From Pseudomonadota bacterium (lineage in GTDB: Bacteria; Pseudomonadota; Gammaproteobacteria; Steroidobacterales; Steroidobacteraceae), in assembly GCA_023433465.1 (NCBI GenBank), contig JAEZCR010000026.1, positions 4,989 to 68,988 on the forward strand: a DNA stretch of 64,000 bases, given 5' to 3'. Shown here piece after piece: positions 1-64,000 of this stretch. Below the pieces are notes generated by a model. That model did no database searches. It was not told where the DNA came from and saw nothing but the letters and a program-made list of their open reading frames with translations. The translations under genes and the position numbers were made by a program. The first letter of the stretch is position 1. The number at the start of each line of letters is the position of its first letter.

Positions 1-1181
1 ACGACGCGTACATGGCCGCGCAGCTCGACCGCAACGACATCACGCTGCTGAGGGGCCGCGCGAGCTTCGTTGCGCCCCAAGGGCGCGCAAATGAAGAACA
101 GCCCCACGAGCTCACCATGCGCCGCATCGACGGCTCGCAGTCCAGCATCCATGCGCCGATCGTCATAATCACGACGGGCTCGCGCCCACGCGTGCCGCCC
201 CAACTACCCATCGACCACGAGCACCTGCTCGACAGCGATTCGATCCTCTCGCTGGCCTATCTTCCGCGCAGCCTGCTGGTGCTCGGGGGCGGCGTCATCG
301 CGAGCGAATACGCTTCCATGTTCGCGGCGCTCGGCTGCCAGGTCACGCAGGCGGACGAGCTCGATCAGCCGCTCGCATTCCTGGATCCCGAGCTCACGGA
401 GTTCTACGTCGACGAGCTGCGCCGCAACGGCGGCGAATACCTGCCGAACGCCGAAGCCGTGAGCGCGCGCTTCGACGGCGTTTCGCAGGTGCGCACCGAA
501 TTCCGCGACGGCCGCGTCATCGTCTCCGACAAGGTGCTCGTCGCGCTCGGCCGAGTCGCCAACGTCGACACCCTCGATCTCGAGGCCGCGGGCATCAAGC
601 TCACCGCGCGCGGCCACGTGCAGGTCGACGAGAACCTGCAGACGACCGCGTCCGGCGTGTACGCCGCGGGCGACGTGATCGGTCCGCCCGCGCTCGCCTC
701 GGTGTCGATGGAACAGGGTCGGCGCGCGGCGTGCCATGCGCTGGGACTCCTGGTCCCGTCCGATCCGGTCTCGCGCCTGCCCTCCGGCGTCTACACGATT
801 CCGGAAATCGCGACTGTCGGCCTCGATGAACACGGCGCGCGCCGGCACTTCGGCGGCGCGCTCGTCGGCCGCGCGCGTTTCGAGGAGATCGCTCGTGGGC
901 ACATCAACGGCAGCGCGCGCGGCATTCTCAAGCTCATCGCCGACCCAGGCGGCCGCCGCGTGGTCGGCGTGCAGATCGCGGGAGATTCGGCGACGGAGCT
1001 CGTGCACATCGGGCAGATAGGCCTCGCGGCGGAGCTCGACGTCGATGCCTACGTCGACAACGTGTTCAATTTCCCGACGATGGCCGAGGCGTATCGAATC
1101 GCGGCGCTCGACATCGTGAAGCAGCGGGCGAAGCACATCACGGCGGACACCGTGGCCGACGCCGCCGCGGCGGTGCTGTAA
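1..1181 (+). CDS. sthA: Soluble (Si-specific) pyridine nucleotide transhydrogenase, 5' end outside window
   Basis: The frame stays open upstream of ORF 12..1181 to the window edge. NAD-binding GGGVIASEYASMF and FAD motif YAAGDVIG are present. The C-terminal FNFPTMAEAYRIAA matches the SthA/UdhA signature as I recall it. Confidence 0.75.
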   Translation, partial: DAYMAAQLDRNDITLLRGRASFVAPQGRANEEQPHELTMRRIDGSQSSIHAPIVIITTGSRPRVPPQLPIDHEHLLDSDSILSLAYLPRSLLVLGGGVIASEYASMFAALGCQVTQADELDQPLAFLDPELTEFYVDELRRNGGEYLPNAEAVSARFDGVSQVRTEFRDGRVIVSDKVLVALGRVANVDTLDLEAAGIKLTARGHVQVDENLQTTASGVYAAGDVIGPPALASVSMEQGRRAACHALGLLVPSDPVSRLPSGVYTIPEIATVGLDEHGARRHFGGALVGRARFEEIARGHINGSARGILKLIADPGGRRVVGVQIAGDSATELVHIGQIGLAAELDVDAYVDNVFNFPTMAEAYRIAALDIVKQRAKHITADTVADAAAAVL

Positions 1182-1287
1182 CGCCCTGTCTCCTGGCACT
1201 GCTCCGCACTGCGCGGGTCGCGGACTCCCTGAATCGCGGCACGACGGAAGCTCGTCAGGTGCCAGATTTTTGCTTAGGCTCGATTCC

Positions 1288-2040
1288 ATGGCCCAAGAGT
1301 CCGAGCAGTATGTACGAGAGATCAAACTACGGCGGGAACGAGTGACTTCGTTCGACCAGTATCCGTTCTCTCTCTCCGTCGCACGCAACCTTCACACACT
1401 CCCATTGCATCCGGCAGTGACTTTCATCGTCGGCGAGAACGGCAGTGGCAAATCTACGCTCCTTGAAGCGATCGCCGTGGCTTGGGGCTTCAATCCGGAA
1501 GGCGGTACCAGGAACTTCCGCTTTCAGACTCGCGGATCGCACTCGCACCTTCATGAGTATCTGACGTTGATCAAGGGAAGCCGCCGGCCAAGGGATGGCT
1601 TTTTCCTGCGGGCAGAGAGCTTCTTCAATCTCGCCACTGATATTGAACGCTTGGACGCCGAACCAGCCCCGGCGCCGCCGATCATCGATTCTTATGGCGG
1701 ACGCTCCCTCCACGAGCAATCACATGGCGAGTCGTTCTTCTCGTTGATGATGAACCGCTTCGGCGGCCACGCCTTCTATGTCCTCGACGAACCGGAAGCC
1801 GCGCTTTCGCCCTCACGCCAGCTGGCGATGATCGCGCGCATTCACAATCTCGTGCAGTCGCACTCGCAATTCGTCATCGCCACTCACTCGCCGATTCTCA
1901 TGGCATATCCGGAGGCGTGGCTGTATCAGATCACTCCAGATGGGCTTGCGCGCATCGAGTATCGACAAACCGAGCACTTCATCGTCGCAAAGCGATTCTT
2001 GAACGACCCCGAGGCGCAGCTCGATCGATTTTTGACGTAG
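1288..2040 (+). CDS. AAA/ABC-like ATPase (COG3910-type predicted ATPase)
   Basis: Walker A GENGSGKST, signature-like SHGES, Walker B FYVLDEPEAALS, and a D-loop/H-loop ATHSP. The ATG at 1288 is preferred over the TTG at 1270. Confidence 0.7.
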   Translation: MAQESEQYVREIKLRRERVTSFDQYPFSLSVARNLHTLPLHPAVTFIVGENGSGKSTLLEAIAVAWGFNPEGGTRNFRFQTRGSHSHLHEYLTLIKGSRRPRDGFFLRAESFFNLATDIERLDAEPAPAPPIIDSYGGRSLHEQSHGESFFSLMMNRFGGHAFYVLDEPEAALSPSRQLAMIARIHNLVQSHSQFVIATHSPILMAYPEAWLYQITPDGLARIEYRQTEHFIVAKRFLNDPEAQLDRFLT

Positions 2041-2056
2041 AAATCGCTCGGACGCA

Positions 2057-2533
2057 TCACAGGCCGAGATCACTCAGGCTCGGATGATCGTCGGGCCGCC
2101 TCCCCAGCGGCCAGCGGAACTTGCGCTCCGCCTCCGTGATGATCACGTCGTTGATGCTCGCGTGCCTGCGACGCATGAGGCCCAGTTCGTCGAACTCCCA
2201 GTTCTCGTTGCCGTAAGAACGGAACCAGTGACCGGAGTCGTCGCGCCACTCGTACGCGAAGCGCACCGCGATACGCGCGCCCTCGAACGCCCAGACTTCC
2301 TTGATCAGGCGGTAATCGAGCTCCTTCGCCCACTTGCGCTTCAGGAACTCGACGATGGCCGGCCGGCCCGAGAAGAACTCGGCGCGATTGCGCCACGCGC
2401 TATCTACCGTGTAGGCGAGCGACACGCGCTCAGGATCGCGCGAATTCCACGCATCCTCCGCGGCGCGCGCCTTCTGCGCCGCCGTCTCGCGCGTGAACGG
2501 CGGATACGGCGGTCGTCCCGCGGGCGCGTTCAT
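2057..2533 (-). CDS. DUF1348 / NTF2-like (SnoaL-fold) family protein
   Basis: 158 aa. The sequence [26 protein letters not shown]...[21 protein letters not shown] is typical of the DUF1348 family as I recall it. Confidence 0.65.
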
Positions 2534-2534
2534 C

Positions 2535-4943
2535 TCAGAATTGCTGGCCGAAGCGGATGCCGACCGTGCGCGGCCTTGTCACGACCGAGTAGACGTGACC
2601 GCCGGCCTCGGACGCCACGCACAACGACACGTCGCACTCGGCGTATCGATACAGGTGCCCGCGCTCGTCGAACACGTTGTCGACGAACAGCTCGAAATTC
2701 CAGTTCTCCGCTGCCATGCCGAACGACAGATCGGTGAGCGTGTACGAGTCCTGCACCCCGAGCGCGTCCGCCTCGTAAGGCAGCAGCGCCGAGGTCGAAC
2801 TACCGTTGTGCACGCCGGAAACCTGCACGTGGCCATCGAGGCCCGCGATGGGAAACTCGTACCGGGCGGTCAGATTCGCCTTGAACTTCGGCGTCGTCGG
2901 CAGGCGTTGGCCATCCGGCGCGAACTCTTCCTCGGCGCATACGCCGCGCGGCAGCGGATCGCCATTCGGGTCCAGCGTCTTGCAGAAGTCCTCCGCGAGC
3001 TCCGCCTTCTGGACCGCGAATCCGCCATAGAGGGTCAACGCGTCGGTCGCCATCCACTGAACGTCGACTTCCACGCCTTGCAACTCCGCCTTGCCGGCGT
3101 TCGACACGTTCGTCAGACCGTTTTCACCGAGGAATGAGAATTGGAAGTCGTCCCACTTGCCCAGGTAGAAGGCGCCGTTGAATCGCAGCCGGTTGTCCGC
3201 CCACGAGGTCTTCCATCCCGCTTCGTAGTTGGTAAGGAAGTCCGCCTTGTACGGCGGGAACGTGCCGCGGCGGTTCACGCCGCCGGGGCGGAATCCTTCC
3301 GAGATGGTCGCGTAGAACATCGCATCGTCGGTCGCCTGGAACGACGCGTTGATGCGGAAGGTGTTGTCTTCCTTCGTCACCGTCTTGTCGAGATTCGTGC
3401 AGGGCGCGGTCTCGAACACCTGTCCGGTGTCGAAACACGAGAACTCGCCGGTTTCCGATTCGAAAGGATTCGTGATGCCGAAGCCGAAGAACCCTTCGAG
3501 CGAGTTCTCGTACTTGAAGAACCGCATGCCGCCGGTCAGCGAGAGCCGGTCCGTCGCGTCGAAAGTCACTTCACCGAACACCGCGTAGTCGCGGTCGACG
3601 CGCCATTGCTTCGTGAGCCAGAACGTGTCGTCCCAACCGGTCACGTCGCTGTCGTCGTTGAGCCCGGTGATGTTGTATTCCTGCTGGATGTCGTGCGTCT
3701 GCCGCTGGTAGAACAGGCCCGCGACGAATCGCACGCGGTTCTCCGACGGGCTCGAGATGCGCAGCTCGCCGCTCAGCTTCGTGTAACCGTCCTTGCCCTG
3801 GATGAACTGCGACGGATTGATGAGTTCGCCCGCGTTGTCGTAGAAGTACACGCCCGATCCATTGAGCGTGTCGTAGAAGAAGGCGTAGTCCGAATAGTCG
3901 GAGTTCGTGTCCACGTCGCGCTTGAGATAGGCGCCCGAGAACGTGACGTCGAAGTTGCTGATCTTGCCTTCGATCGCGAGCGCGGCCTGCATCCACTGGT
4001 CTTCGTAATCCTCCGGGTGGAAGTGCCCGACTTCCAGGTCGCCGAAGTTGTTGTCGCCCGCGTAGATGCCGTTGCCCGTGCGCTTCTGGGCCATCAGCGT
4101 CGGCGTGATGCTCCAATTGTCGTTGAGATCCACCTTGAGCGCGGCGCGCGCGCCGTAGGTGTCGGAGTCGTTGTAGTTGTCCTCGGCGAGCGAGTTGATC
4201 GAGATGCCCGAGGTCGGGAACGTGCGCGTGGTGGCGATGTTGTCGATGTAGCCGCCGTCGTGACGCGCCCAGCCGACGAGGCGGATGGCCGCGTTTTCGC
4301 TGATCGGAATGTTCACGAAGCCTTCGGCGACGTAACCCGGGTCGCCGTCGCCTACGAAGTTGGTCTCGATGCCATACCCGCCATCGAAGCCGCTCGGGTC
4401 CGGCTTGTTCGTGATGATGCGGATCGTTCCGGACTGCGAGCTCGCGCCGTACAACGTGCCCTGCGGTCCCGCGAGCGCCTCGACGCGCGCGATGTCGTAC
4501 ATGTGGACGTCGAGCGCGCCCTGGATCGTGGTGATCGGCTGCTCGTCGAGATACTGGCCGACGCCGGGCTGAGGCCCGGAGTGGGTGCCGTTGTCGCCGG
4601 CGGCCGCGCCGCGCATGAACACGCGCGCGTATCCGGGCGCCGCCTGCTGGAACGAAACACTCGGCAGGAACTTCACGAAGTCGTCGAAGCCCTTCACGCC
4701 GAGTTCCTGGAGGCGCTCGGTGCCGATGGCCTGGATGCTGAGCGGTACATCCTGCAGGTTCTGTTCGCGCTTGAGGGCGGTGACGACCACCTCCTCCATG
4801 CCGCGCATGGGCTCTTCCGCCTGTTGCGCCTGGGCGAGTGGCGATGCCGCGAGGATCGCGCTGGCGAGTGGAACCTGGGTCAGGAGCTTGCGGGCCTTCC
4901 GGGCCTCGTCACGTCGGATCTTGCGCAACTTGCTGCGAGTCAT
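2535..4943 (-). CDS. TonB-dependent outer-membrane receptor
   Basis: Signal peptide ...[15 protein letters not shown], plug-domain motifs ([18 protein letters not shown]), a long beta-barrel region, and a terminal aromatic residue (...IRFGQQF). M31 of the ORF is taken as the start; the alternative start is 5033. Confidence 0.85.
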
Positions 4944-5029
4944 CGTTGCTCCCCGTGCGTCTTCTTGTCTGTGGACGGACTTCAAGTCCGTCCCCGATCG
5001 CGGATCAGTGTATGCCTTTCCCTTCCGGA

Positions 5030-6994
5030 TCAAAACTGCGGAGTAGATGGATACCTCGACAGGACCTCACCCAATGCATCCTCGAGGGGCCCCAAAAATG
5101 GCTCGAAGTGTCTCCAGTGATCGACACCCTCGCGAAAAATCGGCTGGCGAACCTGTTCCGAGCTCGCCGTGCGCACTGCCCTACGATTTTCGTGAAACCT
5201 CAAAACCGCCTCTTCATAGGGCAACCCGCAGTAGGCGAGCAGCCGCCGGACCTCCGCATCCGTATCCTCGATCATGTTCTCGTAGAACACGCGGTGCACG
5301 CGTCCCGGCAACGCTTCGTCGAAATGCGCCATCAGCTCGACGTAATCGCGGTAGTAGCGGCCGATCTCCGTGAGGTCATACGTGAAGCTCTGGCCGCGCG
5401 CGAAGTGCTGTTTGAACCCCGAGAAGCAGCAGCCGAGCGGGTGGCGTCGGGCATCGATGATCTTGGCGTTAGGCAGCATCAGGTGGATGAACCCGACGTG
5501 CGCGAAGTTGTTAGGCATCTTGTCGATGAAGAAGGGCTTGTCCGTCTTGCGCTGGATGCGCGTCTGGCGGATGTAGCGCTCGCCGAGCGCACGCAGCTCG
5601 GCCGCGTCGAACTTCGCGAGCGCGCGTGGATAGGCGGCGCCCGGCTCGCGCGACGTCCTGTTGCCGACCATGCGCGCGAGCATCGCGACGTCGGGCAGCT
5701 CCATCGTGCCTTCAACCAGGGTGTGCGAGGCCAGGATCTGCTCGATGAGGGTCGAACCCGAGCGCGGCAGGCCTACGACGAAGATCGGATCGGGCGCTTC
5801 GAACCCCCACCCCGCGCGCTCGGCGAAGAGCTCGCGCGTGAAGAACTTCTTCGAACGTTGCACGTGCGCGGAATTCTCCGCGGCGTCGTAACGGATGACA
5901 CCGCGGCGCAGGCGGTTGCCTTCGGCGTAGTGACGGAAGGATTCGGCGTACTCGCCGGCGTCCTCGAGCACCTTGCCGAGCGAGAACTCGAAGTGAAAGC
6001 GATCCTCGGTAGTGAGGTCCGGGCGCGCGAGCTGCGTGCGCATGGCGTCGGCGTCCTCCGGCGTGAACCGGTACGTCTTGAGATTCGCGAGACTCCACCA
6101 GGCTTCGCCGAAATGCGGCGCGAGCGCGATGGTCTTGCGGTACGCGTCGATGCTCTCGGCGTTGCGCCCCGCCGTCTTGAGCGAATGCCCGAGGCTCATC
6201 CACACCTTGGGCTGGTTCGGATAGTCCGCGAGCACCGCCTGGTATTGCTCGATGGACGCGGCGTATTCGCCGATTCGCCCGAGGATCGCGGCCTTGAGGT
6301 TGCGATAGCCGGGATTACGCGGCTCCTCCGCCAGCAGGCGGTCGACCTCGGTGAGCGCCGCCTCGGATTTGTTCTGCCGGTGCAGCACCGTCGCGTAGTT
6401 GTGCCGCGCGGCCGCGAAGCCGGGCGCGAGCTCGAGACAGCGCGCGAGCAGGTTCTCCGCGTCGGCGTACCGGCCGATGCGCGCCGCGACTTCGGCGAGC
6501 ATGCGGATCGCGGCGACGTCGGTCGGATGCCGCTTGAGGAACTCGCGCAGCGTCGCCTCGGCGTCCGGAATACGGTTCTCACACAGCGCGGTGGCGGCGT
6601 AGACGAGCTGCGGATCGCGAGTCGAGTGGCGTATGGATTCCGCGTACGCGGCGTCCGCGGCCTCCTTCATCTCGAGCGCGGTGTAGTGATCGCCGAGTGC
6701 CCGCCACGCGTCGGGCAGCGCCGGACGGAAGTGCACCGCGCGCTTCAGCGCGGCGATGGCTTCGTCGCCGCGCCCCACGCGCCCCAGCGCGAGACCGGAC
6801 AGCGCCAGGGCATTCGGCTGATCGGGAAGAACCTTGAGGATCTCGTCCGCCTGTTCCGCCGCCGCGCGCGGATCGACGTCGAGGAGCCGCGCGGCGTTCG
6901 CGAGGGCGACGTCGAGGGTACCGGCGGGTTCCGTTGGGGCGGCGGTGCTCACGGTCGTTTGCGGCTGGATAGATCCTTGATCAGCTCGTACCAC
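5030..6994 (-). CDS. TPR-repeat protein fused to a PAPS-dependent sulfotransferase domain
   Basis: The N-terminal half is TPR-like repeats. The C-terminal half carries the 5'-PSB loop GLPRSGSTLIEQIL and a sulfotransferase core. An alternative GTG start at 6952 would overlap the upstream stop as GTGA. Confidence 0.75.
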   Translation of the reverse strand: MVRADQGSIQPQTTVSTAAPTEPAGTLDVALANAARLLDVDPRAAAEQADEILKVLPDQPNALALSGLALGRVGRGDEAIAALKRAVHFRPALPDAWRALGDHYTALEMKEAADAAYAESIRHSTRDPQLVYAATALCENRIPDAEATLREFLKRHPTDVAAIRMLAEVAARIGRYADAENLLARCLELAPGFAAARHNYATVLHRQNKSEAALTEVDRLLAEEPRNPGYRNLKAAILGRIGEYAASIEQYQAVLADYPNQPKVWMSLGHSLKTAGRNAESIDAYRKTIALAPHFGEAWWSLANLKTYRFTPEDADAMRTQLARPDLTTEDRFHFEFSLGKVLEDAGEYAESFRHYAEGNRLRRGVIRYDAAENSAHVQRSKKFFTRELFAERAGWGFEAPDPIFVVGLPRSGSTLIEQILASHTLVEGTMELPDVAMLARMVGNRTSREPGAAYPRALAKFDAAELRALGERYIRQTRIQRKTDKPFFIDKMPNNFAHVGFIHLMLPNAKIIDARRHPLGCCFSGFKQHFARGQSFTYDLTEIGRYYRDYVELMAHFDEALPGRVHRVFYENMIEDTDAEVRRLLAYCGLPYEEAVLRFHENRRAVRTASSEQVRQPIFREGVDHWRHFEPFLGPLEDALGEVLSRYPSTPQF

Positions 6995-8370
6995 ATCTTC
7001 AGGCCATCGTAGAACGACTTCACCGGGATACGCTCGTCGAGGCCATGCGCGAAGGCATCCTTGTCGCGAATGAAGGTGGGATCGACGCCGTACGTCGGGA
7101 TGCCCCCCGCGCGGAACACGAGACCATCGGTCGCGCCCGAGGCCTGCTGCGGAACGATCGGCACGCCGGGATAGTACTTCTGCACGACGCGGGTGACCGC
7201 CGCGATGACGTCCGGGCGCAGCGGCGACGCGTCGCTCGACATCGGCTCGTCGATGGTCGTCACTTCCACGTCCGCGCCCACGACGCGCGCGAGCTCCAGG
7301 CGCACGTCCTCGACCTTCACGCCCGGAAAGACGCGGCAGTTCACCACGGCGGTGGCGCGCTGGGGCAACGCATTGTTGGCGTGTCCGCCATCGAGCCGCG
7401 TCGCGACGCAGGTGGTGCGCGTCTGGCCGACGTAGGCCGGGTTCGCGGCGAGCACCGCCGCGGCCGCCTCGTCACGCGGATTCTCGGCGAACCTCGTCAT
7501 CGCCGCGCCAAGCTCACCCGGCGTCGTCTTTCCCGCCGCGCGCAGGCTCGCGATCGTCGTGTCGTTCCACATCACGGGGAAGCTGAAGTGGCGCAGCTTC
7601 TCGAGCGCAGCGGCGAGGTCGTAGATCGCGTTGTCGGCGCGCGGCGTGGAACTGTGGCCACCGGGGTTCCGGGTAGTTAGCAGGAAGTCGGCGTATGTCT
7701 TCTCCGCCGACTGCAACGCGAAATACAGCGGCTTGCCCGTTTCGTCATCCAGCGTGCCGCCGCCGCCATCAGCGTTGAGCGCGTATTCGGCGTCGATCAG
7801 CGCGCGGTGATCGCGGACCATCGCGACCGTGCTCGCCTGCGAAGTCTCCTCGTCGCCGCTGAAGTAGATGATGAGATCGCGCTTCGGCACGAACTTCTCG
7901 GCCTTGAGGCGCAGGAACACCGCCGAAAGCCCGGCGATGCCGTGTTTCACGTCGTAGGTTCCGCGACCGTAGAAGAAGCCGTTCTCCTCGACGAGCCGGA
8001 ACGGATCGCGCTTCCAGTCCGATGGCTTCGCGTCGACGACGTCCATGTGCGCGAGGAACAGGATGGGTTTGCCGCCGGAGCCATCGCCGCGGTACCGCAC
8101 GACCAGCGTCGCGGTCTTGTCGCCCGGCCTCTCGAACGGCACGACCTTGACGTCTTCGGCGGGAAAGCCCCCCGCGCGGAATTCGCCGGCGAGATATTCG
8201 GCCATCGCGGGTACCTGGTCCTTGCCGAGCACGGTCTGGAACGCGACGGTCCTCGCCAGGATTTCGCGCGCCTTGGCGTCGAAAGGACCGGATTTGTCGG
8301 CGGCGGCCGCGCCCGAGGAGAAAGCGACGGAGGAAGCCAGAACGAAGAAGGCGAGGATTTTCTTGTGCAT
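6949..8370 (-). CDS. Secreted M20-family metallopeptidase (ArgE/DapE/CPG2-like)
   Basis: The start is set at MHKKILAFFVLASSVAFSSGAAAA (signal peptide). Metal-ligand motifs AHMDVV, SGDEE and NADGGG are present. The 831-aa ORF extension upstream is Arg-rich and overlaps another gene, so it is not used. Confidence 0.8.
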   Translation of the reverse strand: MHKKILAFFVLASSVAFSSGAAAADKSGPFDAKAREILARTVAFQTVLGKDQVPAMAEYLAGEFRAGGFPAEDVKVVPFERPGDKTATLVVRYRGDGSGGKPILFLAHMDVVDAKPSDWKRDPFRLVEENGFFYGRGTYDVKHGIAGLSAVFLRLKAEKFVPKRDLIIYFSGDEETSQASTVAMVRDHRALIDAEYALNADGGGGTLDDETGKPLYFALQSAEKTYADFLLTTRNPGGHSSTPRADNAIYDLAAALEKLRHFSFPVMWNDTTIASLRAAGKTTPGELGAAMTRFAENPRDEAAAAVLAANPAYVGQTRTTCVATRLDGGHANNALPQRATAVVNCRVFPGVKVEDVRLELARVVGADVEVTTIDEPMSSDASPLRPDVIAAVTRVVQKYYPGVPIVPQQASGATDGLVFRAGGIPTYGVDPTFIRDKDAFAHGLDERIPVKSFYDGLKMWYELIKDLSSRKRP

Positions 8371-8393
8371 CGGAGACCCCGATTCGACTGGAG

Positions 8394-8909
8394 TCATCTT
8401 AGCCTTGCTTTGATGATCCCGTGCGCCGTGAACAGGGCGATGAAAGGCAGGAACGAGGACAGGAGGCGATTGCCGATGAAAGCCGTCGAGACGGCCGCGG
8501 CGACCAGCGTGATCCCGACGAGCAGCCATGACGCCCGGCGCACCGTGCGGGGCTCGGCATCGAGACCGACGTAGCCGTGCTTGTCGAACAATGTAAAGAA
8601 GAGTCCGGTCGCGAGCACCCAGTACATCATCGCCGTGCCCTCGAGCCGGCCGTATTCCGCGTTGATCCACGGCCAGCGCGTCAGCAGGCCGATGGTGCCG
8701 CTCACGAAATACAGCGCGATCCCGAGATAGATGCGGTTGAGGATCGCGCCACGGCGCACGAGCAGCGTCGTGCCGACGATGGCGAGCGCGGTGGCGGCGT
8801 AGTAAGGCAAACGCCATTCGACCTGCTCGCGTGGATCCGCGATCGCCATGTAGAGCAGGAAAACCGCGAGTGGAATCGCTTCGACGGCCCGCAAAGCGAA
8901 CGCCCGCAT
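8394..8909 (-). CDS. Small polytopic inner-membrane protein, function unknown
   Basis: About 171 aa with 5-6 hydrophobic segments, starting at MRAFALRAVEAIPLAVFLLY. Only the C-terminal part of ORF 8394..9296 looks protein-like. Confidence 0.5.
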   Translation of the reverse strand: MRAFALRAVEAIPLAVFLLYMAIADPREQVEWRLPYYAATALAIVGTTLLVRRGAILNRIYLGIALYFVSGTIGLLTRWPWINAEYGRLEGTAMMYWVLATGLFFTLFDKHGYVGLDAEPRTVRRASWLLVGITLVAAAVSTAFIGNRLLSSFLPFIALFTAHGIIKARLR

Positions 8910-9639
8910 GGAATATGATGCGGTCATGGAATCGACGGCGCCCGACTGGGTCTCCGAAACTCGCTTCGGTAAATGGTTTCTCTCCACGGAGACCTGGTTT
9001 CGATACGTTCTTTCGCAGGCCGTCGCGGACCTGCGGGTGCTCGCGGGACCGGATCTGCCTGCATCGTTCAACCGTCTCATGGACGTCGGCTGCGGGCAAG
9101 GACTCGCCTTCCAGCTCCTCGAAAAACATTTCGCGCCACGCGCGATCGTCGGCGTCGACGTCGATCCGCGCATGGTCGAGGAGGCCCGGAAAGCGGCGGA
9201 CGGATGCAAGGTTCCCGTCGAAGTACGCACCGGTTCGGTCACGAAACTCGAACTGCCCGATGAGTCGGTGGACGCGATCCTGTGCCACCAGCTCATCCAC
9301 CACGTTGCGAACCAGCAAGGCGCGCTGCGCGAGCTGTATCGCGTGCTGGCGCCGGGCGGCTATCTGTTCCTGTCGGAGTCCTGCGAATCGTTCATCAACA
9401 CCTGGACGGTGCGCTGGTTCTTCCGGCACCCGGAGGGCGTGCAACGGCCCGCGGAGGGTTACGTGAAGTTAGTGCGCGAGGCGGGCTTTCAGGTCGAGGA
9501 GCGCCACGTCCACACGTCCACGCCGTGGTGGTCGCTGTGGGATTTCGGGCTTACGCGCCGGCTCGGCCTCGTGCGCACTGCCCCTCTCCCCACCGAACTG
9601 CTGCTGGTTGCCAGAAAGGGGGCAGCCCCCGTTTCCTAG
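8908..9639 (+). CDS. Class I SAM-dependent methyltransferase
   Basis: Motif I LMDVGCGQG, and post-I/II motifs (VGVDVDP, DAILCHQLIHH). The last codons and the stop lie inside the palindromic element at 9617-9716. The start is uncertain (8908 or 8926). Confidence 0.75.
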   Translation: MEYDAVMESTAPDWVSETRFGKWFLSTETWFRYVLSQAVADLRVLAGPDLPASFNRLMDVGCGQGLAFQLLEKHFAPRAIVGVDVDPRMVEEARKAADGCKVPVEVRTGSVTKLELPDESVDAILCHQLIHHVANQQGALRELYRVLAPGGYLFLSESCESFINTWTVRWFFRHPEGVQRPAEGYVKLVREAGFQVEERHVHTSTPWWSLWDFGLTRRLGLVRTAPLPTELLLVARKGAAPVS

Positions 9640-9716
9640 CGAAAGGGGTCAGCCCTCGGCGAGCGACATTTTTGAGAAGGACTGACCCCTTTCGCTGGGA
9701 AATGGGGGCTGCCCCC
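9617..9716. repeat. Nested palindromic extragenic element, copy 1 (REP/MITE-like; probable terminator)
   Basis: Arms GGGGGCAGCCCCCGTTTCCTAGCGAAAGGGGTCAG (9617-9651) and CTGACCCCTTTCGCTGGGAAATGGGGGCTGCCCCC (9682-9716) are near-perfect reverse complements. Each arm also contains the sub-palindrome GGGGGC-A-GCCCCC. Confidence 0.85.
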
Positions 9717-9767
9717 ATTATTCTTGCGCCACGCCGCGCTCCCGCGCGGTGGTCTCGGAGGGCGCAG

Positions 9768-10517
9768 ATGTTTGGTCGCATAGCCAACCTGTTCAAAGGT
9801 TTCCTGTCACTGTTCGTTTCCGGCATCGAACGCCGTAACCCCGAGGCCCTGCTCGAGCTCGAGCAGGAAAACCTCCGCAAGCAGATAGGCAATTTCAACC
9901 AGGGGCTGGCCTCGCACGCGGGACTTTCCGAGCGGCTCATGAGCCAGGTCCGCAAGCTCGAGGCCGAGCAGCGCGACCTGCGCGCCAAGACCACCGCGCA
10001 CGTCCGGGCCGGCAACAATTCCGCCGCCGGCCAGTACGCACTGCGCCTGCAGTCCGTCGAGCAGCAGCTCGCCGAGAACCGCACGCAGCTCGAGGCCGCC
10101 GAGACGACCTACAAGAACCTCGTCAAGGCGCGCGACGTCGCCGTGCAGACCGCGCGCGCGAAGATCGAAAGCCTGAAGGGCGCCATCAACGACATGCGCA
10201 TGAAGCAGGCCATGGCCGAGATCCACGAGATGTCCGCCGGAATGATCACGAATATCGGCGGCTCCGGGGACACCCTGAATCGCCTCCATGAAATGGTCGA
10301 AGAGGAGCGCAACAAGGCCGCCGGGCGCGCCAGGGTCGCGCGCGACGCGGTCGACATGTCCCAGGTCGAGCTCAAGGAACCCGAGATGAACGCGCTCGCC
10401 GACCAGGCGCTCGCGGACTTCGCCGCGCGCGAAGGCATCTCGATCAAGGGCGCCGCGGCGCCGGCCGCGGCGGAGCGCTCCATGGGCGAGACCGAGAAAC
10501 CGCAAGGTCAGGGCTGA
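9768..10517 (+). CDS. PspA/IM30 (Vipp1/ESCRT-III-like) family protein
   Basis: 249 aa starting MFGRIANLFKGFLSLFVSGIERRNPEALLELEQENLRKQ. It is an all-coiled-coil PspA_IM30 type. The longer ORF from 9282 crosses the palindromic element and is rejected. Confidence 0.8.
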   Translation: MFGRIANLFKGFLSLFVSGIERRNPEALLELEQENLRKQIGNFNQGLASHAGLSERLMSQVRKLEAEQRDLRAKTTAHVRAGNNSAAGQYALRLQSVEQQLAENRTQLEAAETTYKNLVKARDVAVQTARAKIESLKGAINDMRMKQAMAEIHEMSAGMITNIGGSGDTLNRLHEMVEEERNKAAGRARVARDAVDMSQVELKEPEMNALADQALADFAAREGISIKGAAAPAAAERSMGETEKPQGQG

Positions 10518-10564
10518 CGGAGACGTTGGTAGTTAGCACGCCAGCGTCGCCGGGAGGTTGACCG

Positions 10565-12226
10565 GTGCCCGCGCCAGCAAACGCCCCCGCCTGGGCCGCC
10601 GAGCTCGCGCTCGCATACGAGAGCGGCGCGTCGAGCCAGTTCATCCTGTTCGGCAACGTGCACGACCGGCTCGCGGTCGGCTCGACGCTCGTCGATCTCG
10701 CCGACTACCTCGAGAACACGCTGCTCGAGCGCTTCGACGTCGTGTTGTCGTACGACCTCGGCAACGGGCTGCTGTTCGAACGCGGCGGCAGCGTCGTCGA
10801 GAAATGGCAGGGCGCCGAGCTGCGCAACCGCATGCGCGAGCCCCTGCAGGCGATCCAGTGGATAGGCAGCTACGCGCGCTACCTCGGCAACCTGCGCACC
10901 CTTGGTATCAGTGGGGGCAGCAAGGAACGCGTGCCGAACGTCGCCGTCATCCTGCGCGGCGTCGACCACATCGTGCCCGCGGACGGTTCGGGCTTCGAGC
11001 ACGGCAGCCTCACGAGCATGTTGCGTGCGTGGGCGAGCGAAGCGCCGTTCCGCGACCTGCCCTTCGCGAGCATTCTCATCGCCGACAACCTCAACGACGT
11101 CGAGCCGCAGGTCGCGACCGCCGCGCACGCGACGCGCATTCGCGTGCCGCTGCCCGACGCACCCGCGCTCGGACGCGCGCTCGACATCCTTTCGCGTGGT
11201 TCGCCGAAAGCGTTCGCGCCCGGCGCGAAGCTCGATGAGCTCGCTGGCGCGCTCGCCGGCGTCACCGTGTCGAGCCTCGAAAGCCTGGTGAAGACCCGGC
11301 ACCACGAAGGCAAACCGATCGGCGACGCGGATCTCTCGCGCATCAAGAAGGAACTGGTCGAGCGCGACTCCGCGGGACTCATCGAGTTCATCGACCCGAA
11401 GCGCTCGCTCGCCGACTACCACGGGCAGGAGGCGCTCAAGACCTGGCTGCGCCAGGACATCGCGCTGTGGCGCGCGGGCGATCTCAAGGCCCTGCCCATG
11501 GGCTATCTACTCTGCGGGCCGGTCGGTACCGGCAAGACTTTCCTGGTCGAATGCCTCGCGGGCGAAGCCGGCGTGCCGGTCGTCAAGCTCAAGAATTTCC
11601 GCGACCGCTGGGTGGGTTCTTCCGAAGGCAATCTCGAAAAGATCTTCCGGCTCATACGGGCGCTCGGCCGCTGCATGGTGTTCATCGACGAGGCCGATCA
11701 GACGCTCGGCAAGCGCGACTCCGGAGCCAACGACTCGGGCCTCTCGGGCCGCATCTACTCGATGATCGCCCAGGAGATGTCGGACAGTGGCAATCGCGGC
11801 CGCGTGTTGTGGCTGCTGGCCTCGTCGCGCCCCGATCTCATCGAAGTCGATCTCAAGCGTCCCGGCCGCGTCGACGTGAAAGTGCCGCTGCTGCCCACCA
11901 GCACGCCCGCCGAAAGCGCGCAGCTGATCGGCACGCTCGCGAAACGTTACGGCCTCGCGCTGGAACCCGCGGATTTCGCGCGCCTCGAAGGACGCATGCC
12001 CACGCTGCTCACGCCCGGCGCCGCGGAGGCGCTCGTGGTCAAGGCCTACCGGCATTCGAAGACGCAGAACGTGCCCGGCGCCGCCGCGCTCGAGGCCAGC
12101 CTCGAGGGCTACCAGAATCCAGTGCCCGCCGACGTGCTCGATTTCCAGATGCGCATCGCCATTCGCGAGGCCACCGATCTGGGGTTCGTGCCGCCCGCGT
12201 TCCGCGCGATGGCCCAGGCGACGTGA
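10565..12226 (+). CDS. Classic-clade AAA+ ATPase with an unknown ~290-aa N-terminal region
   Basis: GTG start with GGGAGG 7 nt upstream. Walker A GPVGTGKT, Walker B MVFIDEAD, and second region of homology ASSRPDLIEVDLKRPGRVD (Vps4/katanin/FtsH-like single AAA cassette). Confidence 0.85.
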   Translation: MPAPANAPAWAAELALAYESGASSQFILFGNVHDRLAVGSTLVDLADYLENTLLERFDVVLSYDLGNGLLFERGGSVVEKWQGAELRNRMREPLQAIQWIGSYARYLGNLRTLGISGGSKERVPNVAVILRGVDHIVPADGSGFEHGSLTSMLRAWASEAPFRDLPFASILIADNLNDVEPQVATAAHATRIRVPLPDAPALGRALDILSRGSPKAFAPGAKLDELAGALAGVTVSSLESLVKTRHHEGKPIGDADLSRIKKELVERDSAGLIEFIDPKRSLADYHGQEALKTWLRQDIALWRAGDLKALPMGYLLCGPVGTGKTFLVECLAGEAGVPVVKLKNFRDRWVGSSEGNLEKIFRLIRALGRCMVFIDEADQTLGKRDSGANDSGLSGRIYSMIAQEMSDSGNRGRVLWLLASSRPDLIEVDLKRPGRVDVKVPLLPTSTPAESAQLIGTLAKRYGLALEPADFARLEGRMPTLLTPGAAEALVVKAYRHSKTQNVPGAAALEASLEGYQNPVPADVLDFQMRIAIREATDLGFVPPAFRAMAQAT

Positions 12227-12230
12227 TGTC

Positions 12231-13097
12231 ATGACGGACAAGCCGTCCTATCTGTCGAAGGCGTTCAACGCCCGGCCGTTCGGAATGCCGATCCCGCCCA
12301 ACTGGTTCGGCCTCGCGGCGTTCGGTTTCATGGGCGCGTTCGTTCATCCGGGAATCTGGCTCATCGGCCTCGGGCTCGAAGGCATCTACCTCTGGGCGCT
12401 GTCGCGGAACACGCGTTTCCGCAAGGTCGTCGACGCCGAGGCGGGGTTCACCGACAGCACGTCGCGCTACGAATCGCTCCTCGCGCACCTCGATTCCTCC
12501 GCGCAATCGCGCCAGTACGAGATCGAGCGCGAAGCCGCGGAGATCGTCGCGCTGCTGCAGCGGGCGCCCGCTTCCGGCTCGCAGGTCGGCGACATCCGTC
12601 AGATGGCCTGGCTGCACCTCAAACTACTTGCGGCGCGCGCCTCGTTCATCGAGGTGATCGAGGCCGCGGACCGCGAGCGCAGGAAGCTCGACGAAGAAGA
12701 GACCCGCGCCCGCAAGCGCCTCGCCTCCCCCGACACCGATGAAGAACTGCGCCGCAGCCTCGAGCAGCAGCTCGCGGTCATACAGTCACGCTACGCCGCG
12801 CATCGCGACGCGAAGCGCCGCCTCGAGCTCGTGGACGCGGAACTCGGCCGGTTGCGGCAGCAGGTTTCGCTGGTGCGCGAGCAGGCTCTGCTCGCGACCG
12901 ACGAGAACACAATGGCGCAGTCGCTCGATGCCGTGACCGCCTCGCTCAACGAGGCGAATCGCTGGCTCAAGGATCAGCGCGAATTGTTCGCGGGCATCGA
13001 CACATTTACCGACGAACCACCGCCCGCGGACCTGTTGGCGTCGCGGCGCGCGGGCTCGCACTCGGGCAAGAGCGCCAGGAAGAGAGAACTGGAGTGA
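12231..13097 (+). CDS. Two-TM membrane protein with a long cytoplasmic coiled coil
   Basis: Hydrophobic segments FGLAAFGFMGAFV and GIWLIGLGLEGIYLWAL are followed by a charged heptad-like region. It starts 4 nt after the AAA+ stop. Confidence 0.55.
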   Translation: MTDKPSYLSKAFNARPFGMPIPPNWFGLAAFGFMGAFVHPGIWLIGLGLEGIYLWALSRNTRFRKVVDAEAGFTDSTSRYESLLAHLDSSAQSRQYEIEREAAEIVALLQRAPASGSQVGDIRQMAWLHLKLLAARASFIEVIEAADRERRKLDEEETRARKRLASPDTDEELRRSLEQQLAVIQSRYAAHRDAKRRLELVDAELGRLRQQVSLVREQALLATDENTMAQSLDAVTASLNEANRWLKDQRELFAGIDTFTDEPPPADLLASRRAGSHSGKSARKRELE

Positions 13098-13123
13098 GCT
13101 GCACGTTCACCGGAGGAGCAACC

Positions 13124-14827
13124 ATGCTTTCGATTCGTCAACGCGGCTCGGCCGCCGGCAACATCATCACGCTTGTGTTGTTGTTGGGTCTCGTCGGTCT
13201 GGGCGCCTGGCTGTGGCTGGGCAAGAAAGGCACCGAGAGCTCCCCGGACAGTTCGCGCTCCGCGACGAGCGCCCAGCAGTCCGCCCGGTCCTCCGGCATC
13301 GCGGCGCCCGAAGGCGAAGCGCCCGAGCCCATCGAGCCCGTCACGGGCACGCCAACTCTCGAAGCCGCAAACACCTTCGTGCCGAAGGACAACACGCTGC
13401 GCATCGACATCAGCGAATACGCGGGATACGGCGGTCTCATCGTCGCGAACGGCGGCCTCGAGGCGAACGAGAACTCGTTCTTCTTCAAGGAATACGGCTT
13501 CAAGGTCGCGATCTCGATGAGCGAGAGCGAGACCTGGGGACCGCTCAACAATGGCCGGCTCGCGGCGACCGCGACGACGGTGGACGCACTCGCGGTGCTC
13601 GGCCGGCAGTTCGACGCGATCGTGCCGATCCAGCTCGGGTTCTCGCGCGGCGCGGACATGGTGGTCGTCGATCGCGGCATTGCATCGGTGAACGCGCTCG
13701 CGGGCAAGACGCTTGCCGCCTCGCAGTTCAACGAGAGCGAATTCTTCATCCGTTATCTCTCGCAGGAGGCCGGCGTGCCGGTCACGGTGCTGCGCGACCT
13801 CGACTCCAAGCCGGCGCCGGGTAGTTTGGGCCTCGTGTTCTACGAGGACGCGTTCGTCGCCTGCGACGCGTACCAGCACGAGCTCGCGAGCGGCGACAAT
13901 CGTCTCAACGGCTGCGTGGGCTGGACACCCAAGACGAACGAGGTGGTCGAGGCGTCGAACGGCGCCGCCAAGGTCCTCGTCTCGAACCGCAACCTGCTCG
14001 TGATCGCCGACGTGCTCGCCGTGAACAAGGGCTTCGCGCAGGCGAATCCGAAAATGGTCCAGGGCCTCGTGCACGGCATTCTCGAAGGCAACCGCCGCCT
14101 GCGCGACACCCCGGCCGAGCACATCGGAGTGGTCGCGAAGGCGTTCAAGTGGACCGAGGAAGAAACGCGCGACGAGCTCGCGCACGTGCATCTTTCGAAC
14201 CTGCCCGAGAACCGCGCGTTCTTCGCCGGCACCATCGATTCGGCGGGATCGTTCGGCGGCATCTTCCAGTCGTCGGTGCTCGCGTACGGGTCGGTCATCA
14301 AAAACCCGACGGATCCGTCGCGCTTCCTGGACACGAGCGCGCTCGACGCACTCGCCAAGCGCGGCCTGTTCGCCGATCAGAAGATCGCGATCGCGCCGAT
14401 CCGCACCGCGACGCAGGCTTCGCTCGAGGGCGATCCGCTGCTCAGCAAGGACATCCGCTTCTACTTCGAACCGAACTCGGCGACGCTGGACCGTGGCAAG
14501 GCGGAGAACCAGGAGTATCTGCAGACGATCAAGCGCTTCCTGCAGGTGAGCCCGGGCTCGACCGTGCTGCTGCGCGGCCACGTCGACAACGCACGCGTGA
14601 ACGAATTCAAGCAGCAGGGCGGCGATCAGCTCGTGCAGAGCATGGCGCTGAAGGCGATGGAGCTGTCACGCCAGCGCGCGCTCGCGGTGAGCGCGGCGCT
14701 GCTCGAGAAATTCCCGGACATCGACAAGACGCGCGTCGAGGCCGTGGGTCGCGGGTGGGAGGAGCCGACCAGCACCGACAGCGCGCAAAACCGCCGCGTC
14801 GAAGTCCAGTGGTTCACCATTGAGTAA
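13124..14827 (+). CDS. Membrane-anchored periplasmic substrate-binding (NMT1/ABC SBP-like) domain fused to a C-terminal OmpA-like peptidoglycan-binding domain
   Basis: ATG preceded by GGAGGA. N-terminal anchor IITLVLLLGLVGLGAWLWL. C-terminal OmpA-like LLRGHVDN...LSRQRALAVSAAL...GRGWEEP...AQNRRVEVQW. Confidence 0.7.
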   Translation: MLSIRQRGSAAGNIITLVLLLGLVGLGAWLWLGKKGTESSPDSSRSATSAQQSARSSGIAAPEGEAPEPIEPVTGTPTLEAANTFVPKDNTLRIDISEYAGYGGLIVANGGLEANENSFFFKEYGFKVAISMSESETWGPLNNGRLAATATTVDALAVLGRQFDAIVPIQLGFSRGADMVVVDRGIASVNALAGKTLAASQFNESEFFIRYLSQEAGVPVTVLRDLDSKPAPGSLGLVFYEDAFVACDAYQHELASGDNRLNGCVGWTPKTNEVVEASNGAAKVLVSNRNLLVIADVLAVNKGFAQANPKMVQGLVHGILEGNRRLRDTPAEHIGVVAKAFKWTEEETRDELAHVHLSNLPENRAFFAGTIDSAGSFGGIFQSSVLAYGSVIKNPTDPSRFLDTSALDALAKRGLFADQKIAIAPIRTATQASLEGDPLLSKDIRFYFEPNSATLDRGKAENQEYLQTIKRFLQVSPGSTVLLRGHVDNARVNEFKQQGGDQLVQSMALKAMELSRQRALAVSAALLEKFPDIDKTRVEAVGRGWEEPTSTDSAQNRRVEVQWFTIE

Positions 14828-14829
14828 AA

Positions 14830-14909
14830 GGGGGCAGCCCCCGTTTCCCAGCAAAAGGGGTCAGTCCTGGAGGGCTGACCCCTTTTGCTAGGAAAGGGGG
14901 GCTGCCCCC
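14830..14909. repeat. Nested palindromic extragenic element, copy 2 (bidirectional terminator position)
   Basis: Arms GGGGGCAGCCCCCGTTTCCCAGCAAAAGGGGTCAG (14830-14864) and CTGACCCCTTTTGCTAGGAAAGGGGGGCTGCCCCC (14875-14909). The family is the same as copy 1 with a shorter central spacer. It sits between convergent genes. Confidence 0.85.
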
Positions 14910-14915
14910 TTACAC

Positions 14916-15662
14916 CTACAGCAGGCGTTGGTAGTTGGGGGGGACGGCCTGTAGAACCTGGACGCCCAGGAAGTTAGGGAGGTCGTCGGGTGGCCAGGGT
15001 GGGTTCGGGCTCTTGCTGGGATCGCGCGGATGCGACTCGGGGGACAGCAGAACTTCGCGGCCGATCGGGTAGCTCTCGCAGGTGCCGCCGCCGAAGTATT
15101 CGATCGAATCGCGCACGTCCTTCCAGCCCTGCGCGGTAAGACGTCCGCGGTTCCAGGGCTTGCGGTGTACGAGGATCGCGTTGCTGCGCGCGACGTCGAT
15201 CTCGACGAGCACGCCCGGCGACTCGCGCAGCATGCGCATCGTGTCGTCCATCCAGCCGTCGCGCGGCTCGGCCCACGTCACCTTGGCGATGCGTTGCTGC
15301 CAATGCGCGATGCGCTCGGGCATGGCGTCGCCGGCGCCGCGGCACGACGCGATCGCCCCGTCGATCACGTGCGATCTCACCGCCGGCTCCGGCAGCGCGT
15401 ACCACAACGTGCCGAGCCCGAGCGTGGCGCAGCAAGTCGCGAGGATGTGGAAACGGAAAGTGTCGCCGAACGGCAGGATCCGGAACAGGAAGCCCAACAC
15501 GAGCCCCGCGATCGCACCGCCAGGACCCGTGATCAGGATGCCCAGAAGCGGACCCTGGTTCGCGTCGGGATTGAGCACGATCGGGCCCAGGAACCCGGCC
15601 ACCCCACCCGTCAGCCCGAGGGCCAGGGCCCAGAAAACCGGCGAACGTAACGTCTCGCGCAT
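14916..15662 (-). CDS. Membrane protein, function unknown
   Basis: N-terminal hydrophobic helices (VFWALALGLTGGVAGFLGPIV, LLGILITGPGGAIAGLVLGFLF, ILATCCATLGLGTLWY) followed by a soluble domain. No recognisable motif. Confidence 0.5.
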   Translation of the reverse strand: MRETLRSPVFWALALGLTGGVAGFLGPIVLNPDANQGPLLGILITGPGGAIAGLVLGFLFRILPFGDTFRFHILATCCATLGLGTLWYALPEPAVRSHVIDGAIASCRGAGDAMPERIAHWQQRIAKVTWAEPRDGWMDDTMRMLRESPGVLVEIDVARSNAILVHRKPWNRGRLTAQGWKDVRDSIEYFGGGTCESYPIGREVLLSPESHPRDPSKSPNPPWPPDDLPNFLGVQVLQAVPPNYQRLL

Positions 15663-15901
15663 CCCCGGGATGCTCCCCCCGCCGGCACGCGCGAGCCGCT
15701 ACGCAGATCACGTTTTGCGCAAAGCCCCGCCCTTTTTCGCGTGCCGGGCCGCCAGCTCGAGCTCCTTCACTAACAACCCGAAAGTTTCCTCCAGGGCCGC
15801 ACCCGCGGCCCGCAGGCCAGCGATGCCCACATCGAATCGAGGGGCCCGCCGCCGGCCCGAAGCCGATGACGGATCCCGCGGTCGACGACGAACTCAGAAC
15901 G

Positions 15902-16753
15902 TCATTGCTTGCTGCAGTGCCCGACCAGCGTCTGCGAAGCGGGCTTGCGATGCAGGCGCACGTCGTTGCGGGAAACCGCGTTCCAACCGTCGTTGGTCTT
16001 GAAGCTGGCGTCGCACGGCTTCTTGAGCGCGATGGTGCCCACGAACCTGCTGCGGCGATAGCTGCCGTCCGAGCGACGGGTCACGTCGTAGACGTAGCGG
16101 CTGTCGGTGACGAGCGAGGTGGACGGCGGTGGATTGGTCGGCGGCGGCGGCTCCGTCGGCGGTGGCGGCTCCGTCGGCGGAGGAGTCGTCGCGGTTACGG
16201 TGATCGTCGTGCTGGCGGACGCCGTGGCGGGAGAAACCGCATGCTGCACGACGTTGCTGTTGCCGGATTCGCGGTTTCGCGAGTTGACGGCGCGCACGGC
16301 GAAATACCAGGTGCCCGGCGTCAACGCGGTGACGGTGGCGCTGCGCGCGGTGACGTCGTTGACGGCGAGAGTGCGATCGAGCGTCGCGGCGCTCGAGCCG
16401 TATAAGATCCGGAAGCCGGTGAGATCGTTGATCACGGTGCCGTCCGTGTTCGTTACCGGGGCGTTCCAGCTCAGCCGGGCGCGGTCCCCGCCCCAGCTGC
16501 AGGTGAGCGTGTAGTTAGTCGTGGCGCTGATCGCCGGCAGCGTCTGCGTGCCGGAGGCGGCCTTGGCGCCCGTCCATCCGCCACTTGCGGTGCAGCTCTC
16601 GGCCGCCGGATTCGTGGACCAGGTCAGCACAGGAGTGACGCTCCCGGTGCCGGAAGACTGGCTCGCCCGCAAGGTGACGACACCCGACGTCTGGGCATGC
16701 GCCGCCGCCGCGGCCAGCATCGCCAGCCCGAATACGATTCTCCTGTTGATCAT
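15902..16753 (-). CDS. Secreted protein with Ig/FN3-like domains and a proline-rich linker
   Basis: Signal peptide MINRRIVFGLAMLAAAAAHAQ. FN3-like segment LSWNAPVTNTDGTVINDLTGFRILYG...TPGTWYFAVRAVN. Linker PPPTEPPPPTEPPPPTNPPP. Confidence 0.6.
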   Translation of the reverse strand: MINRRIVFGLAMLAAAAAHAQTSGVVTLRASQSSGTGSVTPVLTWSTNPAAESCTASGGWTGAKAASGTQTLPAISATTNYTLTCSWGGDRARLSWNAPVTNTDGTVINDLTGFRILYGSSAATLDRTLAVNDVTARSATVTALTPGTWYFAVRAVNSRNRESGNSNVVQHAVSPATASASTTITVTATTPPPTEPPPPTEPPPPTNPPPSTSLVTDSRYVYDVTRRSDGSYRRSRFVGTIALKKPCDASFKTNDGWNAVSRNDVRLHRKPASQTLVGHCSKQ

Positions 16754-16951
16754 CTCGTCCCCCGCTGAAAATGCTGGGGATGAGATTCATCGATCGGCCC
16801 TTACTGGTTCGATCGACGCGCTGAATCTGCTGCGCCCGGCCGAGTGGCTCCGCTCGGCGACAGGACGGGTGCGTGGCGGAAGGAAAAGTACGAACTCGCG
16901 TGCGAGTCGCGAATATGCGTCGGTCACGGCGCGATTTTCTGGGGATTCCCT

Positions 16952-17374
16952 TCAGTGATGGGCGGGTTCGGATATTTCCTTGAGCGCGCCGCCCGCTTTT
17001 TGCGCGACCGCCTGGCTGACGTCGCCGAGCGACACGACTCCGACGAGCTGGCGTTCGGCGTCGAGCACCGGCAACCGCCGCACCTGCTGCTCGCCCATGA
17101 CCTCGAGCGCCTCCTCGACGTTCTGGTCTTCATAGCAATACAGCACCTGCGGCGACATCACGTCGCGCGCACGCAGTCCATTGAGCGCCGATCCGTCGGC
17201 CACGGCGCGCACCACGATGTCGCGGTCGGTGACCATGCCGACCAGCTTGTCCCGGTCGGCGATCGGGACCGATCCGATGTCGTAATCGCGCATCACGCGG
17301 GCGATTTCGGACAGGCGCGCGTCGGGGGGCAGGACGGCGACCACCTTGGTCATGATTTCCTGGACTTTCATCAC
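16952..17374 (-). CDS. CBS-domain pair protein
   Basis: Two CBS repeats (VQEIMTKVVAVLPPDARL...GSVPIADRDKLVGMVTDRDI and DVMSPQVLYC...RRLPVLDAERQLVGVVSLGDV). Confidence 0.85.
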   Translation of the reverse strand: MMKVQEIMTKVVAVLPPDARLSEIARVMRDYDIGSVPIADRDKLVGMVTDRDIVVRAVADGSALNGLRARDVMSPQVLYCYEDQNVEEALEVMGEQQVRRLPVLDAERQLVGVVSLGDVSQAVAQKAGGALKEISEPAHH

Positions 17375-17511
17375 GGACTCCCGGTCGGGGCGGCGTGCTA
17401 GGTAGCGTGCGTGACCGCCCGTGGCCGCGCTGTCGGATGAATGTGGCCGGGGCTTTAGGAAATCGTGAAGTCGTGCAAAATGCGCACACCCATGCAGGGG
17501 GGTTGGAAAAA

Positions 17512-19479
17512 ATGAAGTTCGTTCATGCGCTCGTGGCCGCCATGGCCACGGGCGGAGTCGTATGCGCGGCTCCGCCGGTTTCGACGTTCACGAGTTATCC
17601 GAAGATGCAGTCGGTGAAGATCTCGCCGACCGGAAAGTACCTGGCGCTCACCGCGCGCACCGGGGAAACCGAGCTCATCACCGTGCTGAACACGGCCGAC
17701 GCCAAGATCGTCGCGAGCGACTCGTTCGGCAAGGACATGGGCATCGAACTATTCGACTGGGCGAACGACACCCGCCTGCTCATCCAACCCGCGCGCCGCT
17801 TCATCGGCACGACGGCCTACTTCGCGCCGACCGGCGAGATCATCGTGCTCGACGTCGAGAAGCGGAAGTCGGACCTGCTGTTCAGCTACCGCAAGGGCGG
17901 CCAGGGCCTCGGCACGTTGACCCGCGAGCGCGCCACCGGCCAGGTCAACGCGCGGATCGTCGACCTCACGCCGAATGATCCCGATACGGTGCTGATCCAG
18001 ACACGGTCGTATTCATATGAAGGCGACTCCAACTCGCTGCAGCGTCTTAACATCAGGAACGGGAACGTGACGCGCATCGCGGGCTCGCCGGTGCAGGAAG
18101 CGAACTACATCACGAGCACGAAGAACGAGCCGCTCTTCGTGACAGGATTCAATTCCAAGGGCGAGCTGCAGACCTACCAGTTCAAGCCCGAAGACAGGAC
18201 GTGGCGCCTGCTCACGACGCGCGAGCGGCGCACGGGATACATCTGGCCGTTCGAGGATACGGCGAACCCCGACGAATTCCTGGCGCTCGATTCGGTATCC
18301 CAGCCGAATACCTCACTGATCAGCTGGAATCCCGTCACGGACGAGCGGCACCTGCTCTTCAAGCCCGACATCGGCGAGCTCGGTATCGTGGGCATCGACG
18401 CCGAAAGCAAGGTCTGGGGGTACACCTACGACGATCACACGCCGCAATACTGGTACCCCGATCCGGAACACCCGCTGGCGCGCGCGCATCGCGCGCTGCG
18501 CGCGACGTTCAAGGACGCCAACATCTCGTTCACCAGCATGACGCGCGACATGTCGCTCGCGATCGCCGAGGTGAGCGCGCCGAAGATTCCGCCGACGTTC
18601 TATCTAATGGACGTCAAGGCGCTGAAGTTCCTGCAGAAGATGCCCTCCCGGCCGGATCTGAAGCCCGAGGACCTCTCGCAGACGGATCCGTTCGAGGTCG
18701 TGGTGCGCGACGGCACGAAGATCCGCGGATTCATCACGACGCCGGTCGGCACCAACGGCAAGTCGCTGCCCATGATCGTCGTGGTCCACGGCGGCCCGCA
18801 CGGACCTTACGACCGCTACGATTTCGACGAGGAGATCCAGCTGCTCGCGTCCCGTGGATACGCGGTGCTTCAGGTGAACTTCCGCGGCTCGGGTGGACGC
18901 GGCCTCGAATTCGAGAAATCGGGCTACGGCAAGTGGGGCCGCGAAATGCAGGACGACATCACCGACGCGGTGAAGTGGGTGATCGGCGCCGGCATCGCGG
19001 ACCGCGAGCGCATCTGCATCTACGGCGCCAGTTATGGCGGCTTTGCGGCGCTGACGGGCATCTATCGCGAGCCCGACATGTTCAAGTGCGCGATCGGAAT
19101 GGCCGGTGTCTACGACCTGCCCCTGATGTTCGACAAGGGCGACATCCAGACGCTGGAGCGCGGGGTCAACTATCTGCGCGAGGCCGTCGGCACGGACGCG
19201 GAAGACATGCGGCAGCGTTCACCCGTCACCCACGCGGACAAGATGAAGGCCGCGGTCATGCTCATTCATGGCAAGGACGACGAGCGCGCGCCGTTCGAGC
19301 ACGCGCTGCGGATGCGCGCCGCGCTCACGAAGGCGGGCAAACCACCGGAGTGGATCAGCGAGGGCCGCGAAGGTCACGGCATCTTCGACGAGGCGAGCCG
19401 CACGCAGGTGTACGAAAAAATGCTCGACTTCTTCGCGAAACACATCGGCCTGCCGCCGACGACTTCCGCGAAGAACTGA
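17512..19479 (+). CDS. S9-family serine peptidase (prolyl oligopeptidase/dipeptidyl-peptidase type)
   Basis: Signal peptide MKFVHALVAAMATGGVVCAAP, a beta-propeller-like N-terminal half, nucleophile elbow GASYGGFAA, and later HGKDDERAP and EGHGI. Confidence 0.85.
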   Translation: MKFVHALVAAMATGGVVCAAPPVSTFTSYPKMQSVKISPTGKYLALTARTGETELITVLNTADAKIVASDSFGKDMGIELFDWANDTRLLIQPARRFIGTTAYFAPTGEIIVLDVEKRKSDLLFSYRKGGQGLGTLTRERATGQVNARIVDLTPNDPDTVLIQTRSYSYEGDSNSLQRLNIRNGNVTRIAGSPVQEANYITSTKNEPLFVTGFNSKGELQTYQFKPEDRTWRLLTTRERRTGYIWPFEDTANPDEFLALDSVSQPNTSLISWNPVTDERHLLFKPDIGELGIVGIDAESKVWGYTYDDHTPQYWYPDPEHPLARAHRALRATFKDANISFTSMTRDMSLAIAEVSAPKIPPTFYLMDVKALKFLQKMPSRPDLKPEDLSQTDPFEVVVRDGTKIRGFITTPVGTNGKSLPMIVVVHGGPHGPYDRYDFDEEIQLLASRGYAVLQVNFRGSGGRGLEFEKSGYGKWGREMQDDITDAVKWVIGAGIADRERICIYGASYGGFAALTGIYREPDMFKCAIGMAGVYDLPLMFDKGDIQTLERGVNYLREAVGTDAEDMRQRSPVTHADKMKAAVMLIHGKDDERAPFEHALRMRAALTKAGKPPEWISEGREGHGIFDEASRTQVYEKMLDFFAKHIGLPPTTSAKN

Positions 19480-19504
19480 GAAGAAAAGCCGAGAGCGATA
19501 GTGC

Positions 19505-19882
19505 CTATCCTCGGCCCTGGGTCGTCTTCCAGTATTTCTTCAGGCGGTCGCGGGTCTCGGCGCGCATCTTGCGCCATTCGATCACCTGCGCGGGCGTGAG
19601 CACGGATTCAACCTGCGTGTTGAACATTTCCTGCTCCTGTTGCGCGTACTTGACGACCGAACGCTTCTCGGAGCGTGAATCCAGGTTCGTGAGCCTCGTG
19701 CGCGTCTCCTGAAGCTCGCCCTTGCGGCGGACGAGCATGGGTTCGATCAGCGCCTCCTGCTCGGCCGTGAGGCCGAGACGCGTGCTCATGGCCTCGAGCG
19801 CCGGCATGGGCTGCTGATCCTCCGCGGCGGCCAAACCACCCGCGAGCAGCAGATACAGTCCGACGCCAGCAGCCAGGGTTCT
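19505..19882 (-). CDS. Small periplasmic helical protein (Spy/CpxP-like at best)
   Basis: Signal peptide MRTLAAGVGLYLLLAGGLAAA followed by a charged helical region with LTAEQ/LTPAQ repeats. Family assignment is weak. Confidence 0.45.
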   Translation of the reverse strand, partial: RTLAAGVGLYLLLAGGLAAAEDQQPMPALEAMSTRLGLTAEQEALIEPMLVRRKGELQETRTRLTNLDSRSEKRSVVKYAQQEQEMFNTQVESVLTPAQVIEWRKMRAETRDRLKKYWKTTQGRG

Positions 19883-19933
19883 CATGACGGGACGATGCAA
19901 GACCTCGCCCTCGCGTCCAATCGGACGATGGAC

Positions 19934-20809
19934 TTACTCGCCGGTTCGGGCGGCTCGGGCCGGACGCGGAATACGGTCGGTCGTAACGCCTTTCAGCGGG
20001 GGCGCGAGCGATCGCCAACTGCCCCACTGCCCGCTCAGGCTGCGCTCGAGCGGGCCGAGATGCGCATAGATGCGATCCTGCACGAGCACCACGAGCGCGT
20101 CGTAACGGTCAAGCGCGGCGTGGACCTCCGCCGCGTAGGCCGGCGAGTTGACCGGTTCGAACTGCGCGCGCTTGAAGTGCGCCATCATCGGCTCGAAATG
20201 CTCCTGGAGCGCATCGACCGGAGTCTGCGGCTCCCGATGCACGGACTTGGTCTGCGGCGCCGTCGCCATGTGCAGGATGACGTCGTCGAGATTCTTCCAG
20301 GCGCTGAGCGCCGCGCGCACGCGCGTGTATGAACCGGTGAGACCCGAGGCGCTCTCGAGGCGCACGAGATCCTCGCGCAACGCGGCGAGATTCGCGCCCG
20401 CGGAGTCGTCGTGATGATCGTGTGTGCCCTCGATGCCGTGCGTGCCGACGTTGTTCTGTTCTTGGGGCTTGTAGTTCGTGCGGACCTGGAGCTCCGCGTC
20501 CAGCAGCGACAACTCGTGCTGCTTCTGGTTCAGGATCGTCTGGTACAGGACGCGATAGGCGGCGCTCTCTTCCGCCGTCAGCTCCTGCCCGCGCTCGACC
20601 TTCTCGAACAACGCGAGATTCTCGGCGCGGATCTTCTTTCCGAGCTCCTTGTGCGGCGTGACGATGGCCGCCTTCTCGTTGAGAAGATCGACCCGGTCGG
20701 CGATCTCGTCCGCCGTCCATTTGGGCGGATCGAACGGGAAGCAGAGGAACATGAACCCGGCCACCAGGATGGCGGCGGCCCAGACCAGCAAACGACGTCC
20801 CTTTCTCAT
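19934..20809 (-). CDS. N-terminally anchored hypothetical protein
   Basis: Single TM LLVWAAAILVAGFMFLCF, then a helical domain and a His-rich patch GTHGIEGTHDHHDD. Confidence 0.45.
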   Translation of the reverse strand: MRKGRRLLVWAAAILVAGFMFLCFPFDPPKWTADEIADRVDLLNEKAAIVTPHKELGKKIRAENLALFEKVERGQELTAEESAAYRVLYQTILNQKQHELSLLDAELQVRTNYKPQEQNNVGTHGIEGTHDHHDDSAGANLAALREDLVRLESASGLTGSYTRVRAALSAWKNLDDVILHMATAPQTKSVHREPQTPVDALQEHFEPMMAHFKRAQFEPVNSPAYAAEVHAALDRYDALVVLVQDRIYAHLGPLERSLSGQWGSWRSLAPPLKGVTTDRIPRPARAARTGE

Positions 20810-20856
20810 TGTTAGGATGGTATCTATCTACCGGGCGACTAGCCTTGTCCTGGTTC

Positions 20857-21414
20857 TCATTCCTTCCCGGGTACCTCGTATCGCAGCTCCGCGAATCCCG
20901 AGCCGACCTGCCGGGCGGAGATCAGCCGCAGTGGTGGGGCCGTGACGCGCCGCGGAAAGAGTTGTTTGCCCCGCCCCAGCGTCACCGAACCGACCTGGAC
21001 CAGGATCTCGTCCAGGAGACCTGCGTCCCAGAACTGGCCGGCGAGATCTCCCCCACCGACTATCCAGATGTTCTTCGCGCCCGCGGCGGCGCGCATGTCG
21101 GTGTGCACCGGGCGAACGTCTCCGTGCGCGAAACGGATGTCAGCTCCTTGCAGGGCGGGAAGTTCGCGACTCGTGAAGACCCAGGTGGGCTGGGAGTATG
21201 GCCAGGGCGAGCCGGTCGATGCGGACACCGCATCCGAGTGCCTGAGCATCCATTCATAGGTGGCGGAGCCCATGGCGAGCGCGCCGATTTCCTTGATGAA
21301 CGCGGGGTAACTCGTGTCGTTGATATCGCCCAGTGGGAAGAGCCAGTCGAGCGAGTCGTCTTCGGTGGCGATGAAGCCGTCGAGGGACGTGGCGGTGAAG
21401 AACTGCGTTTTCAT
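20857..21414 (-). CDS. Dihydrofolate-reductase-like (RibD C-terminal domain) family protein
   Basis: MKTQFFTATSLDGFIATEDDSLDWLF... and IWIVGGGDLAGQF are typical of the RibD_C/DHFR-like family. Confidence 0.75.
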   Translation of the reverse strand: MKTQFFTATSLDGFIATEDDSLDWLFPLGDINDTSYPAFIKEIGALAMGSATYEWMLRHSDAVSASTGSPWPYSQPTWVFTSRELPALQGADIRFAHGDVRPVHTDMRAAAGAKNIWIVGGGDLAGQFWDAGLLDEILVQVGSVTLGRGKQLFPRRVTAPPLRLISARQVGSGFAELRYEVPGKE

Positions 21415-21471
21415 TGCGGACTCCTTCGCAGCATACGTTCCACGTCGCGCGCCGCGCGGGTGGGGACGGAT

Positions 21472-22251
21472 TCATGGAGTGCAAGTCGTGGAAATTTGCG
21501 CTGCGGAGAGACGCGCCTCCGCTTTCTGGACCGTCTCCACCACCTTTTCTTTCTGTTCGGCCTTCGGACCGCTGCCCGCGAAAAGTCCCGTGAACTCCTC
21601 GAGCGTGCAGTATTCCCGATTGAGGTTCGACGCCAGGTATTCGACGAGTGAAGGCGCGACCGACTTGACCGAATGATGTGCGGAAAGGAGCTGATCCAGG
21701 ATTCCGTCCGGTGAACCGCCAATCTCCTCGACGAGCGCCACCGAGCGCTCGTGCTTCTCCGGCGGAATCGTCGCGGCCGCGCCGACGAGTTCCCTGATTT
21801 CCCGCGCCTTGATGTCGAAAAGCGCGAGCTGCGGCACCACCCTGATGAATGCGCAGTCGCGCGGTTGCGATGCGTCCTGGTTCGGCAGGCGCCTGCAGGC
21901 CTTGGCGGCTTTGTCACCGATCGCCAGCACCTGAGTCTCGCGTCCGCGACCGGACTTCCAGGCGGAGGCGGCCGCGATGCGGTAGAAGCCTACCGCCGTC
22001 GCAGGGTCCTTCGCCGCGATCGCGTCACCGGCCTTCTCGGCACGGATGGACAAGTCGACCATCTGCGCTTCGGAGGTCTCATTTGTGGTCATCGCCACCA
22101 GGAACTGGTCGGGAGTCGCCCGCTCCGCTTCGAGCTTGGCCGAATAGGCGCGCGCCCATTCATTGTCCATCTTGATGAGATCGACCGGCGCTACGCAGGC
22201 CGTCAGCAACAAACAGGGAATGATCCACGCAACGAGCCGTTTCGGTTTCAC
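21472..22251 (-). CDS. Lipoprotein, function unknown (last gene of the TIR/YEATS operon)
   Basis: GTG start at 22251 gives VKPKRLVAWIIPCLLLTAC with lipobox LLTAC. The start overlaps the upstream stop as GTGA (22248-22251). Confidence 0.6.
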   Translation of the reverse strand: MKPKRLVAWIIPCLLLTACVAPVDLIKMDNEWARAYSAKLEAERATPDQFLVAMTTNETSEAQMVDLSIRAEKAGDAIAAKDPATAVGFYRIAAASAWKSGRGRETQVLAIGDKAAKACRRLPNQDASQPRDCAFIRVVPQLALFDIKAREIRELVGAAATIPPEKHERSVALVEEIGGSPDGILDQLLSAHHSVKSVAPSLVEYLASNLNREYCTLEEFTGLFAGSGPKAEQKEKVVETVQKAEARLSAAQISTTCTP

Positions 22252-24077
22252 TTCGCCACTCCCGCCGCACCGACTGCGACCCTGATTGTCTGCTCGTCCA
22301 GGATCGGTACCACTCCCGATTCGATGACCTGGTGGATCATCGTGCGATACAGGAACAACCACTCACTACCGCCCATCTTCTCGCGGTTGTCGGTCACCAG
22401 CTTCCCGAGTTGCGCCGCGAGCTCCCCGACTTTCTTCCCATGGAGCGCCGCCGCCGCGGCGTTGCTCGCATGAGCGCGTATGGCGGCGATCATGGCATCG
22501 CGCAGGGTCGCGCCAAACATCACGGCACCACCTGCTCTTCCAGCCTCAGTCCACTGCGCCACCGCAACAGACAGCAAGTCCCCTAACAATGTATCGAGAA
22601 GGCTTCCCCGCTCCGCATTGCGCTCGACGCCGAGCAGACGGCCCGGATTCGCCGCCACCTCCTGTGCCGCGGCTGCAAGGATCGCCATCCAGTCGTCCTG
22701 CGACAGCAACAGGTGCTCGTCACTCGCCATCGCCGTCACGATCGCCGAGATGAGTCGATCGATCTCCGCGTTGCGGGTCGATGGCATCAATCCAGGAGTC
22801 GCCGCCACTCGTGCGACGACCACGCGCAGGATACTCTCGATGTTAGCGCGACTCCCGAGCCGTCGGAGCGCAGCCGAATCATCCTGCTTCAGCGCCTGCG
22901 CGATCGGAGCCAGTACCGGATTCAACAGCTGCGCGACGAGATTGTCCCACGGCTTGCCGGGATCGAGCAGCAAGCCACCTTCGCGCGCGAACGATTCGAC
23001 GACGCTCGTCGCGAGATCCAGGACCAGCGATCGGTCGATCGCGGGAGCGCCGGCGGCCACGCTTGCAAGATCCTTGAAGACGGCCCCAATGAGTTTGTCC
23101 GTCGAGTCCTGCGTCTTTCCAAGGAACAGATCCGGGCGCGCGGCAGCGAGTTGTGCGGTGGCCTTGAACAGTTGAACCGCACCGGCCTTCGAGACGACTT
23201 CGGTCAGCCCCAGGTCCGCGATCTTGAGCACGTAAGTGCGCGTCAGCGTCCCGAGGACATCGTCGTTGCCAAACTGTGCGCCGAAGAATGCCCCCGGATC
23301 TTCCGCCAGCGTGCGCAGCGCTTCGCCTGCCACCGGGCCCAACACGTTTTCGAGAACCCCTCGCCACTTGATCTGTTTGTCGAGCGACTCCGGCAGGCTC
23401 TCGACGATTTTCGGAAGCGTGTTCGTCACCAGCTTTTGCAGGTGTGCATCTTCGACGATGGCTTCCGGATGTTCAGCCAGCGCACCGAGCCCGGCCTTGA
23501 GGAAAATGGCCGCGACCCTTTCTCCGAACAGGTTGCGGGGACCGAGCGCGTCGGCATTGTCAGGGACCAGGTCCGCCACGCGCGATGCGACCGCCTTGAC
23601 CAGCGATTCGGCATTGCCGTCGAGACCGAACAACTTCGGGTCGGTGGCTGCGAACTCCGCCGCGACATCGACGATGACGAGGACCACGCGCGCAAACGGG
23701 CCCAGCGGCTCCTCGCCCCTGGCCCATTGATTGACCATCCAGTATCCCGCGAACTCGTCGGCGCGAGACGCAAGGTTCTTGTCGGCGATGATCTGCTGCC
23801 GCGCGTGCTCCGCCGAAAGCAGGTCGAATGCGTCCGCGAGTCGTTCCGCGCCTGGCTTGCCCGTGAACGAATCCCAGTAGCGGCTCAGATCCGGCGTGAT
23901 CTTTTCGGGATGGACCTCGAAGTATCCTCGGACCTTCGCCCGCTGTGGAAACGAAATCTTCTCGACGAGCGGCAGGAGCACCGTGCGATCGCGCGCGTAC
24001 TGCCCGATCGCCTCACTACCTGCGCGCTGCAGTCGGGCGGCGGCGCGAACCGCCATCATGATGAGGGTTGGATTCAC
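22248..24077 (-). CDS. Large (~609 aa) all-alpha, Ala/Leu-rich repeat-like protein, function unknown
   Basis: GTG start at 24077 (VNPTLIMMAVRAA...) overlaps the upstream stop as GTGA (24074-24077). No catalytic motif is seen. The first 85 codons of the ORF are Arg-rich and overlap the previous gene. Confidence 0.6.
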   Translation of the reverse strand: MNPTLIMMAVRAAARLQRAGSEAIGQYARDRTVLLPLVEKISFPQRAKVRGYFEVHPEKITPDLSRYWDSFTGKPGAERLADAFDLLSAEHARQQIIADKNLASRADEFAGYWMVNQWARGEEPLGPFARVVLVIVDVAAEFAATDPKLFGLDGNAESLVKAVASRVADLVPDNADALGPRNLFGERVAAIFLKAGLGALAEHPEAIVEDAHLQKLVTNTLPKIVESLPESLDKQIKWRGVLENVLGPVAGEALRTLAEDPGAFFGAQFGNDDVLGTLTRTYVLKIADLGLTEVVSKAGAVQLFKATAQLAAARPDLFLGKTQDSTDKLIGAVFKDLASVAAGAPAIDRSLVLDLATSVVESFAREGGLLLDPGKPWDNLVAQLLNPVLAPIAQALKQDDSAALRRLGSRANIESILRVVVARVAATPGLMPSTRNAEIDRLISAIVTAMASDEHLLLSQDDWMAILAAAAQEVAANPGRLLGVERNAERGSLLDTLLGDLLSVAVAQWTEAGRAGGAVMFGATLRDAMIAAIRAHASNAAAAALHGKKVGELAAQLGKLVTDNREKMGGSEWLFLYRTMIHQVIESGVVPILDEQTIRVAVGAAGVAK

Positions 24078-25237
24078 GGGCCGGCTCCACCTGCCGGCTG
24101 GCCGCTGGAAGAAGGGGGATGCGCAGCGGCAAAGGCGACTCGGAACGCGTCGACAGGTGTACTCGGTGGCGAACCCGCCGCGGCTCCTGCTCGCGCAGGC
24201 GTATCCGGAGTTTCCGGTTCGCGGCTGCTGGAGCGCGATTGCGCGCCACGCGTGAGACTGCGCGCGAGATCGAACCAGAACGGCGCCCCGAGACCGATCA
24301 GCAGACCCGCGAGGCCCACCGAGAGGATCCACTGCAGTCCGCGGACCGAAGCGATTCGATCGACTATCGATCCGACGTCCATCGGCAGAGCGCGCTGCTC
24401 GTCATCCACACAACCCGCATCGCGAGACCTCGGCGCCTTTCCATCCGCGGCAGCCGTTCGCGGCCGGCAGAAAGGCCAATACTCCGTGGAAATCGGCAGC
24501 CCGGTGTCGTCGATTCGCGCAAGCTCGGCGCGCACTCGCTCCGCGCCCGCATCGACGATTTCGTTTGGGGTGGAAACTTCCGGTCCCGCAGGCACCGGCG
24601 GAGCGCTCATCACGTCGGCAGCGCTCCTGGGACGAGGTGCATTCTCGGCCACCTGGGATTCGAGCGCCTGGACGACACTCTGTGTGAGCTTGTCGTCGTG
24701 CAGCAGCGACTTGAACACCCGCACCGCGTCCACGTTCACCGCGAATGCGCACACCATCGAAACGAGCAGACACCAGAAATGCGCCTGGCCCTGGAATCGC
24801 TGCGAAGCCCCCTGCCCGAAGCGATCGAACTTCTGCGCGAGGTCATTGATGATGATCTGCGTGCGTTCGGCTCCTGTCCGGGCAATCGCATCGCCGACAT
24901 GGGTATCGGCGAGGCGCTCGGCGAACTGCATCATCGACATCGATTTCAAATCGGCGGATTGAGCAATCGAGCGCAACCAGCTGGTCTTCTTCTCGTACGC
25001 CTGGTTGCGTGTGACCGATGCCAGGAACTGGTCACGGGCGGTTTCCATCGAGATCCCGCTCAGCGTCGCGGCTATCCGCGTGCTCAGCACGTCGTCGAAC
25101 AGCCGCTCCATCATGAGCCGGAACCCACGTTCGCGCGTCGAAAGAAGCTGGTAGCCCGTTTCGAGAACGATGGTCACCACCGTGGCGAGCGCCAGCATGA
25201 TCAGTGAAAACGCCAGCGCGGCTTCGAGCCAGTTCAT
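24074..25237 (-). CDS. Three-TM membrane protein (candidate YEATS-associated 3TM, YLATT-like)
   Basis: TM1 LEAALAFSLIMLALATVVTIVL, TM2 FWCLLVSMVCAFAVNV, TM3 LQWILSVGLAGLLIGLGAPFWF, and a Pro/Ser-rich C-terminal tail. It lies directly downstream of the YEATS-TIR gene. Confidence 0.6.
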   Translation of the reverse strand: MNWLEAALAFSLIMLALATVVTIVLETGYQLLSTRERGFRLMMERLFDDVLSTRIAATLSGISMETARDQFLASVTRNQAYEKKTSWLRSIAQSADLKSMSMMQFAERLADTHVGDAIARTGAERTQIIINDLAQKFDRFGQGASQRFQGQAHFWCLLVSMVCAFAVNVDAVRVFKSLLHDDKLTQSVVQALESQVAENAPRPRSAADVMSAPPVPAGPEVSTPNEIVDAGAERVRAELARIDDTGLPISTEYWPFCRPRTAAADGKAPRSRDAGCVDDEQRALPMDVGSIVDRIASVRGLQWILSVGLAGLLIGLGAPFWFDLARSLTRGAQSRSSSREPETPDTPARAGAAAGSPPSTPVDAFRVAFAAAHPPSSSGQPAGGAGP

Positions 25238-25252
25238 GAAACCCCTTGCGTG

Positions 25253-26014
25253 CTACGCCTTTGCTTTCGTCGCCTGAAGGATTTGTGCCGTCGCCGCATC
25301 GAGTTCCGCGGAGGAGCCGATATGGAGAGCGCTCCGGTTGGCGAGCGCTTCCGGCACTTCCGCCGCCGTACCGACGAGCAGAGGGATGACATTCTTGTCC
25401 TCGGCATTCATCGCGTAACCCATCTCGAGCTTCGACCACAAGCTGGGTTTTCCGGAGACGATGAAAACAGTCGCATCGGATTTCTTGATGGCCTGCTTCA
25501 CGAAGTGATCCCACTGCTGCCCAGCCTCCAAGTCGTCCGGCGACGCGATGGTGACTCCGTGACTCTTGAGCTTTTCCTTGAGCTGCCTCGCGAGATCGGA
25601 ATCCGCCGCTCCGTTCGAGACGTACACCGTAGGGTGCTGCTCTGGCAGCTCGGCATCCTTCCTGGGTGGCTTGGGTCCGGGCCTGACGACTGCGCGTCCA
25701 CTCGGCTTTTGCGGAACGATTGCGTCGGGCTCCGCCGGGTATTCGAGCTTGAGCTGGTGAACCCGCTTGAGGTTCTTGCCGGTGGCGCGAACGATCTCGA
25801 TATAGATCTTGAATTCGCCCCAACCTGCCGAATCTAGCCGAAAGCCGTTGCTTCGCTTCTTGATGACGCGAACCGGATCGCGAAATGTGGAGTGGAGCGT
25901 GTAGATCACATGTGTGATGACATCGAGCTCCTTCTTCGGCGCTTCGATCCATACGGACCAGTCCCACCAGTCCTTGGCGCTGTAAGTGGACGATTGTTTG
26001 ATCTGGATGGTCAT
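25253..26014 (-). CDS. YEATS-like domain fused to a TIR domain
   Basis: N-terminal DWWDWSVWIE...ITHVIYTLHSTFRDPVRVI...GWGEFKIYIEIV matches the eukaryotic YEATS signature. C-terminal VYVSNGAADSD...ATVFIVSGKPSLWSKLEMGYA is TIR-like. The ATG overlaps the upstream stop as ATGA (26011-26014). Confidence 0.75.
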   Translation of the reverse strand: MTIQIKQSSTYSAKDWWDWSVWIEAPKKELDVITHVIYTLHSTFRDPVRVIKKRSNGFRLDSAGWGEFKIYIEIVRATGKNLKRVHQLKLEYPAEPDAIVPQKPSGRAVVRPGPKPPRKDAELPEQHPTVYVSNGAADSDLARQLKEKLKSHGVTIASPDDLEAGQQWDHFVKQAIKKSDATVFIVSGKPSLWSKLEMGYAMNAEDKNVIPLLVGTAAEVPEALANRSALHIGSSAELDAATAQILQATKAKA

Positions 26015-26706
26015 GACCGGCCTCCATTCTTGAGCGGTATGCCTATCCACTGTGATTCCGCGTTCGACTGCCAGGGTTTCTTGCCGAGGCCTTCGATTTT
26101 CAGCTGGATCTGATCGTCGTCTTTCACGCCCTCGACCCACACGTAGACACCATCGCCTTCGGGCACCGGCGTTACCTCTGTCCAGGCAGTTCGTTCGCCC
26201 TTCGACCAAAGCCGATGCGAACACCGGGCATCGTCCCCGACGGACTTGAGCTTCCGGCCAAGCTCATCGGGGTTGATGCGCACTTTGACCTTGCGGCCCA
26301 TCCTGAGCTTCCATTCGCCAATGGTTTCCGCCAGCCGCAGAAAGGCCTCGAGCGGACTCGCCCGATCGAACGCGATGATCTCGTGGGACTGGTACATGCC
26401 GCCGACGTCCACATCGGTCTCAACCATCGCGATCGCGGGCTTTCCCTTGTTGCGTGCGTAGTTGATCTCGTCTCGCACCCAGTCGTGCGTGGTGTACTTG
26501 CCGTCCGCTTTCGCGTCCCGGCGCGTCAGCAATCCAACCACCGCATCGCACTCATCGATGCGGGCCTGGACGGCGGGAGTCAGCGCTTCGCCGCCGAGGC
26601 GCTCGCCCGTTACCGGATGCGCGAACTGGCTCGCGAACTGTCGCTCGCACCAACGCACGACGTCCCTATCTACATCACGAAACGAGAACCCCAGAAAGAT
26701 CTTCAT
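26011..26706 (-). CDS. TIR-like domain protein with a C-terminal beta-rich domain of unknown function
   Basis: MKIFLGFSFRDVDRD...CDAVVGLLTRRD...THDWVRDEINYA shows a flavodoxin-like TIR/DUF1863 pattern with a W-x-x-x-E motif. The ATG overlaps the upstream stop as ATGA (26703-26706). Confidence 0.6.
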   Translation of the reverse strand: MKIFLGFSFRDVDRDVVRWCERQFASQFAHPVTGERLGGEALTPAVQARIDECDAVVGLLTRRDAKADGKYTTHDWVRDEINYARNKGKPAIAMVETDVDVGGMYQSHEIIAFDRASPLEAFLRLAETIGEWKLRMGRKVKVRINPDELGRKLKSVGDDARCSHRLWSKGERTAWTEVTPVPEGDGVYVWVEGVKDDDQIQLKIEGLGKKPWQSNAESQWIGIPLKNGGRS

Positions 26707-28316
26707 GACTCCTCCCGCATTACGGCGAGATGCGATTTCACCCAGGTGATGATCGATTGGATCCAGATACCCTCGTTGGCGGGATAAGTACCGGGCTTTC
26801 CATTGAGTTTGGTCATGAGCTTGCCGCCCTTGTGATGCAGCGCGACGACTCCCCACATCTTGTTGAACACCGGGCTGCCGGAATTGCCTTCCTCGGTGGT
26901 CGTGCGATAGTGAACTCGACGAATCTCCGGTCGTGGAGGAGTCCCGTTGGGCGCCCCTTCGTGGTCTAGGATTTCGTTGTCCTGGAACGCGTAGGTCTGC
27001 TCCTCTCCCTGCGGGTGCCCGATGACGAAGACCTGAGGCTGAGGGGGATCGGGCTGGATCGTGGGAAGCCCTTTCGCGATGTCCAGCGGCTTCGGATCCT
27101 TCAAATCTCCTTTGAGGCGCATGAGGCAGAAATCGAGATCATCGCGTGGCGACTCACAGATGATCTCGTCGATCTCGTATGACTGATTGGGGTCGATCGC
27201 TTCGAATCTGACTTCCACGACGTCCGGGGTAGCGCCACCTTCGGCGCCCTTGGAATTCAAGACGTGGAAGTTGGTGAGAAGCAGGAATTCACCGGGATCG
27301 TCGTCCACGAAATCTTTCGAGCGCACCAGGAAACCCGTGCCGAATCGCTTTCCGAGCTTTTGCCGGATCGCCGCGACGCCAAGTCCCTGGTCAAGTCCCC
27401 TGATCCACCACTCCCGCGTCTTCGTTCCTTTTTCGATACCGAGTACCGCCTGGAACTGCGATTCGCTTGGAATCTTTTGCAGAGTCGGACCCGGATCCGC
27501 GGGAATCCTGACAGTGGCGTCCGGCAGACTCATCCTCTGGACCTTCAAGACTTCGAGCGCAGCCTGACCGCGATCGTCCTGATCGAGATTCCACACTTCC
27601 TTGAACTGGCGCAGCGTGCTGCTCAAGTGGAACTCTTTGGTCTTCGGCGATGCCGTGTACTCCCGCAGCGCCGATTCGATCGTTTCCCAGTCCTCGGTGC
27701 CGAGACTGGCTTCGGCGAGCGTCGCCAGGTACCAGTCGTCACGCTCGCCTTCCGGAACTGCCTTCAACGCGCTCAACAACTCCTTCGCCAGCTGCTGGCT
27801 ATCTATGTCCGGCGGGTAGTCGATGCCGTTGCGCTGGCAATGCGCGACACAGGCCAGCAGGTTCACGCCATGCCAGGTATTGCGCCTGGTATCCGCCTGA
27901 TATCCCGCACGGTAGGCCTCGATGGCGTTCGCCATCGAGAGCCGCGCCGCTGTCGAAGCGCGAAATCGCGAATCGAAGTACATCTGCTTGTACGACCTGC
28001 CTAACAACCCGGTGACTTCCGCCATTTCCGGGTGATCCGCGGGAATCCGCCGGCGCAGGACTTCGAGCACGTCCTGCGCGGCGGTGATTCGCCCGGTATC
28101 GATGAGCGCCTGGGCATACAGGCGTCGCGGAGTCGGCTCCACGGGCGCCACGCGGCCTATCGCTTCGGCTACGTCGATCAGCAGGCCGAAATCGCGAATG
28201 TTCCGCAGATCCGTCAGAAGCACGTTCGCCGCAGGCGGATCTTTCAGCGCTCCCGTCTTCCTGAGCTCGGCGATGAGCGCCTTTGCGTTGGCGCGGATTT
28301 CGTCGGCGCTCGCCAC
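26703..28316 (-). CDS. TPR-like (ASK1/DUF4071-like) N-terminal domain fused to a trypsin-like serine protease
   Basis: Catalytic triad candidates are H in LLTNFHVL, D in DDLDFCLMRL and S in GNSGSPVF. The N-terminal ~280 aa is a helical repeat with GLLGRSYKQMY and TWHGVNLLAC motifs. Confidence 0.75.
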   Translation of the reverse strand: MASADEIRANAKALIAELRKTGALKDPPAANVLLTDLRNIRDFGLLIDVAEAIGRVAPVEPTPRRLYAQALIDTGRITAAQDVLEVLRRRIPADHPEMAEVTGLLGRSYKQMYFDSRFRASTAARLSMANAIEAYRAGYQADTRRNTWHGVNLLACVAHCQRNGIDYPPDIDSQQLAKELLSALKAVPEGERDDWYLATLAEASLGTEDWETIESALREYTASPKTKEFHLSSTLRQFKEVWNLDQDDRGQAALEVLKVQRMSLPDATVRIPADPGPTLQKIPSESQFQAVLGIEKGTKTREWWIRGLDQGLGVAAIRQKLGKRFGTGFLVRSKDFVDDDPGEFLLLTNFHVLNSKGAEGGATPDVVEVRFEAIDPNQSYEIDEIICESPRDDLDFCLMRLKGDLKDPKPLDIAKGLPTIQPDPPQPQVFVIGHPQGEEQTYAFQDNEILDHEGAPNGTPPRPEIRRVHYRTTTEEGNSGSPVFNKMWGVVALHHKGGKLMTKLNGKPGTYPANEGIWIQSIITWVKSHLAVMREES

Positions 28317-28319
28317 GTG

Positions 28320-29255
28320 TCAGAGCTCGAGCATGGACCGCAACGCCTGGCGGAATTTCGGCTGCTTGAGATACTTCGTGGCGGAATGACGCCACGCGCC
28401 GTCGTTCTCTATCTGGATGTCCTCGATGCGCTTGACGCTCGAGAAGCGATAGTCGTTGGCGAGTTGGGGATCGAGACCGCAGACCGGATCGAGCCGGTCG
28501 AATAGATTGACCCATCGCTTTGCGACCCGTTCGTTCGGAAAGCCTTCGAGCCGCGACCATCCCGGCTGAAGCTTGTCCTGCACTTCGTCGAGCCCCAATG
28601 GACTGCCGATCGTGATGAGACCATCGACCTTGTTGCAGTCGCCGACTCTCTTGAGGCAGTCGTAGGCGATCACCGTTCCCATGCTGTGCGAAACCACGAT
28701 ATGAGGACCGTTCGACGCAGGCTTGTTCACCTTTTCGACGAAACGTTTGCGAATGGTTTGCTGGATGCGCACGGGCTGGCGACCCGGCGGCGCGAAGCTC
28801 ACGTCGAACAGGTAGTGGTGAACATCACGCAGAAACGCGTTCATGATCGGCTTCTTGATGAACCAGGGCAGCGGGATTCGTTCGAAAGAGCCTCCCGCCG
28901 CGGTCGGTGCCGCCGGCGGAGCCGAAGCGATCTCGTCGTCGTCGCGCGAGGTGAGTTTTTCGCGCAGCCCTTCGATGAACGCGGCTTCTTCCTTGTTGGC
29001 CGGCGTGGGGATGTCCTTGGCTCCGGCCGAGTCGGCGGCGGCATCCCTGTTGGCGTCCGTGCTCTCGAAATTGCTGACGTCGGTGATGGGCTCGCCGTAC
29101 AGGAGATCCGCCCAGTACACCATCGACGTGGTTACACCGTCGGTCTCGAGCGAGAGCGGCTCAGCCGCCGCCTCGAGCGCCTCGCACCAGATTCGGAGCA
29201 ATGTCTTCTCTTCGGGCTTGTTGGCGATGCCGTGTATGAAAGTGACGTGTGCCAT
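28320..29255 (-). CDS. Alpha/beta-hydrolase (lipase/esterase-like)
   Basis: Oxyanion-hole VTFIHGI and nucleophile elbow VVSHSMGTV. No signal peptide. It ends 3 nt before the next start. Confidence 0.7.
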   Translation of the reverse strand: MAHVTFIHGIANKPEEKTLLRIWCEALEAAAEPLSLETDGVTTSMVYWADLLYGEPITDVSNFESTDANRDAAADSAGAKDIPTPANKEEAAFIEGLREKLTSRDDDEIASAPPAAPTAAGGSFERIPLPWFIKKPIMNAFLRDVHHYLFDVSFAPPGRQPVRIQQTIRKRFVEKVNKPASNGPHIVVSHSMGTVIAYDCLKRVGDCNKVDGLITIGSPLGLDEVQDKLQPGWSRLEGFPNERVAKRWVNLFDRLDPVCGLDPQLANDYRFSSVKRIEDIQIENDGAWRHSATKYLKQPKFRQALRSMLEL

Positions 29256-29289
29256 GGGTACTCCCTGATTCCTCGTGTACTGTGCCCGA

Positions 29290-29904
29290 TCAAAGGTCGA
29301 AGGCAGGATCTTCGCCGATGTCCGGGATCTTCATGGTCGGTTCCTTCGCCGAAGGCTCGAGACCCCGCATCGATTCGAAGCCCGGTAGCCCCGCTTCCTT
29401 GCGAAGGGCATTGAGGCGATTGAGCCACCCCTTCCTGAACACGGCGAGCTTGGGATTCTTCTCTATGAGCCGCCCATAGAAGGCTTCACGCGCATCGCAA
29501 TATCGAATGACCACTTCGCCGTGATCGCACTCGGCGACTGCCTTTGCCGTGCCGGACCCGAAATCACCATCGACCGCGCAGTTCGCGGCGCCCTGCAGGA
29601 AACGCACGGCTCGGCCCACACCCATGTTCACCGCGGTATCGAACTGAACGAGGTCCAGCGGGTCGTTGAGCAGCTCACAACGGGCCGCGAGCCAGTAGCC
29701 GGACTCGTAGATCGATTGAACTTCATCCTCGGAGATGAGCTTGACGTCCTGCGGCCCGGCACCCTGCCGTGCCCGCCACTGGTCGTAGACTTTCTGGGTG
29801 ACTCCCCTGTTGGTGCGGCCGCCGGGGTCGTCGGGGTGATCGACGAACCCGCCCTCCCAACGCAATACGAATTTGAGCGCAGAAGTCAGCTGGGTGGATG
29901 GCAT
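29290..29904 (-). CDS. GH108-family N-acetylmuramidase with a PG_binding_3-type peptidoglycan-binding domain
   Basis: LRWEGGFVDHPDDPGGRTNRGVTQ is the GH108 catalytic motif. It is followed by DGDFGSGTAKAV (PG-binding). No signal peptide or holin is nearby. It is the first gene of the operon. Confidence 0.8.
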   Translation of the reverse strand: MPSTQLTSALKFVLRWEGGFVDHPDDPGGRTNRGVTQKVYDQWRARQGAGPQDVKLISEDEVQSIYESGYWLAARCELLNDPLDLVQFDTAVNMGVGRAVRFLQGAANCAVDGDFGSGTAKAVAECDHGEVVIRYCDAREAFYGRLIEKNPKLAVFRKGWLNRLNALRKEAGLPGFESMRGLEPSAKEPTMKIPDIGEDPAFDL

Positions 29905-30297
29905 GGGTCCGTCCGGACGCGCCGCGTCGCGAGTAGCTAGCTATTGTTCTTGTGATGCCCGCACCATAGTACAGGTGCGATCCGGGCCGCAATCCCGATC
30001 GGCGCGCCTCGTTCACCGAGTGCCAAATAGTACCGATGGGTGTACTGTCCGCGCGTCACCGGCGGACGACGCGATCTAGTTAGTTTCTGCGACCATTGGT
30101 GCGACGCGCAATTGTTCCATCGGGATGCCTGGAATGCCCCGTCTTCATGACCCATTCGAGTACGGTGTTCGTGCGGGCTGCGGTCACGCGATCCGGCGGC
30201 TGCCTATCTGGAAGGAATTCAACGACTTCACCGCGCCGACAATGGCCGCGGATGGTCGCGGGAAGTCGTTCGTTGCCCTAACAAGGAGCAACCGGCG

Positions 30298-33117
30298 ATG
30301 ACGAATCCGCGGAAACGCAGCTTCAAGGCATTCATCTCCTATAGCCACGCCGCGGATGGCAAGCTCGCCCCCGCGGTGCAACGTGCGCTGCATCGCATCG
30401 CCAAGCCGTGGTACCGCATCCGTACCATGCGTGTGTTTCGCGACCAGACGAATCTGGCCGCCAGCCCCGGGCTGTGGTCGTCGATCGAATCGGCGCTGGA
30501 ACAAGCCGAGTACTTCCTCTACATGGCCTCGCCGCAGGCCGCGCAATCTCCATGGGTGCAGAAGGAAATCGAATGGTGGTTGAGCAACCGCTCGCCGCAG
30601 ACCTTCCTCATCCTGCTCACGGACGGCCAGATGGCGTGGAACAGCGAAGCGGCGGATTGGGACTGGAGCAACACGACGGCATGGCCTTCCCAGGCGGCCC
30701 GCGCATTCCGCGAAGAGCCGTTGTACACGGATCTTCGCTGGGCTCGAAAGGAGGAGCAGCTCTCGGCACGGCACTCGCAGTTTCGAGCGGCGATGCTCGA
30801 TCTCGCTGCCACGCTGCTGGGCCGTCCGAAGGATGAGCTCGACGGCGAGGATGTGCGTCAGTACCGTCGGACCCGACGCATCGCCGGGCTCGCGATCGTG
30901 ACACTCGCCGCGTTGTTCATTGCCGCCGCGGTCGCGGCCTACCAGGCTACCCAGCAGAGCAGATTGGCGACCTCGCGTGCGCTGGGCGCGCGATCCGAAG
31001 CTCTGTTGCCGACGAATCCGGAACTCGCCCTGCTGCTGGCGCGCGAGGCCGTCAGCGTACGAGCGGATGAGCAAGCCGTGTTCGCATTGCGCCAGGCGTT
31101 CGTGCGCAATCCCCTGCGCGTGTTTCACCAGGCCCCGTCCGGCACGAACCTCGCCGCGGCCTTTGCCAGTGCCGATGCGGTCGTGGTTGCGGATCCCGAC
31201 GGGGGCGCGAGCATCTGGAGTGTCGCCTCGGGAACCCGCATCGCGGGTGTGGCGGCCGAGCCCGGCGACCGGGCCAGGGTGAGTCATTCGAACGACGGCA
31301 CGATGGTCGTCATCGGCACCGAGGAACCGGAATTCGCCGTCCATGACGCGAAGTCTTGGCAGGTCATCCGGCAGCTTCCCGGAAGCCGCGCGCGATTCAC
31401 TCGCGATGGCAAGACTCTCGTCGCCGAAGACAATGGGGCAATCAGGCAGTGGGACGTGCCATCGCTGAGCGAGCGCGTCTCCCCGATCAAACTACCGAGC
31501 GGGCATTCCTTGTCGGCACCCGCTCCGGATGGTCGCGTGTTCGTGCTGGCGAGTGACGGCGACCCGCTCGAGTTCGTGGTTGTCGATGCGCGCAGCGCGC
31601 GGACCGTCGCGCGGATTCCCGCGATACCGATGGTGGAAGGAGATCCATTGAGCCCCGACGGTACGCTGCTGCTCGTCCAGGATGAGGACCTCGAGCTTTG
31701 GGATACGCGGACCGGCAAGCGGGTGCGGTCGCTGCAACAGCCGGAGTTCGGCGGCATTGGCTGGACGACGTTCGCCGCCTTCACACCCGATGGCGCGAAG
31801 GTCTTCACCGGCAATCGCAACGGCGAGATCCACGCCTGGAAGGTGGCGACGGGTGAATACCTGAGGAATTGGACTCTGCATCGCAACGATATCCGCGCGA
31901 TCGAATTCAGTCGTGACGGGCAGACCATGCTCACCGGCGGAGCGGACGGAACGGTGTGCCTCTGGGAGGTGCCGGGCGACGTCCTGGCGGTTTCGAGCGA
32001 CCGCTGTCTCGTGACCTTGGGAGGCAGAGGCGACGACGCCTGGGACTTCTCCTTTGCCCCGGACGGTCGCCACTTTCTGACGACTCATATGGATGGCACG
32101 GTTCGCGTGTGGGATCGAGAGACCTGGCACCCCAGCGTGACCGTTCCCGGCACGACCATGGCCGCCAGTGAGGACGGCCGGTTCGTCTTGAGTTCCGCGG
32201 ACGATCAACCGCTGCGACTCTGGGATGGAGAGTCCGGCGCGCTGCAAGCAACCCTCGAAATGACGGGAGAGTCCATCGAAGCAATGGCGGTGAGTGGCGC
32301 TGCATCGCTGTTTGCCGTCGCGCGGAAGGAAGGAACCGTTGGGCTTTGGCGCATGCCGTCCGGCGAGCTCGCACTGCAACTGCCCGCAAGCTCCGGCAGC
32401 ACCCAGGCGCTGGCGTTCAATCGCGCCGGAACTGAACTGGTCACCGCGGGAGCGGATGGAAAGATCCGCTTCTGGAGCACGGGTGCGCCGCAGTTATTGC
32501 GCGAGTGGGCCGCGTCTGGTGGAAGTATCGCGAAGCTTCTCGTCGAGAATGATGACAGGCATATCGTTCTGACCTTCGACCCCGGAACGGTGCAAGTGCG
32601 CGACATCGAGAACGGCGCGGTGATCTCGGAGACGAAAGTCGTGGCCGAGGGACGTACCGCGGGAGTCTTGACGCCCGGTGCGAATCGGATGTTGCTGGCC
32701 GTGGTCGACGATCGGTTTCCTGAATTGTGGAATCTCGGGACCGGCAAGAGAGTGTTGACCCTTCCCGGCCACACTGACGAGGTGTGGTCGACGGCGCTGA
32801 GCTCCGATGGCCGGTTCTTGCTGACCGGCAGTGGTTTCTTCATGTCCCGAGGTGAAGCACCCGAAGATGGCAACGCGATACGAATCTGGGACGCACAGAG
32901 CGGCCGCGAAATTCTCAGTTACCGGGCGCCCGGATGGGTGGTGAACCAGGTGGCCTTTGCCGGCGACGACACGACTATCTTCTCGGCCAGCCGGGACGGG
33001 ATGGTGCGACGCTTCCGCTGCGAAGTCTGCCTTCCTCTGGAAGAGCTGCAGTCGCTCATATCCTCGCGCGTGACGCGCGAGCTGACGGCGGGCGAGCGCG
33101 CTCAATATGTTCCGTGA
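30298..33117 (+). CDS. TIR - single TM - WD40 (double beta-propeller) protein
   Basis: AAGGAG RBS. TIR motifs FKAFISYSHAADG and SPWVQKEIEWW. The positive patch RQYRRTRR is followed by TM IAGLAIVTLAALFIAAAVAAY. There are then ~700 aa of WD repeats (GADGTVCLWEV, MDGTVRVWD, GADGKIRFWS, HTDEVWSTALSSDGRFLLTGS). Confidence 0.85.
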   Translation: MTNPRKRSFKAFISYSHAADGKLAPAVQRALHRIAKPWYRIRTMRVFRDQTNLAASPGLWSSIESALEQAEYFLYMASPQAAQSPWVQKEIEWWLSNRSPQTFLILLTDGQMAWNSEAADWDWSNTTAWPSQAARAFREEPLYTDLRWARKEEQLSARHSQFRAAMLDLAATLLGRPKDELDGEDVRQYRRTRRIAGLAIVTLAALFIAAAVAAYQATQQSRLATSRALGARSEALLPTNPELALLLAREAVSVRADEQAVFALRQAFVRNPLRVFHQAPSGTNLAAAFASADAVVVADPDGGASIWSVASGTRIAGVAAEPGDRARVSHSNDGTMVVIGTEEPEFAVHDAKSWQVIRQLPGSRARFTRDGKTLVAEDNGAIRQWDVPSLSERVSPIKLPSGHSLSAPAPDGRVFVLASDGDPLEFVVVDARSARTVARIPAIPMVEGDPLSPDGTLLLVQDEDLELWDTRTGKRVRSLQQPEFGGIGWTTFAAFTPDGAKVFTGNRNGEIHAWKVATGEYLRNWTLHRNDIRAIEFSRDGQTMLTGGADGTVCLWEVPGDVLAVSSDRCLVTLGGRGDDAWDFSFAPDGRHFLTTHMDGTVRVWDRETWHPSVTVPGTTMAASEDGRFVLSSADDQPLRLWDGESGALQATLEMTGESIEAMAVSGAASLFAVARKEGTVGLWRMPSGELALQLPASSGSTQALAFNRAGTELVTAGADGKIRFWSTGAPQLLREWAASGGSIAKLLVENDDRHIVLTFDPGTVQVRDIENGAVISETKVVAEGRTAGVLTPGANRMLLAVVDDRFPELWNLGTGKRVLTLPGHTDEVWSTALSSDGRFLLTGSGFFMSRGEAPEDGNAIRIWDAQSGREILSYRAPGWVVNQVAFAGDDTTIFSASRDGMVRRFRCEVCLPLEELQSLISSRVTRELTAGERAQYVP

Positions 33118-33314
33118 GGATGTCGGTGCGCCGGTGCGAGTCCCTTGGGATTAAGGGTCGATGCGGTGGTTAGAGTCCGTACTAACCATTAGGCCTGGGC
33201 AGGCGAACATCGGCAGAGCGCGAATGGCCATTTGGAAGTAAAATCAATGTTGCGCAGCCCGCGAATGGAATCGCCGGCGAAACACGGCCGCCAGGTCCGA
33301 ACCTGGATGCGAGG

Positions 33315-34682
33315 TTGGCCATGGCAAAGAGCATTTTCGTCAGCCACATCTCGGAGGAACGCGAGATCGCGGCGTTCATCAAGCGCGCGATGACCGACGC
33401 CTTCGATGCTGTCGCGGTTTTCACGTCCAGCGATGTCGGCAGTGTCGGCGCCGGTGACGATTGGCTGAATGCGGTCAAGAAGGCGCTGGCGCGCTCCGCC
33501 GCGATCATCGTGTTGTGCAGCCAGGAGTCCATCAACCGGCCATGGGTGCAGTTCGAACTGGGAGCCGCGTGGATGTTGAAGAAGCGGATCATCCCGATTT
33601 GTCATTCCGGCCTCAGAACCGAGCACCTGTCGATTCCGCTGTCCTTGCTCGAGGCCGTGGAACTGGGCACGGAATCAGGATTGCGAAAACTCTACGCCGG
33701 CGTCGTCAAAGCGCTGAGGGTGAAAGCGGAGCGAGTCCCCGCTGACATGCAGGAATTGTTGCGCGAAGCCCGGGCCCTGCAACGGGATCTCGGCGTGCAC
33801 CAGTTCGAGATGTACATCGACATCCTGATCCCGCGTGACGAACTGGGCGGCAGGATTCCGGGAACGGCGCGAATCGAATCCGACAACAGGTCGATGGAGC
33901 TGTTCGGTTTTCGGAACTCAAAGGGCTGCACCTGGAGCGACATCGAGCGCGCCGCCGACGTCAGCGCCGATACGCGCTGGCTGGACCAGCTGCACGAATG
34001 CGTTCGCAGGGCCAGTCGGAACGAACATTTCGAGGCCGTGCAGGCTATCTACCACACCGGGCGTGGCCGATCCTTCCAGCCGCAGCTGGCGAAGATGCAG
34101 TTGCAGTCGGACGGCACGTGCCGTTTCCACGTGCATCTCGTGGAGACGGTGGTCGCGCCGCTCGTGGAGGTGAACAACGAGTTCGGCCTGCTTGCGACGC
34201 TGTTGCGGTTGGGGATGCGCTTTCGCTACGAGGTGATCGAGAAATACGCCCGGTTCAACAGGGACGCCAGGGCGAGTTCGTCCGACCCGCTGATGATCGA
34301 GCGATACGTCCGCGAAGCACTGCGAGCCGCGATTCTCGTCATCGAGCGCGATGCGGCTTCGCGAGGCTCGGCGATCCTCATGGATCCGGACGCCCTGCTG
34401 GCGCTGTTCGATCGGGATTCGGAGCGCGAGCAGATAGAAAGTCACCAAGCCCTCTGGCAGCGCGATCGGGCATTGTTGTTCAAGAACGATCCGCCGCCGA
34501 CATTGCCGCAGCTGGATGCGATCATCGCCAACCTGCGCGGCATGAACTGGCGCTTCATGAGCCTTGCCACGCAGCGCTGCAATGAGATCGTCAGCACGCG
34601 CTGGTCTGGTGATTCGGCTACGCCGGTCGCCGGGCGGCGGGTCCAACTCGCGCCGGGCAGGACGAACATGCTGGACGGTTGA
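33315..34682 (+). CDS. TIR domain protein with a ~320-aa C-terminal domain of unknown function
   Basis: SIFVSHISEEREIA...AAIIVLCSQESINRPWVQFELGAAW is a TIR pattern with W-x-x-x-E. The remainder is helical with no motif I recognise. Confidence 0.7.
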   Translation: MAMAKSIFVSHISEEREIAAFIKRAMTDAFDAVAVFTSSDVGSVGAGDDWLNAVKKALARSAAIIVLCSQESINRPWVQFELGAAWMLKKRIIPICHSGLRTEHLSIPLSLLEAVELGTESGLRKLYAGVVKALRVKAERVPADMQELLREARALQRDLGVHQFEMYIDILIPRDELGGRIPGTARIESDNRSMELFGFRNSKGCTWSDIERAADVSADTRWLDQLHECVRRASRNEHFEAVQAIYHTGRGRSFQPQLAKMQLQSDGTCRFHVHLVETVVAPLVEVNNEFGLLATLLRLGMRFRYEVIEKYARFNRDARASSSDPLMIERYVREALRAAILVIERDAASRGSAILMDPDALLALFDRDSEREQIESHQALWQRDRALLFKNDPPPTLPQLDAIIANLRGMNWRFMSLATQRCNEIVSTRWSGDSATPVAGRRVQLAPGRTNMLDG

Positions 34683-34765
34683 GCCCTGGAGGAGAACCGC
34701 GCCAAGAGCTTGTCGCGGCGGGAGAAGATGGCGCGGCCGGAGAGATTACTCACCCGCCATGCGGG
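34683..34765 (+). pseudogene. Remnant of an integrase 3' end fused to a decayed tRNA-Arg 3' half (fossil att junction)
   Basis: An ungapped alignment of 34701-34747 with 49151-49197 gives 37/47 identities. The translation ENRAKSLSR compares with the integrase C-terminus ENRDKMLSR. It is followed by TGGCGCGGCCGGAGAGATT (18/19 to the tRNA 3' end) and a degenerate T-arm-like ACTCACCCGCCA. Confidence 0.65.
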
Positions 34766-34962
34766 CTCGCCCTTCGCCGGATCAATGACGACGCATGAAT
34801 CGACTTCATCAGCCGGCTCAGGGCCCAACACGCTACGTGTGTTGGTTCAACTCGGGGTGACGGGGGGGGCGCTTGCCCGAGCGTCGTGCCGAGGTGTCGA
34901 ACTCACCGACCACAACCGTGTAGTGGCCACGCGCACTTCGAAGACCGCGCGCGGTACACCCG

Positions 34963-35020
34963 AATTGAAATGAAAAAGGGGCCGAACCGAAGACGGCTCG
35001 ACCCCTTTTTCATTTCAATT
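34963..35020. terminator. Long hairpin, bidirectional intrinsic terminator (probable native tRNA-Arg terminator)
   Basis: Perfect 19-nt arms AATTGAAATGAAAAAGGGG / CCCCTTTTTCATTTCAATT enclose a further imperfect stem. T-tracts are present on both strands. It abuts the 45-bp att repeat. Confidence 0.8.
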
Positions 35021-35021
35021 A

Positions 35022-35066
35022 TGGCGCGCCCGGAGAGATTCGAACTCCCGACCACCTGGTTCGTAG
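35022..35066. repeat. attR: 45-bp direct repeat identical to the 3' end of tRNA-Arg
   Basis: TGGCGCGCCCGGAGAGATTCGAACTCCCGACCACCTGGTTCGTAG is identical to 49179-49223. Confidence 0.9.
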
Positions 35067-35300
35067 TTGGAAGGGGTGGAAATCTCGAGCGGGACGGGAA
35101 ACGTAGATAGTTGATTTTGTTGAGTCAAAAATCGCGAAGTCGCATGGCATCCGTTGCAATTGTCACGACTGAGCACGACGAAGCAGGACCAAGTCCCGCA
35201 AAACTCCCGCAAGTACCTGGTTACTTTTCGTACGTAACCACCTGGCCATTAACCAGGTCGTCGGGACCGGCGGGGGTAGGAGCGTGTGTGCCGATGCACG

Positions 35301-36161
35301 CTACGGCTTCCGCACGCCGAAGAGGTGCGGCCATAGTTTCTGGCACTCAGCCGCAGTCGGGTAACGGCCGTATCTCTGGTTGAATTCCTCCCCTACGCGG
35401 TTGCATTCGCGCCAATCAGCTTGGGGAATAGCACGGACCTCCGGCAAAGGACGCATCACGGGAGTGCTTGGTCGATCTGAGACGGGAAGCACTGGCGACC
35501 TGATGCGACTACGTGCGAGCGCGGAACGGAACATAGATGCGAACAGCCGCTCCGGCTCGCGCTGCTCGGGATGGAATAACCAAACCTTGGAAGCCAGGTC
35601 CTTCTGCAACTTCATTTGCAACGCTTCTCGCGGAAGCATGGAGTCGCCGGCATCAAGTCGAATCTCGATAGCGGGAACGTTCCGGCGTCGGATCTTGCGC
35701 AGCTTTGCACGCGTCACTTTGTGCGTAACTGCAACTTCAAGTATCAACGCTTTTGCATCGGACTCGATGATGATGTCGGGAACGAAGTCGCCCTCATTTT
35801 TCTCGACCCTGACTCTGCGGATCGGAAACTGTTCGCCATCGGCCACCAGGGCCTGGTGCCGAACGGACACACCGAGCTTTGTCTTGCGTTGTCTGACGAA
35901 GTCATAGGGTGGGACCGTGAAGGAGTCCAACTCCGCTAGCAGTTCCTTAGCAAGCATGTGCAGAGCTGATTCGGCAGCGCCTTGGCAACTGGTGACCTCG
36001 AAGTGAGCGAAATGGTGTCGGCGAATTGATCCCTTCTTTGCAACCAGTGGCTTGCCGCAGCGGGCGCACATACATCCGCAAGCTAAGCCACTCGGTACAT
36101 TCCCAATGAACTGCAAATTGCCGTCGCGCAGCCCATAACCACTGCAATCACCGGCGATCAC
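35301..36161 (-). CDS. CoiA-like nuclease family protein
   Basis: An N-terminal Cys cluster CGCMCARCGKPL...RRHHFAH, then a PD-(D/E)xK-like FVPDIII...LILEVAVTHK. It lies 47 nt downstream of the E2 gene on the same strand. Confidence 0.6.
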   Translation of the reverse strand: MIAGDCSGYGLRDGNLQFIGNVPSGLACGCMCARCGKPLVAKKGSIRRHHFAHFEVTSCQGAAESALHMLAKELLAELDSFTVPPYDFVRQRKTKLGVSVRHQALVADGEQFPIRRVRVEKNEGDFVPDIIIESDAKALILEVAVTHKVTRAKLRKIRRRNVPAIEIRLDAGDSMLPREALQMKLQKDLASKVWLFHPEQREPERLFASMFRSALARSRIRSPVLPVSDRPSTPVMRPLPEVRAIPQADWRECNRVGEEFNQRYGRYPTAAECQKLWPHLFGVRKP

Positions 36162-36208
36162 GACTTGAGAATTCCGTCATGCCAAGATTCTTAGCGACGC
36201 CAATGCAT

Positions 36209-36883
36209 TTATGCCTTGCTCATGCGCTTTAGCGCTTCATCTACGGGCCTGATCGCCTTCGATGCATCACTGCGAGGGATCTTGTCCCGCAAGTTGCGCA
36301 CCATCTCGAAGTGGCAGTCCCGAATTCTTTTTCCGCTACCACACGGGCAGTCCCAGTGGCCTTTGACTCTCTTCGCGGCAAGGAGCTCGAAGTACTTCTT
36401 CACCTTCACCAAGTCGTCGGTGTCGAAAATCTCCTGATAGAACTGCTTGCGGCCATATAGACCGTGATCCCACTGACCGAAAGGCCACACTCCATCGCGT
36501 TCAAATACAGCTTGGCCAATGAAATAGTTCCGGACAGGACCGTCGATGAAATCCAGCAGGGATTTTCCTTTGGGCCAAACCCGCCAGCGTTCCTCAGGAA
36601 GAAAGAGGCACGATGCGCCGGTTTCATAGCAGTGCCGATCCAGGGTGCGTGGAATCCGCCCGGCGGTTTCGAATACCACCGGCACGCCCTCTGGATAATC
36701 TTGCGGGAGCTGAATTTCAATCGAAAAGCGGTCGAGGATCTTGCTGCCTTCCTTGATCTCTAGGCTGCCTGAAATCCTGACCTGGCCTTCGAGCACCGAG
36801 AAGTGCAGATGCGGGTACACCTGCGCGACTTCTGCCTTCTCTCGATCGAAGGCGACGAGATCACGTTCGTGCCATGCCTTCAT
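36209..36883 (-). CDS. CBASS E2-only (Cap2-like, ubiquitin-conjugating-fold) protein with a C-terminal SEC-C motif
   Basis: UBC-like core with PQDYPEGVPVVFE and a candidate catalytic Cys in HCYETGASCLFLP. C-terminal CPCGSGKRIRDCH. The start overlaps the CD-NTase stop (ATGA). Confidence 0.7.
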   Translation of the reverse strand: MKAWHERDLVAFDREKAEVAQVYPHLHFSVLEGQVRISGSLEIKEGSKILDRFSIEIQLPQDYPEGVPVVFETAGRIPRTLDRHCYETGASCLFLPEERWRVWPKGKSLLDFIDGPVRNYFIGQAVFERDGVWPFGQWDHGLYGRKQFYQEIFDTDDLVKVKKYFELLAAKRVKGHWDCPCGSGKRIRDCHFEMVRNLRDKIPRSDASKAIRPVDEALKRMSKA

Positions 36884-37785
36884 AACTCATCGGATGCCCA
36901 CGGCCTCGTCGGCGTGGCCACCGCGGCGGCGACACGGCGCAAGGCTGCGCGATTGTCCTCTTCGGAGTCGTCATCGACTTCGCCGAAGACGGCCGTCCAG
37001 CCGGACGACTGGACCAACGCGAGCGTCTGTCTGGCAACCGACCGCAAAGTCGACCGCGCCGCGTCTAGGGCAGGAGAAAGGTCGTTGCCCTCCGGGTTCG
37101 CGGGGTCCTCAACCGTGAGGTTGTCGATGTTGTCGCGGAACTCCGTCAGCACGTGTTCGAGCTGTGATTCGAGGCTCGACCGTTTGCGCCCGTCGAGCAG
37201 CTTGATGACCGAGAGTTCAAGCACAAAGTGCTTGAATGCGATCCCATTGCGGACCTTCCACAGCTTCACCAATCTGATTGCGTCGGTGACGCCGCTGTCG
37301 CGCACGTGCTCGATATGCACGTCGATGTTCGTCTTCAGGCGCTTCTTTTCCGCGCTTGACTGGTAGAGAAACGCGTCCGTCTTGGTGTCGTCGGTGAATC
37401 TGCCCGGCACCACGTCGATGTGGAAGTCGAGCCCCCTGCGCGTCGGGTCGGCATCCTTCAATCGAAGCGCCGAAGTCTTCGGTTCAACGACGTACTCCTT
37501 CTGGAGCGCGATCTTCGCGTTGTTGTAGATGTCCTCGAGGGTGCCGCCCGCGTCTTCGTCGTCGCGCGGGAAGTAGCAGATGATGTCGAGGTCATAGGAC
37601 TCCTTGATCATCGTTCCCTTCGCCTTCGAACCACCGTATCGAATCGTCGGTGAACTGTCCGCGAAGTGGTCGCGGAGGAGTTTCTCGACATCTGCGCGGT
37701 GATTCTGCAACGCCTTCAGTTCCGCGCTTCCTTCGGCGAGGATCTGAGCGTCAAGCACTTTCTTGAGATATTCGTTCGTGGTCAT
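36880..37785 (-). CDS. CD-NTase (cGAS/DncV-like nucleotidyltransferase, SMODS)
   Basis: Pol-beta NTase motifs GGSKAKGT and YDLDI, plus the third acidic residue in FHIDVVPG. Confidence 0.8.
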   Translation of the reverse strand: MTTNEYLKKVLDAQILAEGSAELKALQNHRADVEKLLRDHFADSSPTIRYGGSKAKGTMIKESYDLDIICYFPRDDEDAGGTLEDIYNNAKIALQKEYVVEPKTSALRLKDADPTRRGLDFHIDVVPGRFTDDTKTDAFLYQSSAEKKRLKTNIDVHIEHVRDSGVTDAIRLVKLWKVRNGIAFKHFVLELSVIKLLDGRKRSSLESQLEHVLTEFRDNIDNLTVEDPANPEGNDLSPALDAARSTLRSVARQTLALVQSSGWTAVFGEVDDDSEEDNRAALRRVAAAVATPTRPWASDEL

Positions 37786-37787
37786 AG

Positions 37788-38987
37788 TTAGTTCACTTCT
37801 ACTGCCAATGTAAATCCGCCGGTCGCCTTATTGGCGTCGTACACCAGCAGCTTCGGATCAATTTTCGGAAGCACCTCGCGTCCGCAGAGCACGGCCACGG
37901 GCGCGGGAACGGCGGGAAATAGGTGGAGCTCAGCCACACCGGGATGCGACCCGCCTATCTTTCTGAGGGCGGATTGATACGCGATCTGGAACGCCTTCAA
38001 ATCCTGGCGCGAGTTCAGGAACGTCGGGACGGGCTCGATTCCATCGAGCGTCAACTCGTAGACGGTGTACCGATCGTCGATTGTGGGCGGAAGCGATCCC
38101 AGGTGAATTCGGCCACTGAGCGATAGGCACAGCGCTACGCTCGTAGGATCGGTTCCGCTTCTCAGCGTGTTGAGGGTGAACTCGACGGGTGCATCCGTCG
38201 TTTTCCACCCCCACCGCCCTGTGTCACGGTGACGCTGAAAGACCTCCGAAGGAACTTTATCGCTCAGTTCGCGCCCGAGGCACACCAGGAGCGGAATCGG
38301 GCCGAGCGCAAACACCGAAACGTGCTGAACAGCGACGCCGTCCAGACCCGTCGATGAGAGCGACGCGACCTTCTGCGCGATCTCGCGGCGCGCGAGGTTG
38401 ATGAAATCGGACCCTGCGTCATCGATTGACGTCAGGTCGATGACGATCCCCTTCCTGTCGGCCGGATACCGCGGCTCGACTGCACGCGTGACGTCGTGGT
38501 ACGGAATCTCCACGGTGCGCCCGGCGATCCGCGCCTTGAGCTGGATCACCGTTGTCTTGTGGTCTTCCGCAAATCCGGTGATATGGCGAATGCGTTCCTC
38601 GTGGGAACGTTTCGCCGCCTTCAACCGGGTGATCGTGTATTCGCGGGGGTTGTCGTCGATCAGCTTGTGGCACGGGGGACAGAGCAGCATCAGGTTGCTG
38701 ACATCGTTGATCCGATCCGCGGCAACCTTCTTATTCGCGCGCGGCCCGCGACCGCTGAAGGCAACGATGTGCGCTTGCTGGCCAAAGTTTCCAGGCGTCA
38801 GCGTCAGCCGATGCTCCAGCAGGAAGTCGTTGCAGCCAGGGAACTCGCACCGACCCCCCGCCGCCACGAAAAGCTGCAGCTGCGTGTGGTGTTTGATCGC
38901 GCGCGTCCGGACCAGCGTCACCGGCGACGCTTTTCGTTCGCTTACCTGCTTTGCGCGCTTCTTGGGATGCCGAGTAGACATACCCAA
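37788..38987 (-). CDS. cap5: CBASS effector Cap5 (HNH endonuclease fused to SAVED sensor domain)
   Basis: HNH motifs CEFPGCN...QAHIVAF...NLMLLCPPCHKLID, followed by a ~270-aa SAVED-like C-terminal region. It ends 2 nt before the CD-NTase start. Confidence 0.75.
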   Translation of the reverse strand: MGMSTRHPKKRAKQVSERKASPVTLVRTRAIKHHTQLQLFVAAGGRCEFPGCNDFLLEHRLTLTPGNFGQQAHIVAFSGRGPRANKKVAADRINDVSNLMLLCPPCHKLIDDNPREYTITRLKAAKRSHEERIRHITGFAEDHKTTVIQLKARIAGRTVEIPYHDVTRAVEPRYPADRKGIVIDLTSIDDAGSDFINLARREIAQKVASLSSTGLDGVAVQHVSVFALGPIPLLVCLGRELSDKVPSEVFQRHRDTGRWGWKTTDAPVEFTLNTLRSGTDPTSVALCLSLSGRIHLGSLPPTIDDRYTVYELTLDGIEPVPTFLNSRQDLKAFQIAYQSALRKIGGSHPGVAELHLFPAVPAPVAVLCGREVLPKIDPKLLVYDANKATGGFTLAVEVN

Positions 38988-39027
38988 CAGTGTAAGCTTC
39001 CGCTGTACAGTGTCAAGGACGCCGCAG

Positions 39028-39735
39028 CTACAGCATCATTTGACCGTTCTTCTCAAGCCTATAAAGGTCTTCGAGCCGATACTGCGCCACCACCGGATTT
39101 ACATCGAAAATCTCGGACAAGAGCGCCGCCGCGTCCGAAAATTTCTCTGGTTCCAAGATCGTCCCGCCGAGTCCGCCGCTCGAGACCATCATCGGCTTCA
39201 GCGCAGCCGCGACCAATCCCCGAGGTAGGAGCAGACCACCAATCGTCCGATTCGCCTGGTACTCGGACCACGTGGACTTCGGGCGAACTGCCGCTTCCAG
39301 AGGGCTACCCAATACCTCGCGGCAGAGAATCTGACGGCCCTGGCACGCATCACGGTCGAAAAGGTTCGTCTTCGGTTGCGCTAGCGCAAACAAATGCGCG
39401 TGGAGAAATCCGTGACCAGCCTCGTGGGCGAGCGTCGAGCGCACACGCCTTTCGGCCGGTTTACCTTCCTCGTCCGCAAGCTCTCGGGAAATCACGATCG
39501 CCTTGACGCCTTTCTCGCTGAACTCGGTGAAGCCGAGTACGCCATCGGGAAGATCGTCATAGGAAGGCACGATCCCAAATCGCTTTTCGATGAAGCGATC
39601 AATTCGAATTGGTTCAGGCGCTGAGGGGTAGAGGCCGACCTTCCGCAGCTGCTCAACGCACGTGCGATCAATCTCTGCGGGCTCAAAGTGCGGCCGCTCA
39701 GAAAATGGACCCGTGTTCGTGCGAATCGTCTTCAT
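39028..39735 (-). CDS. capP: ImmA/IrrE-family zinc metallopeptidase (CapP-like)
   Basis: HEXXH motif LAHEAGHGFLH. It is coupled to the upstream HTH gene by an ATGA overlap. Confidence 0.7.
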   Translation of the reverse strand: MKTIRTNTGPFSERPHFEPAEIDRTCVEQLRKVGLYPSAPEPIRIDRFIEKRFGIVPSYDDLPDGVLGFTEFSEKGVKAIVISRELADEEGKPAERRVRSTLAHEAGHGFLHAHLFALAQPKTNLFDRDACQGRQILCREVLGSPLEAAVRPKSTWSEYQANRTIGGLLLPRGLVAAALKPMMVSSGGLGGTILEPEKFSDAAALLSEIFDVNPVVAQYRLEDLYRLEKNGQMML

Positions 39736-40085
39736 TTTTTCTTAGAAATCGTCTTCCCTTGCCTGCTCGCCCACTCCTGCAATTGTTCCGCCGTGATCTT
39801 CTTTTCAATCACCGTACGAAATGCCATCGCGAACTTCGGATCGGACTGCGTGACTCGTTTAATGTCTTCAATGGGCGGACGTACATCACGTGACCGGAGT
39901 TCATCTTCGGAGACGCCAAGCACTTTGGCGATTTGCACCAACACCTTCTCCGAAGGATGGCGGCGTCCAAGCTCTATGTCCGACAAGAATGGCGGCGTAC
40001 ATCCAATTTGCCGCGCAATCTCGCGAAGGGATATGTCTCGCTCGTCGCGGACACGCCGTATGTATTCTCCAAGTGTTTCGCTCAT
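39732..40085 (-). CDS. capH: XRE-family helix-turn-helix regulator (CapH-like)
   Basis: LGEYIRRVRDERDISLREIARQIGCTPPFLSDIELGRR is a classic XRE HTH. It is paired with the ImmA-like peptidase. Confidence 0.7.
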   Translation of the reverse strand: MSETLGEYIRRVRDERDISLREIARQIGCTPPFLSDIELGRRHPSEKVLVQIAKVLGVSEDELRSRDVRPPIEDIKRVTQSDPKFAMAFRTVIEKKITAEQLQEWASRQGKTISKKK

Positions 40086-40271
40086 TGTGTAAGCGTAGGA
40101 AGCTTACGGAGATCTGTCAAACACGCCGCGAACGCAACTCTCCTGTGTCATTCGCCGATGAACGGTTCGCCGGCCGAAGTGCCTGTCGCTACTTTCTCTC
40201 CTATCAAGAGGCGGTCAATTCCTCTCGTGATCAACGCCAATCCCGTGTCGTTCCTTGCGCGCGGCGTCCCT

Positions 40272-43200
40272 TCAAATGCCCAGCCTCGGAAGGCTCTTTA
40301 CGATCTTCACGCTTTCGATGCTCACCGTCACGACGCGAAGCAAGAGTTCCAGCGGATAACGCGAGTTCTTCATTGTTTCGACCGCCCATGAGTTCGCGTC
40401 GTTAACGATGCCGCTATCCTTCTCCGTGCGTACACCTTGACGTTCCATCACCCATTCAATAGCGGGCTTGCCGTTGACCACATACTCGAAAGCTTCCTCT
40501 GGTATCCCTCGAATCGTGATGAGTTCGTTGTACTCCACGACCGTGCGATCTTTCTCACCGCCGCGCTTGCCAAACCGCATCTTCTCGACACGATAGTCGG
40601 CCCCTTTAAGGCGCCTACCCCCGCTGTCAACCGTCGCCGCGAACATCTCTTGGCCATCGTAGTCAAGATGAAGTTTCGCAAGCGCGCGCCCCGCGCGGCT
40701 AAACTCCCAAAAACTGTTTGCTCCCGGAACACACGGAATCCTTGGCAACTCCTTTCCGAGATTGTCCGCGTAACGCTCACGATACTCCGGCGAATGCAGC
40801 AATCCGTAGACGTAGTAGAAGACGTCTTCCTTGCTCAAAGTCTCGCCAGGATACGCGGACCGGAAAGTATCGAGCCCGTGATCGGTAATGCCGTCTCGGC
40901 GAATCGAGTCCACATCCGATCCAAACGCGAGTCCGCGCTGTCCGCCAGCTTCTTCGGCTTCGCCTTCTGCCCTCTCAAATACGAAGAGCGGAAAGTACTG
41001 AGACCCCACCATGTCAGTTGCGTGAAGTGAGGTCACCCGATTGGAAATGAAGACTGACCACTGGCTGCGCGACTCGGACGCCGAAACACCGATTACGATG
41101 TTGGCTGAGTGGTCGTCTGGAAAGAACTTCGGCATCAGCAAGACCATCTCGTTCAGGTCTCTTTGAAAGTAAAGCCATTGCGTCATAAAGGGGCGGTACG
41201 TGCTCTTCACGATACAGGCGGGTTCGAAATCGTGCGTTCTGCCTCTCGCAACTTGTTGCTTCAGGCCGCGACTCCAGCTGATCTGTGTCGTGTCGGTTCG
41301 GATGAAGTCAGCCACAGCTGCCTCCTTCTCCTTTGACGTCATCCCCTTGTGGTTCTTGGCGAAGCGTTTGGACTCCCCGTTGAAAAATTGGATCATCCGG
41401 GTCATGTTTTCCGTGACGGCTTCTTTCGAAAAGTTGTAGCACCAAGCGTCCCGGGCCGTCACCACGCCAAGCGAGAAAGTCTCAAAGAGTGCCGGCTCAC
41501 TACCTGTCTTCGATCCCATTGAAATGAATCTTCCGAAGCTGTCATCGCGCTGCTTAAGCCAGTCTCCGTGCGCATCCGGCGTAATCGTCCGCCAAGCATT
41601 CTCTCGAGAAAGGCCTTGGATACTGCCAAAGGCTGAAATCCTCTCTACCTTCTCATCGCGCGTGAGGTAGTCGCCGATATCGTGAAAGTGGATAGCTGCA
41701 GGCCGTGGTGATGATGGGTTCTTCACGAATAGCGAAATCGCCACTGGCGCGCGGCTCCCGACTCCAAAAACGTTGTCCTTTTCCTTCCGCCGCTGTTCGC
41801 CTGAAGTTCTGGCGTTACCGCGCAAATGCAGGACGTAAATGGAGCTGAATTCGTCGGAGAGACATCGGCGCAACCCATCCGTCGTTCCAGCCTCTAAAAA
41901 GTTGGCGTTTGTGACAAAGCCAATAACTCCAGCATCTCCAATGCGGTCTGAAGCCCAACGAATAGCCCTCACGTAACTGTCATACAGGCCGCGCGACAGC
42001 GCAGCTTGTGACCGCGCCGCGTATGTGTTCGCGATCCGCTCATCAAGATTTGGATAGCTCACGTTTTGATTATTTTCGTTTTGACTCTCCTGGCCGATCG
42101 AATATGGCGGATTTCCGATGATGACTCGAATATCTAGTTTCTTCTGGCGCTTTCTGCGCGCGCTGTTATCGATCATCAGCGCTGAAAGCAGATCATCACG
42201 CTCATACATCTGAAAAGTGTCGGTCAGGCATATGCCATCAAAGGGTTCGTAATCTCCACCCACTAGCCCGTGGTATACCGCCTCAATGTTTATCGCCGCG
42301 ATGTAGTACGCGAGAAGCACGATCTCGTTGGCATGAATTTCACCCTTGTACTTTCGACGTAGTTCGTCGGGCCGAATTAACCCGCTTTGGAGAAGACGTG
42401 TGATGAATGTGCCGGTCCCTGTAAATGGATCGATGATGTGAACCCCTGGACTGCCAAGTGTCCCTCCAAATTCTTTCTCAAGAACCTGAGCCACGCTTTG
42501 AATGATGAAGTCAACGACTTCTACTGGCGTGTAAACAATTCCAAGGCGGTCGGTCAGCTTTCGAAACGCATTACGAAAAAATTTGTCGTAGAGCTCAACA
42601 ACGATCTTCTGTTTGCCGGCTGCACTTTCGATCCCTTCGGCTCGCAGCTTCACACTCTCGTAAAACGACTGCAGCGTGCTCGATTCCTTCTCTAAGTGAT
42701 GCTTTTCAAGGACGTCTAGAACACCCTGCATCGCAATCGACATCGGGTTGTGTTTGGCAAAACTATATTGTTCGAACAGCGCATCGAATACGGGCTTGGT
42801 AATGAGATGCTGTGCGAGCATCTCTATAATTTCCGAGTCTGAGACGCTGTCATTGAGGTCGTCACGAAGTTCGCGAGCAAATGCCTGAAAGGCCTCTCTC
42901 TCCCGCTTGTTAGCGGGGTCTCCGACGATTGCAGATATTCTGTCGATGTGCGTACGGGCGATCTTCGCGATGTCATTGGCCCAATCTTCCCAATGTCGAC
43001 GATTTCCAACCTTCTGAACCAGCTTCGCGTAGATCGCTCGCTCGATTTCCCCGATCTCGAACTGCAGCTCGTGCTGATCTTCTTTGCTATAGCGTTTCGG
43101 AGCCGCCTCGCCGATCACAAATTGGTTTTTCGCTCCGGAATCCGCCTTGCTGCCTTTCGTCCTGTCCACCTTTCGATGGATCTTGTCGGTGATGGCGATC

Positions 43201-45182
43201 ACTTCCATCTTTTTTACGTCTTTGCCAACCAAGTCGAGCTTGTTGACCATGGCGTCGAATCGATCGTCGTGCGAACGCAAGGCCTGGAGCACCTGCCAAA
43301 CAACCTTGTAAGTCTGATTGTCATTGAGCGCTTCGTGAGGTTCGATGCCTGGCGGAATCACGACTGGCAAAACAACGTAACCGAGCTTCTTGCCCTCGGC
43401 CTTTCGCATGACTCGTCCGACCGACTGAACGACTTCGACTTGCGAGTTTCTCGGAGCAAGAAACAGAACCGCGTCCAATGCTGGAACGTCGACGCCTTCC
43501 GCAAGGCATCGCACATTGCTCAGCACGCGACAGGTCTGAGGCGGCGGATTGGACTTCAGCCAGCTCAACTTCGCTTCCTTCTCTGACGCGTTCATGCCTC
43601 CATCAACATGCTCCGCTTCGCAGGCTAGTTGAGGCACACCGTCCTCTTCCGCGCCTTCTTGGTACGCCTCCACTACCGCCTGGAACATACCGGCGATGTT
43701 CTTCGAGCTGACCTTGTGAACCTTTGACGCCCTTTGCACCTCAATGACTTGGCAGAAAGCAACCGCGCGATGCATGGGCGCATCGTCTCCAGCCAGACTC
43801 TCCGCAAGCCCATGCTTCGAGAGAGCCTTCCAGCAGCCGATGATTTTGGCGGCGTCGTCAACTCTGAGCTGGTTGTTTTCGTCCTTCAGTAGATTCTGAA
43901 GGCGGCGATTGATGTGCGCTTCCTCGACCGCGAGCACGATAACCTTGTAGTCCACGAGCAAGTCGCGTTTGACTGCATCCGAGAATGTGATTACGTAGAG
44001 CTCGTTGCCGTACTTCTCGACGTCATCCATCCCGTATAGCGCAACGTTATCCCGCTCTGCACTCGCTTTGGCCAGCTCGCCATAGATTCGAGGCGTCGCC
44101 GTCATATAGAGGCGCTTCTTGCTCAACAAATACTTGGCGTCGTGCACGCGGACAAAGTGACTTTCCTCGTCACCCTCAAACTTTGCCCCCGTGGTGCGAT
44201 GTGCTTCGTCACAGATGATGAGGTCAAATCCAGGAAGCCCGTGCTTTTTCTGGGCGGCGCTCACCACGTCGATCGACTGGTAGGTGCCAAACACAACGCT
44301 CATGTGTTTCGAGTCGTGGCGCTTCACCATCTCCGCAGCAAGCCGCTTCGCATCCGTAGTGGCTGGATAGCGCAGCTCGTGGGTGAATGTTTGAACCGTG
44401 TCGTCGTCCTTGCTCCGCTTCTTGCCGACATCACTGTCCGAGCAAACTGCGAAGCTGTGGAGCGGCGTCCCGCTCTCTTGAGTCCACTCTGTGAGCGTTT
44501 GAGAAAGCAGTGCGAGACTTGGCACCAGGAAAAGTACGCGTTTGCCGTTGCCAGCGATCTCTTCGGCGACCTTCAAGCTGGTGAATGTCTTGCCGGTGCC
44601 GCAAGCCATGATCAGCTTGCCGCGGTCGGCAGCTTTCAGACCAGCCAAAACCGCCTCAACGGCGCTCTTCTGATGAGGCCTGAGGCTCTTCTTTGCCTTT
44701 AAGACCGCGGACTTCTTTGCCTGAAATTTTGACCAATCGACCTGGCTGTTCTCGAGATCGTGCAAATCGATCTTGCTGACCGGCGGCTGCTGATCGCGAA
44801 GCGCGTCCTCTGCGTGTTCGGTCCAATGGTTTGTCGTGCTGACAATGACCCTGTACGAGAACTGCTTCTTTCCCGATGCGGTAAAGAAGCTATCGATATC
44901 ACTCTTTTGTAGACGATAACTTTCATCGTAGAGCTTGCATTGGATCGCGTGAAACTCGTTGGTGCCCGCAGTTCTCGCAACAAGATCAATGCCCGCATCC
45001 TGTTTCGTGATGCCCTGCTCAGCTGCCCAATCTCCGTACGACCAGACCTTGTCGTAAAGATCTCGATAGGTGGCTTCGTTACGGAGATAGCAAAGAATCA
45101 GCTCCTCGAAGTACGTGCCCTTTTCGCGTTCGGTAAGAGCAGCGGAACGGTACTCGTCTAAGAGCTTACGTAGAGCGGACAT
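40272..45182 (-). CDS. Type ISP restriction-modification enzyme (Mrr-like nuclease + SF2 translocase + gamma-class N6-adenine methyltransferase + TRD)
   Basis: N-terminal PD-(D/E)xK-like GIDLVAR...HAIQCK. Helicase motif I MACGTGKTFT and motif II ICDEAHR. MTase motif I IIDPFTGTGTF and motif IV IIGNPPYS. 1636 aa in a single polypeptide. Confidence 0.8.
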   Translation of the reverse strand: MSALRKLLDEYRSAALTEREKGTYFEELILCYLRNEATYRDLYDKVWSYGDWAAEQGITKQDAGIDLVARTAGTNEFHAIQCKLYDESYRLQKSDIDSFFTASGKKQFSYRVIVSTTNHWTEHAEDALRDQQPPVSKIDLHDLENSQVDWSKFQAKKSAVLKAKKSLRPHQKSAVEAVLAGLKAADRGKLIMACGTGKTFTSLKVAEEIAGNGKRVLFLVPSLALLSQTLTEWTQESGTPLHSFAVCSDSDVGKKRSKDDDTVQTFTHELRYPATTDAKRLAAEMVKRHDSKHMSVVFGTYQSIDVVSAAQKKHGLPGFDLIICDEAHRTTGAKFEGDEESHFVRVHDAKYLLSKKRLYMTATPRIYGELAKASAERDNVALYGMDDVEKYGNELYVITFSDAVKRDLLVDYKVIVLAVEEAHINRRLQNLLKDENNQLRVDDAAKIIGCWKALSKHGLAESLAGDDAPMHRAVAFCQVIEVQRASKVHKVSSKNIAGMFQAVVEAYQEGAEEDGVPQLACEAEHVDGGMNASEKEAKLSWLKSNPPPQTCRVLSNVRCLAEGVDVPALDAVLFLAPRNSQVEVVQSVGRVMRKAEGKKLGYVVLPVVIPPGIEPHEALNDNQTYKVVWQVLQALRSHDDRFDAMVNKLDLVGKDVKKMEVIAITDKIHRKVDRTKGSKADSGAKNQFVIGEAAPKRYSKEDQHELQFEIGEIERAIYAKLVQKVGNRRHWEDWANDIAKIARTHIDRISAIVGDPANKREREAFQAFARELRDDLNDSVSDSEIIEMLAQHLITKPVFDALFEQYSFAKHNPMSIAMQGVLDVLEKHHLEKESSTLQSFYESVKLRAEGIESAAGKQKIVVELYDKFFRNAFRKLTDRLGIVYTPVEVVDFIIQSVAQVLEKEFGGTLGSPGVHIIDPFTGTGTFITRLLQSGLIRPDELRRKYKGEIHANEIVLLAYYIAAINIEAVYHGLVGGDYEPFDGICLTDTFQMYERDDLLSALMIDNSARRKRQKKLDIRVIIGNPPYSIGQESQNENNQNVSYPNLDERIANTYAARSQAALSRGLYDSYVRAIRWASDRIGDAGVIGFVTNANFLEAGTTDGLRRCLSDEFSSIYVLHLRGNARTSGEQRRKEKDNVFGVGSRAPVAISLFVKNPSSPRPAAIHFHDIGDYLTRDEKVERISAFGSIQGLSRENAWRTITPDAHGDWLKQRDDSFGRFISMGSKTGSEPALFETFSLGVVTARDAWCYNFSKEAVTENMTRMIQFFNGESKRFAKNHKGMTSKEKEAAVADFIRTDTTQISWSRGLKQQVARGRTHDFEPACIVKSTYRPFMTQWLYFQRDLNEMVLLMPKFFPDDHSANIVIGVSASESRSQWSVFISNRVTSLHATDMVGSQYFPLFVFERAEGEAEEAGGQRGLAFGSDVDSIRRDGITDHGLDTFRSAYPGETLSKEDVFYYVYGLLHSPEYRERYADNLGKELPRIPCVPGANSFWEFSRAGRALAKLHLDYDGQEMFAATVDSGGRRLKGADYRVEKMRFGKRGGEKDRTVVEYNELITIRGIPEEAFEYVVNGKPAIEWVMERQGVRTEKDSGIVNDANSWAVETMKNSRYPLELLLRVVTVSIESVKIVKSLPRLGI

Positions 45183-45207
45183 TCAATCTCTCCCTCAAGT
45201 GCTGCCG

Positions 45208-46776
45208 TCATTTCTTCTGCTTCTCTTTCCGCGCGACTTTCGAAGTTGTACTTCTTGCGTCGCCGTTGGTTAGTTCGGCAAGAAACTTCGCAAAGGGCTT
45301 AATGTCTCCGCCCACGCTGGCGCTCTCTAGCGCAGCCATGTAGTCGGCGCGGCGCTCCAGCGGAACGATGACCCAGGGGTATCCGCCGGAAGAGAGCATG
45401 AGATTCATTAGGAATCTACCGATGCGCCCGTTCCCGTCCATGTAAGGATGGATGTACACAAACATGAAGTGACCGAGTACGACGCGCACAGACGCCTCTT
45501 CTTCGCGCTCCAACAACTCGAACAGCGCGGGCATGAGTTCGCGCACCGCTTCGATGTTCGGCGGAGTGTGCATTGATCGCCGGATGTAGACAGGACCATT
45601 GCGGTATCCGGCGAGATCGGCGGCGCGCAGAATGCCTGCCGTGACGCTTGGACCGAATAATTCGCGATACCAAGTTGCGTGGTCGCTATCGGCGATGCGC
45701 CCTGCGTTCTCGCCACCCAATACCTTCTTGATGCTCTGCTCGACAGCCTGAAACGCCTGCCAGTACCCGCGAGCTGCCAACGCGTTTCGGTGTTCCTGAT
45801 CGTCTTTGTTGGTGTCGGGGCTCCAGTTGCCGGCGCGAACCTTCTCGATGAGCGCTGCGCTGACTTTGTACCCCTCAATGGACAACGAGTTGTAGGCGTC
45901 GTTGGCGTAAATCTCTTCAACCTGTTTCAGGTATGCGGCAGTGCTCTTGGGTCGACCAGGTGCGGCCGGAAAGATGGCGAGCACGTCTTCACGCATCCGC
46001 GCCCAGTCCATGCGCATGCGATTGACGTAGGGCGAAGTCTCGCGGGCGCCGAATGCGACAAGTGAGTCATCCTCGAACGGATCGCTTTCGTTAACGGTGT
46101 ATCCGGCGGCCTGCATCGCTCCGACGATGTCATTGGCGATCCGGTCCCGCCCAATGTTTCTGAAGGCGGCCGCCAGCCGGCCTGCGACCGTGCTACGTCC
46201 GCCATCGAGCAGCCGACTGAGCAAGTCCGATGCGTCTTGAACCATGGCGAGCGCCGCGCGCATTTCAGTTGGCCGCGCGGCAAATTGCGCCGGCGAGCAG
46301 GACAGCAATGCGGCGGACAACTTGTAGAGTCTGACGCCGTCTTTCACTTCCCGATCGACGGCGGGAGGCAAATCGAGGCGGACATCGAATATTGACGTCC
46401 CGTGAATGAACTCGGTGGGTTTGTTGTTTCCGCGAGGCGAGCGCACGAGCAATTGTCGCGGCACGGTCCAGTTGCCGGTATGCAAACTAATGGATTGCTC
46501 CGGACTGACGCACCAGTCCTCGCCTAAACGGGAATCGAGATAAGACGAGCAGAAGGACCAGAACGAGGCGTACCAGGAGGTGCTTTCGCCTGCCGGCTCG
46601 TCCGGCCTGCACGGGATGTACCAGCCTCTTATTACCTCTTTTATGAATCCGGCTTTGACCAGACGTTCGCGGTGGGTTCGGCTCATGTCGCTGAAGCGAA
46701 GCGCAACGCGTCCCGCGTCCTGAAGTTCTTTCAGGACGGCAAGAGAAGCGGCCAATTTGTCGGCGGGCGTCGCCAT
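45208..46776 (-). CDS. Fic-domain protein (AMPylase family) with a large N-terminal extension
   Basis: Fic motif HPYMDGNGRIGR. The upstream SLSIEG fits the (S/T)xxxE(G/N) inhibitory-helix motif. Confidence 0.8.
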   Translation of the reverse strand: MATPADKLAASLAVLKELQDAGRVALRFSDMSRTHRERLVKAGFIKEVIRGWYIPCRPDEPAGESTSWYASFWSFCSSYLDSRLGEDWCVSPEQSISLHTGNWTVPRQLLVRSPRGNNKPTEFIHGTSIFDVRLDLPPAVDREVKDGVRLYKLSAALLSCSPAQFAARPTEMRAALAMVQDASDLLSRLLDGGRSTVAGRLAAAFRNIGRDRIANDIVGAMQAAGYTVNESDPFEDDSLVAFGARETSPYVNRMRMDWARMREDVLAIFPAAPGRPKSTAAYLKQVEEIYANDAYNSLSIEGYKVSAALIEKVRAGNWSPDTNKDDQEHRNALAARGYWQAFQAVEQSIKKVLGGENAGRIADSDHATWYRELFGPSVTAGILRAADLAGYRNGPVYIRRSMHTPPNIEAVRELMPALFELLEREEEASVRVVLGHFMFVYIHPYMDGNGRIGRFLMNLMLSSGGYPWVIVPLERRADYMAALESASVGGDIKPFAKFLAELTNGDARSTTSKVARKEKQKK

Positions 46777-46788
46777 GGGCGATTGCTA

Positions 46789-46884
46789 AATCTAGGGTTT
46801 GGCGTTGTGCGGTTTCTAGGTTTTAGTGTTGTATTATTTCTAGGTTTTGGCGTCAAGCGATTTCTAGGTTTTGGCGTCAAAGTG
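46789..46884. repeat. Four tandem 24-bp direct repeats (iteron-like), core TCTAGGTTTTGGCGT
   Basis: The units start at about 46789, 46813, 46837 and 46861. The last two are identical over 20 nt (TTTCTAGGTTTTGGCGTCAA). They lie 12 nt upstream of the fic start and downstream of mobC. Confidence 0.85.
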
Positions 46885-46952
46885 ACTTCGGCGTGGCCCC
46901 TCTGCGCCGAAGGCGCACCCGCGCAGCCTGGGCGTGACCGGGCCACGCGACC

Positions 46953-47504
46953 CTAACCGCCGGGCTCGGAATGCCCAACGCCCCAACTTCGCAGATTCGC
47001 CTTTAGCAACGTCTTCGTGTTCTCGCGCAGCGCTTCGCAGATTCTGAGCATCGCCCGGAATTCTTCGCGCACTGAGCTAGGCCACCCGCCTCCCTCATTC
47101 GCCACTTTGGCAATCTGATTGATGTTCCGTCCAATGGCCGCCAGCTCCGCGATGCTGCGCTTCAGCGCGAGCAGCTCGTCCTTTGGCAATGGAGTGAGCG
47201 ACCGCAGATGTGCCCGCACCAGGACGGAGACATAGGTCGCCGCCGGCATCGCTCGAGACGCAGCTCGATCGCGCAGCAGGACCTGATCGCTAGGCTGCAG
47301 GCGAACAGTCAGCCGCGCCTGGCGAAGTCCTCCTTCGTCCCGCTTGGGCTCTGAGAGTGCTTCATCGCCAACTCTTCGGAGCATGACTCCAAGCAATTCC
47401 TTGAGGAGCGCGGATTCGGTCCGGCCTTCGCGCTGGGCCAGAGCGCGAAGCCGTAGCTTCGTCTCCTGAGTCACGCGCAAGTGAATGAACGCCGATGCCG
47501 CCAT
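46953..47504 (-). CDS. mobC: MobC-family mobilisation (relaxosome accessory) protein with an N-terminal RHH-like segment
   Basis: IHLRVTQETKLRLRALAQREG (RHH-like) and LAAIGRNINQIAKVAN (MobC signature L..IG.N.NQIA). Confidence 0.65.
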   Translation of the reverse strand: MAASAFIHLRVTQETKLRLRALAQREGRTESALLKELLGVMLRRVGDEALSEPKRDEGGLRQARLTVRLQPSDQVLLRDRAASRAMPAATYVSVLVRAHLRSLTPLPKDELLALKRSIAELAAIGRNINQIAKVANEGGGWPSSVREEFRAMLRICEALRENTKTLLKANLRSWGVGHSEPGG

Positions 47505-47702
47505 GCGTGTGATCGTGAGACAAGAGCCGCCGCGAGGCTATCCTGCCTTTCACTCCAAATTCAGCCGAAACCTCACACCGACGCACACCGCGCACTCACC
47601 GTTGCTAACTAGATTTCGAGCGCCGCACGTCATCAAGGTTTAGCTCGAAACTTCGGCGATACCTCAACTGTCAGCGGTCCCCACGGCGTGAAACCATCAG
47701 CC

Positions 47703-48098
47703 ATGAGTGACAACTCGTCCCTTGGCGACCGGAACCACACATCGAGAGCGCACCCCGCGCCGCCGCCCCGCTTCATCCGCTTACGCGACGCCCCCGCCTA
47801 CCTCGGCATGGACAAGAACCGCTTTAACCGCGAAGTGCGCCCCTGCGTCCTCACTCTCCGCATCGGCATCCAAGGAATCGCCTTCGATCGCGTTGACCTC
47901 GATGCGTGGGCGGACGACTATAAGAGCCGCAACGGGTGCCATGCGGCTCGCTCACACAGGAGCAAATCATGGGAACCCAGAAAATGTCAGGCCTCACCAA
48001 GCGCGGTGGGACTTGGCACATCGACAAGGTGTTCAGAGGAACGCGCATTCGCGAGAGCACTGGAACAGGCGAGATCGTCAAAGCCCAGGAACTGCTAG
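47703..48098 (+). CDS. AlpA/Xis-like winged-helix DNA-binding protein (putative excisionase)
   Basis: FIRLRDAPAYLGMDKNRFNREVRP...GIAFDRVDLDAWAD resembles AlpA/excisionase family HTH. The ORF tail overlaps the integrase gene by ~130 nt, so the true 3' end is uncertain. Confidence 0.55.
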   Translation: MSDNSSLGDRNHTSRAHPAPPPRFIRLRDAPAYLGMDKNRFNREVRPCVLTLRIGIQGIAFDRVDLDAWADDYKSRNGCHAARSHRSKSWEPRKCQASPSAVGLGTSTRCSEERAFARALEQARSSKPRNC

Positions 48099-49171
48099 CC
48101 AAGCGAATCGAAGAGATTCGTGCGGCGCAGCTCTACGGCGTGAGACCCGATCGCACGTTCCGCGCGGCAGCGACCAAGTTCCTGAACGAGAACCAGCACA
48201 AGAGGAGTATCGACGACGATGCGCTGCACTTGTCCCAACTCGATCCCTTCATCGGGAACCTGTTCCTCAAGCAAGTGCATCTGGACAGCCTGCAGCCCTT
48301 CATCGCCAGCCGGCGAGCGGATGGCGTCAAGACGACGACGATCAACCTGGCGCTTGGCACGGTGAGGCGAGTCTTGAATCTGGCGGCATCAGAGTGGCGG
48401 GACGAGCGCGGCATGACCTGGCTGGAACACGCAGCGAAGATCAAGCTGCTTCCGGTCAAAGACAAACGCGCTCCGTATCCGCTTTCACGAGAGGAACAAG
48501 CCGCGTTGTTTCAGGAGCTGCCGGACTATCTAGCTCGGATGTCTCTGTTCAAGGTCAACACCGGCCTGCGCGAGCAGGAAGTCTGCGGGTTGAAGTGGGC
48601 GGACGAGGTAGAGGTTCCGGAACTCAACACATCGGTGTTCCTCATCGAAGGCGACAAGGTGAAGAACGGACAGGATCGTCTGGTCATTCTCAACCGCGTC
48701 GCGCGTTCGGTCATCGACAGTGTTCGGGGTCAGCATCCGGAGTACGTGTTCGTTCGATTTCCGAAGCCGAAGAAGTCCGAGGCCGGAAGTTCACTCGTGG
48801 GACGGAAAGGCCTTCCACTGACGAGCATGAACACGACCGCGTGGCAAAACGCTCGTGTTCGCGCTGCAGACAAGTGGAAGGAGCGAACCGGAACCGACGC
48901 GGCTGATGGCTTCCGCCGAGTGCGGGTCCACGATCTGAAGCACACATTCGGCCGTCGCCTTCGCGCGGCGGGAGTGTCCTTCGAAGATCGCCAGGACCTG
49001 CTCGGCCACAAGAGCAGCCGCATCACGACGCACTACTCCTCAGCCGAGCTGGCAAGCCTGATTGCGGCAGCCGAGAAGGTCTGCGATGCAGACTCCCACA
49101 ATTCCCCCGCAACCACCTGGCTGCGGCGAAGAGCGGGAAATGAAAACCGCGACAAGATGTTGTCGCGGTAG
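47969..49171 (+). CDS. int: Tyrosine recombinase / phage-type integrase
   Basis: AGGAG lies 6 nt upstream of the ATG at 47969. The catalytic region is RVHDLKHTFGRRLRAAGV...LLGHKSSRITTHYS (R, H-x-x-R, H, Y). It ends 7 nt from the tRNA 3' end. Confidence 0.9.
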   Translation: MGTQKMSGLTKRGGTWHIDKVFRGTRIRESTGTGEIVKAQELLAKRIEEIRAAQLYGVRPDRTFRAAATKFLNENQHKRSIDDDALHLSQLDPFIGNLFLKQVHLDSLQPFIASRRADGVKTTTINLALGTVRRVLNLAASEWRDERGMTWLEHAAKIKLLPVKDKRAPYPLSREEQAALFQELPDYLARMSLFKVNTGLREQEVCGLKWADEVEVPELNTSVFLIEGDKVKNGQDRLVILNRVARSVIDSVRGQHPEYVFVRFPKPKKSEAGSSLVGRKGLPLTSMNTTAWQNARVRAADKWKERTGTDAADGFRRVRVHDLKHTFGRRLRAAGVSFEDRQDLLGHKSSRITTHYSSAELASLIAAAEKVCDADSHNSPATTWLRRRAGNENRDKMLSR

Positions 49172-49178
49172 AGGAAAG

Positions 49179-49223
49179 TGGCGCGCCCGGAGAGATTCGA
49201 ACTCCCGACCACCTGGTTCGTAG
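49179..49223. repeat. attL: 45-bp repeat forming the 3' part of the intact tRNA-Arg
   Basis: Identical to 35022-35066. Confidence 0.9.
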
Positions 49224-49255
49224 CCAGGTACTCTATCCAGCTGAGCTACGGGCGC
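49179..49255 (-). tRNA. tRNA-Arg (anticodon ACG)
   Basis: The reverse complement GCGCCCGTAGCTCAGCTGGATAGAGTACCTGGCTACGAACCAGGTGGTCGGGAGTTCGAATCTCTCCGGGCGCGCCA folds as a cloverleaf. The anticodon loop is CTACGAA and the CCA is encoded. It closely resembles E. coli argQ/V-type tRNA. Confidence 0.9.
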
Positions 49256-49607
49256 GTGGCTCAAATTTGAGGGCGCGCATCCTACCACAACGCATTTCCG
49301 GCCCGGGAAGCAAAGATAAACCCTGCCAAAACAACCACTTGGAAGAACGCCGCCGCAGCTCCGGCGGGGCCGCCGCACGGCCGCCAGGGGCGTGAAAGGT
49401 CGATTCGGGCCGACCGGACCATGCAACGCGACCCCGGCACCGTCTCCGGCTTCACCCTGGCGGAGCGCGAGTAGTTAGCCCAAGGTCGGATTGAAGCATC
49501 GCCAAGTGGGCGCTGTCCCGCGCCGCGCTAGGACCCCGCCTACAAGGCGCCGCAGCCCCGATTGTTACCATCGTCGCCCTTTTCCTCACTCACCGAGGGC
49601 TCCCGCG

Positions 49608-50456
49608 ATGGCCGATGCCACGATGTCGAACGTGCTCAAGAAAAGTGGCAGGGAGATCCAGGCCAGTTGGACCCGGGACCTCACCAGCGCCGCGCCGAAC
49701 GCGAAAGGCCGCATCTCGGCTCTCGAACTCGAGCAACAGGCGGACGAGTTCGTAAAGCTCCTGACGACCGCGGCCGAGCATGCGCGGGCGGCGGACATCT
49801 CCGCGCCGGAGTTCAAGCCCTTGCGCGAGTTCCTCGAGGGCATCACTCGCTCGCGCGTGATGCAGGGGTTCACGTCCGACGAAACGGCGTCGTTCATCTT
49901 CTCGTTCAAGAAGCCGTTCTTCTCCGCCCTTCGCACCGAGGTCGGCAAGGACGCGGAATCGCTCGCGGAGCAGGTCTGGAAGGCGACCGAGCTGCTGGAC
50001 GCGCTCGGGCTGCATACGGTCAGCAGCTACCAGAAGTCGCGCGAGGAAGTGATCAACCGCCAGCAGCGCGAGATGCTCGAGCTGTCGACTCCGGTGGTGA
50101 AACTCTGGGAAGGCATCCTTGCGCTGCCGATGATTGGCACGCTCGACTCCGCGCGTACCCAGGTCGTCATGGAAAACCTGCTGCAGAAAGTCGTGGAGAC
50201 CGGCGCGCAGATCGCGATCCTCGACATCACCGGCGTGCCGATGGTCGACACGCTGGTCGCGCAGCACCTGCTCAAGACGGTGACCGCGCTGCGGCTCATG
50301 GGCGCCGAATGCATCATCTCGGGTGTGCGCCCGCAGATCGCGCAGACCATCGTGCACCTCGGCGTCGATCTGCAGGGTGTGACGACGAAGGCGAATCTCG
50401 CCGACGCGTTGGCGCTCGCGCTCCGTCGCACGGGCAGCAAGCTGAACCAGCACTGA
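49608..50456 (+). CDS. rsbR: RsbR-type stressosome sensor (N-terminal globin-like domain + C-terminal STAS)
   Basis: The C-terminal STAS region is STPVVKLWEGILALPMIGTLDSARTQ...AILDITGVPMVDT...GAECIISGVRPQIAQT. The ATG at 49608 is taken as the start. Confidence 0.75.
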   Translation: MADATMSNVLKKSGREIQASWTRDLTSAAPNAKGRISALELEQQADEFVKLLTTAAEHARAADISAPEFKPLREFLEGITRSRVMQGFTSDETASFIFSFKKPFFSALRTEVGKDAESLAEQVWKATELLDALGLHTVSSYQKSREEVINRQQREMLELSTPVVKLWEGILALPMIGTLDSARTQVVMENLLQKVVETGAQIAILDITGVPMVDTLVAQHLLKTVTALRLMGAECIISGVRPQIAQTIVHLGVDLQGVTTKANLADALALALRRTGSKLNQH

Positions 50457-50842
50457 TGGACAGGATTCCCATCCTGCGCATGGGCGAGTTCCTGCTCGTC
50501 ACCATCCAGGTCGACATGCACGATCAGCTCGCCCTTCGCCTGCAGGACGACCTGTCGAACACGATCCAGCGGCACACGAGCCAGGGAGTGCTGATCGACA
50601 TCTCGTCGCTCGAGATGGTCGACTCGTTCATCGGCCGCATGGTGTCCGACATTTCAGGCATGGCCAAGATCCTCGGCGCGGAAACGGTGCTGGTGGGAAT
50701 GCAACCGTCCGTGGCGATCACGCTCGTCGAGCTCGGACTGTCGTTGACGGGCGTCGCCACGGCGCTGAACGTCGAACGTGGGATGGCGATGCTGCGCCGG
50801 AAGATAGAAAGAGATGGCGGCGCCGATGTCTTCGCAAACTAG
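50456..50842 (+). CDS. rsbS: RsbS-type single STAS-domain protein
   Basis: MDRIPILRMGEFLLVTIQVD...VLIDISSLEMVDSF...AETVLVGMQPSVAITL. The start overlaps the rsbR stop (TGATG). Confidence 0.75.
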   Translation: MDRIPILRMGEFLLVTIQVDMHDQLALRLQDDLSNTIQRHTSQGVLIDISSLEMVDSFIGRMVSDISGMAKILGAETVLVGMQPSVAITLVELGLSLTGVATALNVERGMAMLRRKIERDGGADVFAN

Positions 50843-51230
50843 CGGCGCGGCCCCGCTCAAATCTGAGCACGACATCGTCCTCGCGCGCCAGGTGGTGCGC
50901 AAACTCACGCAGGAGTTGGGCTTCTCGCTCGTCGACCAGACGAAGATGGTCACGGCGGCAAGCGAACTGGCCCGCAACGCGTACGTCTATGGCCGCGGCG
51001 GCGTGATGAGCTGGGAGAAGATCGACGGCGTGGAACGTCGCGGCCTCAAGTTGCTGTTCGCGGACGAGGGCCCTGGCATCCCGGATATCGGTCTCGCGCT
51101 CACCGACGGTTGGACGTCGGGCAACGGCCTCGGAATGGGCCTGTCGGGGGCAAAGCGGCTCGTGAACGAATTCGACATCGATACGAAGGTCGGTGGCGGC
51201 ACTCGCGTGACCATCGTCCGATGGAAATGA
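50814..51230 (+). CDS. rsbT: RsbT-type serine/threonine kinase (GHKL ATPase)
   Basis: SELARNAYVYG (N box), DEGPGIPD (G1) and GNGLGMGLSGAKRL (G2). ~138 aa. Confidence 0.75.
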   Translation: MAAPMSSQTSGAAPLKSEHDIVLARQVVRKLTQELGFSLVDQTKMVTAASELARNAYVYGRGGVMSWEKIDGVERRGLKLLFADEGPGIPDIGLALTDGWTSGNGLGMGLSGAKRLVNEFDIDTKVGGGTRVTIVRWK

Positions 51231-51234
51231 AGAA

Positions 51235-52227
51235 ATGGATTCCGCCGTGAAAATCCGAGGCATCAATGCGCAGCAGCGATTCCTCATCGACGACGAAAGC
51301 AAGGTCGGCGAGGCGCGGCGCGCCGCGCAGACGCTCGCGTCCTTCGAGTTCACGGCCGAGATTGCCGGCAAGGTCGCGATCGCGGCAACGGAGCTCGCGC
51401 GAAACCTGCTGCGCCATGCGCGTGGCGGCGAGTTGCTCGTGCAGCAGCTCGAAGACGGTCAAAACGCGGCCATCGAACTACTCGCGATCGATCGCGGGCC
51501 GGGCATGCGCGACGTCGCGCGCTGCATGACGGACGGCTATTCGACCGCGGGAACGCCGGGGACCGGGCTCGGCGCGGTGCGCCGGCTCGCCGGAGAGTTC
51601 GACATCCACTCGGCGCCGGGCCACGGCACGATCGTCATGGCGCGCTTCGGGGACGTTCTCACGACGCGGTTCGGCGCGGTGAGTGTCGCCATGGAAGGTG
51701 AAATCGAGTGCGGAGATTCCTGGCACCTCGAACACCGGGGCGACGAGACGGCGCTGTTCGTCGTGGATGGGCTGGGCCATGGCACGTTCGCCGCCGCGGC
51801 CGCGCACGAGGCCGTCGGTGCATTCGACGCGGCCCCCTTCGATCAGCCCCAGGACGTGATGACGCGCGCGAACGGGCACCTCTCGAAAACGCGCGGCGGC
51901 GCCGCGGCCTGCGCCAGGGTCTCGGGCAACCGCGTGAGCTACGCGGGCGTGGGGAACATCTCGGGCGCGCTCGTCGCGCATGAGAAGTCGCAGGGCCTCG
52001 TCTCGCACAACGGGACGCTCGGGATCAATCATCGGGCCACGCAGCAGTTCGAATACACGCGCGCACCCGGCGCCCTGCTCGTAATGCACACGGACGGCAT
52101 TTCCGCGCGCTGGGATCTCAAGCACCAGCCCGACGTGCTCGTGAGCCATCCGGCCATCGTTGCGGCGATGCTCTATCGCGATCATGCGCGCGGGCGCGAC
52201 GACGCCACCGTGGTGGTGCTCGCATGA
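51235..52227 (+). CDS. GHKL ATPase-like domain fused to a PP2C/SpoIIE phosphatase (RsbX-like feedback phosphatase)
   Basis: N-terminal TELARNLLRHA, DRGPGM and GTGLGAVRRL. C-terminal PP2C motifs GDSWH and VVDGLGHG. Confidence 0.7.
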   Translation: MDSAVKIRGINAQQRFLIDDESKVGEARRAAQTLASFEFTAEIAGKVAIAATELARNLLRHARGGELLVQQLEDGQNAAIELLAIDRGPGMRDVARCMTDGYSTAGTPGTGLGAVRRLAGEFDIHSAPGHGTIVMARFGDVLTTRFGAVSVAMEGEIECGDSWHLEHRGDETALFVVDGLGHGTFAAAAAHEAVGAFDAAPFDQPQDVMTRANGHLSKTRGGAAACARVSGNRVSYAGVGNISGALVAHEKSQGLVSHNGTLGINHRATQQFEYTRAPGALLVMHTDGISARWDLKHQPDVLVSHPAIVAAMLYRDHARGRDDATVVVLA

Positions 52228-53081
52228 GCGAACTGCAGACACAACTCGCCGCGCGCGAAGCCGACATCGTCGCGCTGCGCCACGAGCTGGAAGAGACCAA
52301 CAAGGGCGTGGTCGCGTTGTACGCGGAGCTCGACGACAAGGCCGCGCAGCTGCGCGCCGCGAACGACCTCAAGAGCCGCTTCCTCTCGTACATGAGCCAC
52401 GAGTTCCGCACGCCGCTCACCTCGATGACCAGCATTTCGAACATCCTGCTGCAGCGTCTCGATGGCCCACTGACTCCCGAACAGGAGAAGCAGGTGGAGT
52501 TCATCCGCGGCTCGACACGCGAGCTCACCGAGATGGTCAACGACCTGCTGGACCTCGCGAAGGTCGAAGCCGGCCGCATCACCATCTCTCCCGAGTGGTT
52601 CGAGATGGTTGACCTGTTCGCCGCGCTGCGCGGCATGTTCAAGCCCATCGCCGCGTCGGCATCGGTTTCGCTCGTGTTCGACGAACCGGAGGGCGAGGTC
52701 AAACTGTTCACCGACGACAAGAAGCTCTCGCAGATCCTGCGCAACTTCATCTCGAACGCGCTCAAGTTCACGCCCGAAGGCGAGGTGCGCGTGTCTGCGC
52801 GAGTGCTCGACGATGGCTTCGTCGAGTTCGCGGTCGCGGACACCGGCATCGGCATCGCGCCCGAGCACATACCTCACCTCTTCACCGATTTCATGCAGCT
52901 GGACGTGAAACTGCAGAGACGCCTGCGCGGCTCGGGCCTCGGCCTCTCGCTGGCGCGCAAATTCGCGATGTTGCTCGGCGGCCGCGTCGGCGTCGAGAGC
53001 GAGGTCGGCAAGGGGTCGCGTTTCTGGGTCACACTGCCCATGCGGTTCGATCCGTCTCTGGCCGTTCAGGAGGTGACATGA
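52224..53081 (+). CDS. Cytoplasmic histidine kinase (coiled coil + HisKA + HATPase_c)
   Basis: H box SYMSHEFRTPL, N box ISNALKFT, G1 DTGIGI, G2 GSGLGLS. No TM segments. Confidence 0.85.
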   Translation: MSELQTQLAAREADIVALRHELEETNKGVVALYAELDDKAAQLRAANDLKSRFLSYMSHEFRTPLTSMTSISNILLQRLDGPLTPEQEKQVEFIRGSTRELTEMVNDLLDLAKVEAGRITISPEWFEMVDLFAALRGMFKPIAASASVSLVFDEPEGEVKLFTDDKKLSQILRNFISNALKFTPEGEVRVSARVLDDGFVEFAVADTGIGIAPEHIPHLFTDFMQLDVKLQRRLRGSGLGLSLARKFAMLLGGRVGVESEVGKGSRFWVTLPMRFDPSLAVQEVT

Positions 53082-54997
53082 GCGCGCTTCCCATCCAGAT
53101 CACCAACCAGAAGCTGCTGGTCGTCGACGACAACCCGGCGTCGTTGTATTCGACCTCGCGCATCCTGCGCGCGGGCGGCTTCGAGGTCATCGAGGCCAGC
53201 ACAGGCATGGAGGCGATCGCCGCGGCGGAGAACGCCGACATCGGCCTGATCGTGCTCGACGTCAACCTGCCGGACATCGACGGGCTCGAGGTGTGCCGAC
53301 GGCTGCGCGCGCGCACGTCGACGGCCTATCTACCTATCGTGCACCTGACGGCCACCGCGTTGAAGACCGCCGACATGTCGCTCGGCCTCTCCGCCGGCGG
53401 CGACAGCTACCTGACCCATCCGGTCGAACCGCAGGTGCTCATCGCGACGGTGCGCGCGCTGTTGTTCGCGCGCCAGGCCGACGTCATGAAGCGCACGACG
53501 GACGCGCGCTTCCGCACGATCTTCGAGCTCGCCTCGAGCGGCATCGCATTGCTCGACGAGCACCTCGTCTACCAGGACGTCAACCCGGAGTTCTGCCGGC
53601 TCACGGGCCGCGAACGCGACGCGATCATCGGCCGGAAATGCGTCGACCTCATCGCGCCCGGGCACGAAGAGATTTGCGGCAAGCTGCATGAAACGCTCGC
53701 CGACGGCGGCCGGTGGGAGGGCATGATGCCGGTCGCGCGGCCCGACGGCAGCGTCGTGAACGTCGAATGGCGCATGAGGGCCGAGAACGGTCACGGCGTG
53801 CGCATCGCGATCGCGACCAATGTCACGGAGCGCGAGAAGCTGCTCGCGAGCGAACGCGCCGCGCGCACGGAAGCCGAGCGCAGCAATCGTCTCAAGGACG
53901 AATTCCTCGCGACGCTGTCGCACGAGCTGCGCAATCCACTCAATGCGATGCTCGGCTGGGCCACCGTGCTCCGGCGCAAGAACGTCACGCCGCAGATGCT
54001 CGCGCAGGGACTCGAGGCCATCGACCGCAATTCGCGCGTGCAGAGCCATCTCATCGGTGACCTGCTCGATTTCGCAGGCATCCGATTCGGCAAGATGCGC
54101 GTGGATTTCGATGCGATTCCGCCCGGGCGCGCCGTGGAAGCCGCCGCGGAAGTCGTCGCGACCCAGGCGCAGAACAAGAGCGTGGCCATCTACCTGCACG
54201 TATCCGACCGCGACGCCCACGTGCAGGCCGACGAATCGCGCCTGCAACAGGTGGTGTGGAACCTGCTCAGCAATGCGATCAAGTTCACGCCGCGAGGCGG
54301 CCGCATCGACGTGCACGCATCCATTGTCGACGGGAGCTACGAAATCTCCGTGACCGACACGGGTCGCGGCATCAGCCCGGAGTTCCTGCCGCAGATCTTC
54401 GAGCGCTTCAGCCAGCAGGAATCCGGCACCGGCAAGAGCTTCGCCGGGCTCGGCATCGGTCTCACCATCGTCAAACACCTGGTCGACATCCACCAGGGAA
54501 CGATCGACGTGCACAGCGAGGGTGTCGGCAAGGGCGCCACGTTTCGCGTGCGCCTGCCGCTCACGGACAAGCGGCCAAGCGAGCTCGCGTCGGACCAGAG
54601 CATACGGTTGAAACGCGTGCACGTGCTGGTCGTCGAGGATGATCCCGACGCGCGCGCGCTGATCGCGCGGATCCTGTCGGATGCGGGCGCGCAGGTCCTC
54701 GACGCACCAAACGCGGAAGCGGCGATGAAGCAGATCAGCTCCACCGTGCCGGACGTGCTCGTGAGCGACATCGGCATGGCGCAACTCGACGGCTACCAGA
54801 TGCTGCGCAACCTGCGCGCGGCCGGCTTCGATGCGCAACGCCTGCCGGCGATCGCGCTCACCGCCTTTTCGCGCACGCAGGATCGGGAGGACGCGCTCGA
54901 CGCCGGCTTCCAGGTCCACATGGCCAAACCGGTGCGTGCCGAGGCGCTGATCGCCGCGGTGGCGAACCTGTCCCAGGATCGCGTCGCTCGCGCCTGA
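53078..54997 (+). CDS. Hybrid histidine kinase: REC-PAS-HisKA-HATPase-REC
   Basis: N-terminal receiver LLVVDDNP...LIVLDVNLPDIDG. PAS region. H box LSHELRNPLNA. DTGRGI and GLGIGL. C-terminal receiver VLVVEDDPD...VSDIGMAQLDG. Confidence 0.85.
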   Translation: MSALPIQITNQKLLVVDDNPASLYSTSRILRAGGFEVIEASTGMEAIAAAENADIGLIVLDVNLPDIDGLEVCRRLRARTSTAYLPIVHLTATALKTADMSLGLSAGGDSYLTHPVEPQVLIATVRALLFARQADVMKRTTDARFRTIFELASSGIALLDEHLVYQDVNPEFCRLTGRERDAIIGRKCVDLIAPGHEEICGKLHETLADGGRWEGMMPVARPDGSVVNVEWRMRAENGHGVRIAIATNVTEREKLLASERAARTEAERSNRLKDEFLATLSHELRNPLNAMLGWATVLRRKNVTPQMLAQGLEAIDRNSRVQSHLIGDLLDFAGIRFGKMRVDFDAIPPGRAVEAAAEVVATQAQNKSVAIYLHVSDRDAHVQADESRLQQVVWNLLSNAIKFTPRGGRIDVHASIVDGSYEISVTDTGRGISPEFLPQIFERFSQQESGTGKSFAGLGIGLTIVKHLVDIHQGTIDVHSEGVGKGATFRVRLPLTDKRPSELASDQSIRLKRVHVLVVEDDPDARALIARILSDAGAQVLDAPNAEAAMKQISSTVPDVLVSDIGMAQLDGYQMLRNLRAAGFDAQRLPAIALTAFSRTQDREDALDAGFQVHMAKPVRAEALIAAVANLSQDRVARA

Positions 54998-55034
54998 CCG
55001 GCGCCTCTCCAGCCTTTCCCCTGGCTTGGCGGCC

Positions 55035-55066
55035 TTGACTCTGGACCATGGTCCATAGTTTAGGAT
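55035..55066 (+). promoter_or_regulatory. MerR-type promoter/operator with a long spacer and a perfect 14-bp palindrome
   Basis: TTGACT (55035-55040), then a spacer containing TGGACCATGGTCCA (55042-55055, self-complementary), then TAGGAT about 20 nt downstream of the -35. GGAGGT RBS and the ATG at 55084 follow. Confidence 0.6.
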
Positions 55067-55083
55067 GGCCGCCGGAGGTAGAC

Positions 55084-55488
55084 ATGGAAGGCATGGGTAT
55101 CGGCAAGGTCGCGAAACTCGCGGGCGTCAGCATCGACACCGTCCGGTATTACGAGAAGACCGGGCTGATCGCGCCCGCCGCGCGCCTGCAATCCGGCTAT
55201 CGCCGCTACGGCGACCTGCAGCTCTCGCGCCTGCGCTTCATTCGCCGCGCCCAGGAGCTGGGCTTCTCCCTCAAGGACATCCGCGAGCTGCTCGGACTCT
55301 CGCGCCAGCGCGACGTGGCGCGCGTCAAACGCGCCGCGCAGGCGAAGCTCACTGACATCGACCGGCGGATCGTGGCGCTGCAATCCGTGCGCGATGGCCT
55401 GTCTCATCTCGTCGAGGCCTGTCCCGGCCACGGATCGGCGGCCGACTGCCCCATTCTCAATGCGCTGGGCGCGGACGAAGAGCCATGA
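55084..55488 (+). CDS. cueR: MerR-family copper-responsive regulator (CueR/HmrR-like)
   Basis: [24 protein letters not shown] wHTH, and a C-terminal metal loop [11 protein letters not shown]. Confidence 0.75.
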
Positions 55489-57719
55489 AAGAGCACGAAC
55501 ACGCGCACCACCACCACGCGCATCACCCTGACCACGGTCAGGGCCATTGCCAGGCTCATGCGAAACCGCCGGCGCCCGCAGCGGCGCAGCCTGCCGGCAC
55601 GATCTACACGTGCCCGATGCACCCCGAAATCCGCCAGCCGAAACCCGGCTCGTGCCCGATCTGCGGGATGGCGCTCGAACCGCTGCATCCGACGACCGAA
55701 CACGACGACAGCGAGCTGCGCGCGGTGCGCCGCAAGTTCTGGATCGCGGCCGCGCTCGCTTTGCCGGTGGTCGTCATCGCGATGCTGCCGCACGTGTTCG
55801 GCCTGCATTGGTCGCCCGCCACGGCGCGGATCCTGCGGTTCGCGGAGATGCTCTTGAGCGCGCCCGTGGTGTTCTGGGCGGGCGCGGACTATCTACGCCG
55901 TGGATGGGTCGGCGTCACGCATCGCTCGCCCAACATGTACACGCTGATCGGACTCGGCGTGCTCGTCGCGTTCGCTTACAGCGTGGTCGCGACGCTCGCG
56001 CCGGATTCGTTCCCGGTCGAGATGCGCGATGAGCACGGCTCGGTCGGCGTCTACTTCGAAGTCGCGGCCGCGATCATCGCGTTGGTGCTGGCCGGAGAAT
56101 GGCTCGAACTCGGCGCGCGCGGGCGCACGAGCCAGGCCATCCGGCAATTGCTCGAGCTCGCGCCGCGCACGGCCCGCCGCGTGCGCGACGACGGCGTCGA
56201 GGAAGACGTGGCGCTCGAGGAAATCCATGCCGGCGATCGCATCCGAATCCGGCCCGGCGAGAAGGTGCCGGTCGATGGTCGTGTGCTCGAGGGTCGTTCG
56301 ACGTTCGACGAATCGATGCTCACGGGCGAGCCGCTGCCGGTCGACAAGGGACCGGGCGACCGCGTCGTGGGTGCGACGCTGAACCAGACCGGGTCCGTGC
56401 TCGTCGTCGCGGAGAAGGTCGGCGCGGACAGTCTGCTGTCCCAGATCGTCGCGCTCGTCTCCGAGGCGCAGCGCAGCCGCGCGCCTTCGCAGCGGCTCGC
56501 CGACGCGGTGTCCGCGTGGTTCGTACCTACGGTCATCGCCATCGCGATCCTCACGTTCATTGCGTGGTGGATCTGGGGTCCGCAACCCAGTCTCTCCTAT
56601 GCGATCGTCAACGCCGTCGCGGTGTTGATCATCGCCTGCCCCTGCGCGCTCGGCCTCGCGACGCCGATCTCGATCATGGTCGCGAGCGGCCGCGGCGCGC
56701 AGCTCGGCGTGTTGTTCCGGGACGCGAGTGCGATCGAAGGCCTGCGCACCATCGACACGCTGGTGGTCGACAAGACCGGTACGCTGACGCTCGGCCGCCC
56801 GCAACTGCGCGAAGTGCTGAACGCGATCGGGTTCTCCCAGGAGCACGTGCTCGGCCTCGCCGCCGCCGTCGAGAAATCCAGCGAACATCCGCTCGCACGA
56901 GCCATCGTGCATGGCGCGAACGAGCGCGGGCTCGCCATCCCCGAGGCGAGCGGCTTCCGGTCGCTGACCGGCAAGGGCGTCACGGCGGCAGTAGATAGCC
57001 GCGCGGTCGCGCTCGGCAACGCGGCGCTTATGGTGGAGGTGGGCGCGGACATCTCGCCGCTCGCGGGCCAGGCGGAAAGCCTGCGCGCCTCCGGTCACAC
57101 GGTCATGTTCCTCGCGGTAGATGGCCGGCTGGCCGGCGCGATCGCCGTGGGTGATCCGATCAAGGAGACGACGCCCGCGGCGTTGACCGCGCTGCGGGCC
57201 GCGGGACTCCACGTCGTCATGCTCACGGGCGACGCGCGCGGCACCGCCCAGGCTGTCGCGAAATCGCTGGGCATCGACTCGGTGATCGCCGAGGTGCAAC
57301 CTGCCGACAAAGCGAACGTCGTCGCGCGCCTCCAGGCCGAAGGCAAACGCGTCGCCATGGCGGGCGATGGCATCAACGACGCGCCGGCCCTGGCGCGCGC
57401 GGACGTCGGCATCGCGATGGGCACGGGCACCGACATCGCGATGGAAAGCGCCCAGGTCACGCTCGTGAAAGGCGACCTTACGGGAATCGCGCGGGCGCGC
57501 GCGCTGAGCAACGCCACGGTGCTCAATATCCGGCAGAATCTCGCCTTCGCGTTCGGCTACAACGCGCTCGGCATTCCCATCGCGGCCGGGCTGCTGTACC
57601 CGTTCACCGGCGCGTTGCTGTCGCCGATGATCGCGGCGCTCGCGATGAGCCTGTCGTCGTTCTCGGTCATCACCAATGCCTTGCGCCTGAGGAAGCGCTC
57701 ACTCGGAACCGTGCCATGA
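55485..57719 (+). CDS. copA: Copper-translocating P1B-type ATPase
   Basis: His-rich N-terminus, YTCPMHPE...CPICGM metal-binding module, TM CPC motif ([12 protein letters not shown]), DKTGTLT and GDGINDAP. The start overlaps the cueR stop (ATGA). Confidence 0.9.
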
Positions 57720-59407
57720 TTTCCCGACGGACATTCGTACAGGGCCTCGGTGGCGGCGCGCTGCTGCTGAGCGGCGCGCGGGCGGGATGGGCGAGCGTGC
57801 CCTCGCCCGCCGTGCTCACGGGGCCCGAGTTCGATCTCACCATCGACGAGAAACGCGTGAACTTCACGGGCGCGCCGCGCCGCGCGATCGTCGTGAATGA
57901 TCAGCTCCCCGCGCCACTGCTGCGCATGCGCCAGGGCGACACCGCGACGATCCGCGTCACCAACAAGCTGCGCGAGAGCACGTCCATCCACTGGCACGGC
58001 ATCATCCTGCCGGCGGACATGGACGGCGTGCCGGGCCTGTCGTTCGAGGGCATCGCGCCGGGCGCGACGTTCACCTACCGATTCAAGGTCAACCAGTCGG
58101 GCACGTACTGGTATCACTCGCACTCGCGCTTCCAGGAGCAGGTCGGACTCTACGGGCCCATCATCGTCGAGCGGCGCGCCGGCGAGCGGCACGCGGCCGA
58201 CCGCGAATACACGCTGCTGTTCTCGGACTGGACCGATCACGATCCCGAGCGCATCTACGCCACGCTCAAGCGGCAGAGCGACTACTTCAACCAGAACAAG
58301 CGCACGCTCGCGGATTTCGTGGAGGATGTACGGACTCACGGGTTTTCGAAGACCTTCGAGGATCGGCGCATGTGGGCGTCCATGCGCATGAACCCGACCG
58401 ATCTCGCCGACGTCACGGGTTACGCGTACACCTATCTGTTGAACGGCGCACCGCCGGCAGGCAACTGGACCGGAATCTTCAAGCCCGGCGAGCGCGTGAG
58501 ACTGCGGTTGATCAACGGCTCGTCGATGAGTTTCTTCGACGTGCGGATCCCGGGATTGAAACTCACGGTGGTCGGTACGGACGGCCAGGACGTCGAGCCG
58601 GTCACGGTCGACGAGCTGCGCGTCGGCACGGCGGAAACCTACGACGTGATCGTGACGCCGGGTGACGCGGCCTACACGATTTTCGCGCAGGCGATGGACC
58701 GCTCGGGCTACGCGCGCGGCACGCTCGCGCCGCGCGCGGGCATGAGCGCGGACGTGCCGGCGCTGGAACCGCGCGGCCTGCTCACGATGACCGACATGGC
58801 GATGGATCACGGCGCTCACGGGGGCATGGATCCGGCCGAAGCCGCCCGGCACGCGGCGATGGGTCACGCGCCGCCGCCGGCCGCCGCGCCGCTCGTGCAT
58901 GCGCCGGCGGAGTCGGGTCCGCTCGTCGACATGCTGGCGGAGGTGCCCGCTTCCCGTCTCGACGATCCGGGCGTGGGCCTGCGTGGCAATGGCCGCCGCG
59001 TGCTCACGTTGTCGGACCTGCACACGATCGGCGGACCGATCGACCGGCGCGATGCCAGCCGCGAGATCGAATTGCATCTCACCGGTCACATGGAGCGCTT
59101 CGTCTGGTCGTTCAACGGACAGAAGTTCTCGGATGCGAAGCCGCTGGATTTCAGGCACGGCGAGCGGCTGCGCATCGTGCTGGTCAACGACAGCATGATG
59201 ACGCACCCGATTCACCTGCACGGCATGTGGAGCGAGCTGCTCGACGAGCACGGCGGATTCCTCGCGCGCAAACACACGGTGCCCGTGCAACCCGGGCAGC
59301 GACTCGCCTACCTGGTCACGGCGGATGCGCTGGGTAGATGGGCGTATCACTGCCACCTGCTCTATCACATGGAAGCGGGCATGTTCCGCGAAGTGGTGGT
59401 CGCGTGA
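57716..59407 (+). CDS. pcoA: Copper-resistance multicopper oxidase (CopA/PcoA type)
   Basis: Tat signal [16 protein letters not shown], copper sites IHWHG, YHSH and [12 protein letters not shown], and a Met/His-rich insert. The start overlaps the ATPase stop (ATGA). Confidence 0.9.
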
Positions 59408-60234
59408 AGGCGTCGACCTGGCTGGCCGGCGTCGCATTGCTGGCATCCGGGGGTGTTTTCGCGCAGCACGAGCAGCATCCGCCCGCCGCACCTGATGCAC
59501 CCACGGAAAGCGAGCGCGAGCACGTTCCTCCCGATCCGCCTCGGTCGCACCTGAACCACGACATGAGCTACCGCGAGATGGTCGAGATGATGGGCATGGA
59601 CGATCGCGCGCGATTCGGGATGGTCATGCTGGACCGGATCGAATGGGTGGACACGGATGAAGGCGATGTCTTCGAATGGGAAGCGGCCGCGCGTTATGGC
59701 GGCGACATCCACAAGATCTGGCTGGAGACCGAGGGCGCGAGGTCGGGCGGCGACACGGACGCGGTGCGCAACGAGCTGGCCTGGGACCGGGTGCTGAGTC
59801 GCTGGTGGAGCACGCGAGTCGGCGTGCGGCAGGATGGCGGCAGCGGACCCACGCGCACCTGGGCCGCGTTCGGCGTCGCGGGGCTCGCGCCGGGCTTCTT
59901 CGAAACCGAACTCATCGCCTATGTGGGCGAATCCGGCCGCACCGCGCTGCGACTGGCTACCGAAGTCGACGTGCTCATCACGCAGAAACTCGTCCTGCAA
60001 CCCCAGCTCGAAGTCGCCGCCTTCGGCAAGGACGACCTCGAACGGCTGCTCGGCTCCGGGCTTTCCGGCGCGGAGTTTTCACTGCGGCTGCGCTACGAGA
60101 TAACCAACCAGTTCGCGCCGTACGTGGGCGTCGGCTGGGAATGGCGCTTCGGCGAGACCGCCGACTTCGCGCGCGCGGCGGGCGAGGACACTTCGGAGTT
60201 CGCGCTGCGCGCGGGCGTGACCGCCTGGTTCTGA
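59404..60234 (+). CDS. pcoB: Copper-resistance outer-membrane protein CopB/PcoB
   Basis: GTG start overlaps the pcoA stop (GTGA). Signal peptide [21 protein letters not shown]. The beta-barrel ends ...GVTAWF. Confidence 0.8.
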   Translation: MKASTWLAGVALLASGGVFAQHEQHPPAAPDAPTESEREHVPPDPPRSHLNHDMSYREMVEMMGMDDRARFGMVMLDRIEWVDTDEGDVFEWEAAARYGGDIHKIWLETEGARSGGDTDAVRNELAWDRVLSRWWSTRVGVRQDGGSGPTRTWAAFGVAGLAPGFFETELIAYVGESGRTALRLATEVDVLITQKLVLQPQLEVAAFGKDDLERLLGSGLSGAEFSLRLRYEITNQFAPYVGVGWEWRFGETADFARAAGEDTSEFALRAGVTAWF

Positions 60235-60235
60235 A

Positions 60236-60829
60236 CTAGCCTTGGGGAACGTCCGACATGTCGGGCAGCTTGTGCGCGATTCCCTTGTGGCAATCGATGC
60301 AGGTCTTCTCGCCCGAGAGCAGCCAGCGCTCGTGGATTGTGGCGGCTCGTTTGCCTTGGCGCGTGAGATCCATGTAGCCGAATTCGTGGCAATTGCGGCA
60401 TTCGAGCGAGTCGTTGGCCTTGAGCCGCGCCCATTCGTTCTCGGCCAGCGCGCGTCGCTGGTTCAGGAATTTCTCGCGCGTGTCGATGGTGCCGAAGACC
60501 TTGCCCCAGACCTCTTTCGAGGCCTGCATCTTGCGCGCGATCTTGTCGGTCCATTTGTGCGGCACGTGACAGTCCGGGCAGGTCGCGCGCACGCCAGATC
60601 GGTTCGTGTAATGGATGGTCGACTTGAGCTCCTCGAACACGTTGTGGCGCATCTCGTGGCAACTCACGCAGAACTGCTCGGTGTTCGTCGCCTCGAGCGC
60701 CGTGTTGAATCCGCCCCAGAAGAGCACGCCGCCGACGAAGCCGCCGACCGTGAGCACGCCGAGACTCAGGTGCCGGCTCGGCCGCGACAGCGTGTTCCAG
60801 AAGCGCGTGATGAACGCGGGCAGGCGCAC
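60236..60829 (-). CDS. napC: NapC/NirT-family tetrahaem cytochrome c quinol dehydrogenase
   Basis: N-terminal TM plus four CxxCH motifs (CVSCH, CPDCH, CRNCH, CIDCH). Confidence 0.9.
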
Positions 60830-60830
60830 G

Positions 60831-61349
60831 TCAGCGCCTCTTCGCCGCGTCTTCGGCCATCAGCTCATCGACATCGCGGAAGTCGCTCTCGACCAGCGGC
60901 CGCGCGTCGGTCTGCACGACGTGGCACTGGTTGCAGAAATAACGTCGCGGCGAAACCGACCCGAGCACCTGGCCGTCCCGGTCGAGGAAATGGGTCACGC
61001 TGACCATCGGCGCCTGGAAGTTGGCCGCGTTGGCGCGCGAGTGGCACAACATGCACCGGTTGGAATTCTTGTCGACCTGGTAGCCGTCGATGGCGTGTGG
61101 AATCGTCGGCGGTTGATCCGGATAAGCGCGCTTGCGCTTGAGATCCGTGTTCTCGGTGCGCGCCATCGACAGCGCCGCGCCTTCCTCGTCGAGCGGGATT
61201 CCGCGGCGCAACGCGTCGATCGACTGCGGCTCGCTCGGCGGTGGCACGGGCGCGTCGGCGGTGGGATCCTGGCCGAACAGCACCAGCGGCATGACGACCA
61301 GCGGCAGGACCGCCAGGATCGTGATGATTCGAATGCGCGCGCGGCTCAT
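60831..61349 (-). CDS. napB: Periplasmic nitrate reductase dihaem cytochrome c subunit NapB
   Basis: Signal/anchor [19 protein letters not shown] and two CxxCH motifs (CMLCH, CNQCH). The start overlaps the napA stop (ATGA). Confidence 0.85.
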
Positions 61350-63841
61350 ACCTTCACCACTTTCACGGCGCACTTCTTGAAGTCCGCCTGCTTGGAGATC
61401 GGATCGGTCGCATCGAGCGTCACCTTGTTGATCAGCACGCTCGCGTCGAACCACGGCACGAAGATCAGGCCGCGCGGCGGACGGTCACGGCCGCGCGTCT
61501 CGACGCGCACGCGCACCTCGCCGCGCCGCGAGATGACGCGCGCTTCCTGGCCGCGCCTGAGGCCCCGCGCCTCGGCGTCGTTCGGATGCATGAACACCAC
61601 CGCGCTCGGGAAGGCCTTGTAGAGTTCGGGAATGCGCATGGTCATCGAGCCCGAATGCCAGTGCTCGAGCACGCGGCCGGTCGATAGCCACAGGTCGTAT
61701 TCGGCGTCGGGGGCTTCGGGCGGCGGCTCGTAGGGCAGCGCCCAGATGACGGCGCGGCCGTCCTTGTTGCCGTAGAAGTTGAAGCCCTCGCCTTTCTTGA
61801 CGTACGGGTCGTAACCCTCGCGATAACGCCAGCGCGTCTCTCGGCGGTCGACCACCGGCCAGCGCAGGCCGCGCTCCTGGTGATACAGGTCGAATGGCGC
61901 GAGATCGTGTCCGTGACCGCGGCCGAACTCCGCGTACTCCTCGAACAATCCCTTCTGCACGTAGAAGCCGAAGGCCTTCGACTCGTGGTTCTCGTAGTCG
62001 GACGGCAGCTCCGAAAGCGGATACCGGTTAGCCACGCCATTGGCGAACAACACCTCGAACAGCGTCTTGCCGCGATAGGTGGGGTTGTCCGCGAGTAGTT
62101 TGGCGGGCCAGACCTCGTCGGTCTTGAAGCGCTTCGAGAATTCCATGAGCTGCCACAGGTCCGAACGCGCTTCACCCGGCGCATTGACCATCTGGCGCCA
62201 GAACTGCGTGCGGCGCTCGGCGTTGCCGTACGCGCCCTCCTTCTCCACCCACATCGCGGTGGGCAGGATGAGGTCCGCGGCCTGTGCGGTGACGGTGGGA
62301 TACGCATCCGACACGACGATGAAGTTCGCGGGATTGCGGTAACCGATCAACGCCTCCTCGTTGATGTTCGGCCCCGCCTGCAGGTTGTTGTTGACCTGCA
62401 CCCAGTAGGCGTTGAGCTTGCCGTCGCGCAGCATGCGGTTCTGTTGTACCGCGTGGAAACCGTTCTGGTCGTGGATCGTGCCGTGCGGCACTTTCCAGAT
62501 CTCCTCGGTGTGTCTGCGATGCTCGGGATTGGTGACGAGCATGTCCGCGGGCAGGCGATGGCTGAAGGTGCCCACCTCGCGCGCGGTGCCGCAGGCCGAC
62601 GGCTGGCCCGTCAGCGAGAACGGGCTGCTGCCGGGCGTCGAGATCTTCCCCGTCAGCAGGTGGATGTTGTAGACGAGATTGTTTGCCCACACGCCGCGTG
62701 TGTGCTGGTTGAAGCCCATCGTCCAGAACGACATCACCTTGATCTTGGGATCGGCGTAGAGCTCGGCGAGCTGCTCGAGCCAGCCGCGCTCGACGCCCGT
62801 CATCTTCGCGGTGTACTCGAGCGTGTAGGGCTTCACGAAGGCCGCGAATTCCCCGAACGTCATCGGCTTCGAGCCGCCCGGATCGTCGGCGTTTTCCGCC
62901 GCTTTCTCGAGCGGATGCTCGGGCCTCAGGCCGTAGCCGATGTCCGTGTTGCCGCGCTTGAAGTTCGTGTGCCGGTTGACGAAATCGCGCTTCACCAATC
63001 CTTTCGTGATGATGTAGTTCGCGATGAAGTTGAGGATGACGAGGTCGGTCTGCGGCTTGAAGATGATCGGGATGTCCGCGAGCTCGAACGAACGATGCTC
63101 GAACACGGACAACACCGCGACACGCACGCGCGGCGAAGACAACCGGCGGTCGGTGACGCGCGTCCAGAGGATCGGATGCATCTCCGCCATGTTCGAACCC
63201 CAGAGCACGAACGCGTCCGCCGCCTCGATGTCGTCGTAGCAGCCCATCGGCTCGTCCATGCCGAAGGTGCGCATGAAGCCGTACGCGGCGGAGGCCATGC
63301 AATGCCGCGCGTTGGGGTCGAGGTTGTTGGAGCGGAAACCCGCCTTGAAAAGTTTGTTGGCCGCGTAACCTACCCAGATGGTCCACTGCCCGGAGCCGAA
63401 CATGCCGACCGCGGTGGGGCCCTTCTCCTTCAGCGTCTTCTTGAACTGCGCGGCCATCACGTCGAAGGCCTCGTCCCAGCTCACGGGCTCGAAGTCGCCG
63501 TTCTTGTCGTACTTGCCGTTGGTCTTGCGCAGCAGCGGTCTCGTGAGGCGGTCGTTGCCGTACAGCACCTTCGAGAGGAAATACCCCTTCACGCAGTTGA
63601 GGCCGCGATTGACCGGCGCGTGCACGTCGCCGTGTGTCGCCACCACGCGGCCGGATCTCACCGCGACGTTCACGCCGCAGCCTGTGCCGCAAAAACGACA
63701 CGGCGCCTTCGACCACTTGAGCTCGGTGACGGCACGGTCGGTAACGAAGCTCTGGCCCTGCGCGGGCAGGGAGATGCCCGCGGCGGCCGCGGCGGTGGCG
63801 GCGGCGGTCTGCTTGATGAAATCGCGGCGTGAGTTGCTCAT
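61346..63841 (-). CDS. napA: Periplasmic nitrate reductase catalytic subunit NapA
   Basis: Tat signal [19 protein letters not shown], 4Fe-4S motif CRFCGTGCG, and a molybdopterin oxidoreductase core. 831 aa. Confidence 0.95.
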
Positions 63842-64000
63842 GGGGCGTCGGCCTGGTGATAAACGAGGTTGACCATCAGCACTTCGGGCAGCCCGCGCAG
63901 GTCATCCATGCGATCGGCGAGCTCGCGCTCGCCCGAGGCTTCGACCACGACGATGATCTTGCCGTCCTCGACGGCGTGAACTTCGGCGCCTTCGATGGCC
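63838..64000 (-). CDS. napD: NapD chaperone, C-terminal part (5' end outside window)
   Basis: Manual translation of the minus strand gives ...[53 protein letters not shown]-stop. The stop overlaps the napA start (ATGA). This ORF is not in the ORF track because its start lies outside the window. Confidence 0.7.

Follow-up and report, generated by a model that had tools for sequence, protein, structure and literature searches.

A putative Thoeris-like TIR signalling operon with a TPR-S-trypsin protein, and two further TIR genes beside it, in a Steroidobacteraceae genome

Introduction

A 64,000-nucleotide stretch of Steroidobacteraceae DNA, referred to here as the window, carries four TIR genes of different architecture, and the question raised by this locus is whether they act as one set of sensors or whether only some of them belong to a common system. 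A sequence-only reading of the region had proposed the former, with four TIR proteins bearing WxxxE motifs and different partner domains, transcribed divergently from a shared control region of ~390 bp and feeding one NAD-derived output.

Results and Discussion

TIR domains of the region

The four genes are the following:

25253-26014, minus strand: pYEATS-TIR, 253 aa, motif WSKLE at 25424-25438 (W193/E197)
26011-26706, minus strand: TIR-beta, 231 aa, motif WVRDE at 26467-26481 (W76/E80)
30298-33117, plus strand: TIR-TM-WD40, 939 aa, motif WVQKE at 30553-30567 (W86/E90)
33315-34682, plus strand: TIR-X, 455 aa, motif WVQFE at 33543-33557 (W77/E81)

A TIR domain is present in exactly four of the 672 stop-to-stop ORFs of the window, all within 25253-34682, and an HMM built only from homologues of the pYEATS-TIR TIR domain recovers the four TIR ORFs and no fifth (672 ORFs, E<=10). 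Three of the proteins pass the Pfam TIR_2 gathering cut-off of 28 bits, with scores of 55.3, 38.0 and 49.4 bits. TIR-beta remains under it at 20.3 bits; its family profile matches the TIR profile of pYEATS-TIR with 98.6% probability (hhalign, E 6e-16).

All four motif strings of the sequence-only reading are found in the genes to which they had been assigned. The motif Trp and Glu are in register across all pairwise TIR profile alignments and make up two of the three invariant columns of the four-way alignment. That reading had placed both residues at catalytic-type positions and had proposed an alignment to characterised TIRs as a check; the profile alignments bear it out, with WxxxE of all four domains in register with SARM1 W638/E642 and AbTir W204/E208, and every Glu on the SARM1 E642/AbTir E208 column. 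In particular, the segment WverEi of the pYEATS-TIR profile aligns to WVHKEI of SARM1, and the profile scores the wild-type SARM1 chain at 22.8 bits versus 16.5 bits for the E642A mutant chain. The same TIR profile matches SARM1 and PdTIR at ~1e-5, and the TIR domains of validated type VIII ThsB proteins align to it with 98.1% probability, again with WxxxE in register, while TIR-X was aligned directly to WTNYEL of AbTir and WPQKEL of PdTIR. The alphaC Trp of TIRs is a reported requirement for ADPR cyclisation. Judged from these alignments, the four TIR genes are genuine and their catalytic-type residues are intact.

Each TIR is indeed attached to a different partner, namely pYEATS, a beta-sandwich, a TM helix with WD40 repeats, and a C-terminal domain of ~320 aa. 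The density of TIR genes, which had been called unusual, is matched elsewhere: relatives have 5-6 TIR genes in ~14 kb, and published Thoeris islands hold 6-7 ThsB genes.

The minus-strand operon

On the minus strand, five genes form one translationally coupled operon in the order GH108 muramidase, alpha/beta-hydrolase, TPR-S-trypsin, TIR-beta and pYEATS-TIR, in which neighbours either overlap by ATGA or are spaced by 3 to 34 nt. The elements accompanying the two TIR genes are:

29964-29994, minus strand: promoter-like block (TTGCGG, 15 nt, TACTAT), ~60 nt upstream of the GH108 start
29290-29904, minus strand: endolysin-like GH108 muramidase with PG_binding_3, 204 aa, first gene of the operon
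28320-29255, minus strand: alpha/beta-hydrolase-like protein, 311 aa, SHSMG nucleophile elbow at residue 189
26703-28316, minus strand: TPR-S fused to a trypsin-like serine protease, 537 aa
24074-25237, minus strand: membrane protein, 387 aa, starting 15 bp downstream of pYEATS-TIR

The three genes that lie between the TIR genes, above all the one for TPR-S-trypsin, had been missed in the earlier reading.

The TPR-S-trypsin protein, whose start codon lies 3 nt past the upstream stop codon, matches TPR-S (2.6e-15), MAP3K_TRAF_bd (1.3e-09) and Trypsin_2 (1.4e-19) in Pfam. The His, Asp and Ser motifs of the protease are kept (TNFHV at 348, DLDFCLMRL at 393, GNSGSP at 477), and the same fusion occurs in three other loci (L010, L045, L057). 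It is predicted to be both signal receiver and effector, and is the only candidate in the cluster for receiving a TIR-made signal.

The GH108 protein (Glyco_hydro_108 1.9e-28, PG_binding_3 4.3e-11) matches a PHROG endolysin family at 2e-46, and no signal peptide or TM segment was found in it. Its gene is also the operon head in a Steroidobacteraceae relative (L001/L056), and the protein is a candidate lytic effector. The alpha/beta-hydrolase-like protein, with weak Pfam matches to Hydrolase_4, LCAT and Abhydrolase_6, has a 311-aa orthologue at the equivalent position of a Steroidobacteraceae locus (MAG008, L057; E 1e-201), and is a candidate lipase or esterase effector. At the other end, the 387-aa membrane protein has hydrophobic segments at residues 2-32, 154-175 and 298-325 and no match in Pfam, PADLOC, NCBIfam or PHROG; a homologue (E 8e-34) directly follows pYEATS-TIR in L026/L062, and it is possibly an accessory gene of the operon.

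The intergenic region described in the sequence-only reading is real, with 393 bp between the divergent start codons (29905-30297); the shared control assigned to it is putative. In an alignment to the sequence preceding the L001 operon, the promoter-like block inside it is the sole well conserved non-coding stretch, and conservation is confined to the GH108 end of the gap, within ~90 bp of the GH108 start. The block falls under the threshold of the sigma-70 scan, so that its function as a promoter is one that we infer.

Conservation of the TIR-beta/pYEATS-TIR pair

TIR-beta consists of an N-terminal TIR domain followed by a C-terminal beta-sandwich (residues 138-227). In its AlphaFold model (pLDDT 90.6), the N-terminal domain adopts a TIR/flavodoxin-like fold and E80 sits on the first turn of helix alphaC; W76 and E80 are invariant among 69 homologues of ~230 aa. 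In pYEATS-TIR, a prokaryotic YEATS reader domain precedes the TIR domain (pYEATS 1.8e-18, YEATS 7e-15, TIR_2 1.2e-14 in Pfam). The family comprises 539 representative clusters at E<=1e-10; E197 is kept in 126 of 142 sequences, and the YEATS pocket (LHxTF/GWGEF) is intact, its positions nearly invariant in the 142 bacterial homologues. PADLOC 2.0 and NCBIfam hold no model for TIR-beta, pYEATS-TIR or TPR-S-trypsin.

The pair of TIR-beta and pYEATS genes is nearly invariant in ~60 related loci, which represent at least six phyla. Among 35 distinct metagenome loci, 31 have a pYEATS(-TIR) gene after TIR-beta, as do 21 of the 22 MAG loci with a detected TIR-beta ORF, counted over loci that are phylogenetically non-independent. 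The TIR-beta gene of the window has an ATGA overlap at each end, and TIR-beta is the constant partner of pYEATS-TIR. The hosts include Steroidobacteraceae, other Gammaproteobacteria, Nitrospira, Anaerolineales, Acidimicrobiia, Bacteroidota and Xanthobacteraceae, and in distant relatives (L006, Bacteroidota loci) the pYEATS protein has no TIR domain.

The partners of this module vary. Of the 29 loci with at least 4 kb of flank on each side, 21 have a TPR-S protein as neighbour and 8 do not. TPR-S occurs fused to trypsin, patatin, CHAT, TIR or a Nuc_deoxyrib_tr-like domain, or is unfused with patatin, SLATT_2 or GH108 as neighbour; many TPR-S partners of ~440 aa carry no recognisable effector domain. 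The pair stands alone in L005 and in Anaerolineales loci, so it can presumably do without TPR-S and may then be simply an NADase. The combination of a fixed core and a changing effector is usual for defence systems. Extra TIR genes are present in 13 of 21 loci with TPR-S versus 1 of 8 without it (one-sided Fisher p=0.02, on non-independent loci).

The closest relative, located at the same tRNA-Arg/rsbR hotspot, contains GH108, TPR-S, TIR-beta and pYEATS-TIR and lacks both plus-strand genes. In the window, a distinct integrative element of 14.2 kb, located at tRNA-Arg, directly borders the cluster without including it; its cargo is CBASS, a restriction-modification system and SoFic.

The plus-strand genes

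TIR-TM-WD40 (TIR_2 2.7e-09, WD40 2.6e-40) has a cytoplasmic N-terminal TIR domain, one TM helix (192-218) after RQYRRTRR, and a propeller part of ~700 aa, with the WD40 beta-propellers predicted outside the membrane. Its TIR-TM part has more than 759 homologues. In a Nitrospira MAG (L059), pYEATS-TIR is followed after 137 bp, on its own strand, by a collinear 938-aa orthologue (E 1e-96), and related genes occur in L038, L028 and L061; other homologues stand alone (L053-L055) and are often solitary elsewhere. The gene is a facultative companion of the module and may provide an extra input.

TIR-X follows after a gap of 197 bp. Its N-terminal TIR domain (TIR_2 8.2e-13, ThsB_TIR 5.8e-06) is joined to a conserved C-terminal domain for which no family match was obtained, and the protein has more than 150 full-length homologues. 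These are solitary in L007-L009 (Variovorax, Casimicrobiaceae and another genome), and none lies next to the TIR-beta/pYEATS module in the ~60 other loci. TIR-X is probably an autonomous single-gene unit.

Proposed mechanism and alternatives

We see about an even chance that the region is a Thoeris-like TIR anti-phage signalling system to which two further TIR genes have been added at the same defence hotspot, as far as sequence comparison can tell. The core system would extend on the minus strand from 29904 to 25253, possibly on to 24074. The co-translated paralogues pYEATS-TIR and TIR-beta would work as a hetero-oligomer, in which the YEATS fold, of the acyl-lysine-reader type, and the beta-sandwich may sense a sign of infection. 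Once assembled, the TIR domains, which have the catalytic Glu and the cyclisation-linked Trp, would turn NAD+ into a messenger of the cyclic ADP-ribose type. Bound by the TPR-S domain, this messenger would switch on the fused trypsin-like protease, leading to abortive infection; the alpha/beta-hydrolase and the signal-less GH108 muramidase might, more speculatively, serve as additional or downstream lytic effectors. TIR-TM-WD40, with its receptor-like topology, may signal to that TPR-S receiver as well, in the way that several ThsB proteins converge in Thoeris, whereas TIR-X would most likely be a self-contained TIR protein.

The flow of information could also be reversed, or a second messenger could be absent altogether, which we consider rather unlikely while giving it real weight. 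TPR-S would then be a protein-binding sensor of the invader or a regulator, the protease would activate or license the TIRs by cleavage, and the four TIR proteins would act individually as abortive-infection effectors that deplete NAD+, each with a fused sensor of its own. TPR repeats commonly bind proteins, and stand-alone TIR proteins are generally regarded as NAD+-depleting effectors. The solitary occurrence of TIR-X and TIR-TM-WD40 in other genomes, the adequately flanked loci with the pair and no TPR-S, and the lack of a recognisable enzymatic domain in most TPR-S partners point in the same direction. In contrast, TPR-S recurs in fusion with domains typical of cell-killing effectors (trypsin, patatin, CHAT and, as in ThsI, a deoxyribosyltransferase-like domain), as messenger-receiver domains do, the Trp linked to cyclic products is kept in all four TIRs, and one validated Thoeris type combines a TPR-containing effector with a cADPR signal.

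A single integrated system, in which all four TIRs are inputs co-regulated from the 393-bp region and converge through one NAD-derived messenger on one output, appears improbable. It is favoured by the divergence of both gene sets from a single intergenic region, the recurrence of multi-TIR clusters around the TPR-S module, the Nitrospira locus with its same-strand TIR-TM-WD40 orthologue, and the several ThsB genes often found per Thoeris locus. It is opposed by the absence of both plus-strand genes from the closest relative at the same hotspot, the consistent separation of TIR-X from the module in other loci, the distance between the two plus-strand genes, and the restriction of the conserved non-coding block to the GH108 end. 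The interpretation put forward in the sequence-only reading is partly supported: extra TIR-sensor genes recur near the module, but the four TIR genes do not form a single conserved unit, given the gene content of that relative and the solitary homologues of TIR-X and TIR-TM-WD40. A role outside immunity, with the TIRs acting, in the manner put forward for Brucella BtpA/TcpB, as protein-interaction scaffolds or as virulence factors aimed at the host, or with the cluster as a cell-envelope remodelling unit, is very improbable. The GH108 muramidase and the predicted extracytoplasmic WD40 propeller would suit it, and the earliest description of WxxxE was reportedly that of a structural motif, from Brucella TIR effectors. 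The relatives, however, are free-living soil and water bacteria (known from MAGs only), no secretion signals were found, the adjoining cargo consists of CBASS, restriction-modification and SoFic genes, and the constant core, variable effector and patchy phyletic spread are typical of defence.

Comparison with known systems

In Thoeris, WxxxE TIR genes are likewise operonic with an effector bearing a presumed ligand-sensing domain, several TIR genes may share one island, and the setting is a defence island. Type VIII combines ThsB with ThsI (CMP hydrolase-TPR) and uses cADPR as signal; ThsI is validated, though perception of cADPR by its TPR is presumed only (Yirmiya et al., bioRxiv 10.64898/2025.12.03.692087). 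Other validated effectors are a caspase-like protease in type IV and SLATT in type VII (Yirmiya et al.), and relatives of the present module have protease, SLATT and phospholipase-type effectors. Where Thoeris has a single ThsB, the constant part of the present module consists of two different, obligately paired TIR proteins, and the effector is TPR-S with a trypsin-like protease, in an operon with an alpha/beta-hydrolase and a GH108 muramidase. YEATS and trypsin are absent from the paper of Yirmiya et al. and its supplements, and the ThsA models of PADLOC have no match in the cluster.

SARM1, AbTir, PdTIR and the plant TIRs L6, RUN1 and RPS4 have the TIR fold in common with the four domains, with the catalytic Glu and alphaC Trp in register; the present proteins share only 12-24% sequence identity with these, carry other attached domains, and have putative activity. 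The YEATS profile of pYEATS-TIR matches eukaryotic readers (AF9, ENL, YEATS2, GAS41, Taf14, Yaf9) at E 3e-12 to 3e-5, the best value being reached against eukaryotic YEATS structures; LHxTF corresponds to LHxSF/LHxSY in the alignment, and GWGEF recurs unchanged in Taf14, Yaf9 and TAF14b. Unlike these readers, pYEATS is fused to TIR, in a bacterium without histones.

TIR-X resembles SPARTA TIR-APAZ in length (455 aa versus ~420-450 aa) and in its layout of N-terminal TIR and C-terminal mixed alpha/beta region. With its AlphaFold model (pLDDT 86), the top 20 Foldseek matches in the PDB are all TIR-APAZ chains (E 1.6e-6 to 1e-4 over ~360 columns, TM-score only ~0.25). The family profile has no sequence similarity to TIR-APAZ outside the TIR domain, the PADLOC Aga/TIR models match in the TIR part only, and TIR-X has no Argonaute gene as a neighbour, either in the window or in L007-L009. 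TIR-TM-WD40 shares with Toll-like receptors and bacterial TIR-TM and TIR-WD40 proteins a cytoplasmic TIR, one TM helix and repeats on the opposite side; unlike in Toll-like receptors, the domain order is reversed and WD40 takes the place of LRR. The candidate TIR-TM model of PADLOC does not match it, and matches TIR-X weakly.

The abstract of Burroughs and Aravind reportedly predicts that a TPR scaffold recognises NAD+-derived signals, and is said to name prokaryotic YEATS domains. Their work is cited for predicting TPR in TIR-mediated signalling (Burroughs and Aravind, J Bacteriol 2020, e00365-20), the TPR of the type VIII effector included, and, compared by description, the effector of the present cluster would carry a TPR of that kind. 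Pfam PF20308 and PF20305 (TPR-S, prokaryotic YEATS) are both present in the cluster, and the systems they described are computational predictions only. The cluster belongs to an already known, computationally predicted kind, of which it is a variant of new composition.

Gene organization of the TIR cluster

The stretch between 25253 and 34682, which the sequence-only reading had described as a group of four TIR genes, does contain these four, but it holds seven genes in total, the rest of which had been overlooked.

Genes of the TIR cluster (window coordinates)
29904-29290, minus strand: GH108 muramidase with PG_binding_3 (Pfam), first gene from the divergent gap
29255-28320, minus strand: alpha/beta-hydrolase-like protein
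28316-26703, minus strand: TPR-S + Trypsin_2 fusion (Pfam), here TPR-S-trypsin
26706-26011, minus strand: TIR-beta, 231 aa, TIR plus beta-sandwich
26014-25253, minus strand: pYEATS-TIR
30298-33117, plus strand: TIR-TM-WD40
33315-34682, plus strand: TIR-X, TIR plus conserved ~320-aa domain, after a 197-bp gap behind TIR-TM-WD40

The last three junctions of the minus-strand operon consist of a gap of 3 nt and, twice, an ATGA overlap of start and stop codons, which indicates that its genes are translationally coupled. A 387-aa multi-TM protein starts 15 bp after pYEATS-TIR; its homologue in a Nitrospira MAG (L026/L062) also lies directly behind pYEATS-TIR, which makes it a possible accessory membrane effector. 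This gene belongs to a group of three with island-like GC3 at 21472-25237, whose other two products measure ~610 aa and 296 aa, the latter having a single hydrophobic segment. The three gave zero matches in every family library tried, and neither they nor the alpha/beta-hydrolase received a name from NCBIfam, PHROGs or PADLOC.

TIR domains and the catalytic motif

The four W-x-x-x-E peptides quoted in the sequence-only reading are all present, and the codons of the motif were checked in the sequence. The TIR_2 gathering score (Pfam) is passed by pYEATS-TIR, TIR-TM-WD40 and TIR-X, with TIR-beta remaining under it (20.3 vs 28 bits). Against the pYEATS-TIR TIR domain, the profile of the 69-member TIR-beta family reaches 98.6% probability in hhalign (E 6e-16), and PF13676 is carried by 16 TIR-beta homologues. 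In the AlphaFold model of TIR-beta (pLDDT 90.6), the strands and helices follow the TIR/flavodoxin-like order and helix alphaC carries E80 in its first turn; Foldseek recovers ThsB, TIR-STING, RPS4, RPP1 and SARM1 with this model as query. A TIR HMM run over the 672 ORFs of the window picks exactly these four; the clustering of TIR genes is therefore beyond chance.

Just three columns are invariant across the four TIR domains, two of them being the W and E of the motif. This pair is in register in every profile-profile comparison (TIR-X vs pYEATS-TIR, 99.3%; the TIR domain of TIR-TM-WD40 vs pYEATS-TIR, 96.7%). TIR-X aligns directly onto AbTir (WTNYEL) and PdTIR (WPQKEL), while the pYEATS-TIR family profile aligns with SARM1 at WVHKEI and scores the wild-type SARM1 chain at 22.8 bits and the E642A chain ~6 bits lower, at 16.5 bits. 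The TIR-TM profile has TIR structures as its sole matches, all of them weak, placing W and E on WCLMEL of L6 and WCLDEL of AtTIR; its untrimmed version was flooded with WD40 matches, and TIR-only alignments were used instead. By these alignments and profiles, the proposal that the Trp and Glu occupy the catalytic positions holds: in all four TIRs the Glu lies at the SARM1 E642/AbTir E208 position, at the start of helix alphaC, where each of the four families keeps it invariant or almost so, and the aromatic residue four positions earlier (AbTir W204) is Trp. In AbTir, E208 is the essential catalytic residue, and the Trp of WxxxE (AbTir W204, SARM1 W638) is required for ADPR cyclisation (Manik et al.). 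Within the pYEATS-TIR family, the W204 position is occupied by W in 90/142, F in 18/142 and Y in 4/142 members. Searches of the PDB sequences gave nothing useful with phmmer for the pYEATS-TIR, TIR-TM and TIR-beta domains or with the TIR-beta family profile.

Regarding the second domain of TIR-beta, the possibility that the beta-sandwich is a cryptic YEATS domain was rejected (hhalign probability 0.7%). The full TIR-beta model also resembles NAD-kinase (E 9e-6, TM-score ~0.3), which is treated here as probably a generic two-domain similarity. At this TM-score, the likeness could stem either from a common NAD-related ancestry or from the two-domain shape in general.

The TIR-beta/pYEATS-TIR module

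Loci with TIR-beta homologues were collected from long contigs, from 43 metagenome loci and from 24 MAG genomes, and annotated by iterative HMM searches and Pfam. Homologue alignment A2 was too diverse for the locus-search pattern and the closer alignment A7 served; a genome scan with a single protein as query found no loci. The pair is nearly constant in these loci: a pYEATS gene directly follows TIR-beta in 31 of 35 distinct metagenome loci and in 21 of the 22 MAG loci having a detected TIR-beta ORF. It is usually pYEATS-TIR, with pYEATS alone in distant Bacteroidota relatives. The pYEATS-TIR family comprises 539 representative clusters at E<=1e-10.

A TPR-S protein adjoins the module in 21/29 loci, counting those with at least 4 kb on both sides. 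In the window, TPR-S and pYEATS both pass the gathering score (66.7 and 57.3 bits; Pfam PF20308, PF20305) in a neighbourhood that includes TIR, and this three-way association is repeated in most related loci. The domain fused to TPR-S varies: trypsin in the window and in L010, L045 and L057, patatin in L016 and L059, CHAT in L072 and L074, and TIR in L058 (Pfam; 9460-10743) and L072 (5730-7001; by HMM tagging alone). A TPR-S-like protein with a deoxyribosyltransferase-like domain (Nuc_deoxyrib_tr match) occurs in L023, and other TPR-S proteins, of ~440 aa, lie beside patatin, SLATT_2 or GH108. Steroidobacteraceae MAG008 (L057) keeps the order of the window (alpha/beta-hydrolase, TPR-S-trypsin, TIR-beta, pYEATS-TIR), and a second Steroidobacteraceae MAG (L001/L056) has GH108, TPR-S, TIR-beta and pYEATS-TIR. 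Carriers belong to Gammaproteobacteria, Nitrospira, Anaerolineales, Acidimicrobiia, Bacteroidota and Xanthobacteraceae, every one a MAG. Taken together, a constant core, swappable effectors and a patchy phyletic spread correspond to the usual signature of a defence system.

On a 281-kb contig (L005, 8119-13707), the bare pair lies between two ORFs matching CobN/Mg-chelatase, as if inserted into or beside a split cobN gene.

YEATS domain

The pYEATS domain is a bona fide YEATS fold, matching eukaryotic structures at E 3e-12. Its LHxTF and GWGEF loops align with those of eukaryotic YEATS domains (TAF14b, YEATS2 and Yaf9 structures) and hardly vary among 142 bacterial homologues; H41, F44, W65, G66 and F68 are invariant in a 20-sequence alignment and kept in at least 137 of the 142. 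We take these loops, the His-x-Ser/Thr-Phe loop and the GWGEF aromatic pair, to be the acyl-lysine pocket of YEATS. The conserved pocket residues of eukaryotic acyl-lysine readers are thus common to the pYEATS domain of pYEATS-TIR.

Satellite TIR genes

Of the 21 loci with TPR-S, 13 have extra TIR genes by the module, as against 1 of the 8 that lack TPR-S (one-sided Fisher p=0.02, for non-independent loci). Their architectures are TIR-nSTAND1-FGE, TIR-FGE, TIR-TGT-like, TIR-TPR and TIR-WD40. In a Nitrospira locus (sp. KAN-bin2, L059), a same-strand gene 137 bp downstream of pYEATS-TIR encodes a 938-aa protein collinear with the 939-aa TIR-TM-WD40 of the window (E 1e-96), and related TIR-TM or TIR-WD40 genes lie beside the module in L038, L028 and L061. 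An Arg cluster precedes the single TM helix of TIR-TM-WD40 (residues 192-218), which predicts a receptor-like topology with a cytoplasmic TIR and extracytoplasmic propellers.

TIR-TM-WD40 homologues are solitary in three other contigs, and those of TIR-X stand alone in Variovorax, Casimicrobiaceae and one further genome. TIR-X was not seen beside the module in any related locus, the window being the sole case, and in the closest relative (L001) the module sits at the hotspot it shares with the window, tRNA-Arg(acg)/rsbR, with both plus-strand genes absent. From these solitary homologues and the L001 arrangement, the four-TIR cluster is not a conserved unit but a conserved operon with facultative additions. 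The observation that four TIR genes with intact motifs are clustered is confirmed, and its interpretation as a set of sensors feeding a common NAD-derived output is supported in part: the catalytic positions are in place and extra TIR sensors recur around the module, but the four genes are not conserved as a set.

Some related arrays are larger: the 14-kb L059 locus (907-15260) combines TPR-S-patatin, a 924-aa TIR protein, TPR-S, TIR-beta, pYEATS-TIR, TIR-TM-WD40 and Macro-DUF4062, the 924-aa protein equalling the TIR-nSTAND1-FGE protein of L018 in length and position. In two sister samples, TIR-X (L009, 7001-8341) and TIR-TM-WD40 (L054, 7001-9798) occupy the equivalent slot ~320 bp downstream of a ~390-aa FAD_binding_3 gene, and look like alternative cassettes of one hotspot.

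The C-terminal domain of TIR-X

In the AlphaFold model of TIR-X (pLDDT 86), the top 20 PDB fold matches found by Foldseek are all SPARTA TIR-APAZ chains (best E 1.6e-6), but with a TM-score of only ~0.25. Sequence profiles gave no family match beyond the TIR domain and no match to APAZ. The adjacent Argonaute is a feature of SPARTA, whereas no Argonaute-like gene lies beside TIR-X in the window or in three homologous loci. With neither an Ago neighbour nor sequence support, the identification of TIR-X as a SPARTA TIR-APAZ protein was not accepted; the modelled fold likeness is taken as a hint only, and the domain might be an orphan APAZ-like sensor. The C-terminal domain (33720-34682, ~320 aa) carries many invariant polar residues, among them D219, R221, H247, H272, H274, R298, R302, R304 and E306.

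Genomic setting and the divergent intergenic region

GC3 falls from ~0.87 to 0.70-0.80 between ~21.4 and 49 kb. A 14.2-kb integrative element at 35022-49255 is bounded by a 45-bp direct repeat, two exact copies of the tRNA-Arg 3' part (35022-35066 = 49179-49223), with tRNA-Arg(acg) itself at 49179-49255.

Genes of the 14.2-kb element (window coordinates)
36209-36883: CBASS E2
36880-37785: CBASS cyclase
37788-38987: CBASS HNH-SAVED effector
39028-39735: CapP-like gene, weak match
40272-45182: Type ISP/IIG restriction-modification enzyme
45208-46776: SoFic-like Fic protein
46953-47504: NikA/MobC-like protein
47936-49171: integrase
Further cargo: CoiA_N-like protein

The position of this exact att repeat leaves the TIR cluster just outside the element, and a model in which the cluster forms part of the integrase-bearing island was rejected on this ground. 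Right after the stop codon of TIR-X, at 34695-34747, there is a degenerate copy of the integrase-3'-end hairpin (21/24 matches) together with the initial 19 nt of the 3' segment of tRNA-Arg (18/19), which suggests a remnant of an earlier integration into this hotspot. The left low-GC3 edge (~21.4 kb) showed no matching repeat.

The ~390-bp stretch proposed as a control region shared by the two transcription units is a 393-bp gap. A block within it (29964-29994, TTGCGG-15 nt-TACTAT) is conserved with the upstream region of the L001 operon, so that the operon promoter is likely to be close to GH108 and not in a shared central element. A sigma-70 consensus scan gave no promoter hit in 24-35.4 kb, including the intergenic region. 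The motif ATAGTAC(A/C)G(G/A)TG occurs twice in the gap, 61 bp apart (29966-29977 and 30027-30038); the first copy overlaps the promoter-like block, the second is partly kept in L001, and both may be operator sites.

Proposed mechanism

Given the observed order of the genes, their domains, the register of the motif and the co-occurrence across phyla, we infer enzymatic activity of the TIRs, heteromer formation, the identity of the ligand and the direction of signal flow as follows. An infection cue, detected through the YEATS domain, the beta-sandwich or both, would lead the TIR-beta/pYEATS-TIR pair to make an NAD-derived cyclic messenger. TPR-S would take up this messenger, unleashing the fused serine protease, whose triad motifs (TNFHV, DLDF and GNSGSP) are all found in TPR-S-trypsin. 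Further effectors would be the lipase-like hydrolase and the GH108 protein, which is endolysin-like and has no signal peptide. The main rival casts TPR-S as the sensor of the invader and the TIRs as enzymes that only deplete NAD+. It is kept viable by the many TPR-S partners lacking an effector domain, by the loci in which the TIR-beta/pYEATS-TIR pair stands alone and by the fact that ligand binding by TPR-S is presumed.

A more far-reaching reading, which we consider improbable, extends the messenger model to a multi-input immune hub. In this case, a heteromeric TIR-beta/pYEATS-TIR enzyme would be gated by a YEATS domain sensing an acylated or otherwise modified lysine in a protein of the phage or the host, TIR-TM-WD40-like receptors would sense cues from outside the membrane, and one NAD-derived messenger would let TPR-S receivers fire proteases, lipases and lysins. 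If true, bacterial nucleotide immune signalling would for the first time be tied functionally to a "chromatin reader" fold.

If the messenger model itself is true, the module would represent a Thoeris-like type with an obligate pair of different TIRs, a YEATS domain as putative sensor and a TPR-S-gated serine protease. It would offer a direct route to what TPR-S binds, presumed even in the validated type VIII, and to the ligand of a YEATS domain in a histone-free cell. The satellite TIR-sensor genes (WD40, STAND-FGE, TGT-like, TPR) would provide a natural system for asking if several sensors act through a single messenger and a single receiver. The carriers known are all uncultured bacteria from the environment, and the system is consequently missing from the usual E. 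coli/Bacillus screens.

Comparison with known systems

The pYEATS and TPR-S domains, together with the idea of a TPR-S receiver, were reportedly predicted computationally in 2020 by Burroughs and Aravind. In the accessible literature, no experimental study of the module and no paper on pYEATS or bacterial YEATS was found. PADLOC and NCBIfam hold no model for the TIR-beta/pYEATS-TIR/TPR-S-trypsin module. The PADLOC ThsB models give weak hits to TIR-TM-WD40 (1e-4) and TIR-X (2e-5) and none to pYEATS-TIR and TIR-beta, and the ThsA models hit nothing. Across 21-35 kb, the search for established receptor domains, SLOG and Macro among them, returned none.

In 2025, related types of Thoeris were validated, with a protease as effector in type IV and SLATT in type VII; YEATS and trypsin are absent from that survey and its supplements (bioRxiv 10.64898/2025.12.03.692087). 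In type VIII, the ThsB TIR makes canonical cADPR, and ThsI, a CMP hydrolase with TPR, is the presumed cADPR sensor via the TPR predicted by Burroughs and Aravind (bioRxiv 10.64898/2025.12.03.692087). Compared with the pYEATS-TIR profile, the TIR domains of type VIII ThsB reach 98.1% probability and keep WxxxE in register. The effector ThsI joins TPR to a CMP-hydrolase (deoxyribosyltransferase-like) domain, whereas the TPR-S protein of the window has Trypsin_2 instead. A Thoeris operon pairs a ThsB-type TIR with a signal-binding effector; here two TIR genes share an operon with TPR-S-trypsin, for which signal binding is presumed.

Follow-up and report, generated by a model that had tools for sequence, protein, structure and literature searches.

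The gene at positions 30298–33117 (+ strand) of the window, the whole 64 000 nt stretch of DNA analysed, probably encodes a stand-alone sensor-effector of the type II (N-in/C-out) kind, with a single membrane pass, whose ectodomain would trigger a putative NAD+-cleaving TIR domain. From the N- to the C-terminus, the predicted protein comprises a TIR domain, a juxtamembrane linker with a basic patch, a single hydrophobic helix and a short stalk, also helical, followed by two seven-bladed WD40 propellers and a tail with a CxxC motif. The combination of a TIR domain, a single transmembrane (TM) helix and a WD40 region had been proposed in a sequence-only reading of this DNA, and was confirmed by Pfam, hydropathy, the AlphaFold model and conservation.

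The ORF list gave a complete ORF of 939 aa, and a ribosome-binding site (AAGGAG, 30284–30289) could be read off the sequence 8 nt upstream of the ATG; all features described here are on the + strand. The identical 939-aa protein was recorded on four contigs from independent samples, with both an ENA and a Logan assembly among the sources. A promoter and terminator scan around the gene returned nothing informative. The AlphaFold model of the protein had a mean pLDDT of 88.9.

The predicted cytoplasmic TIR domain occupies approximately aa 9–175 (30322–30822) according to Pfam TIR_2, AlphaFold and Foldseek. Pfam TIR_2 (PF13676) matched aa 12–110 with 35.9 bits (cut-off 28) and was present in every listed relative. 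Strands and helices alternated in this region of the model, from E9-14 to H160-174 (pLDDT 85.6). The top PDB matches of the module in Foldseek were TIR domains (TLR15, MAL, TLR1, L6, MyD88, SARM1, ThsB, SPARTA and AbTir, with TLR2 and TLR10 also among them), with a probability of about 1.0 and target TM-scores of 0.5–0.68, but with E-values of only about 1e-3. A PDB search with the single protein sequence gave no match, and a PDB profile search gave only marginal TIR matches, none of which was significant. Membership of the TIR superfamily follows from the Pfam TIR_2 match above the gathering score and the TIR fold seen by AlphaFold and Foldseek. Family alignments of the domain revealed an FxSYSH motif and an invariant Glu90 (codon 30565–30567), the putative catalytic glutamate, which lies in the motif S84-x-W86-x3-E90-x3-W94 and was unchanged in 51 of 51 aligned relatives. 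Profile alignment set Glu90 on the glutamate of the flax L6 TIR segment SKWCLMELAEI (a weak match, E = 0.08), which we take to be the L6 catalytic glutamate. From the one invariant glutamate and this weak profile alignment we infer a putative NADase activity.

WD40 and β-propeller families spanned roughly aa 290–905, and the model contained 58 strands in aa 274–907, making up 14 four-stranded blades in two seven-bladed propellers, in line with the earlier estimate of roughly 14 WD repeats. The first propeller (about aa 272–590; 31111–32067), delimited by strand count in the model with an approximate boundary, has divergent blades, its WD40-family matches being weak over aa 290–420 and strong from aa 451. 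The second (about aa 591–907; 32068–33018) was defined by Pfam WD40/propeller families and the model. The top Foldseek matches were double propellers (2ymu, E 7.9e-39; also Apaf-1 and Aip1). A search with the first propeller alone returned only generic WD40 fragments, and one with the TM helix and linker alone returned a single match, in listings that reached up to 540 aa in protein length. The C-terminal tail (aa 908–939; 33019–33114) was helical in the model (H914-924 and H931-937) and carries C908-x-x-C911 and an R-x-LT-x2-ER-x2-Y motif. Both cysteines of the pair were found in nine relatives, neither in 40 and a single one in two, and a related C...C tail motif was present in 92 of 149 long ectodomains.

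Within the window the gene is flanked by a pYEATS-TIR/TPR-S-protease operon, by a further TIR gene, by CBASS and by a type ISP restriction enzyme, and this island context is the sole pointer to a defence role. Enrichment of the family in defence islands was not supported, as only about five of 110 flanking ORFs (32 loci) matched PADLOC at 1e-8; by Pfam, the flanking genes of these loci were mostly metabolic or housekeeping, and likewise at loci L001, L007 and L010. All-against-all clustering of flanking ORFs from 80 loci revealed no recurrent neighbour. An α/β-hydrolase and TPR-S/trypsin gene pair adjoins the TIR-TM-WD40 gene both here and in L005, but was rejected as a general partner on its absence from the 80 genomic loci. 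The phage collection contained no relatives. Given the lack of a conserved gene partner and of a general association with defence islands, an immune role is only one possibility.

With the topology unchanged, the TIR domain might instead serve ordinary, non-immune transmembrane signalling, as a scaffold without enzyme activity or as a signal synthase, with roles in development, social behaviour or envelope homeostasis like those of receptor Ser/Thr kinases with WD40 ectodomains. The mainly housekeeping and metabolic flanks of the 32 loci, few of which matched defence models, are consistent with this, as are the interpretation of the kinase-TM-WD40 architecture as signalling (PMC11032199) and the paralog expansions in the developmentally complex Actinoplanes. 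We nevertheless consider it rather unlikely: no conserved downstream partner is present nearby, this copy lies amid the defence-related genes listed above, and the invariant glutamate at the catalytic position argues for enzyme activity.

The juxtamembrane linker (aa 176–194, RPKDELDGEDVRQYRRTRR; 30823–30879), defined by the consensus and the model, has an acidic patch followed by a basic patch. Its consensus among relatives was KDELDGEDVRQxRRTRR, with D185 and R187 invariant in the alignment. In the model the linker is helical from aa 184 and runs unbroken into the predicted TM helix, such that aa 184–236 form one continuous 53-residue helix (pLDDT 90–97). This is followed by H241-254 and H258-269; the predicted extracytoplasmic stalk and helical cap, delimited by these model helices, cover aa 216–270 (30943–31107) and include an LALLLAREA motif that was also seen in the family consensus. 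The stalk was extended to 165–265 aa, rich in A/E/Q/R/K, in relatives from the Micromonosporaceae. Stalk length as an envelope ruler was considered and dropped, as long stalks were found only in the Micromonosporaceae and were absent from other actinobacteria.

A second alternative with the same topology is a proteolytic switch, akin to regulated intramembrane proteolysis of anti-sigma factors, in which the tether and ectodomain would keep the TIR domain inactive until, after an envelope insult, the ectodomain is clipped, the TM helix is cut and the freed TIR oligomerises. Removal of the TM helix makes Dictyostelium TirC toxic, and proteolytic release was suggested as the trigger by the authors of that work (PMC13142454). 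One class of relatives, 267 aa in length, is made up of TIR-TM and a tail of 56 aa that has a conserved cysteine pair; these proteins, which are genuine and not the product of a split gene, show that the tether alone is viable as a unit. A TPR-S/trypsin-like protease gene is also present near the gene here and in L005. The protease neighbour was, however, missing from all 80 loci and no cleavage motif was identified, whilst the juxtamembrane segment, strongly conserved and forming one helix with the TM span, better fits conformational coupling than a disposable tether. On balance this switch seems improbable.

The predicted signal-anchor helix, N-in (aa 195–215, IAGLAIVTLAALFIAAAVAAY; 30880–30942), was assigned from hydropathy, shuffles and conservation, and is the sole hydrophobic segment of the protein. 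Its Kyte–Doolittle mean is 2.6 over 19 aa, with every other window in a scan of the whole protein at or below 1.6, and its values on the Hessa scale sum to −2.25; none of the 21 residues has a charged or strongly polar side chain. Of 120 close relatives, 100 kept the helix where it lies here, the others being mostly short fragments. It was also found in 128 of 129 representatives of the 50 %-identity clusters and in all full-length genomic relatives, which answers in the affirmative the question, raised by the sequence-only reading, of whether homologues conserve it. Median identity to relatives was 59 % in the TIR domain, 33 % in the TM helix and 21 % in the ectodomain, the ectodomain and TIR values coming from the same pairs. 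The difference between the first two values indicates that hydrophobicity is conserved rather than sequence, as expected of a lipid-facing helix. The TM helix is a family-defining feature and not a chance occurrence.

A soluble, cytoplasmic TIR-WD40 sensor in which the hydrophobic helix serves as an oligomerisation or coiled-coil element is a very improbable reading of the protein. Such segments do occasionally arise by chance in an Ala/Leu/Val-rich protein (a hydropathy of 2.6 was reached in 16 of 5000 shuffles), and STAND/Apaf-type WD40 sensors, with Apaf-1 among the Foldseek matches, are cytoplasmic. This reading is opposed by the apolar composition and negative Hessa value of the segment, by retention of its position despite sequence drift, by the one-sided basic patch, by the dCache_1 variant described below, by the cysteine-pairing signals, and by the solitary 53-residue helix, whose length exceeds what the TIR fold could bury.

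The topology was assigned computationally throughout, from hydropathy, charge bias, cysteine counts, domain variants and the AlphaFold model, and the predicted N-in/C-out arrangement, with the TIR domain in the cytoplasm and the propellers outside, is supported. The traits of a bitopic type II signal-anchor protein are present, namely a single span of ~20 aa, a positive-inside flank and no cleavable signal peptide. The positive patch claimed ahead of the TM helix is there: five K/R occur in the 15 residues N-terminal of the helix (including RRTRR), compared with two in the 15 residues C-terminal of it. Cluster representatives averaged 4.45 K/R per 15-aa flank inside vs 2.95 outside, a modest margin of about 1.5 K/R. 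Hydropathy revealed no signal peptide or hydrophobic segment N-terminal of the TIR domain, either here or in the cluster representatives. One relative (P0092, a complete gene) has the architecture TIR-TM-dCache_1, with a full-length profile match at aa 225–460 (55.4 bits, cut-off 45), and Cache domains are described in PMC4822843 as extracellular sensors. The replacement of the propellers by an extracytoplasmic sensor type supports the C-out orientation. Cysteine counts were even in 106 and odd in 43 of the 149 long ectodomains (binomial p = 2.5e-7, with related sequences counted as independent), although a CxxC may also bind metal. The co-occurrence of the two tail cysteines and the conserved Cys pair of the relatives with a 56-aa tail likewise support C-out. 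The N-in orientation that had been claimed from the sequence alone thus agrees with the K/R bias, the lack of an upstream export segment, the dCache_1 variant, the even cysteine counts and the 53-residue helix. The inverted arrangement, with the TIR domain outside and the propellers in the cytoplasm, has no specific support other than that one span by itself leaves orientation free, and is extremely improbable given the lack of anything hydrophobic or of a signal peptide ahead of a 190-aa folded TIR domain, the K/R enrichment on the N-side of the span, the location of dCache and Cys-pair ectodomains C-terminal to the TM helix, and the fact that NAD+, the TIR substrate, is cytoplasmic.

The family comprised at least 3400 clusters at 50 % identity and was spread over at least eight phyla; genomic copies numbered at least 386. 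The rarity of TM-bearing TIR-WD40 proteins that the first reading had implied was therefore wrong, kinase-TM-WD40 receptors also having been published already (PMC11032199). Members are labelled in RefSeq only as ‘TIR domain-containing protein’, and no paper describing a TIR-TM-WD40 family was found in the literature. Rare relatives had a TPR ectodomain, and others an all-helical one. ‘Short’ TIR-TM genes followed by WD40 genes (L004, L005, L006 and L010) were rejected as true splits, as the reading frames adjoin or overlap, and we take most of these short genes to be frameshifted full-length genes. The low median identity of the ectodomain (21 %) relative to the TIR domain (59 %) reads as sensor-like evolution, as do tandem paralogs in Actinoplanes, Spirilliplanes and Methylorubrum. 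Overall, the comparison reveals a family of great size and phylogenetic breadth, whose conserved TIR domain is joined by a single membrane helix to a variable domain predicted to be extracytoplasmic.

The closest precedent is provided by the bacterial Ser/Thr kinase-TM-WD40 receptors of Planctomycetota, Myxobacteria and cyanobacteria, in which a single TM helix is combined with C-terminal WD40/TPR arrays predicted to be periplasmic (PMC11032199). Both groups have an N-terminal cytoplasmic nucleotide-using catalytic domain, one TM helix and long repeat arrays, with the topology predicted in both, and the rare TPR variants of the TIR family recall the TPR arrays of the kinase receptors. The output differs, however: the 939-aa protein has a TIR domain and no Pkinase match, so that it shares the topology of these receptors but was not assigned to them.

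The earlier comparison with Toll-like receptor logic at inverted polarity is a fair description. As in animal Toll-like/IL-1 receptors, a repeat-built ectodomain and a single TM helix are combined with a cytoplasmic TIR domain within about 20 residues of the membrane. Those receptors are type I proteins with a signal peptide, a C-terminal TIR domain and an LRR or Ig ectodomain, whereas the present protein is predicted to be type II, with an N-terminal TIR domain, no signal peptide and WD40 propellers, and was not assigned to the Toll-like receptors on these grounds. The invariant glutamate at the catalytic position suggests an enzyme and not an adaptor scaffold, and there was no sign of common descent of the whole architecture.

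The glutamate at the putative catalytic position and the fusion or coupling of TIR to a sensor are shared with the soluble bacterial TIR sensor-effectors (Thoeris ThsB, TIR-STING, TIR-SAVED, SPARTA TIR-APAZ and TIR-STAND/Avs-like). The latter are cytoplasmic sensors that work with partner proteins or nucleotide signals, whereas here there is a TM helix and the sensor is predicted to be extracytoplasmic; neither an NTPase nor a SAVED, STING or Ago partner was found for the 939-aa protein. Thoeris membership was rejected, as the ThsB matches were weak (PADLOC 1.1e-4, 20 bits; Pfam ThsB_TIR 20.4 bits, below the cut-off of 21.2) and no ThsA-like (SIR2/Macro-SLOG) gene was present nearby or recurrent in the 80 loci. 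A STAND/NLR-type TIR-NTPase-WD40 protein (Apaf-1-like or Avs-like) was likewise rejected, with no NACHT/NB-ARC/STAND NTPase match; only about 100 aa (linker, TM helix and stalk) lie between the TIR domain and the first blade. The PADLOC ‘TIR-TM’ model (PDLC03016) did not match the 939-aa protein and gave a weak match (5.4e-4) only to a neighbouring 455-aa TIR protein. Membrane-tethered TIR NADases without an ectodomain include Dictyostelium TirC (PMC13142454) and E. coli TIR systems with a TM element (PMC11350192). In these, as predicted here, one hydrophobic helix holds the TIR domain at the membrane, and they are resembled by the relatives with the 56-aa tail; TirC differs from the 939-aa protein in that its helix is N-terminal to the TIR domain and it has no large ectodomain.

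In the mechanism that we propose, the hydrophobic helix would act as a signal-anchor, with Sec exporting the C-terminal 720 aa to the periplasm and the TIR domain staying at the inner face of the membrane. In the model, one rigid helix connects the basic patch, by way of the predicted membrane span, with the short stalk. Binding of an extracytoplasmic macromolecule by the fast-evolving propellers might then cluster or re-orient the receptors, and juxtaposed TIR domains would form an active oligomer that cleaves NAD+, leading either to NAD+ depletion with growth arrest or death, or to release of an ADP-ribose-derived signal. As no partner gene is conserved, the TIR domain is most likely its own effector. 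Candidate triggers are phage or toxin at the envelope, cell-wall damage and kin or neighbour cues. Tentatively, and with some doubt, the family may represent widespread bacterial surface-sensing TIR receptors whose hypervariable propellers recognise a foreign macromolecule at the envelope, for instance a phage's tail or receptor-binding protein, a toxin or a surface protein of a neighbour. Recognition would then precede cytoplasmic entry, with a cytoplasmic TIR NADase switched on across the membrane.

To our knowledge, cues are sensed in the cytoplasm by nearly every bacterial TIR system characterised so far, as by the majority of bacterial immune sensors. Surveying the TIR systems of E. coli in 2024, the authors of PMC11350192 remarked that bacterial TIR systems seem to lack the transmembrane and ectodomain features of TLRs. 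The TIR-TM-WD40 family may serve to link TIR responses in bacteria to cues from outside and, if both the topology and the NADase activity hold true, would connect the periplasm or cell surface directly with a TIR output. Tractable members are available in Methylorubrum extorquens CM4 (two paralogs on pCMU01), Mesorhizobium (such as sp. GbtcB19), Desulfosediminicola flagellatus, Actinoplanes and Streptomyces. If the function is non-immune, the family would add a new output class of bacterial transmembrane receptor to the histidine kinases, chemoreceptors, Ser/Thr kinases and anti-sigma factors. If surface sensing of foreign macromolecules is true, it would constitute outside-in bacterial innate immune sensing, a functional parallel of Toll-like receptors. 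With the topology and NADase activity confirmed, the family would also be a useful comparison for the origin of TLR-type receptor logic.

The ORF at 30298..33117 on the forward strand, preceded by a ribosome-binding site (AAGGAG, 8 nt before the ATG), encodes a protein of 939 aa, and an identical protein is carried by four metagenomic contigs from independent sources. The domain content proposed by the sequence-only reading (a TIR domain, a single hydrophobic span and a WD40 part) was confirmed: Pfam TIR_2 matched aa 12–110 when the N-terminal half was scanned alone (35.9 bits, curated threshold 28), dozens of WD40 and β-propeller families matched the C-terminal two-thirds, and a hydropathy scan revealed a single strongly hydrophobic stretch at aa 195–215 (Kyte–Doolittle mean 2.6 over 19 residues, summed Hessa value negative), with a basic RRTRR patch directly N-terminal of it. 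As the protein is rich in Ala, Leu and Val, the possibility of a chance run was assessed by shuffling; equal hydrophobicity arose in 16 of 5000 shuffles, and in one sequence taken alone the stretch is unusual, though not overwhelmingly so.

As far as sequence comparison goes, conservation across relatives settles the reality of the span. It lay at approximately the same position in 100 of the best 120 of 758 close relatives found with aa 1–282 as query, the exceptions being mostly short fragments. Searched exhaustively and without a profile, 1.84 billion cluster representatives yielded 11,509 matches at E ≤ 1e-3, of which 3,421 reached E ≤ 1e-30; the span was present in 128 of 129 new representatives, and the top matches were mostly 850–1200 aa long, whereas none of the matches listed in three protein-homologue searches exceeded approximately 540 aa. 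The implied rarity of the architecture was thus not upheld, the protein belonging to a very large, unstudied family. With one genome per species scanned, at least 386 relatives were confirmed, in Acidobacteriota, Nitrospira, Desulfobacterota, Verrucomicrobiota, Flavobacteriaceae, Methylomirabilota, Alpha-, Beta- and Gammaproteobacteria and many Actinomycetota, with several copies per genome, some in tandem, in Actinoplanes. In every reconstructed genomic ORF, bar one 156-aa fragment, the span was directly C-terminal of the TIR module. Within the same aligned pairs, identity was 59 % in the cytoplasmic module, 33 % in the span and 21 % in the ectodomain. Judged by these alignments, it is the hydrophobicity of the span that is conserved and not its sequence, and a segment 33 % identical yet hydrophobic throughout behaves like a lipid-facing helix. 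At three loci on long-read metagenome contigs (L004, L006 and L010) the gene was broken into overlapping ORFs, probably by frameshift errors.

The AlphaFold model, run on a 51-sequence alignment (mean pLDDT 88.9, pTM 0.77), comprised an α/β domain (aa 9–175), an uninterrupted helix including the hydrophobic span (aa 184–236, pLDDT 90–97), two cap helices, 58 strands arranged as 14 four-stranded blades, matching the estimate of approximately fourteen WD repeats, and two terminal helices at the C-terminal end. Burial of the span in a soluble fold is disfavoured by the model, since the predicted helix, at 53 residues, is far longer than a TIR domain is wide and would not be a buried core element. 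Foldseek matched the whole model to the tandem double propellers 2ymu, Apaf-1 and Aip1, and the N-terminal model to TIR domains of TLRs, MAL, MyD88, L6, SARM1, ThsB, SPARTA and AbTir (probability ~1, with modest E-values). In the N-terminal alignment F12, S14, Y15 and S16 were invariant, D49, W60 and the motif S84-x-W86-x3-E90-x3-W94 were also among the invariant or conserved features, and a conserved KDELDGEDVRQxRRTRR segment abutted the membrane helix. In a PDB profile search E90 was paired, in a weak match, with the glutamate in the segment SKWCLMELAEI of flax L6; that glutamate is the catalytic residue of NAD-cleaving TIRs.

All indicators favour the predicted N-in/C-out orientation, with the TIR in the cytoplasm and the WD40 region outside, which is indirectly supported as well as computation allows. 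Five K/R residues lie on the N side of the span against two on the C side (family means 4.45 and 2.95), and the hydropathy profile showed no hydrophobic stretch upstream of the 190-aa TIR. The TIR, basic patch and TM module joins other C-terminal domains in some relatives: in rare proteins (P0092, at loci L011 and L012; P0149; P0188) the propellers are swapped for a full dCache_1, TPR repeats or a 745-aa all-helical domain. Both domain and gene are complete in the dCache_1 relative, and PMC4822843 describes this class as extracellular sensors. In a short class of ~267 aa (P0013, at loci L007–L009; also P0005 and P0038) the TIR and TM are followed by a conserved tail of 56 aa, whose only two cysteines are separated by 32 residues (LCKSLDEAQ...EQCK). 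Its gene is complete and lies among housekeeping genes in a Candidatus Binatia MAG and in other samples. The number of cysteines was even, most commonly two or four, in 106 of 149 ectodomains of at least 550 aa (binomial p = 2.5e-7, ignoring relatedness), and the C-terminal CxxC cysteines were, in all but two of the aligned relatives, either both present or both absent; the cytoplasmic modules of the same proteins were mostly Cys-free. These cysteine patterns are, indirectly, as expected of a disulfide-forming compartment.

Members from Actinoplanes, Paractinoplanes and Spirilliplanes possess a stalk of 165–265 aa (68–77 % A/E/Q/R/K) between TM helix and propellers; that of diderm members is ~33–45 aa. 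The long stalk, found in Micromonosporaceae (loci L037, L039, L044, L048, L051, L053, L056, L058, L066, L069-L073, L075-L078, L080, L081, L084, L085, L087 and L091), several of whose members are tandem paralogues, could be a spacer across a thick cell wall, but was absent from other actinobacteria.

The neighbourhood of the gene in the window is a defence island. Divergent from the gene, an apparent seven-gene operon (22248–29904, reverse strand) encodes a GH108 lysozyme with PG_binding_3, an α/β-hydrolase, a TPR-S plus trypsin-like protease, a protein of 231 aa, a pYEATS-TIR protein and two more, of 387 and 609 aa, that matched no Pfam family. Of these, the hydrolase and the TPR-S protease were found together again only at locus L005 (52 and 38 % identity), where they are likewise divergent from an adjacent TIR-TM-WD40 gene; the pair was absent from 80 genomic loci. 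Immediately downstream (33315–34682, forward strand) lies a second TIR_2 protein of 455 aa, weakly similar to ThsB, PADLOC TIR-TM and retron-TIR models and with no Pfam family in its C-terminal ~330 aa; its gene is not kept beside relatives of the main gene. A CoiA-like gene (35301–36161) is followed at 36209–45182 (reverse strand) by a CBASS operon (E2-like protein, PADLOC 4.5e-62; CD-NTase, 2.3e-72; SAVED-HNH effector) and a type ISP restriction-modification enzyme of 1636 aa, which together make the region a dense defence island. This setting does not generalize to the family: no neighbour family recurred across 80 loci of relatives, and approximately five of 110 flanking ORFs at 32 diverse loci matched defence models, the others being ordinary metabolic and transport genes. 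The protein is therefore a stand-alone unit, with a plausible immune role. Two tandem members (982 and 973 aa, annotated ‘TIR domain-containing protein’) on the conjugative megaplasmid pCMU01 of Methylorubrum extorquens CM4 (306752–312718), a genetically tractable methylotroph, offer a practical experimental entry point.

We infer a type II bitopic membrane protein. To the observed domain order, conservation and invariant Glu can be added a putative enzyme activity and trigger: the variable propellers would bind something outside the cell, the stalk–TM–juxtamembrane helix would couple binding to the TIR, held ~10–20 residues from the membrane, and self-association of the TIR would switch on NAD+ cleavage, leading probably to NAD+ depletion or, less probably, to signal production. 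Because no partner is conserved, the TIR is most likely its own effector. Proteolysis of the tether might instead release the TIR, a variant suggested by Dictyostelium TirC (PMC13142454).

Architecturally, the nearest precedent is a group of bacterial receptors that combine a Ser/Thr kinase, a TM and WD40 or TPR repeats, with kinase predicted cytoplasmic and repeats predicted periplasmic (PMC11032199). The TLR-like logic of the sequence-only reading (repeat ectodomain, one TM, cytoplasmic TIR) is retained in the predicted topology, whereas polarity, as that reading had it, repeat type and probably chemistry differ. Membership of Thoeris, STAND/NLR, TLR or PADLOC TIR-TM was rejected, the protein departing from the defining features of each. 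Open-access papers and bioRxiv, searched for TIR-TM and TIR-WD40 proteins and for bacterial TIRs that are membrane-anchored or transmembrane, yielded no description of the family. Surveys from the Aravind lab treat conflict systems associated with TMs but leave this architecture out, TIR is not mentioned in a 2017 survey of WD40 proteins in prokaryotes, and RefSeq labels members only as ‘TIR domain-containing protein’. The architecture is a new variant on kinds already known, TIR sensor-effectors of bacteria and single-pass receptors whose ectodomains are propellers. The family raises the possibility that bacteria signal outside-in through a TIR, a prospect tempered by the non-defence context of most members.
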